Below the pieces are notes generated by a model. It was not told where the DNA came from. It worked only from the letters and a program-made list of their open reading frames with translations, and did no database searches. A DNA stretch of 58,242 nt, filler included, from Dugesia japonica (Eukaryota): NCBI GenBank assembly GCA_001938525.1. It is 6 parts of 6 records of this genome, joined end to end, with 100 filler letters (N's around TTAATTAATTAA, not from the genome) between each part and the next. Parts side by side here need not be neighbours in the genome. Positions count along the whole stretch, not along the records: positions 1 to 8,386 come from MQRL01617679.1; 5 more parts are not named here. One strand, written 5' to 3'. Numbering within the stretch: position 1 is the first letter of the stretch; the number at the start of each line of letters is the position of its first letter. The translations under genes and the position numbers were made by a program. Shown piece after piece: positions 1-58,242 of the stretch.

Positions 1-290
1 TGACTACTGTACAATTTCATAAAAATATTATCAACTACTGTGCAATTTTTTAAAATAATTTATGATTACTGTGTCATTTCAAATTATTTTTATTGACTAC
101 TGTGCAATTTCATAAATTATTTGGAGACTTCTATGCAATAATTNAATTATTTTCCCATTCTTTTACATAGGATTTTGAAATATTTATCGACTACTGGGCA
201 ATTTCAAATTATTTTTATCGATTATTCTGCAATTTATAAAATATTTATCGACTACTGTGTAATTTTAAAAAGCTTGTGCGATCATGTGTA
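1..290. repeat. ~33-bp minisatellite (GACTACTGTGCAATTT core)
   Basis: About 8 degenerate tandem copies of gactactgtgcaattt...tattatc. Confidence 0.85.
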
Positions 291-379
291 ATTTGATAAT
301 TTAATCTTTGATGTAATTAAATCATCGGAAATTTAATCCATCAATTAAATTTATTATGTAATTTTTAATTGGTAATAGT

Positions 380-2090
380 GTTGGGGTTCCACCTGAGTTA
401 GCGAGGGAAACAAATACTGGCCGGGGAAAAACGACCCTCAGGGAAACCCCTTCAAGAATTTTATCTAACGCTTCTAGGTTAGATTTTCGATGTAGAACGT
501 TTGACCGTCTACCTTTAAAGGGGGTTCTCACTCGTACATCTTTATTTTAGGTTCATTATCTTTCCCTTATACTTTTCATGTAATGAATCAATTAACAGTT
601 TTAGTATTGAATTATACTTAGTTATACTTTTTATAACTCACCCAGGCCACCAGGGTCCAGCCACTGGGCTGGGTCTGTCTCCAAAAAATCTAAAGCAGCG
701 ATATCGTCACTGTCGTCCCACTGCACCCACGTTGGGTTCCACAGTTGACGTGACAGGTCCGACATCGATCTTCCTCTGCAATAGTTGTTTAGCCTGTTCT
801 TCCAGGTTCTTTGTTTGACTCGCCAGGTCAGTCTGATTTTTAATAATTAAATCAAATTTTTTATCAACTGGTCGCGCTGCGCAAGATGCCGCTAGAGGGC
901 ACGATCTGCTTGACGCTTTAGGTGTCTTTCGACTAAAAAGCAACGCATTATTTTGTGACATCTCTTCAAGCTATTTGGAAACGTAATTGGGACACTAAAG
1001 TAGAAGACATTAAATTTATTATTTACTAAAAGAAAATGGTATCAGATAACAGTAAAGTCAAATATAAATGTTAATGTAATAAATTTATTTAGTAATAAAT
1101 AAAAACAATTTCACGGTCGCGTTGTCTGAGTCCCTTTATTTACCATAAGTGGCATGAGAGGCAGGGCCTTTCTTTATCTCAGAATATCTTCGACCAATTT
1201 ATTTTCTCGGTCTTGGTAAGACCTGGATGATCTCAGTGAAAGATTCGACTTGGGCCTTTTAGACCATCTCCTGATTCTAGGATGTCTCTGCCTCTAACTT
1301 AAATGCTAGGCACTTTTTCTTATAGCTTTTAATCTTAGCTACGGAAGCTTTGGTGTCCGCTTCCCATCGTCTCTTGGCGAGTTTGTAGAGATCCCAGGTG
1401 ATTTCGTCATCATCACTGGTCTCCTTTAAATTCTTGGTAGGGGACGTCAATTTATTTAAAGATGAGTGCACTGAAATCAAAATAATAAACCCATTAAAAC
1501 CCCTAAATTATTAAAATACAAACACTTAATAAACTCAAAACCATCAATGGAATGCTCTTATCAATAAACACCACTACCAAATAGAAAATTGTATTTAAAT
1601 CAGGTTCCTCATTAAATTTTATTAACAATGCGAAAAAATTAAATTCAGTTAAAAGTTTATTTATTAATTATAGCGTCTCGTTCCTTGTGTAGGGTGCATT
1701 ATTTTCGGCCGACCCGCCACTAGCACTAATTCGCAAGTCCCAGAGGATATTACCGATATCAACATGGAAACGAGTACCTGGTGGAGAGTGCGCCGCGGAC
1801 ACGAGCAAAAAAGCTGGTCCGTCCCACCATTCTCTTGTAGTCGAGCCAGTTACAGGATCCACGATCAGGACGCGGTGCATAACGTCCAGGGTCTGGTTTG
1901 GGCCTCTTCACTCATAGTATTCCTTTCTTTCAGCGGCATCTTATTCTCGTTCATTCTCCGCAACGAGAAGTGGCATATTCAAATAATCGCGCATGATCCC
2001 CGCACTACGATTGTGAGGGTTATGGTATCGCTTAAACACTACCCTGTTGGTGTGGGTGTCAAGTAGAGTTTCCCAAACAAAATTCATTCC
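380..2090 (-). pseudogene. Copy 1 of an unidentified four-block spliced gene/element family
   Basis: GC-richer blocks (~1660-2087, ~1140-1470, ~640-997, ~380-570) separated by AT-rich spacers, some with AG/GT boundaries (ctttag|tgtccc; ctgg|gtgagt). All four translated blocks align with 45550-47225; stops and frameshifts are present. Confidence 0.7.
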
Positions 2091-3099
2091 TAAATTGGGA
2101 GATAATAAGTAAACAAAAGAAAAATTATTGAATTTAAGTATAATATAATAGTAGTGAAAGAGTGTAAATTGAGCAAGTAAAGTCTTAATTTTATTAGTAG
2201 TATCAATGTAATCAATGTAAACGGACTTTTAATTATGCAAACTTGGTCTAAATATACACAGATCTTAGTGTGTTTAAATAACGTAGAGCAGCAAACAAAC
2301 TTAGTTTGTGGTGTGATTGGAAATTGAGACACTCTACAATCTGACTAACTAACTGAACTAGTGAGATTCTCTTTTTGCTAGAGTTGCATGCAATTAATTT
2401 AACACATGACACTTAATGACATGATTGATATACCAATTTATAGAGATGAATGCTTTGGTTGATACACACAATCGGATACGAATATTTACATTAGTATTAT
2501 TTGATAATTATAAACATCTGCATTGATTCTCTTATTATGACATTTGCTTGTATGCCTGCACATCTTGGTTTTATTACATAAAAGAGAGTCACGAACATTG
2601 ATCAACACTATTATGTCTACTTCTGAGGTGAATAATTATTGAGAAATTATTCTAGTCATATAGAATAACAAAAATGAGAGTAAACATCAACTTTGAACAT
2701 ATATTATTTTAACATTAATAATTTTATTTCAATTACATTTTGATATAAAGAAAAATTCACAAACACATTACTTACTGGTTTATTTATTGTGATTTCTGCA
2801 ACGGGTGAATTATCGAATGAACAAGATTTGAACTAGATTTATTGAGTTTACATCGGACTCTAACTCCTTCCAAAAAAAATTAATTTGAGATAAGCGTTGA
2901 AAATTTTACTTTATATTTTTCCACTAAATTTACGATATTTCTTCGCAGTAAAATTAGTTTGGATTATCCTGTACGGACTAGTAGATTTAGTAATTTCTGA
3001 ACAATAGGTTTTCCAATACGGCAAATTAAATGAATTTTGTTGATTGTTTGACTAAAATTTTCATGGGCTTTTAAAAGATTTAGGTAACTTTTAGATAAT

Positions 3100-3400
3100 C
3101 TTAGTAAATTATTAATTACCGAGGGTTAGTTTTAAGTGAATTTGAGCAATTATTTCCTCGAGTTGGTCAGTTTGGGTCAATTTTGGATAATTTGACCAAT
3201 TATTTACTCGGTTGATGTAGTTTTGGTCAATTATATACTAGGTATATACATACTCGGTTAATTATTTGCTCACAAGGGTAATTTTTGGGTGATTGGGTCA
3301 AATTTTTCAACAAGATTGGTCAGATTGGTTAATTTGTAGGCAATATTAGCCAATTATTTCCTCAAGTGTGGTCAATTTTGGGTAATTTTGGGATGATTGT
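3100..3400. repeat. GT-rich degenerate minisatellite (TTGGTCAATT...TTCCTCG)
   Basis: Repeated ttggtcaa / tttcctcg motifs; the same family occurs at 43200-43650. Confidence 0.65.
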
Positions 3401-3499
3401 AGTAAGGATATACTAGTGTACGAGATCAGCTGACTATTATATCCCCCCCGCAGTCAGCGATTTTTGGCTTACTGACTTTACACGAAATTTTTACTAGTT

Positions 3500-3790
3500 T
3501 TCATACACAATTTATGATTTTTGTCTGGCTGAGTACAACCTTTGACTGTTTGTTAGCTCATTTTGACAGTTGTACTATTTTTTGATTGCATATTTTGACT
3601 GGTAATAACTTTTGATAATTGTTTTACTATTTTTAACTACTGTTTTATTCATTTTGACTGGCTAAGTACAATTTGTGGCTGTTTTTGTACTATTTTTGAC
3701 TGTTGGTTTGCTCATTTTGACTGCTTATTTTGACTGCTGATCTAGTATTTTGACTTTTGTCCAATTTAGACTGGTGATTATTGCTTAAGT
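3500..3790. repeat. Degenerate TTTTGACTG minisatellite
   Basis: Many ttttgactg/ttttgacag units. Confidence 0.65.
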
Positions 3791-4199
3791 ATCTATGTTC
3801 TAAATTGTAACTACAGCTTTATTGTGGTAAGTTTGTTCCACCGCCACAACTATGCTGTGATAAGTTTGTGCCACCACCACAGCAAAGCTGTGCTCAATTT
3901 TGCTGATGATCACGGCTTCGCTGTTCTCATTTAAATAGTCAATTTGGATATCATTTGTAATGAGTTTGCTGATCATTTCTAACATGCTTACCTTATGGTG
4001 AATCCTTCAAGACACTTTAAATTCTTATGTAACTGAAACAATATGGGTATTGTTCAAATTGTAATGTGATGAAAAACATTTGCAGCATGTTTACAAAACA
4101 AACAAAACTACACACAAATAATAACACAAAATAACAACACAAATTATTAAAAAAAAGAAGAAAATTTTGAATGATACACATAAACTGTTCGACTGTAAA

Positions 4200-5260
4200 A
4201 TAGGCTTTCTGAAAACTCCGGTTTTTACGATTCGACGAGTCCTAGTTCAAAATTTAAAAAACTCGCCAAGTCCGAGTTCATAGTCTTTCACAAAATATAT
4301 TACAAGAATCTGATAAAAGAATATTACATGATTTTCAATTCAACTAAAATTTGCGATTTTAAAGTCGTGCCAAGAAATTAAAAAGAAAATTTACTCAAAT
4401 TTATTATTTAATTCATTTATTTTCAAAACTTAAAAGCTTTCAAACTAGATACATAATATAACTATTTGAACATTAACGTAATTTAGGTATTCATTTGATT
4501 AAATGTTTTTTAATTCCTTATTATTATTTATTTTTGGTTTAAGGTACAATTATTTTAAAAAAACCCAATAAATTTAAAGACTTTTCAGCAAGTTTTGATT
4601 TGATTTTAAAGCACTAGTTGCTACTAATTGAAAACATTCTTTCATTAGAAGTTGAAGTTGGTTTTTTAGATAAAAGTACGCTGCACAGATCATAAAGATT
4701 ACTAGTTCGTTTTTCAGTATATCTGAAAAGCCAAAATTCTTGTTTTAGTTTGCTATAAATCGCAGAATCCTTTAGAGGTGGAAGTTTGGCTGCGTTTTTC
4801 AAAATTATTTCAATCTCTTACTTCATTGCCAAAGTTTTAGCGTTTTGATTTTCAACTATTATTAAGTCTTGGTTTGGAAAAATTGTCGTTGATTCATTAT
4901 TATCATTTACTTGGTAAAGTGTTTTTTATATTTGTGTGGCTAAGTCTAAAGCCTGTTTAGAAGGTGAACATTTTAATTTTTAATTTAAATTTACTCGCTC
5001 AATTATTCTCATATCCATGTTATATAATAATTTCAACGCGATTTTACTTTTACAGTTCGACATTTTGCTTTAATGTAAAATCAGCTGAATGCATAGTCGT
5101 ATCTTTTTGGCTTAAAACCTTAATTGCTAATTTGGCAGGTTCAAGCGAATTCTGGAGATCTTTCAGCTCGTTAAAATCGATGTGATCAAGCATGTATGAA
5201 AATTTGAGATCCATCAAAGCTTCCTCGATGAATATTTGTAGTTTAACAAATATAATTATT
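4200..5260 (-). mobile_element. hAT transposon relic (C-terminal transposase, dimerisation domain)
   Basis: LYDLCSVLLSKKPTSTSNERMFSISS matches the hAT C-terminal PxxSxxxERxFS motif; upstream LEPAKLAIKVLSQKD helix; frameshifted. Confidence 0.85.
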
Positions 5261-5269
5261 ATATTAGCA

Positions 5270-7059
5270 AGTAGATAGATATGAGCGCACTGGCATCGAA
5301 CCCCCTATCCCCCGCCCCCCGCCTTCGACTGTTTCGGTTGTTTTGATGATTTTTTATTTGTAGCTTTTTAATTGTACGTTCTGAATATATGAAAAAATTT
5401 TTCGAATTCGGGTTGGAACGGTCGAATTTTTGCTCAGGAAGGTCGAAAATTCGAATTTTCGAAACAAACTTTTTCGGTCAAATTTTATCGTATAATTTCG
5501 AATNNGATATTGATCGTCTTAGAATTGAAAGGTAAACATTTTCTATATAGGGTTTGCTATATGAATATGGTTGGTTCTCCAAGAAAAGTTATGAGCGCAC
5601 TGGCAATTTTGACCTTGTTTTATAAATTACTCAGTCAATACTTATTGTATTGCACTAAAATGATAGCATTCAATTCAGAATAAAATTCCAAACAAGTTTT
5701 GTATAGGGTTTGTTGTATAAATATACTTGGTTCAAAAGATAGGAAATTCCCGGTAACCATGACCCGCCGAGGATGGAAAATTGAACTTTAGAAATACTAA
5801 TGATAATCAAAAAAAATTTGATATGAATCTTCTTAGAATTGAAAGGTGAACATTTTTTGTATAAGGCTTGCTATGTGAATATGCTTGGTTCTCCGAGAAA
5901 AGTTATGAGTGCACTGGCACTTTTGAGCTTGTTTTATAAATTACTCAGTCAATACTTATTGTATTGCACTGAAAATGATAGGATTCAATTCAGAATAAAA
6001 TTCCAAGCAAATTTTGTNNNNNNNNNNNNNNNNNNNNNNNNNNNNNNNNNNNNNNNNNNNNNNNNNNNNNNNNNNNNNNNNNNNNNNNNNNNNNNNNNNN
6101 NNNNNNNNNNNNNNNNNNNNNNNNNNNNNNNNNNNNNNNNNNNNNNNNNNNNNNNNNNNNNNNNNNNNNNNNNNNNNNNNNNNNNNNNNNNNNNNNNNNN
6201 NNNNNNNNNNNNNNNNNNNNNNNNNNNNNNNNNNNNNNNNNNNNNNNNNNNNNNNNNNNNNNNNNNNNNNNNNNNNAAAAAAAAATAATTTGAAACATTA
6301 AAAAATTTATATAGTAAGTCTGCGCGGGGAATTTAATTATGAAGTCTGCCTTGTACGATAGTTGCTATGGATATTACCTTGACCTACATTTATTCGACCT
6401 TGAAATATTTCACCAATTAGAATTGAGNNNNNNNNNNNNNNNNNNNNNNNNNNNNNNNNNNNNNNNNNNNNNNNNNNCTCACCGAGGATGAAAAATTATT
6501 TTTTCGAGAAATACTTATGATAAAATAACAAAATGGATACTTTTAAACTCAGAATTAAAATGTTTTAATTGTTTTAAATTTTAAATGGAAATTAAATAGC
6601 TTATGATTATTTTTTTTTCAAATTTTAAATGACGATTTAATAATAAAGTAAAAAGTTTGTTTAAATTTTAATATTAAAAAAAAAATAATTTGAAACATTA
6701 AAAAATTTATATAGTAAGTCTGCGCGGGGAATTTAATTATGAAGTCTGCCTTGTACGATAGTTGCTATGGATATTACCTTGACCTACATTTATTCGACCT
6801 TGAAATATTTCACCAATTAGAATTGAGTATACTGTATCACTGACCTTAAAAACTTTAACCAATCAGAACCGAGTATAAAGAGCCAATTTGACCTTGAAAT
6901 GGTTCAGCCAATCAGAATTGAGTATCATAAGCCACTTTGACCTTGAAAATTCAACATTGAAATGTTTCAGCCAACCAGAATCGAGTATAATGAGCCACTT
7001 TGACCTTGCAAAAATTTGGCCTTGAGGGGGGTGGCTATGTGCGCCAGGATCTATCTACT
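5270..7059. mobile_element. Non-autonomous TIR element (AGTAGATAGAT...GCGCAC termini; Kolobok- or Polinton-like)
   Basis: The left end AGTAGATAGATATGAGCGCAC and the right end (reverse complement) AGTAGATAGATCCTGGCGCAC match. There is an internal ~180-bp direct repeat (5519-5705 / 5832-6017) and a TGACCTTG/CCAAT tandem array; TTAA lies just outside the right end. Confidence 0.6.
6770..7025 (+). repeat. Tandem array of TGACCTTG + CCAAT(CAG) units
   Basis: About 5 units of tgaccttgaaa...ccaatcagaat(t/c)gagtat. Confidence 0.8.
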
Positions 7060-8027
7060 GCCTTTAATTTTTTGTTGGTTATTTACTGTTATATTTTATA
7101 AATGTTGTCTGATTACTTTTTATATTAAATTAAATTATTTCGTTAAGTTGATTAATTGAATCACGTATATGTTGAATGTGTAGTCATAAAGTAATAACTG
7201 ACAGTACGATTACTCGTTTTATTTCGAAACTATTGCATAACGTTGCCATATTTACTTTTGTTACGTTATCAACAGGTGATTCCGTTGATATATTTATGAC
7301 GTAATCAAATATTTCTAACGTGATAGTGTTTGGCCAATTTTTTAATAAATTCTATGAAAAAATCGACTGTTGATTATGTAAGAGATTTTTTTGACCTCTA
7401 CTATTATTAAAATATACATCAAGTTTATCACGATATACACATATTTTAATTATATTAACCCTTAAAAATTGGAAAACTAAAATGGAAAATTAAAATTAGA
7501 AAAGCAAAAAATTAGACAAGATTTTTGTGATTCCAAATTCATTTTTCATTGTAAAAACGTATTCAATAAAATTGTCAATTATCTAATACGAATCAATAAT
7601 AAACGAAAAAAATTTTTCAAAAATATACATGATATTTCAACAGAACTATATCATATAATATGGAAAACATGGAAAACCACATGGTGATTTTCTACATTTC
7701 TACAGAAATTCTAAACATTCAAATATAAAATTTATTTTTTTTTGAAAAAAAACATTAAAATTTATTTTAAATACAAACAAATATTTCATTAAAATAAAGA
7801 CAAAGCTTCGTTCAAATTAAAATGTATTTTTAAAGAAATTCTAATTTTCGACACTTGTCTTCTTCAAATATCGAAATTGTTGAAGTTTATAATTTATTTT
7901 TGCCAAAGATTAACAAAAAGAATTTATTTATATTAATAGTTATTTGATTACTTTAAATATTTTAGTTTTAATGCGTTGATTTCGTAAATATTGTTTTTTA
8001 TAATTATTTAATTTCTAAATATAAGTT

Positions 8028-8088
8028 ATGAGTGAAAATTTGCCAATTGTACTCAGAGCATTGGAACCAATTATTGCTCCAGTATCAG
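8028..8088 (+). CDS. Possible first coding exon (MSENLPIVLRALEPIIAPVS)
   Basis: ATG-initiated open stretch, GC-richer than its flanks, ending at a strong CAG|GTAAAT donor; no recognised homology. Confidence 0.25.
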
Positions 8089-8386
8089 GTAAATAATAAT
8101 TATTCTTACTTTATCGACTTGATGTTATATTCAAATATTTTTGATTCATTCACAATATAACTTGTGATTTAGTTTATTATTGCGACCAATTTTTAATACA
8201 TTAATTTCTAATAAATTATTATTTTCTGCAATCATTGCATTAATCTTGATTTATGCGTCGATAACAATTTTATTTATTGAATATTTCAATGTTTTGTTAT
8301 ACGTAGTTAATATTTATAGAGATTAAAAAGTTAAGATGTGTGTAATCAAAAATTATTCGAAATGAGTTCAATTATTTTTTGTCAAT

Positions 8387-8486
8387 NNNNNNNNNNNNNN
8401 NNNNNNNNNNNNNNNNNNNNNNNNNNNNNNTTAATTAATTAANNNNNNNNNNNNNNNNNNNNNNNNNNNNNNNNNNNNNNNNNNNN
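8387..8486. other. Artificial contig linker N44-TTAATTAATTAA-N44
   Basis: Exactly 100 bp with a six-frame stop core; occurs five times in the window. Confidence 0.95.
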
Positions 8487-9260
8487 TTTGTTAATTGGTT
8501 AATGAAATTTAACAAAACGTTTGTGAATCAGAATAGAAACATAATTATGATGCTTGATAACTGCATCTCCCATATCGATATCAATTTATCTAATATCAAA
8601 ATGATATTTTTATATTCTAACACAACCAGTCTTATTCCACCTTTAGATGCTGAAATTATGAAAATACTTTAAAGATAAATACAAGAATCTATTGATGGAA
8701 AGGCTCATGTTTTCAGAGAAAAGCAACATGGAAAAGATATTTAGATCAATAACGATATTTAAAGCTTGTGTTAGATCAAATAAAAATTACTACTATTACC
8801 AATTNNNNNNNNNNNNNNNNNNNNNNNNNNNNNNNNNNNNNNNNNNNNNNNNNNNNNNNNNNNNNNNNNNNNNNNNNNNNNNNNNNNNNNNNNNNNNNNN
8901 NNNNNNNNNNNNNNNNNNNNNNNNNNNNNNNNNNNNNNNNNNNNNNNNNNNTCTGATGCAAATCTATAAAAAAAGATGCTATTTATAAAATTATATACAA
9001 TTTAAAAGAATACTCAGCAGAGCTTGGCCCTGGTCAATTACAAGAAATATTTTCGCTATAAAATAAGTTGATGAAGTCAAACCAGACCCTTAAATAAAAT
9101 ATTATTGGGTATTTATTCAAATAACTATTTTAATATTCATTTTGTTTTTTGATTTATTAATAAATTTAGGGTTTTTACCATAAATTGTAAAATGGTGACC
9201 ACCTCCAAAAACGTGACCACTTCTTGAGAAAGTGGTCACTTTTAAAAGGTTCCACTTTAG
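8487..9260 (+). mobile_element. pogo/Tigger-type DDE transposon relic
   Basis: MLDNCISHIDINLSNIKMIFLYSNTTSLIPPLDAEIMK matches the pogo/CENP-B DDE motif LDN..H...LSN...FLPxNTTSxxQPLDxGII. The right end has gtgaccac subterminal repeats and aggttccact (CAGTGGAACC-type TIR). Confidence 0.8.
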
Positions 9261-9529
9261 ATAGTAGTGCATTGGGTCACAACTCTACTATTGGGGTTGA
9301 AAAACTCTTTGTTAAGTGATCCAAAAAAAGGTCAATCGAATTGCAGGAATGCATGATATAAAATAAATGATCCAGAAATTGGTCAATCAGATCGAAAGAA
9401 AAGTTTTTTCCTCTCACCATGTATGTGTATATATCTATCATTATTTGCATGCAGAGATTAGATAGAACTATAAGTCATTTATTGCTTCTCACTATAAGTA
9501 TGTAATTAGGGCTTGTAAAAGCTGATGGA

Positions 9530-9720
9530 TGATAATTTTTATGTGTTGACTTAGACTTTTACTTGTTGAGCGTTAATTTATATGGGTTGGATTAGACTTT
9601 TTTGAGATGGTTTATACTTTAATGTGTTGGTTTAGATATTTTATGTGTTGAAATAGAATTTTTCTGGTTGAGTGTCAATATTTTATAGGTTGGATTAGAC
9701 TTTTGTGAGACGGATTATAA
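9530..9720. repeat. Degenerate minisatellite (TGTTGGATTAGACTTT-like)
   Basis: Repeated gttg(g)attagactttt units. Confidence 0.6.
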
Positions 9721-10459
9721 TTTTAATGTTTTCACCATTAATCTTTAAGTAGAGTTTAATTTTTGTGTGAATACATACTATATTTATGTTATGAAATGCA
9801 ATTCTAATTTGATGGATTATAAGTAGGACAATCTTTTTTAACCTTATAAAGAAGAAACATTTGACGTTTTTTGATCAATATTTTGACTTAATAATGAAAA
9901 TCTTTGAAAAATCTTTGACTTTATTTTTCTTTTCTTAAACAATTATCACTGCTTAGTAGTCTTACAATTTTTGAAAATTTAGGATTGCAAATGAAAAATA
10001 TCAAGGTTTTACATTTTATTGAACATTATAACAACATAATTTTATTATCAAATTTCAGGGGCAAAGTTTCGATCTATTGCTAAAGGTTTATTCAATATAC
10101 AAAAATTTATTTTGACAGAAGCTGAAGTAGGCGGAAATTTCATTAAAAAAATATTCCATTGGTCAAATTGATTGCTTTTTCATGTCCCTTATTGTCATTA
10201 TAAGGTCAATCTTTTATTTATCATGTTAAAAAGAAAAATTTGACTTTTTTGACCAAATTTCGGACTTTATAATGCAGATGTTTTACTCATTACTCCATTT
10301 TTCATGAATCTTCCTTCCATCTTTAAACATTAGAAATTTCTATTAAAAAATTTCATAAATTGCATAAAATATAAAATTAAATGAATAAAAGATGTTTATT
10401 TTAATATATTTTTTAAAAATCAAATATAATTTTAATATAATAAAATATAAAATTAAATA

Positions 10460-10610
10460 TTTAGTATTTTCCGTTTTTAAATATGAATTTTTAAATTTAT
10501 TTGTTCAAACAATTAATTATGTTAACGTTTTTATTTTAATAAATTTATGGAGTTGAATTCTGATGTTAATGATTCGATGAGTTTTCCAAACTCATCTAAC
10601 AATCAATATG
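10460..10610. repeat. Dispersed repeat ending in a GATGAG...CTCATC hairpin (probable Penelope terminal repeat)
   Basis: Homologous to 21585-21735 and to the reverse complement of 25745-25870, which directly follows the Penelope ORF. Confidence 0.6.
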
Positions 10611-12219
10611 AAATTTATTAAAATTATTAGAAAATGATGATTTCGATTATTTATAAATAGGAGTTTCATTTTAAACTCTTTGGATCCCCCCTTTTAAAAA
10701 TCTTTAATCTTCTCTATATTCCTTATCACTGTTTTACTTCCCCCCTCCTTGCTTATGAAGTGATATAAAAAGTTGGGTTTCAGAATTAAATAGTAAGATA
10801 AGAATGTATCCATACATTTTTTATTAAAAGGTTTCCTTCCTTATCACAAAGTCAGCTAACGGTTCATATAAATTAAATAGTTCAAAGTTCACTTAAAATC
10901 TGCTATGCCAGAATTACCAGAAAATCGTAAAAAAAGAAAAAAAAATTTATAAAAACATTTTTAAAATGTATTTTTGATATTAATCTTTCATCAAGATGCA
11001 TCAGATTTGACTTCATTAAAATTCTAATAAGATGACGGATATGACTAACTTGTTTACAAATCCGTTTATGAATAAATAACGAGATATTCATCATATAAAT
11101 TTTAAACTTAAATAAAAAATGAATAAATTATTTACTTTCAAATTGTAAATAGATAAAATTTATTTTAAAAAGATTATAAAAATTTCTAAATGTTGCATTT
11201 ATGATGTATATGTATTGATATATTTAAACAATTTCAGTAGTGAATATNNNNNNNNNNNNNNNNNNNNNNNNNNNNNNNNNNNNNNNNNNNNNNNNNNNNN
11301 NNNNNNNNNNNNNNNNNNNNNNNNNNNNNNNNNNNNNNNNNNNNNNNNNNNNNNNNNNNNNNNNNNNNNNNNNNNNNNNNNNNNNNNNNNNNNNNNNNNN
11401 NNNNNNNNNNNNNNNNNNNNNNNNNNNNNNNNNNNNNNNNNNNNNNNNNNNNNNNNNNNNNNNNNNNNNNNNNNNNNNNNNNNNNNNNNNNNNNNNNNNN
11501 NNNNNNNNNNNNNNNNNNNNNNNNNNNNNNNNNNNNNNNNNNNNNNNNNNNNNNNNNNNNNNNNNNNNNNNNNNNNNNNNNNNNNTAAATTATTTTTACG
11601 GCAATATATTATTTACAAGCGATATCTGCACACATTCATTGGCACTACCGGCTAGATACACTAACTTGATTTCAGTTATAGTAACTATTTATTGATATCT
11701 AAATTAAACGATTATTATAAAAATTCATTATTAATTTCGTTTTATATTATTTTTAGATATTTATTTTTCAAATAAAAATAAAACCATATTTAATAAATAA
11801 TAGTTTATATAATTATTAATTGTAAATAAATCCTAATGTCTTTCTTTTAATTTTATATTTATTTGGAATATAGGCTTAGCTAATAATTTCGTATTTCTTT
11901 ATTCTGTATTGTTTCGATAGCATTATTATATAAAACAAAATTTGATTATTATACAATAATTTTTCAAATATTTTTAAGTAAATGTTAAAATAGATAACTG
12001 ATATAAAAATCTGACCCGTTATTATGCATATTTAGTAACTAACAGAATATTATGTTTATTATTATTCCTTAAATAAATTTGAAAATTATTCAGTTTTCCG
12101 TATATTATTAAAAGAATTATCATATTTAAAGTCCATACTAGCACAATACCATAAAAATCTAAACCCATATCAAATTAAAGCAAGATATTTAGTAAAAAAC
12201 AGAATATCAATTTAATCAA

Positions 12220-24599: not shown

Positions 24600-26000
24600 T
24601 TTTTATTGATATGTATGATATCTTCAGTCAGTTTTATGCAAAATATTTTCAGTAATACGGTTTATCAATCAGTAATAGAAAAATTATCAACCCCAGACAG
24701 TATTATGTATAACAATTAGTTATATAAACAGAAGAAAGGTTTAGCTTTGGGCAATAACTTATCCCCAACATTAGCGATTGTTTACATGGATTACAGTGAA
24801 AAGGAAATCATTCATAAAGCATATAATAAAATCAAACTTTGGCTAAGATACATAGATGTCATCTTCTTCATTACCAATACTACCCAGAAAATATTCTTAA
24901 TATAGCTAACAATATCAATAGTAACATCCAATTTACATTAGAAGAAACAATCGATTACCAAATACCTTTCCTTGACACACTTATACGGAAAGAACCTAAC
25001 CAAATTTTGACTAGCAAACTATACATAAAACCAGTTCACAGTGGATTGATAATACCATGGAGCAGTAACATCCCTACCAGACAAAAATGTGGATAATTGA
25101 AGGAGAAAGAATCAGAGCAGAACGATTATCATCTAACAAAGAAATGGAATAAGTATCACTTGAACTACTAAGAAATAAATTTCACTGAAATGGTTATCCA
25201 AAGAATGCCATTTCAAAATATTTAACACAAAATTTACTATGGAATGATAATAAAAGAAAGGAAAAATAGAAAAGAAACAATTATAGTAATTAAACTACCA
25301 TATGTCAATAAAAAATGTAGTCAATTGATGCAAAATATTATTTAAAAATCGAAGATCACATATTCACCTAGGATAATATTGAAAACACAAACCCCCTTGG
25401 GAATTCAACTAAAAAACCGAAGAATAACTCATGTGGGCCAAAATGCATATGTAATAATATGTACATATTTAATAAAAAATGTAACTTATGAATTTATTTG
25501 TACCATATGCAATAAATCATACATAGGCAAAACCTTAAGAACAATCAGAACCAGAATGAAAGAACTTACAGAAGGAGAGTGAAGTATATAAACATTTCTT
25601 ATACAATCATAATATTCATGCTAACTACAATATTATAAAATGGAAAATATTAAATTCCTACTATATATCAGCACTCCAAAGGAAAAAACACAAATAAATT
25701 TTAATCAAAAAATTTAAACCAGATATTATTATAATTTTTATTAATATGGTTAGATGAGTTTGAAGTACTCATCGGATCATTAATGTCAAAATTCATTTCC
25801 ATAAAAGATTTATTCATAAAATAAAAATGATATCCAACATTATTTGTTTATTCAAACAAATTAAAAGTCAATGTTTTAATTGGTGATCGTTTCTCAAATG
25901 ATTTAAAATTTATTTAAAGTTATTAAAAAATTTTGCTTTGTTATTAAATCGTCATTTAAAATTTAAAAACTAAATAATCATTCGCTATTTAAATTTTCAT
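24600..26000 (+). mobile_element. Penelope-like retroelement relic (RT + GIY-YIG endonuclease + terminal repeat)
   Basis: GLALGNNLSPTLAIVYMD, WLRYID, IQFTLEE..IPFLDTLI, LYIKP..WSSN.P, NGYP, VTYEFICTICNKSYIGKT.R.IRTRMKE. Confidence 0.9.
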
Positions 26001-26317
26001 NTACAATTTAAATCTTTTTAAATAAAAAATTTAATGAAAAATGATCACCAACCACACAAAATTTCAACTCGCTTTTCAAAACATACTCACAAATATTAAC
26101 CAATCATAATTAGGATAAAAAATATTTAATTTAAAAAAATTAATATTTAGTTTCAAATTGAATAAATCAATCACAACTCCTGAAGAAGATAAAATTGAAA
26201 ATTTGAGAAAAAATAAAAACGTTTTTTTGAAATTTTTTTGATCTAAGCCTTAGTTTATTTTCGTAATTTAGAAAATATTTAATTTTATCACTAGAATTAG
26301 AATTACACCAATTATTA

Positions 26318-26417
26318 NNNNNNNNNNNNNNNNNNNNNNNNNNNNNNNNNNNNNNNNNNNNTTAATTAATTAANNNNNNNNNNNNNNNNNNNNNNNNNNN
26401 NNNNNNNNNNNNNNNNN
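26318..26417. other. Artificial contig linker
   Basis: N44-TTAATTAATTAA-N44. Confidence 0.95.
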
Positions 26418-27004
26418 TTTGAAATTACTTTTCGTAAGATTATTTAAGAATTTATTCAACTATAAATTTTCAACTAGCAGCCAATTTTAAATAATTTATT
26501 TAAAATTAATTGACTAATTAAATCAATTAATTAAATTAATTAATTAATTAAAAAAATATTCATATATAATTCATAAAATTAAATTAAAATTAAATTTACT
26601 CATTCATTAATCTCGGGCAATTTTTCAAATTGCCTTATTTTGTCAACGATCTGTTGTCAGGTTCAATTTGACTGAATAAGTTTTTATCCTATCATTGATA
26701 TCTTTGTCTATACATCAAAAATTGTGCTCGTTCGAAATTCTCCTATCAAAATCACTTGATTTGCGGCTGAGTAACTCAACAGGCCTTAGATATTATAAGA
26801 TTAGTATTGTTATGATTTATATTTTATTTGAAATCAATGATTTTTATTAATAAGTAAAAATAAAAATATAAAACAATTGAAATTAACTATCGATTTTTAT
26901 TGAAATTTTCTGAATCCAAAGGAGATAATATAAACAAATAATATATTTTTGAAAATATAATCATTAATCGTTATTGATTTTAGAATTTATGCTTAATGTT
27001 TTTA

Positions 27005-27516
27005 CAGAGTGTTTGATAAGTCTCTCCCTAATTTAATTCATTAATTACTCACATAAAATAAAAGGTATTAAAAAACAAAGACATTTTTTGTATAATGTAT
27101 TTAATAAAGTTTTTTTATTGTTTACAGGATTTTCCATAAGTTTTCACACATTGCTGCCAATTACGTAGAAAAACCAACATTACATTCATTTTTGTTGAAA
27201 TGCGAACTTTAACTGATACAGTTGCAGGTTTTTACGAATATTTTCCAATATTTTCTTGTTTAATTCCAAACGAATCTGAATACACAATTGATGTTGAGCT
27301 ATCAGCAATATAACTTCCGTACTTTCTTTAATTCATAGCATTTAGAAATTTTGTTTTTTTCGATTATTAAAACAAATGGCAATTTTATATACTTAAACTA
27401 AATAAAATCTTCAATGTCAATATTACTAACATATATATGCATCATACAATATAAAATTTTGTTTTTTCGGAAGTAATAAGAAAAGTAAATCAGAGACAGA
27501 CTTATCAAACACGCCG
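27005..27516. mobile_element. Tc1/mariner-type non-autonomous element
   Basis: TA-cagagtgtttgataagtctctc ... gagacagacttatcaaacacgccg-TA. Confidence 0.8.
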
Positions 27517-28003
27517 TATAAATTGATTAAACAGTTTGTAGCATGTTAACAATATTTAATTTGTTTGTATTTGAAAAGTAAAAAAAATATGTAAATAGCT
27601 TTTAATTTCCACAAATCGACAGAAATTTCAAAATCAATAGATTTTTCTACCTTAATCACTTAATGTACTCAACCGAGTAAAGTCATGGAACATATTAAGT
27701 ATAAATACAGAGAAATTTAATCGTTTTCGATACCGCTGTAAATTACGACTTTAAGTTTATTTCAAAATTATTTTTCTATTTAACATTTATTCGTAAAATT
27801 TGAGTAGAAATTTATTTTTCGTTTCTTAAAACAATTTAATTTTTTCTTGTAATTCCAATAAGTTTTAGAATAAACATTTAATTTAAAATCTTTCAGTACT
27901 ATTATATTTTACAATTACTTTTCGGGAAATTAAAATTTTATCTGTCCAATTAATCATGTGTTTTGAATTATAAGTAAATCTAGACTTACAACTATTGTTT
28001 TAA

Positions 28004-28490
28004 CTGGTGTTGCACAACCTTTTTTCGTAGACAAGCCGCATCATCAGTTTAACTCAAATTCACGAGCCATGCATGTAAAAATTGTGGGCCGTAGGTTTTG
28101 TGTCACTGATATTATAATTACTATACCCGTGTTTGCCAACCAGTGGTCCGCAAGAAAACTTTGGGGGGTCAAAAGAAGCTCTATTTTGTGCACTTAACTT
28201 GCAAATCAGAACAACTAGCTGTGAGATTTTTAAATTGTTTAACTTTAATAAATCTTTCAATAATAAATTAGCATAAAATTTCTAGGATTTTTTCATAGAT
28301 AAGAATTAACAAAGTATTTATAATTTTGTTAAGCCGACATGAAATAAATGCATTCAATATTTATATAAAAAAGTTCCATGATCATTATTTTACAAATATA
28401 TTTATCATAAAAAACGTTTTATCAGTGACCCATTGGATTAAAAATGATTGTATTTGTTGTCTGTCAAGTCAGAAAAATTGGCGACCACTG
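28004..28490. mobile_element. Degenerate hAT-Charlie-like MITE
   Basis: ctggtgttgcacaacc left end, ggcgaccactg right end, internal gggccg/ggtccgc motifs; no clean TSD. Confidence 0.4.
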
Positions 28491-28635
28491 TACTATACTA
28501 TATAACTTCGAAAATATACACAGCACTGTTAAAGCGTCATTTTTTAGCTAGCATTTTGGATGAAAACGTTGTGAATCCGTAAAATATCGGTTGTTTAGAA
28601 TTATGATTAGATTTTTCATGGACTTGGGTTTAGAG

Positions 28636-29153
28636 CAGGGGTTTCCAAAGTGCGGCCCGCAAAGCCTGTGAATATTATATTTTTTTATATTCACATTATT
28701 TTGTTAGTGTTCATTAATAGTACTAGTTTGCAATCATTGTTGCTATGATTAAAAATTTATATTTATAATTATAAGTTTAGTTTCAGTTACATTTGTTTTT
28801 GTTAATAAATAGTCGATTATTAGTTTGTAATACTTGTTGCTATAGTTCTGTATTTACAATAAGAGTGATTTTACTTTCGTGTTAATAAATTGTGTGATTT
28901 TATAATAACTGTTGTTACAGTTAAATATTTATATTATTATATAATAAGATGGATTTCAGCTATTTTTGTGTTTTAATAATAGATTTATATTTATATTAAA
29001 TTTAGTATACTAATAAAAAAATAAGAAATAGTTAAATATATTTAAAACAAAAATAATCATGGTTATTGTTTTGAATTTATTCCGTTTTTTTGGCCCGCCA
29101 AAAAATTCGGTAATATTAAATTGGCCCGCATAGAAAAACTTTGGGAACGACTG
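28636..29153. mobile_element. hAT-Charlie-type MITE with perfect 8-bp TSD
   Basis: caggggtttccaaagt / actttgggaacgactg termini, GGCCCGC subterminal motifs, GTTTAGAG duplicated at 28628-28635 and 29154-29161. Confidence 0.9.
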
Positions 29154-29379
29154 GTTTAGAGAGTTCCGCTGCGATTGACCGCAACTGCAAAATTGTGGCC
29201 ATTTCTAAAAAAGTAGCACGCGGTTTTGCGATGTTTCCAAAGGAAATATATAGCAGAAATATTGACTTTTAAAAAATTTTAGTTTTTTTCTTGAAATAAT
29301 TTTATAAATCAAGTTTAACCGCTAAATAAAAATTATATTTTTTGTTTTAAAAATTCTTATTATCACTCAAAACACTTTC

Positions 29380-30000
29380 ATTCTCTGAGGCTATAGCTAA
29401 TAAATTCTACAAAATATCAACAAGTAAAGGACACATTATGAAAGTTGTTCACAAAGGCTGCCAAAATAAGCAGTAAAACATAAAGAATTTAATTATCAAA
29501 AAGAAGATTAAAGGAACTAAATTCAGCATCAGTATCGATGAATGTTCTGGACTCTGGCATCGACGATACTTCAATATTATATTACACTAAGGAAGAAGTA
29601 GCAAAAGAGTTAATTTGGGTTTGGTTTGTATGGTAGGTCCACACACGAGTGAAATAATAGCGGAAGCAGTGAAAATGCATCTTGAAAGTTACGGGCTATT
29701 TCTTGATAATGATATTATAGCAACAACTAATGACGGAGCTAGCGTTATGGTTAATTCTGGATGACTTATTCTCCCAATCTCACTGTTGTGTTTAAACCAT
29801 GCAATTCATCTCTCTACCACTGACTGATGGTATTTGAAAAAAACAATATCCAACAAAGACTATGTAAATGCTAGCAGTAATGAAGATGGTGATTTTAACA
29901 ATCTAGATTCATTAAAATCCGAATTTATTTTATTCAGAAATAAAATTCAACGAACAAAAAATCTTCAGAAACTATTAGATTATTTAATGACAACTGACTG
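29380..30000 (+). mobile_element. hAT transposase relic (catalytic region)
   Basis: FSISIDECS..RRYFNIILH, NLGLVCMVG..SEIIAEAVKMHLESYGL..DIIATTNDGASVM..LCLNHAIHL (first two catalytic Asp and the CxxH motif). Confidence 0.88.
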
Positions 30001-30269
30001 ATAATAAGCACATGTTCTCAGTTTCATCTGCGTTTTGAACTAAACTGCTGTCTAATTTTATCTGTTAAATCATTAAATGATTTAGCGTTTCTTAAATATT
30101 ACTATAAAACAATAAATCAACTAAACGATTTTCATAAACAGTCTTTAATAAAAAACTTGAAAATATCCAATCTACTTAGTTTTTTTTAATAAATTATTTA
30201 AAAAACTGCGGTTTTTAAAAAAATAAAAAAATATAAATTCATTTAGAGTTGGTTTTTATTTTGGAAAAG

Positions 30270-30900
30270 TTCATATAACTGGAAGAAAATGCAAAGAAAA
30301 TATTAGGCGAGTTTGAACGGAATTTTGTACACAAAGCACGCACAAATACTCTTTCAATAAATGCTCGGCCTAATAACATTACTTTTGATGAAAGACTATG
30401 TTGACAATGTCATTCCCACAATGAAACAACGTCACATGTCCTACAAAGTTGTGATGTAACCAAATCATTAAGAACAAAGCGTCATAATGCATTAATTATA
30501 ATAATTGTTATAATAATTATAAAATACCCTACCTTAATAATTGTAATTGATCGTACTTGTTTTTTTGTTCCAGATTCATTAGAACTCGTTGATATTATGA
30601 TTACTGATTCGGTAAAGAAAAGAGTATTTATGTTTGATGTTAAATGCCCTATTGATTCAGCTGAAGGTTTCTTTAAAATAGAAGAAGGGAATAAAATGAA
30701 ATATTAGAATTTTAAAAACGAGATACAATTAGCAAAACTTGGTAACTATGTAGAATTTTACACTATTCCTCCTGAGACCTACCAAGTCATTCAGTACATT
30801 GGTGTACCAATAAATAAATGTTTAATAAAAAATGTGCAATCTCCAAAATACGGAATTCTGCACCTATTTGGCAATTTCGTGTATCAGGAACATATCCGCA
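30270..30900 (+). mobile_element. RLE non-LTR retrotransposon 3' end (NeSL/R2-like)
   Basis: C*QCHSHNETTSHVLQSC..RTKRHN (CCHC knuckle + RHN), then VDIMITD..KRVFMFDVKCP..F..GNKMKY (PD-D/ExK endonuclease). Confidence 0.85.
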
Positions 30901-32492
30901 TTTTTAAATTGCTATTGTATATTTTTTATACATAATTTGAATTTTTCTTTTATTTTCAAATTTTCACATTGAAAATTACAGTAAAAAATAAAGTATTCTT
31001 TTTTAAAAACACATAAAAGATTTAATTTGTTTATTTATATCTTATTTCAAATACATGCGATGTGTGAAAAGAAGAATGTTGATTCTCGTCTAATTGATTA
31101 TAATGATGCAGTTTCTACAAATTTGATCAATCAGATTGAGAATTTAATGAATTCCTGATATTGTCAAAAACATTTCAATAATCATAGATCGAAGAGTTGC
31201 AGAATGAATGAGACAAGTTGAGTAGTTATGAAAATTGAAACAATCATAATCATTTTGAGGAAAATCACATCAGAAACATTAATAATTCCAAGCAGAATTT
31301 ATCACCCAAAGAAAAACAATAAGAAGCTTTGTTTCGTAAAATAATCTTTTAGTAGAAGTAGTATATTTCCAATTTTAGTCTTTTTTTGAAATTCTCTATT
31401 GAAATATTTAACCTTCTACTTAACGAATTGTATTTGTAAAAAATTCATAGAGCTAGTCAAAATTTAGAATCAAATCTTAGTAAAATAATAATTAATATTC
31501 TGAAAATATTTAATTAAATTAAAAGTTATATATTCAAACAAACTATCCTCACCGTTGAAACGGTATCACGATCTCTAATTATCAGAAGAAGAAAAAACTA
31601 TTTCAAATCTATTTCATATTGCTATTTTTTCTTGTCACAAAAGTTGTTTAATATAAACTTAATTAAGCTAAATAACAAGAAAAAATAATTTCGAGTTTTT
31701 ATGAATTTTCCAGAGAGAAATTCCATTATACTAATCGAATCAATTAAAAAAAATCCAATGAAAAATGTTTTCAAATTATTTTCAAATTGATTATTAATAT
31801 CATCATTATTTGATGTTTCCCGTTAAAAAAATAAATTTCAAGAATTATTATTTTATTTTTTATTTAATAATATTGATAATTTAAATATTTATTGCTAACG
31901 AAACGAAAAGAAAATATCAATGAATTTACTTTGAAATTAAATTCAAACTTAATATCTAAATTTTTCTTCTCTCTTTTCTCGGTCACTGAAATATGTTCAA
32001 TTATGCAAAAATATAATTTCCATCAGAAACCAATTATTACAGAGTATGATTTGATAATGTTCAATAAATCAATAATTCTTTCAATTTATTTAATTTTTTT
32101 TTGTTTTAATTTATTCAATGTTTCAATTATCGATTTTCTCTTTAATAAATTGAAAATAAAACCGCTATTTTTATCTATTTTTTTTTCGTTTCGTTTTTCG
32201 TTATTTTTCACGATGGAATTTATTGATTTTCTTTCAAATAGGATTTCGTACTAAAAATTGGAAAAAAAATTTTTTTGTTTTAGTGAATCAAATAAATTTT
32301 TTTTGTTATCTAAAAAAGCATTTAAAATTGGATTATTCTTATCTCATAAAGTTGTTGACAATTCTTCAGTAGAANNNNNNNNNNNNNNNNNNNNNNNNNN
32401 NNNNNNNNNNNNNNNNNNNNNNNNNNNNNNNNNNNNNNNNNNNNNNNNNNNNNNNNNNNNNNNNNNNNNNNNNNNNNNNNNNNNNNNNNNNN

Positions 32493-32530
<38 letters not shown>

Positions 32531-32749
32531 CCATTAAATTTGAAAAATCGTTTGCTTAAAACTGTTGATTACATAAAAATTAAAAATTTATTTTACAAAC
32601 TATTTTAATGATTTAATTTAAATATTTAAAAAATTTGACTTTAATAAATTCCGTTTCAAAATACATAAAAATTTTAATCTGCTTTTAAAAACAATCTTAT
32701 ATCCCCATTTTTAAGAAGTATTTTCATCTGCTTTTTAAGTTTCTTTTGA

Positions 32750-33350
32750 AGTTTCATCCGCTAGTGTCTTTTACAATGTACCATGTCTTCTATTTTATTT
32801 GCAGAAAATAACTCTTTATCTTCATCTGTTTCACAAATAGCATGTATTTCTGAATTCTGAATCTCAATCCTTTCTTGGTAGGCTTCTATTAAAATTCTGT
32901 TTTCTATTTTCTTGTCTCATTTTTTTGATGTTCATAAAACATTCTTTAATTATGTGTCCAGGTTTCTTACATCTACCGAATACAATTTTTGTTCCCAACC
33001 TTCTGATGTGACTAATTTTAACACAATCGAAACATTTTGGTGGTTACCTATCTGGCCAATTTCTTCTTATATACCCTTCCTTTTGCCAAGTCCAACATTA
33101 TATCTGAGCATTCTTAGGAAACTCTTTTTATGTGACCATAACTCTGGCATGTTCACAACTCTGATCCTGTTCTTCTCGTAACTTCCACGATTTTTCTTTT
33201 TCTATATACGGTAAGATTTTCACATGCAATTCCCGAGTAACTCTTTACTACGTTAATTGGTTCTCTTATTTCTATTTTTTGCTACTAAAGATAGGATTTC
33301 TTTCATATATTCTATTTTCTCCAAATTATTTGCACTTTTGTCAATGAAAG
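32750..33350 (-). mobile_element. Retroelement gag-like relic with three degenerate CCHC zinc knuckles
   Basis: CWTWQKEGYIRRNWP, CFDCVKISHIRR, GRCKKPGHIIKEC. Confidence 0.65.
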
Positions 33351-33849
33351 TTAGCGGTTTCAGTTATTTTACACGAAACGCGGTTTTGCAGTTCGGATAT
33401 ATCCGAATGAGAATCCGTAATTCTATGAAACTGTATTTTGCTGAATTTCTACTAGTTTGTGGAATTTTTAAATATTTTAAAAATTAAATTCGAGATAACT
33501 TTGAATTGATTTTTTCTAATCAATACTGTAAGAAAATGTTCATGGTATAATCAGATATTTTGAGATTTCAGGTTTGATTTTTTTTGAGAATTTAAAAATA
33601 TGTTTACTTAAAATAATTGGAATTTTAAATATTAAAAAAATGTTCAATTTTATAACATCTAAAATATTTTAAAATATATAAAATAAAATAAGATAAAGTT
33701 TTTAGAATAAAATTCTAATAAAAAAATTTAAAATTTAATTGAATTATTAAAGGTTTTAAAAATAAAAAATTATTTTGAAAAAAAAATTTTAATATGAAAA
33801 AAAATTAAAATCCAAGACACGTAAGATGAATATATATATAAATATATAT

Positions 33850-34567
33850 CGGAATTTTCTTCAGTTCATATGCAACATTTTTCTGAATATCTTCCACCTC
33901 ATGAAATTCTCTTCCTTTCATAAATGTTTTCGGGTTTGAAAATAACACAAAGTCTGCTGGAGTTAAATCTAGAGAATATGGTGGATGGCCGATACATCTC
34001 CTTTCTCGGTCAAAAAACGCTTTACAATAGTTCCCTTGACAGTTAGGCTATAAAAAATAAATCGTGCAGAAATCTTTCTTTTACAAAAATCCTCAATTAG
34101 CATTTTAAGAATCGATTCTCTACTGATTTCTGTTTCGTCTTTCATCATCCTTAAAGTGATTTGTCTGTCGGTTTCAACAATTTTAATTTTATTCCGATTT
34201 TCATCATTTCTGGCGACTGATGGACATCCAATTCTCTCATTATCCATAGTATCTTTATGACCTTCATGACAACGAGAGTACCCTTAAAAATACATTGTTC
34301 TCATATATTACTTTCAACATTTCATAGGTGTCTCCATGACCATTTTATCCAATTTGTAACAAAATTCTATATTGATTCTCTTAAAAGATTAGCAGATAAA
34401 ATGAATAAACACAATTAAATAAAAAAAAATCAATAAACTTGTATTAAACAGACAGTTAATAAACTGTTTAAGAATATCTTGCTGAAAACATACAAAAACT
34501 ATGCTCACAATTGTATATAATTCGCATTCTAATAAAAGTTCAGCAACGTTATTGTCACATCTTGTAT
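33850..34567 (-). mobile_element. Internally deleted mariner relic (different subfamily from 19085-20336)
   Basis: RINIEFCYKLDK, DNERIGCPS..DRQITLRMM..RKISARFI, DLTPADFVLF..MKGREF; TIR-like tacaagatgtgacaataacgttgctgaac. Confidence 0.8.
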
Positions 34568-35387
34568 ATAATAAATAATAATATTTACAGTAATCACGAG
34601 TAGATTCTTGTAGAAATTTACTAGGCTTTATTAATTATATTCAAGAATGAATTCAAGAATTGCGCGCGCACATATACACACACACAAATTTAGGAATCAA
34701 TAATTTAACAAAATATTATCGTAATTAACCAAAGATAAAATCAAAGAAAAATTCATAATTGATAATATTTAAGATTTTGTTTGGTATTAGGACTGAAATT
34801 GTAAACCAGTGTCAATTAACGCGACATTCAAATGAACAAATTCATTCCGATCATTGATAATAAGTTCAACTGCCAACTTGTAATCAGTTTTGCGTTTCTT
34901 TATTACATTGAATTTAATTGATAAAAAATCATTGAAGCATATGACACCTACTTCTAATTGTAAATATTAAATTTTAATTTAATTTTATTCTTCATATAAT
35001 ATCATTAAAACCCATTTATATCATTTATCAGTTATCAGTATGATTTAGTAATGAATTGGACAGTGAGTGAAGCAGGTTCTACTATGATGAGTAACTGCTA
35101 ATCATTATGGGAATAATAGATCTGAATTCTAATAACTAGGGCAACCGAAAATATGCTCTAATAAAATCATTTGAAGCACCTAAAATATGCTAATAAAAAG
35201 TTATTTAATACAATTGAAATATGCACATTAATAAATAGAATTTTTCATACAAATAAACAGTATTATCAGTTTAAAATAATGGAATTAATATTNNNNNNNN
35301 NNNNNNNNNNNNNNNNNNNNNNNNNNNNNNNNNNNNNNNNNNNNNNNNNNNNNNNNNNNNNNNNNNNNNNNNNNNNNNNNNNNNNNN

Positions 35388-35443
<56 letters not shown>

Positions 35444-37982
35444 TCAGTAAATAACAAATATTTCCTTAAGATTATCAAAGAGAAAGATTTTCTTGTTTGA
35501 TCTTAACACATTTATACATTGAAAAACATAGCTCAGCATCAACTGAATTATTAATAACCATTTGAGCCGTTTTAGGATTATCGTAGGCTTCAGGCACTTT
35601 TGAATAAAAAATATGAGACTGAACTGAAGTCTTGAAGAGGACTGTAGAAAGGATCCAACTTCTTTTTGAAAGAGAAATAAGTTTTCTCAGTGACAACTAA
35701 ATTATACAAGGTCTCTCTTGCAAATTACACAGAAATTCAATGACAATTATGCGATAAAGTTGATAATAAACATTAACCACAGACCAATTAATTTTACGTC
35801 AAAAGTATAATTTTACAAATTAGAAGTAGATTAAAAACTAAATTAAGTTTGAAAACGTTTTCATGTTTCAAAACCAATGAACGAAAGAAAAATGATTTAA
35901 TTAATATTAATTAATAATATTAAAATAATTTAAGAATAGACGACAAGAATATTCAACTAAATTAATAGTATTATAATGTTTGTTAGTTTTATTGGTTTTC
36001 TTCATTTAAATCAACTAAAACAAGACTTTTAATTNNNNNNNNNNNNNNNNNNNNNNNNNNNNNNNNNNNNNNNNNNNNNNNNNNNNNNNNNNNNNNNNNN
36101 NNNNNNNNNNNNNNNNNNNNNNNNNNNNNNNNNNNNNNNNNNNNNNNNNNNNNNNNNNNNNNNNNNNNNNNNNNNNNNNNNNNNNNNNNNNNNNNNNNNN
36201 NNNTTACTAATTATTTACATTAAAAAATTTAAACTAATAACATTGCATTAAATTTTAAAATATTTGCAAATTTTTAATATTACCTAACAATGTTAAAATA
36301 CTTCATTCAAGTACTAGTACTAATTGCTAGAATTACTTAAAATATCAGGTCCTGTCGAATAGCATATCATTCAGTTCTCAACTTGTCTCTAACTAATAAT
36401 TGAATTTACTAATAATAAGAATATACTGTGAAGAGTTTTAAAGAAAATCTACATACTCCTGCAATATTTGTTACCGTAAATTTTTGCAAATTACATTATT
36501 AAGCAAACGTTTATTGTTAGGGCTACATTAACATAATTTGTAGTTTGTCTTCATTTTAAATGAATCCGTTTCATTGTAACCCGTGCTGGCTATAAAAAAA
36601 AACAATCCAACCACGTACTGTTAGAACAAGTACATTTGCATATTTATCTTTTCTTATATTTAATTCATTTTTATTTTTTAAACTTTATATAAAAACAACT
36701 AAAATTTAAAGTGAAAAAATATTTTTTTAAATCATAAAAATATGTAATAATTAATAATATTAAAAATTCAATAATAAATTTATTTCACCTTAACAAATTA
36801 TCATTTAAAATACGTAAATGTTTTAAACAAAAAATTATATGATAAGTGTAAGGAATGATTAGTAATACTAAAGAATCGTAGGAAATTTTTAATTGTTTTT
36901 TTTATTGTGTATTATTTTTTAATGTTACTTTGGATGTTTAGTTTAAATATGTTTAGTTTAAATATGGTTGTTATTTTTGCTTGTATTTAATTCCATTAAA
37001 TATTTGAATATTGTTGTTATTGTTTTAATGGTATCAGGTTATAATTTTCATTAAATAGAAATTTCAATTTTTATTTTGTATTTAATTGAATTTATATATA
37101 GAAAATTTATATAAATATTTGTTAATAGTTTTTTTAATTAACTTTGGTAAATTATTTTCATCCAATTTTGTAATATATATAATTCGATTACTTCCAAATT
37201 AAGACAAAAATCTTGAAACAATTTATTAAAAGTAAATTTTAATATTTGGTTGGTATTTCGTCATTGTTAATAACAAGTTGGCATCATCTGCGTGACATGC
37301 TTTCATATTTTAAAAAAAATTAAAATTTAAAATAAAATATTAAACATTCAATTAAATATTCAATGGAAAATAAAACTAAAATAACTAAGTAATTTTAAAA
37401 TATTTATTATTTCGTAACAATATTTCTATAGATTTACATTTGATTATGTTTGTTTATTATATTTTTATTTGTTGTTTATCAATAATAGAAATATAATAGT
37501 GAAATAAATTTTCAATATAGAAATTATATAATTTTTAATGAATTTTAAATATATTATTTTAACATTCATTATTTTTGATATTTAATTATGAGAAATAATC
37601 AATAAATAAATGATTAAATATTCATGTTCACATAATCGATAACTAATCGATAAATAATCGATAACTAACCAATAAATTGATTAAATTTAACTTCAATATA
37701 ATAAAAAAATCAATGAAATAATTAATTAATAAATAATCAATTTTCTTATATTATATTTTTATTAATTTTAATTCAAAATGTAAACTTTGTGGGTTTTTTG
37801 AATAACTGCTAAAAATGATTGATGTCATTTTAAACTGACCTTTATTAGAATTACTAAATTCGAGATAATAAATTTATTATTTATTATCATAAAACTTTTA
37901 TGAATAAATTTCTAATCAAAATTTTGAGTTATCTCGACAATTTTATCAGCCTCCTAAAATAGAATTTTGATTAATGTTAATA

Positions 37983-38082
37983 NNNNNNNNNNNNNNNNNN
38001 NNNNNNNNNNNNNNNNNNNNNNNNNNTTAATTAATTAANNNNNNNNNNNNNNNNNNNNNNNNNNNNNNNNNNNNNNNNNNNN
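37983..38082. other. Artificial contig linker
   Basis: N44-TTAATTAATTAA-N44. Confidence 0.95.
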
Positions 38083-39079
38083 TATTCATACTCAAAATGC
38101 AATGATCAGTTCCATTCCATCTGAATTGTAAAGGACATCCAGGTTTTTCACTTATGCATAAATTACTGTAATATCTTCTATGACTCCATTGGCACTTTTC
38201 TATCATTTAGAAATTGAATATTTTTTTTATTAACACAAAAAAACTTTATACACTCACCATAACAATTTCTTCCTACTTGATCGTATTGTTTTGGATCACA
38301 ACCTTATAAATAATGTATTCAATAAGTTATTTCATAAATTATAAATCTCATTCCATAAAAATTAGAACAATAAAAGAATAATAAAAAGAATGTGTGTAAT
38401 TCGAAATAATATTTATAATAATATGTATAAGCAATAGAGAAACAAAAGATAAAAACCAAGAAAGAAAAAAAAGATTCCAACAATGAATCTTTGACGTGTA
38501 GTGGTTTATTTAAAGATTGCGCGGTATTATTACTCGAATAATTAAAACACAAATAACCTCTATCTAAAATACATTTCCCATCAACATTTGTGTATCGACG
38601 TGGACATCTGCTATTATGAAATCGAACACATTTATTTTTCATAGGAATTGAGTCGGATGGACAAGATTTATCGTTATTCATTGGTAAATATTCATTGCAA
38701 ACTTTTCCATCGAGTGTACCAATAAGACAATATGGATCAACAACTTCAAGAGACGAGGTAGTATCGTCATTATTTTTCATTCTTATCTTAATATAAAAAT
38801 TATGTTTTATTTTATTTATTTTTGATAATTAAATTAACTAACTTCACCCGAACTACTTATAAAATATTGTGTTTCAGCAATTCTTGAAAATTTTGTCAAC
38901 TCAAAATATAGCCTTGAAAATAATTTTAAAATTAATAAATAATAAAAAATAGATACATAAAATAAGGTTATGAAATAGTTTTATTACACCAAAATTCTAA
39001 CCATATTAGATTACTGTTTCTCAACAGCAAAAATTATAAATTGAATTACACAATAAATAATCTTGATAAAAATAAACCA
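38083..39079 (-). CDS. Secreted cysteine-rich repeat protein, 5' five exons (39015-39079, 38843-38912, 38558-38786, 38258-38302, <38083-38199)
   Basis: All four introns are GT-AG with compatible phases (2,0,1,1). Signal-like MVYFIKIIYCVIQFIIFA is followed by repeats such as CPRRYTNVDGKC, CDPKQYDQVGRNC and CPLQFRWNGTDHC; truncated by the contig end. Confidence 0.8.
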
Positions 39080-42000
39080 TCCCACGGATGGGCGAGGTTT
39101 TGACGTTCATGTATAAATAGATATTTTGAAAAAAAAAATTTTATTTATTTATTTTTTTATTTTAAAATATTTATTTAATAAACAGATCAATGGTTATATT
39201 AATTTTAAAAAGAAATTTATTTCATGTATAATATTTCTGGTTATTCTTAATCGTCAAAAATGCCCATCTCATTGTACGCAATTTGATTAGACACACAAAT
39301 GAGTTGTGCGAATGAAGAAATAACTTTTCAATATTAGTATGTAATAATTAAAACGTTATTATTACATTGCATGTGACTAGAGAGTCAAGTGGTAAATGGG
39401 TGTGTTTTCAATTGACACGATCAAAAAATTTTGAAATTGGGCAAAAATTTAATTAAAAGAAATTATAATTATTATAAGCAGTTAACAATCTACCTGTATA
39501 TCCTCCTATAGCTAGTTAGTTGTATGACAGCAAGATAAATGAACTATAATTAAAAATCTTAAAAGAGCTTCTATCTATAATTGCTATAAGCCTTTAGAAT
39601 TTTTAAATTGTTTTATTTTTTTTATAAAATATTACAAGATGGTCATGATTTATTTAGTGAATTATTTAGATAAAAATAAACATTTCTGAAGTATTTAAGT
39701 AAAAATGAATATTTTAAATATTTGGCAGAAAATTTTTATTAGTTTAATTTTATTAAATATATTCTTAAAAGTTTTAATTAATAAATAATTTAAAAACTGA
39801 ATGTTAGCTTAATGTCGACTTGTTCATATAAATAAAAACAACCACGAAGACTTAAAAAATTTGGTTTGAAAATTATAAATGCGAAATTATAAAAATGTAG
39901 TGAGAAATTTGTTTTTAATTTGAATTTTCTGGTGTTATTTTTAATGATTTATAATTTTATAAGACAAGAATTCTAATTTAGTTACCAAAAAATAATAATA
40001 TATAAAAAGTAAAAAGGTAGCGCTATTCATTAGAAATCTAATAATAATTATAAAAAGTATTAATCATATTAATTATTAACCAATCAAAATAAGGAATTAA
40101 CTACGGTATTTGCTAAAAGCAGTGAATCATTTTTTCAAAACTGTCTTCCGAAATCTAATCTATACTACCCTAGTAATTTATTGACGCGTTTTTATTTTTT
40201 TGAAGTATGGTATATAACGTAACATATTATAAACCAATCAACATTAGGAACTGAAACTACGATACTTTCTTAAAAAGACATTTTGTTATTATATTTTTGA
40301 AAACTATCATAAATATTTTATAGCAAAACAAAAATTCATCAATTTTTAATTTTAAATTGAAAAATTCCCATTCATTTTGTGACTAGACTTTCAATTTTTG
40401 TTCTGAGAATATAGATTGTATATAAATTACAATATAATTTAAATAAAATCTAGTTTTATTGGTTGTGTTAAAATTTTTATAATATTCAGAAAAGTGTTGA
40501 GATAGATTTCATACATCATATTAAAAATAAAATAGTATCACTTAATTCCATCTTAAAATAATGTATAAATAAAATCACTAATAATATTCGATGTCATTGA
40601 ATGTATTATAATACACACATCTAATTTTAATTAAAATATTTATTAATACAATCGCAATAGATAAAATGTATTTTGATATAAGTTCACAGAAAAATATTCA
40701 TTGACTTATTTAGTAGCGAAATAATCATGTAATATTGGAATTAAAATTGAAAACTTAATATGAAAACTTATACGCTAAACAAATTACAAAATTATTTCAG
40801 AAATCGATACCTAGTTTGAATTAGTTACATTTCTGTAAGAGTGTCTATTGTACATCTTTAATATACACTTCATATTTAGTATTCATTTTTCAATAGAAAG
40901 ATTTACAGCAATGAAATTATTTCGAACTAGATATCAATTTCAATAATAAAAATAATAAATGGAAAGGGTTAAAATGGAATATCAACATTATCAATTCCAA
41001 AAATGAGACAGCCACATGACAAAACCAGACAAGTTTTTACATTCGTCATTTTAATACTAAGTTTTTATTATTAATTTCATTGAAATAAATTCTTCAATTC
41101 ATTATTTTAAAAATATTTTTCGTTAAAAAAACGAAAAAATAAATTTTTCAACTTTAATATAATTTTTTAAAAATTTATTAGCTTGAAACTCAGAAATTTC
41201 ATTAAATTCTTTCAGTTTATATAATTATGCTTACTTTGATTGAATTATAGATATACCAGTAAATGCTACGAATAGTAGCAACCATATCGAACGATTTATC
41301 TAAATAAACTAGAATTACCATCAAAAAAATTATGAAAATATACCATTGAAATTAGATTTCTCAGTTAAGGAAATCCTTTTTAGTCCATATATTTATACTT
41401 ATTTTTTAAAACTAACATCTGGTTTTCAAAAATCTTTACCTAATTCTTTCATTTCAAAACTAGTTTGTCAACAAAAATGTCTGTTAGAGAAATTTAATTG
41501 AAAAGTAGATTGTTTATTATTCGGCATTGAACATTTACATTTCTTTGTTGGTTCGTTTTGTAGTAAAAGTAAAATTCCAACCCCTTATTAAACTTGTGTT
41601 AAAGGAATCATTTACTAAATAAAATTGCATTGATTAGTTAATTGATTTATTAATCTTGAAAAATGCATTATGAATCATAACAATTTCATCACAGAGGAAG
41701 ATTTAATTTACTCGTACTGGCTTGTTTGGTTTGTAATCACAGGCATTTTACTAACAGCCTATTGGACACTCTCCAACGTATATAACAAAATGTAAATTAA
41801 ACAACAGTAATTTTAGTTTCATAAAATGATGTTTTACCAATAAAATGGTGTCGAATTAAAAATTTTCAAGCCGAGGATTGTAATTGAAATTGGTGATTTT
41901 TACAAATTAATTTATAAAATAATTAATTTGAAATTTAAATCATTTAATAATATTTACATATCTGCTCAAATTTTAAATTATAAGAATAATTTTTTCTAGT

Positions 42001-42606
42001 AAAAATCGATACAAAATGGAAATTATGAAATCAATGTGGAGTAATTATGAATTAACGCAGGAAAAATTCAAATAAGTTGTCTTGTCATCAAAAGTAATAT
42101 ATAGTCTAGGACATATCCACAGGGCATGATCGCCTCTCCCCATAACAGGATTTAGAAAATACTATTAACAATAAGCAATTACTACCCACACGAATATTAT
42201 GATGCTAGTATGAGAAAGTAAAGAAGAAATGATTTAAAACAATTTTGTATCCAAAAGTTGAAATGTATTTGATAAAAATAATTTTTAAAAGTAGATAGTG
42301 GCGCACTAAACCAAATAACCTCCGACAAAGTGATCTAGAAATTTGGTTTGAAATTTTAGCTTAGTAATTTAGGATATATTTATCTACCGTAAAAATATTA
42401 AATACTAAAAATGATTAGTTAAATAAATTTTTTAATAAAATTAAGCTTTAATAGAAATTGTAATTGTTTGTTTTTTATTGTTATTTCCTCGGGAATACGT
42501 TTTGGCGATTTTTACCCATATTATTCTTACTCAGCATAAAATTTTCTTTTAAATAGATGATAAAATATGAAATACTTGATATTTTTTTGAAAAATCTATG
42601 TAAGAT

Positions 42607-43903
42607 ATTGAAAAAACCAATCAAATTGTCAACAGATTAGTATAAAAGTTTTTGAAATCTGACCATAAAAATTGTTTGTGAAAATTTTTTAAAAGTTTGG
42701 GCTGTTCACCCGTATTCCTATGAAAATTAGAATTATTTGTAATAATTTTTTTGTTTATTGTGAAAGTTACCTTTTTGGTAATTATTCACTTTTTCAAAAT
42801 TTTTAAACATTGATCTCTGAATGAGTAGAGGGATACTGGGTGTCTGCACCACGCACATTCAGTTACATCACCCTCGGTTTAGGATGTAATGAAACTTAAT
42901 TCTAATGCATTTAGTTGGAAATTTAAATATTACATCATAAATTACATTATTAGGTAATATTACTCAATTTGGGGTGGTTTTTCCCTGTCTATTTATTTGG
43001 GAAATTTTTTTGCACACAAATTATGTCATAAGATTAATTTCATCGATGAAATTTTGTGTAATAGGATTAAGTAGTGGTTTTATTTCCTGTGTATTTAGTT
43101 GGGAAAAGGTTTTAGGCTTTTTAAGTGGTAATAATTTTTAGGCTTTCTTAACAGCAATATTTTTTTCAGGCTTTTTAGTTGGGAATTTATTCGGTGACGT
43201 CGAATGAGGTCATTTTTTGATTGGTTTAGATGGATTTAGTCGAATATTTTCTCTGAAATGGTTAATTTTGTTCATTTTTGAGCGATTTGGTCAATTTTTG
43301 ATTGGTTCAGGTGAATTGGGCTCATTTTTTGGGCGATTCGGTCAATTATCTCCCCGGTATTGGTCAGTTTGGGCAAATTTGGTCGGTTTTAGGTAATTTT
43401 TGGGTGGTTTGTTCGAATTTTGCCTCGGGATTGGTAATTTTTGGTGGTTTAGGTAAAATTGATAGAAAATATAATATCCGCAGGTTTGGTTAACTTGGTT
43501 AATTTTTGGATGATTTGGTTGAAATTTCCTCGGGAATGGTTAATTTGGATCAGTTTTGGACAATTTGGTCAATGATTTCCTTACTAGGTGAAGTTTTAGG
43601 AGAATTTGAATGATAATTTTCTCGGACTGGCCAGTTTGGATTGAATTTTAAGGAAATTCATGTGAAAAGTTGAATTTGTTTAAATTTTCAAGTTTTTAGA
43701 TTTTTTATGGGAATCTTTTAAAGGAATCCGGGCCAACCATTCATGTTGTTTAAATAATATGAAAATTAAAAATAAAATTTTAAACGAAATTTTTATGAGA
43801 ATCTGGGTGAACAGTCTAAAATTTTGAAAAAAATATGTTCTTTATCTCATATTTCAAAGATTTTTATACCAAACTGCTGAGAATTTTACGGCGATTATTT
43901 TTC
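42607..43903. mobile_element. Foldback-like element with ~120-bp inverted arms and an internal minisatellite
   Basis: 42607-42727 (gtataaaagtttttgaaat..ctgttcacccgtattcctatgaaaatt) is the inverted homologue of 43788-43903; TTGGTCAATT satellite at 43200-43650 inside. Confidence 0.6.
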
Positions 43904-43949
43904 ACAAATAAAATTTTTTACTGATAATAAGGTATTTAATAAAAATAAA

Positions 43950-45370
43950 CCCATTGAACTTAAAGTCCAACCAGGGTTGCCAAGGTGCACACAGGTTTTT
44001 GGGTTGAAACACCGGATTAAAGAAGAAAATATAATCAGAGGGCTCAAGTTTGGTTATTTGGAAGAAATAAAATGAAGTAGAAGGTCTAATCAAAAATAAT
44101 TTTCATTTTGATGATAAATTGCAAATAAATAATTTAAAGAAGATCAGAAGAAATAAAATAAAAGAATAAGGAAGCGATAAAGATAATAATAAAAGTAATA
44201 ATAATCAACGCCAATTATGGAAATTATAATTTATAATCAAAAATAAGCGAAGTATTAATAAAAATATAATCAGAAATAACGAAAGAAAATTAATTAATTA
44301 TTGCAGTAAAAGAGAATTAATTACATCGGAAATCAGAAAAAGGGAATAACTTTCCATGGGAGAATCAAAAATCATCGAGCTAAGAAAAACTGAGAAGCCC
44401 TTAACCAGGGTAATTTAATGATGTAGCTGAGAAAACAGTGGCATCTTCGGAAGAATCAGAAAAAAGGCTGTAGATGTTGGGCCAATGACGAATCAAGAAA
44501 ATAAGTATTAAAATTATTATGGATCTTATTAGCATTATTAATATTATTATAATTGTTGTCGTTGCTGTTACCAATGTCATCAATACTGTTATAAATATTG
44601 TCTTTTCCATCAATATTAATATTACTATTATTATTATTATTATTTACAGTTAGCATTAATATTAATACTGTTTAAATTCATATTAATTATTCTCACTATG
44701 ATTACTGTTAATAGATTTGCTACTGAATTAACTTTAGTTTTACTTCCAACGTAATTAGTTAATAATAATAATATCCACATGGTTATGGCCTTCATTTAGT
44801 TTTTGGTGTTAGCATGATATTCACGAGGCTTTAGACCCAACGTATTACCCCTATTATTACCTTATTATTGTTATTACAATTATTATTATTGAATCAAATT
44901 ATTATCATTCTTACTATTGTTATTAGAACTTATATTGGTAATAGGATGACTAATATTACTGCTGCCAAGATTATTTTTATTGCCAATATTATTATTATGA
45001 TTATTTTTACCATGATTATTTATATTACTGGGGTGGTTAATAAAACGCGTCAACATTACTATGAATATTGGTTCCATCGATTATTACTCGCGGTATTACA
45101 CGCCGCCGTAATATTTTTTATCGATATTTTTTTGTGTCTGAACTAAACTCTCATCCGCGACTGCCCCAAATTATTGTGATTGTTAAGAACATGCCGACGA
45201 AAATGTGTAATGCGTTGCGTTTGATTCGAAAGGAGAGAAAATCGTCCCGCTTAAAACAACTCATAGGTCATTTACTTTTTCCCAAATTGGTGGAGCATCC
45301 AGATGAAACAGACCTGAACTGTTTCCTGGAGATGTTCCCGCTTGAGAACGAAGTGGATTTAGACTGAAAT
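43950..45370 (-). pseudogene. Degraded ORF with a possible C2H2-like finger and Asn-rich tract
   Basis: SCFKRD..TQRITHFRRHVLNNH (across a frameshift) followed by long poly-Asn-type coding; disrupted. Confidence 0.3.
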
Positions 45371-45549
45371 TCCTAAATTCAACACTTACCTACTATTAAA
45401 ATGTTTGCTAAATAAAATCATTAACGGCTTATTGATTTGAGTTATTTCAAATATGCTTGGAAAAAGTTGTTAACAATCAAATATTTACATTTTTTTGATT
45501 TCTCTCGATATAAATCTTTCAAATCTTTTTATTTGTTTCTTGAGCAATT

Positions 45550-47225
45550 ATAAATGGAACTAGTGCTAGATAGAAGAACTAGCCGGATGGTTTTTAAGCG
45601 CTTCACAAATCCGTTCAATAAATCTACTGGTATATTGATAGATAGGTCAAATTTGACTCATGAGGACGCAGAGCAAAAGTGGCAGTGGGATGCAAACGAA
45701 CGTCGAGCCTATCAAACTTAGACAGGCCCTGACCGTAACGTCAAGACGGTAGCTCCTATCACAACTTCTTCGGTAGATGCTATGGTTGTACGACATTATC
45801 ATCGAGAGAGCTAAACTGAATACTCATCGACTACTCTTCCTCCCGTCCATTCTCCTACTCCCTCCAAGTTAAAGGAATTCATTGATGATTATCTGTGGAG
45901 CATTAGGGACTCCGGTAGTCAATTTTGATGTGTTTATCAATAATAAAATTGTTTTATATGTTAATATTAGTTCTAATTAGTCAGGTCACGTTTACTTTCA
46001 TTAATTAAGTTAACTGTTCTTGTTAATTATCACATGTTTTAAATAGGTTACATGAGTGATGATATATCAGTTTCTTTGAACTTTGATTTACCCTAAATAA
46101 TACTTTCATATCTTCATTTAGTGAATAGTTCCGGCAGTCGATCCATTGCTCTTACCAAAAAAATACGCGAAGGTAGTGAGTACATCGACATATCCTGGGA
46201 TCTATATCGCTTGGCAAAGAAAAAATGATAGGCTGACACTGCCACAGCCAATGCCAAAGTCAAGCGTTATAAGAAAAAATGCCGGGAATACTGTCTGGAG
46301 GCCGAGGCTTCACAAGTTCAAGAGAGGTCTTGGAAAACGCAGCTAGAAACGTTCGCTGAGAGCAAGTTGGTGACTGATATTTTAGAGTTACGCAAACGAA
46401 TCCCCATTGAGCCATTGTATATAGACAAACTTACGCAAACTCCCCGAAGCTAACAGTTGAACACAGTCATCTGATTTTTATTCAATATTAAAGTTTGTAA
46501 ATTGATCTTATCTTGAATTGGTTTATGCTCTCAACGATTTTAACCCCTAATGTTTATTTATTAAGATTGCATGTTGATGTGTTCGTTTCGGATCTTACAA
46601 TTTATTTTCTTTTAGTGCCGAGAATAAGACTCTCACCTCATCTCCACTGATGTCATAAATTAATACACAAGCTGCTACTTGAGTGAAATTTTTCCAGAAG
46701 GTGTGAGCGTTCTATGTTGCGCCACCTGTCTCACCGTAATAGGCTAATAAAGAAGTTATAAATAGTAAATTGAAAACAAGACGAATTGGCGAATAGAGTA
46801 AAACAACTACTCACTCACAAAATCAATTTTTTGAAAATATATATCGCTGACCTGTCCACTCGTCTATAACTCGGAGCATGGGTCAGCAGGAACAGCGATG
46901 ATGACGAAGCCGTATTCAACCTTTCGAATGATGAGCCAGCTCAGTGGTTTGGCCTTGAAGCTCTAAACTTTATTTAAATGTTTGTAAAGAATATATTTTT
47001 CTTAAAAGTTTATTGTTAATATCTTGAGTCAGTTTAATTTAAATTGGGGAAATTTCGAACCTGAATTAAAGGTGTAACATTGAGAACTCCAAGTAAGCGT
47101 TGGGAGTCAACCAATTTGCACTGAAAATCTAACGAGGGAGATTAGGTAAATTCTTCGAGGGGACCTCTGAGGGCTGATTTTTCCCCCAGCCACATTTTTC
47201 CAACACTAACTGAGGTGGTATTCTA
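45550..47225 (+). pseudogene. Copy 2 of the unidentified four-block spliced gene/element family
   Basis: ELVLDRRTSRMVFKRFTNPFNKSTG; ISWDLYRLAKKK**ADT..AKVKRYKKKC; CHKLIHKLL..RHLSHRNRLIKK..DEPAQW; ENLT..FP.LTEV. All align in order with 380-2090 (-). Confidence 0.7.
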
Positions 47226-47884
47226 ACAAGGGAACCAAGTAGTAAGCAAAAAAGTAGAAGGATAATCAGATGATTAAAATATACTGAAATAGTTATATTA
47301 TTTTAAATAAGAAACATGTCATATCAACTCATATTCATTATCACTCAGTCTTATTATCTTCTTTTATCTCTAAATGCTACTCTTTAAAAATTAAGATTCG
47401 ATAGAAATTTGAGAAAAATATAGCTAAATATGGCTTAATATGGGTAAATCAAGAGAATATAGTTTAATCTGTTCATCGCTTATTCAATATAGTCAAATAT
47501 AATATTCACACTAAATATATATATATATATATATATATACTTTATAACTAATAACCCGAATAAACTGATTAATTATTCACCTTAATATAGTAAAATCTAT
47601 TAAACAATATATTTCTAATGTGTTTATTAATCAATTAATCACCTACTTAGAACATATATTTATTCAATCATTAAACAAGAACCATTATGAAATCTTAGAA
47701 GAAAAGATTTTGAAGATGACTGAAAAAAATGAGAAAAAAAGATGTTGTATTAATAAATGTTATATTAATAAGTGTTTTATTGAATAATTGTTTTCTTTTA
47801 TTGTTTTTATAATTAGTAAATAAATAAGTTTTTATAATTAATAAATAAATAAGTTTTTTTTAATAATAAGTAAACAAAAAACAA

Positions 47885-48130
47885 TATGCTAAATTTAGAA
47901 ACTCCCATGCAAATATAGAGATTCCCTATGCTAAATATAGAAACTCCCGCATACCACACAAAATTTAGAGACTCCCCATACCATGCAAAATATATAGTCT
48001 GCCCAAAAAAAATTTTTAATTCCGCCCTTCCAAAAGAAACATATTTTTAAATTTCCCGCAAAAAATTCCCTCCAAAAAAAAAGACTACCCTCCATACAAA
48101 AAATATTAAAATAAACACCCTTCCAATCCA
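47885..48130. repeat. Minisatellite AAATATAGAAACTCCC-like
   Basis: Several tandem aaat(a/t)taga(a/g)actccc units degenerating into A/C-rich sequence. Confidence 0.6.
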
Positions 48131-48548
48131 AAAATACAAAAAATACTCAAAAATACATCATTTCTACAAAAATACCAATATTTTCAATTAATTCATCATT
48201 TTAAGCAAAATACAGCATTTTTACACAAAATTCAGTTTTCAAAAAATTATTACGTCATACACTCCCGATAGAAAATTTCAAATAAATCTTATAAAATCCG
48301 ATAATTAATTCTCTTTCAACCCATACCACTTTTCCCCTCCCAAAANCTTTTTTAACACACTTATACTACTTACAAATATCAACCAATAAAATTCAACCAC
48401 AACCAATCATAAATTAAAGCACAATCGACATCCAAAATATTCCCCATCACATTACCTTTCCAACTAACCATCAACTACCAAAATCCATTCATCAACAACA
48501 AACATATTCACTTTCCAAATATTAATGCGTGATAACTCATCAGAGATC

Positions 48549-48711
48549 CAGTGCGCCACTACCCTCTGAAGACCGAACGACATATACCACCTCAAAAGTC
48601 CTTTAAACAATGTATAGATAGAATTTCGGTTCCAACACAAAAATACCATAAAACAATCAAAATAATATTTCCAAGATCCCAAAAATTCCATACGGGATAG
48701 TGGCGCGACTG
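48549..48711. mobile_element. Tiny MITE-like inverted repeat
   Basis: cagtgcgccactaccc / gggatagtggcgcgactg. Confidence 0.5.
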
Positions 48712-49674
48712 TATGTCAACCTTAGGTTTTCATCAGAAATTTTATTTAATCATTTGAATTAAATTCATTTTTCATGAAGTTTTGAACACAATTAACTTTA
48801 TAAGTAGTTAAATAAAATATCAATGAAAATTTTGAGTAATTTCATTTGATAGAAATACTTTTTCCTCTAATTGATTTTATCGAGTTATTGAAAAGTAATT
48901 TTTTCTAGCCTTCGTAAGCAAATATGAACCACATATTATTGTCACCTTTAAAAAATCACTTAGAAACCCGAAATTTCTTAGAAAACGCTAATGTTGTATT
49001 TTGAACCAATAAAAATCTTGCTCATATAAATAACCTGACCGTCCAGGCAGCAACTTTTGGTAAATCTTTAGCGCAAAATGATTGTGAATGAGCAAAGTTG
49101 TAAATAATCGGAAGTTTATCATTTAATTTATAATTAATAATTTATGGATTTTGAATCTCTTTTGGAATCAATCCGATAATAAGCTTACATTTGTTATAAA
49201 AAATAACATAATTGAAAGAACTTGTCTAAAAAATCCTATCAAATGCTCATACTTTTAATATACATTTAGCTTAAATTTAATTGTGTTATTGATATTCAGA
49301 AAATTATTTTTTATTCTTGAGATTTTCAGCCTGAATAAAGTTTTTGGAACTTAGTCAGGTTGTGCATGATAAACAGAGTAGCATATCATTTCTAAAACAG
49401 CGTGGCACTCTTTTGAATGGAAAATTTTGTTTTAACAATCATTAAATTATCATTTCCATAACAGATAAAAAGTAAAGATGGCGCTGCCATATATCATAAT
49501 GTTGCCTGAAAATTTTTCTCAAAAATGGTTTTTGGTTCCAAAATGTNCATCTATATTACAGGGATGTTGTTCTATTTATTTATTATTGGCCACATGAAAT
49601 TATGTGGATATCTTTTTTTGTCAATGTGAACAACGCATTTCCAAATCAACAGTAGTGGATTACAATAACTGCTT

Positions 49675-49774
49675 NNNNNNNNNNNNNNNNNNNNNNNNNN
49701 NNNNNNNNNNNNNNNNNNTTAATTAATTAANNNNNNNNNNNNNNNNNNNNNNNNNNNNNNNNNNNNNNNNNNNN
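49675..49774. other. Artificial contig linker
   Basis: N44-TTAATTAATTAA-N44. Confidence 0.95.
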
Positions 49775-49845
49775 TATTATTAAATAATGTTTTATTTTTA
49801 TTCCAAATCGGTAAATCGTTGCTCATTTTATAATTTTAAAAAACA

Positions 49846-50436
49846 ATGTTTAATATAACTGAAACTGAATTAAGAGACTTGATAGATTCTAATAAATCAA
49901 AATCTGTTTTAATAGATGATAAAAAGTATTGGATTGGTAATAACATGAAAGAATTAATTAAAAATGAAGAGATTAAAAATGAAAAAAAAGTGGATTTCTT
50001 CCTCTTTTAGCTTTGATTTCTTTTATTGCAAAACCCGCAGCTGTTGTAGGAGGTTTAGGAGCAGCAGCAGGAGGAGTAGCAATGGTTGTTGTAAAAGCTA
50101 GAGAATCTTCAAAATTAGGTGTAGAAAGACAAAAGGTTGAAGAATATTTAATACAATTAAAAGAAACTGGAAACAAAATTACTCAACCATTTAAAGGTAA
50201 AGGTATCGTAGAAAGTTATAAAGGAAACGGCATTTATTTAAATCCCTATCAAGTAAAAGGTGTATACAATTTTATAAAGAATTTAATTAATCAATCAAAC
50301 TTGCCAGAAAACTTGCCAATCAAACTTGTCAATAAAATAAGTAATAAATAAAACAGGTAAAAAATTAAAATTAGGTGGCATTGTTAAAATAAAAGCATCA
50401 AAACATGGTTTAGAAATATATATGCGTCCTTATTAA
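49846..50436 (+). pseudogene. Polinton/adintovirus virion core-like (pX-type) protein, two frameshifts
   Basis: ATG 49846, frameshift in the A-run near 49985, then SGFLPLLALI..GGLGAAAGGVA..GKG..GNGIYLNPY; frameshift near 50350, ending HGLEIYMRPY*. GFLP / AGG / GxGxYLxPY is a recurring motif set in these elements. Confidence 0.75.
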
Positions 50437-50449
50437 TGAATATTTAAAA

Positions 50450-51125
50450 ATGTATGAAAATAGAATTGCTTTATTGAAACAATTAATCAAAGAACAAGAT
50501 AAATATAATAATAAAGAATTATCTGAAAAAAACTGAAGCAACAATTCTAAATGATGTTTTAACTCAACAACAAACACCTACATTAAAAGCATTAGAAAGA
50601 ATAGATAAAACATTATTAACACACAGCTAGCTTCAATTAAAAATACTAAACAAACTAAACCAGCTATTAAGGATAAAAAGGAATCACAAAAACAACAACA
50701 AACACCATTAATTGATTCTGATAATTATGAACCGTTTGATATGAATAAAGATATTACTAATTCGATAACAGCAACAATTTGTCCTGCATTTACAAAAAGA
50801 AAAAATAAATTATTTAAAATTTAGAATTATAACTATTAATAAGCATCCTTTTATGCTTTATAAAAGAAATGGAACACAAAATATATGGTCACAATTAGAT
50901 AAAATTGAATTTGAATTTAAAAATGATTTAAAGAATTTAATGCTAGGTAACTCAAGTAATAAAGATGAAATTAAAAAATATTTAAATTTATTATCTTTAT
51001 GTAAATCAACTTCGTGTAATTATATTAGAAGTTTAAAACATTATGCTTTATCTAATAATGGACCAATAATTCAAGAAGGAAGAGGAATTGAAATAATAAG
51101 TCATCTTAAAAACATTTGGTATTAA
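50450..51125 (+). pseudogene. Fragmented hypothetical viral protein
   Basis: Continuous coding-like sequence (MYENRIALLKQLIKEQ..TPTLKALERID.. to ..GRGIEIISHLKNIWY) broken by frameshifts. Confidence 0.5.
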
Positions 51126-51165
51126 TACTAAAACAAATTTTGATTTAAAAGAATACTCTATTCAA

Positions 51166-51519
51166 TTGAATTTATCTGGTAAAATATTAATGAATGACGA
51201 GCTTTATAAATTAAAAACAACTAAGAAATACAACGTTATTATTAATTATCAAAACTCAAATAAAAACGGATCTCACTGGGTTTGTTTTAAAGACAGACTG
51301 TTTTATTTCGATTCATATGGTATTAAACCTACAGATAAAGTTGAAGCTTTTTTAAATATAGATTATTTTTATAACAAAATACAATTACAACCAAATGAAA
51401 CAAATATATGTGGTATATTATGTCTTTATGTTTTATATATGTTAAACAGTACAGATATTTCTTTTGATAAAATTATTGATTCTATTTACTCTGATTTAGA
51501 AACACTTTTGAATAAGTAA
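51166..51519 (+). CDS. Adenain-type cysteine maturation protease
   Basis: IINYQNSNKNGSHWVCF..YFDSYG..QLQ....ICGILCLYVL: catalytic His, Asp, Gln and Cys all present; 5' end probably frameshifted. Confidence 0.92.
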   Translation: MNLSGKILMNDELYKLKTTKKYNVIINYQNSNKNGSHWVCFKDRLFYFDSYGIKPTDKVEAFLNIDYFYNKIQLQPNETNICGILCLYVLYMLNSTDISFDKIIDSIYSDLETLLNK

Positions 51520-51553
51520 GTAAATTACTGAATAATTTATCACAAATAAAAAA

Positions 51554-53004
51554 ATGAGTACTTTTATACATACAAGCAAATCTGGTTCAACTATTCAATC
51601 AAAGGATTTTAATTTAGAAGATGTTATTAAGCATACTGAGGCTAAATTAGCTAAATCTTTAGAATACAAGTTACATAATAAAATTACTAGTGAGATAAAA
51701 AATCTTGATAAAGTTTATGTAAATGAATCGGGTGATAAAATAAAAAAACTAGAAGTTATTCAAGAACCTAAAACTGATAATGATGTTGTAAATAACAAAT
51801 ATTTAAAGAAATATACTGATCAATTTAAAAAGGATCTTCTTCGTGATACAGATAATAAACACAGTTTAGAATAGATACATTTATTACTAGAGTAAATGAA
51901 ATGATGGAAACTAAAATATCAAAATTTAAATCTAAATTAGATAAAGAAATTAAAGCTTTAATAGATAAAGAAATAAGTTCTTTAAAGGATACAGTGAAAA
52001 AAATCGAGATAAAATCAAATGATAAAGTTAATCAAGTTACATTTAATACTTTTAAACAAGATCAGGATAAAGAAATGGAATCTTTAAAAGATAGCGTGAA
52101 AGATGTTGAGTTAAAACCAAATGATAAAATAAATCAACTTACATTTAATACATTTAAACAATATCAAGAAACAATGATTACTAATAAATTAAATAATAAT
52201 AATTTACCATTACCTTTCTTTAAAAATTTATATATTAATACTTTTAATAGTGATTTATTAGCATACATTAATAATAAAAGAGCATATGAGAAAACTTTAT
52301 AGTTTAAAAATTAGGTTTTGGTTATCATCTCATTTTCACTTTGGTATAGATATTATAAATGATCATTTAAATTATGAAGATTTAAGTGGTAATGGATTAA
52401 CTATAAAAAGAAAACCTGATTTAAGATTGAGAAATACACCATTAGACAATACCACTTCCCATAAATGTTTTTATTTAAATAAAAAAGATCCGTTTATTTC
52501 TAATTTATGAATTTAGACGTAACTTTGTTTTTATTATTCTTTTTAATAGAGAAAGTTATTCTGATTCCAAAGGCGCGTTTATTAAAGGAGGTGAATCAAA
52601 TAAAAATATAATAGAAGAATATAAAGGATATACAAATTATACAATACGAATAATTATATCATGATCAAAAAATTAATTTAACTTTCTTGAATTATCCTCC
52701 TAAACCTTATCCTAATTTATTATATATCGAAAAGAAAGGAAATCAAATTATTCTTAATCAAAATAATCGTCAAAATGAACAATGCATTAATATAAAAAAA
52801 GATTTTGAATTTGGTAAACTAGTTATAGGAGATATAAATACGAGCGGATATATTTATGAGTGTTTATGTTATGAAGCTAGCGACAAAATAAATAACAATG
52901 ATATATTTAGACAATTTTTCGCCCTTTATACTACACAAGCAAGAGTAGCTCGTGATGTTAATAATAATAATAATGAAACAATTATAAAAGCAAAGTTTTA
53001 TTAA
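51554..53004 (+). pseudogene. Putative fibre/spike protein: stalk motifs, coiled coil, LamG/ConA-like C-terminal domain (4 frameshifts)
   Basis: VYVNESGDKI and PKTDNDVVNNKYL stalk-type motifs; duplicated 34-aa repeat; IRFWLSS..EDLSGNG and LVIGD...GYIYECLCY. The ORF-track pieces join by single-base shifts. Confidence 0.6.
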
Positions 53005-53055
53005 AGCATAAAATATTAATTTTATTAAAAATATAAAATCTTAATTTTTTTAAAA

Positions 53056-53675
53056 ATGGAGAAAGAATATGATAGTATTTATCCTGATACAAATGAAGAA
53101 GATAAATATTTAGATCAACCAGTAAAAACTGCATCTTTAGCTGATTATAAGAACAAACTTAAAACATTAAGAATTAAAGATTTTGTAAATGATTTAACAT
53201 TCTTAACTGATAAAATAAATCATTATAATAAATTATATAGAAGATGGAAAATGTTTGATANNNNNNNNNNNNNNNNNNNNNNNNNNNNNNNNNNNNNNNN
53301 NNNNNNNNNNTTTATTTGGTGCAGCAGGTATAACAATAACCGTTTTAGCTACAAGTGGTATAGTTATTTTAACTTTACCTGTTAATATACTTGGTGCATT
53401 TCCTTTACCAAATTTAATTATTCATGGTCTTTTAAACATTGGCTTAATTAAAAGAAGAAAATAAAATATAATGATTTAATTAAAGAATTAGAAACTAGTA
53501 AAAATAAATTATTTCTATATCATCAGAAATGTTTACATAATAATATATTAACAGATGAAGAAATAAATACTAGTAAAACAATTGTTAGTGAAATCAAAAG
53601 TAAAATATTAAAGATTAAAACAGATAGTATAGTTAATAATATTAAAGAAACAGAAAAAAATAATACTTTTTATTA
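53056..53675 (+). pseudogene. Membrane-active (GasderminX-like) Polinton protein
   Basis: Basic helix HYNKLYRRWK, Gly/Ala-rich hydrophobic hairpin, then KKYNDLIKELETSKNKL..KCLHNNILTDEE; gap and frameshift inside. Confidence 0.65.
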
Positions 53676-53805
53676 ACAAAGCTAAAGAAAATGGAATATT
53701 TAATAAAACAAGCTGCGCCAAAAAGTACTAAAGAAAATAAGTTAGAAATAGATTATAATTGTTTAAATTGTAAAAAATTAAAAGTTAAATTTAATATTTA
53801 AAAAA

Positions 53806-54193
53806 ATGTTGCAAATTAATAATCATATTAAAAAAATTGGTATTAACCATGTATTAGAAAATAAAATTAAAGAAGAATATAATAAAATTCCACAACATAA
53901 TAAANNNNNNNNNNNNNNNNNNNNNNNNNNNNNNNNNNNNNNNNNNNNNNNNNNAAAATTGGTATTAACCATGTATTAGAAAATAAAATTAAAGAAGAAT
54001 ATAATAAAATTCCACAACATAATAAAAGGCTGCAATCTAATTTCCTGGCCACTTTATATTTAAATTTATTTCATCCTAGTGAGGTTTATGAAAAATTTAA
54101 CTTTATCGAAGTATTAAAAAATTATAATGTATATAATGGTAATTTATTTACTTGGAATGATCCTCGTGCAAATCTCTATAATCGATGGGTGTA
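53806..54193 (+). CDS. Small hypothetical viral protein (spans a gap with duplicated flanks)
   Basis: MLQINNHIKKIG..NKRLQSNFLATLYLNLFHP..WNDPRANLYNRWV* once the gap duplication is collapsed. Confidence 0.45.
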
Positions 54194-54235
54194 AGATGTG
54201 TAATTAGTCAATTAAATTTTTAATTATAATAAAAT

Positions 54236-54556
54236 ATGTCAAACGAAATGATTAATTATTTTGTTAATAGTAAAGAATTTAAAAATGAAATTAACGATGA
54301 TTATATAGCTGTGAATAATTTATCACATGCAAATAAAATAGCATTAGCACCTGAATTATTTGTAAAATTAAAACAATGTGAAGCAGCTGTAAAATTAGCT
54401 GGTCAAACAATTATTAATTTAGATATTGAAAATGAGGTTTTGGTTCAACAACTAGAAAAGTATGATAAATATGATCAAGAAGTAATAGATAAAGCAATTA
54501 AATTAAAAGAATTAGAAGAATCTGATAAAGATCATCATCATAGATTAAAACGTTGA
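54236..54556 (+). CDS. Hypothetical coiled-coil viral protein
   Basis: Intact 106-aa ATG ORF in the viral gene run. Confidence 0.55.
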   Translation: MSNEMINYFVNSKEFKNEINDDYIAVNNLSHANKIALAPELFVKLKQCEAAVKLAGQTIINLDIENEVLVQQLEKYDKYDQEVIDKAIKLKELEESDKDHHHRLKR

Positions 54557-54793
54557 TTATTTCAAATTTTAGACCAGTGTAAGAATATAAAATAAAATAA
54601 TAAAGCAAATATTGAACCAATAAATAAAATACTTTGATTTTTATCTCTCTCTTCTATAATATTAACCAATATATTTAACTTATTGCAAATATAGCTTAAC
54701 TGCGCCGATTTTATCTCAATTTCAAAGCGTACGAGATGTTTATTCATCTCATAAAATATTTCTTCATCTGTTTGTTTTCTTGTATTGTTTTTG

Positions 54794-55237
54794 TTAATAT
54801 TTGAATTTTTTATTGTTGGTAATTGACCGCGGTTGATCGTGGTTGTTTGAAGTCAGGATTGTCCGCGGTTTGTCGCGGCCAATTTGAGACAATGCGAAAA
54901 AGTGATTTGTTAGATATTCAAGTTCTTTATCAGTAAAATCAATTAAAAAGTTTAAATGTTCAAAATCAATAATTGATGCATTATGTATCACTATAAAATT
55001 AATTAAATCTTTATTACTTTGCTTTGAATATAAAGATTGTAATAAATATATAAACGATTTTAAATATCGCATATATTTATAGTAAGTTTTTCTTTTTATT
55101 TGAAAATCTGTTTCTAATGTAAAAGCTTCTAACATTTTCGGCACGCTTTTGAATTGTTTATTCTGTTGTAATAAAAATATTGATGCAATAATATTATAAA
55201 TTTCTATAAATGTTTTCTTGTTATTAGGAACAGGCAT
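54794..55237 (-). CDS. Hypothetical viral protein
   Basis: Intact 147-aa ATG ORF downstream of pPolB. Confidence 0.55.
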   Translation of the reverse strand: MPVPNNKKTFIEIYNIIASIFLLQQNKQFKSVPKMLEAFTLETDFQIKRKTYYKYMRYLKSFIYLLQSLYSKQSNKDLINFIVIHNASIIDFEHLNFLIDFTDKELEYLTNHFFALSQIGRDKPRTILTSNNHDQPRSITNNKKFKY

Positions 55238-55488
55238 TTTTATATATATTAAATTCGATTATTATTTAAATTATCATTATAAAATCTTTTATCTATTTTG
55301 ATTAGACTTTAAAATTATATATTCTTGAAGCTTTGTTGTTTTTTCGCCATTTATTTTAAAATAATTTATTACATCTTGAAATTCTTCTTCATTTAAGATA
55401 TAATAATGCTCATTATCTTTATTACAATAATTTTCATTCATATTTTTTATAATTTTTATTAATATTCATTAAAAAGTTAAATTAATAT

Positions 55489-58242
55489 TTATGTTAAATA
55501 ACTTCCATTGCAATATGGAATGTTAATTATACTATTGCAATAAAACCTTTTTTCATCATATAGATATTTTATTTTGTTTTATTGTATAAACTTTATGTAA
55601 TTTTGATCTAATATTATAATTAATATTATATTGCAAATTTCAGTTCTTTATTGCATCTTTGTAATTACTCATATGTATTTCTTTATCGACAACACTTTTA
55701 CTCGTTCCTTTATTTTTCTTTTTCTCTTTATTATCTTCATTTATAAAACAATATGATTTTGATTTTAAAGCACAAAATTCTTTCATTAATTTACCTCCTA
55801 ATTCATCTGCAAAATAACCAATTACATTTTTACATATAGTCAAATATTCTTGAGTTAATTGTAATTCTCTTGCAACAGCGCTATTTATATCATAATTTCT
55901 GAAGTCAAATATTTATTTAAAATTCTTTTCTCTTATTTCTTTATATAAATCATCTGATTTGATATTAAACATGCAACTATCCGTATCTGAATATAATGGT
56001 GTAATATCTAATTTAGGATTTAATTCTTCATAAAACGTTTGATACATATGTAACTTTGATAATTCTAATATAATAAATCCAATATAAATTGGTTTATTCT
56101 TTTATATTTGTTTCTTCACAAAGTGACAAGCAAAGAGATTTTCATCAAATTGTTTTAAACTTTTAAATGTTGGTTTAGAAGTTCTTTTTATCAATTGCTC
56201 TGATGTATTAACTAATTCTATATATTTTCTTATTCTTAAATTCTTAATTGTTTTACCGAAGAAGCCGTTATTCATTAATTTCCATAAATCTTTCTCAAAG
56301 TCAGTTGTTGCAGCAGTTCTTTTTCTTGTATTATAATCTATATAATCTTTTAACCATGGTTTTTCTCTAAATGAAACTACTTCGTGTATCTTTGTTACAA
56401 CCATTACTTTTTGAAAATAGTATTCTAGATTTTTCCAATATGTAATACTTTTTCGGATTTAAATCTAAAACTAATTTATCTGTTTCAACAAACTTTTGTT
56501 TTGATTGAATTAATAAATTTCTTTGATAATTAGATAATCCATTTCTATTTATCTTTCTTTTTTCTGGAACTCATAGATATTTCATATTAGCTATTTTTGC
56601 CGCGTCATCTTTATATTGTAAATCAACTTGAAAATCATAACCAACTCATTATTATGTATTTATTTTCCTTTATTAAATATAAATGATAATGCTTGCATCG
56701 GATTTTGATTCATTTTATCAAGTGCTTCTCTTCCCGCTTGTTCAAATTGACTATAAGGCAAAGCTTGAATAATTGAATGACCATATAATTTATTCGCATC
56801 GATATATAATAAAAAATTTGATTCTAAACTTTCTTTCAGTTTACTAGTATTTTCTCTTTCTATTTTAAAATCATTTAATATATTTTGAAATTCTTTTTCA
56901 TCAGGGTATTCATAATATTCAAAATCTCCATTAATATATTTATTATTCGCTTTAACATATCTCTCTTTTAATATCGTTGAGATTCCTCTTATTTCTCTTT
57001 CAAAGAACTCGAAAAATTCCTGTGCATGTAATAAATCTAATGAAATTCCTGTGTTTTAAACCTTTTTTACATGTTAATTGAGAGCAGAAATAAAATAAGC
57101 TAAATTTAATTCATTTATGCTTCTAAATTTTTCCATTGCATCAGCCATAATATATACATCCACTTTATTATATAGAATTGTATAATCAAGGAAATTCTGA
57201 CATCTAAATATTTGATAAACGTATTTATATCTTTTATATTCATCTTCGGTTATTCCTTTTCATTTAAAGTTGAATAAAACGATTCTATTGGTAAAGGAAA
57301 AAATCTACCATTTAAATAATAATGTGTTTTATATTATTTTGATGGTTTATCAATCTATTCGTATTGATAAATTTCTTTTTTCTTGATTAAGTCAAATGAT
57401 GCATCAGAAGAAACTGATTCGAGAATTGCTGATTCTATATTTAATCCTCCACTTATATTATTAGTTATTTCTGTATTTATAGGATTACTAATAATATCAT
57501 TCGTAGTATTTCCTGAAGTTAATCTTATAATATCTCGAATTAATCTAAATAATTCTTCTTTACAAAAATTATATAATACTTTACTTTCTTCTTTTGTTAA
57601 TGATTTTGATATTCCCTCTATTGAGTTTTTCAACATTCGATAACTATCTAAAAATCTCACTTTCCCATATAAAATTGACAAATAATTCTCTCCTGTTTTA
57701 GGTATTATATCTATTTCATCTACCTGTCCCTTTAATTTAGTTTTCTTTGCTAATACTTTTATAATTAATTGAAAATCATATCCACTTCCATTTTGAAAGT
57801 ATATGGGTAAAAATAAATTCTTCAAACTTAGATTTTAATTACAGCTTTTATGTGCTGCTCCTCTATATTTTCCATTAAAGTGGTCGTGGTCTAATACCTT
57901 ATCCCCACACAAAGGTTTTTCACAAATCCAACAATCAGAAGAATTAGCATAATTAATCAAATCATCTTCTGTTGGATTTGCTTTTATAGGTTTTTAAAAA
58001 ATAATTCAAGTATGTTATACATTGCATTTTCTATTCCGATGACAAATTTAATAAACTCTTCCATACAGTTATATCAATAGAAAACTTTAATACAATCTTG
58101 CACTATTTCTTGATATAAAGATTTAAAATAGATCGTAATTGTATCTGGAATATTGTTTTTAACTATTATTGTGTTAGTAGTGATAAAATATATCTTGGTC
58201 TATAAGCTAAATTTGCTAATTTCACAGAATAGGTTGATTCTT
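55489..58242 (-). pseudogene. polB: Protein-primed family B DNA polymerase with endonuclease VII-like Zn domain; disrupted, 5' end outside the window
   Basis: CWICEK..VLDHDHFNGKYRGAAHKSCN*, FQNGSGYD, FLDSYR, YNKVDVYIMAD, YIDANKLYG, KLMNNGFFGKT, KPIYIG, YSDTDS, FADE, ALKSKSY, KNKG, DEKR; several frameshifts and stops. Confidence 0.95.

Follow-up and report, generated by a model that had tools for sequence, protein, structure and literature searches.

Two decayed copies of a protein-coding repeat unit in Dugesia japonica: a probable long terminal repeat with putative U3 genes

Introduction

The window analysed here, a 58,242-nt stretch of Dugesia japonica DNA with 26% GC, consists of contigs strung together with N44-TTAATTAATTAA-N44 linkers and contains two copies of a locus in which GC-rich blocks alternate with AT-rich spacers. 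What kind of unit is this? The original prediction described it as a four-block spliced gene, either the cargo of an unclassified mobile element or a member of an expanded, lineage-specific gene family. The answer depends on whether the blocks encode protein, on where the unit begins and ends, and on how its frames could have been expressed.

Results

Setting of the two copies

The copies lie on different contigs, as had been stated, with linkers standing between them: the first contig (1-8386) contains copy 1, and the fifth (38083-49674) contains copy 2. The collinear GC-rich blocks A to D that had been reported for the two stretches were confirmed (GC 43-49% in copy 1 and 40-45% in copy 2), as was the absence of similarity between the spacers, which have a GC content of 19-27% and compare with z = -0.2, 0.3 and 1.2. 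Eight public sequencing runs, all from one organism, match the window wholly or partly, six of them with more than half of its words; no RNA run is among the listed matches.

Blocks A, B and C evolved as protein

Five protein sub-blocks compared between the copies gave z = 8.6-26.6 (1,000 shuffles each), and the observed score was never reached by any shuffle. Over 293 aligned codons of A to C, identity at codon positions 1, 2 and 3 was 0.55, 0.67 and 0.33. A, B and C evolved as protein, under long protein-level selection and with their silent sites saturated. Both copies are now decayed and dead. Stops, which had been pointed out for copy 2 only, break copy 1 as well: they occupy 6 of 330 codons in copy 1 and 6 of 322 in copy 2 (about 18 expected from shuffles in either case, spans counted), and frameshifts are present besides in both. 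Among the 11 aligned stop-codon pairs (blocks A-C, both copies), 4 have adjacent G/A differences at two positions, which may reflect tandem deamination or simply divergence between families.

In copy 1, which is read on the minus strand, ORF A (1668..2087; 139 codons) has its own ATG, a pyrimidine-AG ending at 2090 and two stops. ORF B (1111..1470) follows an AG/TG acceptor ending at 1471, has no upstream Met and is broken by stops and one frameshift; ORF C (631..994), also broken, follows an AG/TG acceptor ending at 995. The end stops of both B and C are aligned with those of copy 2. In copy 2, on the plus strand, ORF A (45554..45928; 124 codons) begins with ATG after a pyrimidine-AG ending at 45544 and has two stops, ORF B (46122..46453) is a frame without Met that follows an AG/TG acceptor ending at 46121 and has two stops, and ORF C (46616..46977), with stops and frameshifts, follows an AG/TG acceptor ending at 46615. 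ORF C is basic in its N-terminal half and acidic-aromatic at its C-terminal end; in copy 2, Lys and Arg together account for 23 of 110 residues of B and 19 of 119 residues of C. Paralogy among A, B and C was unsupported: of 12 pairwise cross-scores, 11 fell between z = -1.3 and 2.5, and one was 5.1.

A fourth ORF upstream of A, common to both copies, was likewise not supported. Upstream of ORF A of copy 2 there is an open 57-aa frame (45194-45367, +) that is not common to copy 1, and for which an Atlas search gave a weak lead only; a decayed, Asn-rich, antisense coding-like stretch (44480-45100, -) in the same region is absent from copy 1.

Searches for relatives of the three proteins

Pfam gave nothing at the curated cut-off for any of the six ORF translations. 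In a set of 5.8 billion proteins, none of the 61 candidates near the length of A was a match, nor were any of the 35 near the length of B or the 746 that were longer; the B query found no match among 1.84 billion representatives. Against PDB sequences, the best E value for C was 0.63 and B had none. A resemblance of A to the PARP14 macrodomain was rejected (E 0.3 in PDB, non-significant; no Pfam family for A at E<=1). Such blank protein searches are weak evidence of novelty, because the sets hold called genes, among which spliced or broken ORFs are unlikely to be found. The structure model of A was unusable (pLDDT 38.5). That of B from copy 2 (pLDDT 73) is made up of three helices, of which the first is short and the second has 41 residues, and fold searches with B gave a best E of 4.5 in BFVD, nothing in PDB, and generic coiled coils only (Z<=5.3) in VIA-align. 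None of 598 pattern matches in metagenome contigs and none of 43 in viral contigs was related, and the end motif was found in neither.

Block D is a conserved DNA-level element

Block D had been read as the last part of the protein. We found instead that it is a conserved, non-coding nucleic-acid element: the copies are identical at 132 of 184 bases (72%) with 7 gaps, identity by codon position is 0.73/0.67/0.75, with no codon-position bias, and stops occur in all three frames of both copies. The peptide ENLT..FPSLTQV is a by-product of this DNA conservation. A single gene of four exons encoding one four-block protein is not supported, since D does not code for protein and aligned stop codons terminate B and C.

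Block D of copy 1 with the sequence upstream of it (379..616, -) contains a TATA-like sequence (616-611), an initiator-like TCATT (586-582), an AATAAA (546-541), a stem-loop near 463-484 (-) and a terminal att-like end. Block D of copy 2 (47029..47228, +) has an initiator-like TCAGTT at 47029, an ATTAAA at 47065 and the 3' end TCTAACA. The A(A/T)TAAA lies 40 nt (copy 1) and 36 nt (copy 2) downstream of the initiator-like motif, and 167 and 163 nt, respectively, from the 3' end. This hexamer is frequent: 1.8 kb of copy 1 contains 11 sites and copy 2 has 6, and only its aligned position counts. In the direction of the ORFs, both copies have the order initiator-like motif, candidate poly(A) signal, end. 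This is the order of U3-R-U5 and would place D in R-U5 and A to C in U3, in sense orientation. The motif set of D in copy 1 (candidate promoter, candidate poly(A) signal and end) is as given in the accessible text of PMC3601003, and we infer that 379..616 is promoter-R-U5. No RNA start or end was mapped from public reads over 280-3250. The stem-loop comes from a fold of two sequences, which has too little depth to establish structure. The idea that D might be a ribozyme was set aside because no tRNA was found in the region and no Rfam family reached the gathering score.

Ends, target site and insertion

Extending the flanks, as had been suggested, yielded TGTT…AACA ends and a target-site duplication (TSD) around copy 1. 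The extent first given for this copy, 380-2090, proved too short; the true unit is 379..3003 (-), 2,625 bp long, with the 5' end TGTTCAG and the 3' end CCCAACA in ORF orientation. It is bordered by ATAG at 375..378 and again at 3004..3007 (both +). In the 900 nt examined on the upstream side in copy 1, ATAG + TGTT recurs once, at 3003; the TSD+TGTT pattern arose by chance in 3.4% of 3,000 simulated 900-nt regions. The consensus of LTR integrase ends is TGTTRNR…YNYAACA, according to the part of PMC3601003 that is accessible, and copy 1 fits it at 6 of 7 positions at the 5' end and 7 of 7 at the 3' end, as does the 3' end of copy 2 (7 of 7). Similarity between the copies stops at the shared …AACA, the last 100 nt inside giving z = 12.4 and the next 100 nt outside z = 1.4.

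The 5' end of copy 2 is less clear. The 900 upstream nt of the two copies could not be aligned with each other (z = 0.5), and no TSD was found for copy 2. A tentative and weak candidate is TGTTGGG at 44475..44481 (+), with which the unit would be 2,754 bp long; 44475 is one of three full-consensus sites among 27 TGTT sites in 3.5 kb, and upstream of it lies the most purine-rich 15-mer (12 of 15), at a switch from A-rich to T-rich sequence. With its 5' end at this position, copy 2 is possibly a 3' LTR.

Public reads and contigs were compared with 280-3250 at a likeness of at least 80%, and the outcome gave independent support for both ends of copy 1. DNA contigs leave the reference at 372 (15 contigs) and at 377 (36 contigs), where a different high-copy repeat is interrupted. 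An empty-site-like contig matches the window at 9 of 11 letters past 377, with the element and one copy of the TSD skipped (by eye), and one X8 contig joins 377 to 3198, a weak junction with a 21-letter side. Copy 1 is inserted inside another repeat.

The recipient is a very high-copy, low-complexity repeat found at 1-378, 3004-3400 and 42900-43600 and present in poly(A) reads. At 42900-43600 it precedes copy 2 by about 2 kb, with its orientation relative to the copy reversed there, and an insertion preference for this repeat is possible.

Ends of this kind are also found in Ginger1/2 DNA transposons, which have TGTNR ends and 4-bp TSDs and some of which are about 2.6 kb long and contain introns (PMC2836005). 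A non-autonomous cut-and-paste transposon of the Ginger type, with integrase-like ends and cargo genes, is nevertheless a very improbable reading. Ginger ends are inverted repeats of 40-270 bp (PMC2836005), whereas the two ends of copy 1 agree over only 4-7 nt, and no terminal inverted repeat of at least 14 nt pairs them among the 25 longest of 27 pairs. In addition, the polar layout of putative promoter, poly(A) signal and end fits an LTR, and the six ORF translations contain no Gypsy-integrase-like Pfam family at E<=1, although a non-autonomous copy may lack the transposase.

The weakest alternative, that the stretches are pseudogenes which belong to a host gene family specific to the lineage and were duplicated together with their flanks, agrees with the exon-like and intron-like composition, with the strong past protein selection and with the absence of a TE domain by Pfam in the ORF translations, but it is very improbable in view of the sharp shared end at an att-like motif, the TSD, the insertion inside a repeat, the death of both copies and the lack of called protein relatives in the two protein sets. 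The integrase-type ends, together with the position of the unit inside another repeat, make the expanded host family that had been offered as one origin unlikely.

Relatives and RNA

The other origin that had been offered, multi-copy cargo of a mobile element, is upheld by many related contigs, without a known homologue. Contigs about 83-88% like copy 1 cover 2255-2637 and D, and the repeat therefore reaches well upstream of A. Depth at the copy 1 locus was 9.7 in DNA run X3, in which summed depth was 493-3,973 over D, 494 over part of C, about 245 over part of B and 56-275 upstream. The same run gave 9-20 distinct contigs with other letters at 497-680. Many relatives exist, and summed depth is no measure of their copy number. 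The core of A (1780-1979) has no relative at 80% likeness. The core of B (1356-1396) is matched by two contigs of X8, possibly an RNA run, that depart from copy 1 in either direction; they may belong to a further family.

Two poly(A) runs were sampled to about a quarter of their reads. None of 251 aligned reads in one and none of 34 in the other was 99% like copy 1, and most map to the repeat that flanks it. Over 380-479 the two runs gave depths of about 20 and 3. Over A to C the depth was 0-0.8, and a check for junction reads, proposed with the original prediction, found no joint matching a spacer. D regions of relatives are present in RNA on both strands; copy 1 itself shows no sign of expression in the two runs at the sampled depth.

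Separate cassettes or exons of one gene

A pyrimidine-rich AG lies 45 nt or less upstream of all six ORF starts (product of shuffle nulls 3e-4), the landmarks for these starts having been chosen independently of AG. In copy 2, the starts of A, B and C account for three of only four pyrimidine-AG sites in 1.8 kb. B and C open with AG/TG and have no in-frame upstream Met in either copy; A has its own ATG. Sites resembling donors near the block ends are non-consensus. Of the predicted splicing, then, the acceptors are conserved and the donors are weak. The acceptors, the missing Met, the aligned stops and the poor donors together point to three cassettes reached from an upstream leader, and three separately spliced accessory genes would fit best; given an LTR, we regard three cassettes as likely, by analogy with known systems. 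The weighing of cassettes against a two- or three-exon gene, clearly tilted towards the former, is a judgement.

One could envision instead that, within the same LTR, a single accessory gene has A, B and C, or only the last two, as its exons, and retains its introns because the unspliced RNA is the form that gets copied. Copy 1 can indeed be spliced in frame from A through B to C on GT-AG, in phase 1 at A/B and phase 2 at B/C. Towards the end of A, the two copies share a phase-1 GT at an aligned codon. A phase-2 GT in copy 1 immediately precedes the stop of B and would by itself generate the aligned stop, a second AG in copy 2 gives phase 2 before C, and the AT-rich spacers are of intron size. 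The phase of the C acceptor, moreover, is unlike between the copies (34 vs 35 nt), which speaks against separate cassettes. Nevertheless, we consider this scenario unlikely. The candidate donors GTGGCG, GTCAAT and GTGAAA are far from the consensus GTRAG, the aligned place before the stop of B lacks a GT in copy 2, and the GC-rich sequence of copy 1 continues beyond the A donor for about 50 nt until it reaches a stop.

Other elements in the window

A decayed Polinton/Maverick-like segment at 49775-58242 contains family-B polymerase fragments (-), with Pfam DNA_pol_B_2 at E 4.6e-4, below the cut-off, and a second polymerase fragment lies at 15211-15578. The ORF at 51100-51519 has a His/Asp/Cys pattern that we take to be adenain-protease-like, with no Pfam match. 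At 13037-14416 (+) there is a 459-codon open frame of 84/252-nt tandem repeats, rich in Glu, Asn and His and without a Pfam family. A protein-kinase exon at 24183-24557 (-; Pfam Pkinase, E 2.8e-20) is presumably PIM-like, judging by its motifs. Fragments at 15784-16176 (-) and 30405-30707 (+) presumably resemble R2-type endonucleases, and one at 33969-34283 (-) presumably resembles mariner transposase; these have no Pfam match.

Discussion

The element had been left unclassified, and its class can now be named from the LTR-type ends, the target-site duplication and the candidate poly(A) signal. Both stretches are most likely decayed copies of a retrovirus-like element's end-repeat, which at 2.6 kb is unusually long. 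Copy 1 is very probably a solo LTR, and its retroelement was probably Ty3/Gypsy-like, a TSD length of 4 bp being in favour of Gypsy. Copy 2 shares this design and would represent a distant family, as either a solo or a 3' LTR. Neither reverse transcriptase, integrase, gag, a primer-binding site nor a second LTR was seen. The model as a whole, a solo LTR whose inferred U3 carries three separately spliced, now broken genes, seems to us rather probable.

According to this model, an integrase would have put a full element into another repeat, and recombination between its two LTRs would later have deleted gag-pol, leaving one LTR. In the active parent, transcription would have started near 585, just upstream of D, and D of the 3' LTR would have supplied the poly(A) signal at which the transcript ended. 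Splicing might have joined a donor located in the 5' leader to whichever acceptor precedes A, B or C, in the manner of MMTV sag, with the leader supplying the start codon of B and C. A, B and C would then likely have been expressed from the 3' LTR as separate spliced messages.

The copies resemble the LTRs of animal Metaviridae (Ty3/Gypsy), as far as the accessible text describes them, in the short inverted ends TGTT…AACA and the poorly conserved U3, and putatively in a poly(A) signal near the 3' end and an AT-rich/initiator promoter (PMC3601003). Unlike those LTRs, copy 1 is 2.6 kb long and has three protein-coding frames in U3, in an element known from its LTR alone. The acceptor of MMTV sag lies just upstream of the ORF in the 3' LTR, according to the part of PMC3026287 that is available. 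MMTV, a betaretrovirus of vertebrates, has a single ORF and an LTR of 1.3 kb (PMC3026287), whereas here there are three ORFs and an AT-rich eukaryote host; the LTR ORFs have no sequence similarity to MMTV sag.

Also comparable are Burro/GYPSM1, giant planarian Gypsy elements that have internal regions of up to 25 kb and a total length of more than 30 kb, in the account available from PMC6431247. By our own arithmetic these sizes imply LTRs of about 2.5 kb, near the 2.6 kb of copy 1. Likened by description only, Burro is rich in accessory ORFs and has an AT-rich host, as is the case for the copies here; its accessory domains lie in or before the polyprotein, and that account mentions none in the LTR (PMC6431247). 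Small accessory proteins of Gypsy-type elements also include CERV of Cer1, which is made from a spliced mRNA and exports genomic RNA (accessible part of PMC10309623), and sORF1/2 of the MDG1 group, placed upstream of gag or downstream of pol in the available text of bioRxiv 10.1101/2025.03.14.642691. They are like A to C in this respect and unlike them in that no homology was detected and an LTR location is not described in the text at hand. Because B and C are basic and helical, one might imagine nuclear or RNA-binding accessory roles for them, in export like that of Rev, Rem or CERV or in host modulation; by analogy with CERV and Rem this is our best guess at a function, though a doubtful one.

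LTRs are usually taken to have no coding role, and those that occur solo are masked as junk. For a complex vertebrate retrovirus, U3 protein genes have been described (MMTV sag). No invertebrate retrotransposon with an LTR-encoded ORF was found in the literature searched, the coverage of which leaves out most subscription papers and Repbase; the primary description of Burro may already report ORFs in such LTRs. We propose tentatively, at somewhat less than an even chance, that an invertebrate Gypsy lineage of the complex retrovirus type exists in which three unrelated U3 accessory genes, each with its own acceptor, share a common leader, and in which this three-gene layout was kept across families that are only 35-47% identical in protein. 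If this is true, three orphan protein families under long purifying selection would be added, and one could test directly if large Gypsy elements of invertebrates exert control over themselves or their host in the manner of complex retroviruses. With the genes located in the LTR, a three-gene cassette would spread through the host genome with each solo LTR.

Follow-up and report, generated by a model that had tools for sequence, protein, structure and literature searches.

Adenain and a protein-primed polymerase (pPolB) are both present in adenoviruses, so this pair of genes does not define Polinton-like viruses, as the preliminary description of the locus had assumed. In Starrett et al. (PMC8502044), polintons are instead defined by PolB together with a retrovirus-like integrase. 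The same paper describes the Beta-class adintoviruses, or group 1 Polintons/Mavericks of animals, which carry adenain, a PF03175-poor PolB and a pX-domain gene along with membrane-active and fibre-like accessory genes, and which occur in animal hosts where degraded endogenous copies are found. Of the Maverick loci in vertebrates, 96% are degraded, and in some hosts the defective copies run into the hundreds; the large defective expansion in axolotl and tuatara was termed perplexing (Barreat and Katzourakis 2021, PMC8097293).

To this background we add a locus from a window of 58,242 nucleotides of a Dugesia japonica assembly, the window being the whole stretch of DNA analysed. Its last 8.5 kb is very probably one decayed germline Polinton/Maverick copy, truncated by contig ends and belonging to an adintovirus-type family that is widely multiplied in an AT-rich animal genome. 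The locus appears to share the listed characters of the Beta-class elements, whose accessory genes include GasderminX (pX-domain) and Cupiennin. The partial contig has no match to a three-member cupiennin-like profile, and its pX gene, which begins with a short, basic N-terminus, lacks a PLA2 domain. With the defective vertebrate Mavericks it shares a two-module layout, a mostly degraded state and amplification to hundreds of copies; vertebrate Mavericks are nevertheless absent from its named matches, and copy number is here indicated only.

Extent and gene content

The window contains five artificial linkers (starting at 8387, 17526, 26318, 37983 and 49675), each composed of 44 N, TTAATTAATTAA and 44 N. 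Position 49775 directly follows the last linker, which makes the left edge the end of a contig, and the element lies on a separate, unplaced contig without a host junction; the right edge (58242) cuts through pPolB. Polinton target-site duplications are 6 bp long, and neither a terminal repeat nor a host junction was found in the window. Profiles for the rve integrase (32 members), the A32/FtsK packaging ATPase (35 members) and the double-jelly-roll major capsid likewise found no match in this incomplete contig, and one wrong-strand score of 6 bits to the minor (single-jelly-roll) capsid profile was taken as chance. Capsid, ATPase and integrase are thus missing from the window, as had been stated, and with terminal repeat and junction also absent the integration of this copy is not directly visible. 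The features are given in Table 1.

Table 1. Features of the Polinton/Maverick remnant and the adjoining linker, in window coordinates.
Feature	Coordinates	Strand	Remarks
Artificial assembly linker	49675-49774	.	100 nt; the element's contig begins after it
Polinton/Maverick (adintovirus-type) remnant, very probably	49775-58242	both, convergent	8.5-kb broken piece
pX-domain core/membrane-active remnant, without PLA2 domain	49828-50438	+	frame-split near 50000 and 50350, the latter judged by eye
Coiled-coil-rich broken gene	50438-51125	+	broken into four pieces across frames
Adenain-type (clan CE) maturation protease	51100-51519	+	139 codons stop to stop, open
106-aa ORF, possible fibre N-terminal repeat	51554-51874	+	5.9 bits against fibre-like family
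Broken gene	51901-53004	+	4 pieces; 102-nt tandem repeat at 51964-52169
Two-transmembrane-helix gene remnant	53056-53676	+	3 pieces around N gap
ORF interrupted by N gap with 72-nt duplicate	53809-54194	+	no Pfam or PHROG match of note
106-aa open ORF, last of + module	54236-54556	+	no match to Pfam, related-locus families or PHROGs
61-aa ORF, hydrophobic C-terminus	54562-54747	-	nothing significant in Pfam or PHROGs
147-aa open ORF	54794-55237	-	phrog_9178 (function unknown), E 1.6e-4
50-codon mini-ORF, duplicate of pPolB insertion before motif A	55289-55441	-	just downstream of pPolB
pPolB with EndoVII/HNH domain, pseudogenised	55470-58242	-	P0003 homology; 3' end by eye, approximate
EndoVII/HNH domain of pPolB	57838-57993	-	

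The convergent arrangement described near 54560 is borne out by the last + ORF ending at 54556, the first - ORF ending at 54562 and the purine fraction flipping from 0.574 to 0.426 at the same point. Within the 8.5 kb, homology was found for the pPolB, adenain, pX-like and membrane genes, which supports the original identification of a Polinton/adintovirus-like segment with meeting structural and replication modules. For the claim that the segment is TE-free, the repeat comparison, limited to the rest of the window, gave one 26-nt match. Of the two N gaps inside the contig, one (53905-53954) is flanked by a 72-nt exact duplicate, most likely an assembly artefact. Among 28 ORF pieces EndoVII alone passed the Pfam cut-off, 13 ORFs compared with PHROGs gave one match below E 0.001 (function unknown), and Rfam had 0 matches within the window. 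Several ORFs had been called unrecognisable; some turn out to be parts of frameshifted genes that other Polintons also carry in related form, and several still have no assignment. For the 147-aa ORF, the Atlas held no usable match and a single-sequence model (pLDDT 41) was unusable.

Homologs of the protease were recovered from 12 of 16 candidates (the unnamed proteins P0154-P0165) at 40-77% identity, and H59, D71, Q97 and C104 are invariant across 13 aligned rows. Its AF2 model (pLDDT 84) has the adenovirus 2 proteinase as Foldseek top match in the PDB (E 2.9e-4), with adenovirus, adomavirus and virophage proteases among the top fold matches; in the protease structure search the Terrapene adintovirus adenain ranked 8 (E 1.4e-4), although the structural alignment with it shows only 22% identity. 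A PDB sequence search with the protease alone gave nothing significant, and a profile search reached adenain at E 0.2. Fold and catalytic residues uphold the assignment as adenain; the start of the gene, as placed in its family, seems to fall outside this frame. A homolog is present in 17 of 60 loci fetched by pPolB.

The proposed core-like gene is a pX-domain gene with 12 homologs (37-49% identity), with which both window pieces align. Adeno_PX (PF05829) matched 6 of the 13 rows in the alignment, below cut-off, but neither of the two rows from the window, and the family profile matches PLA2X-type proteins of other Polinton loci (E 3e-11 to 1e-9), best on their C-termini. The membrane-active gene was also correctly recognised: the two-helix remnant, for which map labels suggest the name 'SLATT-like', matches a five-member family of other Polinton loci (L006, L009, L028, L048 and L051) at 13.5 bits, a score reached by none of 200 shuffles (hhalign E 2e-4); Atlas matches to one of its pieces were all under 0.9. 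The fibre-like claim fares less well, since the match of the 51554-51874 ORF is weak (3 of 200 shuffles score as high) and, at the level of sequence, hints at a fibre-like protein. The following broken gene (51901-53004) is possibly a fibre or receptor-binding protein, without profile support; the label of fibre head found no support, 134 of 200 shuffles scoring as well, and no PHROG matched below E 0.01. For the coiled-coil-rich gene, the label of large conserved gene of related loci likewise found no support (91 of 200 shuffles scored as well).

The polymerase, its relatives and its insertions

The placement of pPolB on the - strand was confirmed with tblastn against P0003 (E 2e-139, 39% identity), covering P0003 residues 420-1258 of 1290. 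The N-terminal ~420 residues fall beyond the window end; in Polintons this terminus comprises the TP and vOTU domains (PMC11161782). Six of the seven motifs sought are present (ExoII, ExoIII, PolA, PolB, PolC and KxY), and the ExoI motif was not found in pPolB. In Pfam, the pPolB pieces matched PF02945 at E 3e-6 and PF03175 at E 5e-4, the latter below cut-off (19.6 bits against 25.8). Among 6178 candidates, 93 were pPolB relatives; 22 of these carry a PF02945 label and 7 a precomputed PF03175 label, and the five that are named, most being unnamed, are all annotated in animal genomes.

The first tree was built from 95 trimmed rows, 36 near-duplicate or long-branch rows being removed by hand and 3 more by length, and a careful tree from 32 of the 95. 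In the 32-row tree the window pPolB is sister to P0003 (ENA) and P0004 (NCBI), both unnamed, with support 93/91, and this clade stands apart from the sequences named for Ladona, Planococcus, Loxostege and Hydractinia. None of the IMG/VR-locus polymerases placed in trees joined the clade. The window pPolB is probably of the Beta class; PF03175 was found at E 0.01 in none of five full-length relatives, and the tree contained no named Alpha or Beta reference sequence. Even against P0003 and P0004 the window protein is 34-38% identical by BLAST.

Lineage-specific insertions in pPolB had been proposed. Two insertions do exist, but one is common to P0003, P0004 and P0005 and so marks a clade, not this element. 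It precedes motif A and measures 47, 47 and 50 residues within this group, against 18-19. The other, in the exonuclease region, differs in length within the group (84, 67 and 34 residues). Insertions of homing endonucleases in polinton pPolBs are already in print, and a literature search found no paper joining adintovirus, endonuclease VII and PolB. The mini-ORF downstream of pPolB copies the insertion before motif A, with 72% DNA identity over 119 nt (55322-55439 against 56831-56948, E 1e-10) and 45% amino acid identity over 42 aa, and it also matches the same insertion in P0003.

The suggestion of an undescribed lineage holds insofar as no close relative with a name turned up: the best pPolB identity is 38% by BLAST, or 44-45% over aligned core columns, and public databases contain only distant, unnamed relatives of the family. 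A phage collection gave no match, IMG/VR was empty in single-protein scans and returned only distant loci in profile scans, with no close relative, and a metagenome scan gave 10 distant loci (28-48%). None of four motifs was found in the Starrett supplement, in a part that possibly lacks the sequence compilations.

Decay, amplification and competing explanations

The genes are not intact, a point missed in the preliminary description. The pPolB is broken into five pieces that fall in different frames; over 865 codons it has 13 in-frame stops, with all three stop codons represented, at least four frame changes and a longest stop-free piece of 159 aa. Each of the pX-like, fibre-like and membrane genes occupies 2-4 frames. 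Intact core reading frames, the mark of an active autonomous copy, were not found. The segment is an endogenous fossil, degraded and belonging to a high-copy family, and not a genome segment of closely packed, working genes. Matching contigs at 80-99% identity number 6681, 7929 and 7575 in the three DNA runs of one species (3/3), with 30 of 30 bins covered; in the X1 run, 639 are at 99+%, 1548 at 95-99%, 2438 at 90-95% and 2056 under 90%. Since thousands of contigs in this range together cover the whole stretch, the family is large, diverged and endogenous, although summed contig depth indicates copy number only and gives no true count. In one poly(A) RNA library, 158 of 13.6 million reads match, 121 of them under 90% alike. 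No RNA run is among the indexed runs listed for the sampled 31-mers, and the share of these words stays at or below 0.20 in every indexed run, so that nothing outside its own assembly yielded this exact copy. An animal host is supported by a PIM-like kinase piece on a different contig of the window, with its best named matches in arachnids and a mussel (41-44%).

The low word share would also fit an assembly in which many copies were collapsed or joined into a mosaic, so that the family is real, part of the decay is assembly error and the exact sequence is not one locus; the two N gaps, the artefactual duplicate and the lack of any single matching contig spanning the stretch point the same way. 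We nonetheless consider this unlikely: common variants combined in a mosaic would be expected to raise the number of words shared with host runs, not lower it, and the low share can be explained by contigs dropping rare variants. Moreover, at many sites nearly all matching contigs differ from the window letter, as private mutations would, and the contigs differ widely among themselves. Less probable still is an active virus, either free or integrated only recently, whose genes are intact and perhaps read with another genetic code or with introns, as the preliminary description implied for an intact segment. Its tight packing, the strand-purine switch, a few open ORFs including most of the protease, and a 53-codon pPolB insertion without stops (equalled in 12 of 5000 shuffles) are in its favour, but the broken pPolB and the near absence of matching RNA in the library speak against it. 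A full-length pPolB is not restored by genetic code table 6 or table 4 (longest region pieces 389 and 159 aa), and introns have no room because 566 P0003 residues match 565 codons colinearly; the segment is therefore intronless, as described, where this was tested. The active-virus reading is largely refuted for this copy, with no bearing on other copies of the family.

Least probable, and only marginally credible, is a passively captured virus of another kind with adenain and pPolB, adenovirus-like or Polinton-like without integrase. The window's lack of an integrase and the range of viruses among the protease fold matches agree with it, but none of the 93 pPolB matches is named as adenovirus, integrase-profile matches occur in 32 ORFs of 77 related loci, and the high copy number suggests self-driven integration. 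L006, one of the related loci, combines matches to rve, A32 ATPase, double-jelly-roll and PX. For the decayed Polinton/Maverick copy, family knowledge suggests that the ancestor's linear DNA would have been copied by protein priming and packed in a double-jelly-roll capsid, its core precursors matured by the adenain protease and its entry into the chromosome mediated by the rve integrase. Its genes for capsid, ATPase and integrase would have sat in the part not assembled here, and the copy would now be unable to replicate itself and be drifting.

Since animal genomes often contain degraded Mavericks, there is nothing unusual in the find as such. As a bolder and rather doubtful proposal, the family may be an undescribed deep Beta-type Polinton sub-lineage, so far seen only as unnamed environmental proteins, with hundreds of copies in one animal and a family-wide mini-gene duplicated from the clade-specific palm insertion of its own polymerase. 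Such a mini-gene could have acted on the partner of the polymerase, as a free decoy or as a regulator. The mini-ORF may be a small gene newly born from a duplicated polymerase insertion. A host-less metagenomic clade of pPolB and protease is now tied to an animal host, and the locus suggests a host in which defective Mavericks have expanded greatly and in which copies could be dated.

Layout and decay of the polymerase gene

The element consists of two opposed modules, with + strand genes running from about 49830 to 54556 and - strand genes from the window end to 54562, and the purine fraction switches from 0.574 to 0.426 where they meet; ORF strands and purine flip both bear out the convergent arrangement proposed in the preliminary description. 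In the - strand module, tblastn with P0003, the best database relative of the protein-primed DNA polymerase B (pPolB), aligned over 420-1258 of its 1290 residues with 39% identity (E 2e-139). The motifs ExoII, ExoIII, PolA, PolB, PolC and KxY were found, and a search for ExoI in the window pPolB did not find it. The N-terminus falls past the window edge; those of the two nearest pPolBs, P0003 and P0004, are C2H2 zinc fingers.

The window pPolB gene is dead: it lies in five pieces in differing frames and contains 13 in-frame stops over 865 codons, an approximate count since some stops lie close to piece borders. An additional C-terminal frame change was seen by eye only and was not confirmed by a follow-up comparison. 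Alternative genetic codes were considered as a source of the breaks, and tables 6 and 4 restore no long frame; introns have no space in the C-terminal two thirds, because 566 residues match 565 codons, colinear with P0003.

Among related pPolBs with precomputed Pfam labels, PF14528 occurs in P0032 and P0043 and PF14890 in P0032, which we take to be LAGLIDADG and intein families. In the window pPolB, the score of an EndoVII/HNH domain exceeds the Pfam cut-off and that of PF03175 falls short; the EndoVII/HNH family is also carried by 22 of 93 pPolB matches, and homing-endonuclease insertions are already described for polinton pPolBs (bioRxiv 10.1101/2023.08.22.554363; PMC11161782).

Alignment with other pPolBs places two insertions in the window copy, each motif pattern used for the spacings being matched in 7 of the 15 rows examined. 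The exonuclease-region spacing is 84 residues, versus 67 in P0003 and 29-36 in five relatives, and this insert was once coding, because it is free of stops, as are only 12 of 5000 shuffles. The spacing before motif A is 47 residues (P0003, 47; P0004, 50; P0005, 40; three distant relatives, 18-19), which makes this insertion a clade marker, since it is long in those three relatives as well. The proposal of lineage-specific insertions therefore holds as to their existence, and the one before motif A is common to P0003, P0004 and P0005. The mini-ORF copy of this insertion is identical to it at 72% in DNA over 119 nt and 45% in protein over 42 residues, and the differences by codon position (17 first, 6 second, 12 third) weakly hint that both have been under coding constraint. 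The bin holding the mini-ORF is covered by host contigs at >80% likeness, which suggests that other family copies carry it too; it may have been either a working mini-gene or the product of a chance duplication.

Features in the element and on the other window contigs
Feature	Position	Strand	Remarks
50-codon ORF, copy of the pPolB pre-motif A insertion	55289-55441	-	just downstream of pPolB
Protease ORF	51100-51519	+	
Membrane-family gene	53056-53676	+	
PIM-like Ser/Thr kinase piece	24183-24557	-	Pkinase E 3e-20; other contig than the element
418-aa open ORF	13160-14416	+	84-nt (28-aa) acidic His-rich repeat, 252-nt higher-order unit; Pfam: no meaningful match
153-aa cysteine-rich ORF, hydrophobic C-terminus	38319-38780	-	Pfam: no match
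Piece resembling the zinc-knuckle / restriction-like endonuclease end of R2/NeSL-type non-LTR retrotransposons	15784-16176	-	Pfam: zero matches
Second piece of this likeness	30405-30707	+	Pfam: zero matches
Piece resembling a mariner transposase	33969-34283	-	Pfam: zero matches

Structural module and contig setting

The protease ORF has 12 homologs (40-77% identity); all lie on short contigs, and their names are uninformative. The clan CE active-site residues His, Asp, Gln and Cys do not vary across 13 rows, and a weak profile alignment pairs the His and Cys with adenain motifs; the model of the ORF (pLDDT 84) has adenovirus proteinase as first PDB match, and in BFVD the adenain of Terrapene adintovirus ranks 8th. 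A frameshift breaks the first + strand gene, whose family comprises 12 proteins; in the alignment, 6 of 13 rows give an Adeno_PX match that stays below cut-off, and the family profile reaches PLA2X-type proteins of other Polinton loci (E 3e-11 to 1e-9). The membrane-family gene matches a two-helix family present in five related loci, with a score that none of 200 shuffles reached. The fibre-like label given earlier is weak at 51554-51874 (3 of 200 shuffles) and unsupported at 51901-53004 (134 of 200), and six ORFs or broken genes in the element were assigned by none of the searches.

Profiles built from the fetched loci for integrase, ATPase and both capsid proteins gave nothing credible across the whole window, in agreement with the reported lack of these genes there. 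Among 60 loci retrieved with pPolB, 17 contain a protease homolog as well, and one locus, L006, carries matches to rve, A32, double-jelly-roll and PX; from this linkage and gene set, the related loci are typical Polintons.

The window contigs are AT-rich, 8-12 kb each and unrelated, and are joined by an identical 100-nt linker (N runs around TTAATTAATTAA) at 8387, 17526, 26318, 37983 and 49675, so adjacency across the linkers is meaningless. Because it begins at the first base past the last linker, the element is a separate unplaced contig, and its left edge at 49775 is not a host junction, the leftward sequence being unrelated. On these contigs, the kinase piece shows 41-46% identity to its 12 best matches, the best named ones being from arachnids and a mussel (41-44%), which indicates an animal assembly without singling out a group. 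Two different 31-nt tandem arrays of ~8 copies apiece lie at 1-270 and 12222-12471. At 6277-6827, 18522-19143, 21046-21539 and 53833-54026, exact or near-exact duplicates lie on either side of 50-N gaps, typical of overlapping contigs scaffolded across a gap.

Family size, relationships and significance

The element is partly present in 8 of 24 listed sequencing runs, all from one organism, at no more than 0.20 of sampled words. At 80% likeness, three DNA runs yielded 6681, 7929 and 7575 contigs that together reach every one of the 30 bins, and the majority are <95% alike to the element. Summed contig depths of about 130 to 11,800, which are no copy number (listed single pieces, 4-16), would fit a family with roughly a hundred diverged copies or more. 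The sequence may itself be a mosaic assembly, as the exact window copy was recovered in none of the listed runs and host junctions were not observed. In one poly(A) library, 158 of 13.6 million reads match; because these are few, diverged (121 <90% alike) and partial (151 only partly on the element), there is no clear transcription of the window copy in that library.

Unrooted trees without named Alpha or Beta adintovirus references (FastTree, 115 and 95 rows; IQ-TREE, 32 selected rows) agree in topology and place the window pPolB as sister to P0003 and P0004 (support 93/91, below the level that the program marks with a star), within a clade of 14 rows of unnamed proteins (100/99). Named insect and Hydractinia matches and all included IMG/VR loci fall outside. 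The long window branch (0.87) is inflated by neutral decay. Starrett et al. use the PF03175 match of PolB as class criterion (PMC8502044); because this profile matched none of five full-length relatives, the polymerase looks Beta-class on that sequence criterion, the trees holding neither class as reference. In addition, 32 Polinton-type pPolB loci (L046-L077) lie inside prokaryotic metagenome-assembled genomes, several within one, and are most likely eukaryotic or viral contigs assigned to the wrong bin.

Behind the observed homologies, layout, decay and many diverged copies, the family mechanism would comprise a linear genome replicated by protein priming, capsid assembly with core precursors processed by adenain, and insertion into the germline through an rve integrase encoded in the unassembled part. 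Candidate glycine motifs for adenain processing occur in the pX-like gene, scanned with what we presume to be the processing motif. The window copy is most likely inert; a fossil fragment is to be expected, because 96% of vertebrate Maverick loci are reported as degraded (PMC8097293). The preliminary description is confirmed in part as observation and supported in part as interpretation: its convergent Polinton layout stands, and most of the genes are broken. Left standing are the link of an unnamed pPolB clade to an animal host, the large expansion and the duplicated insertion.
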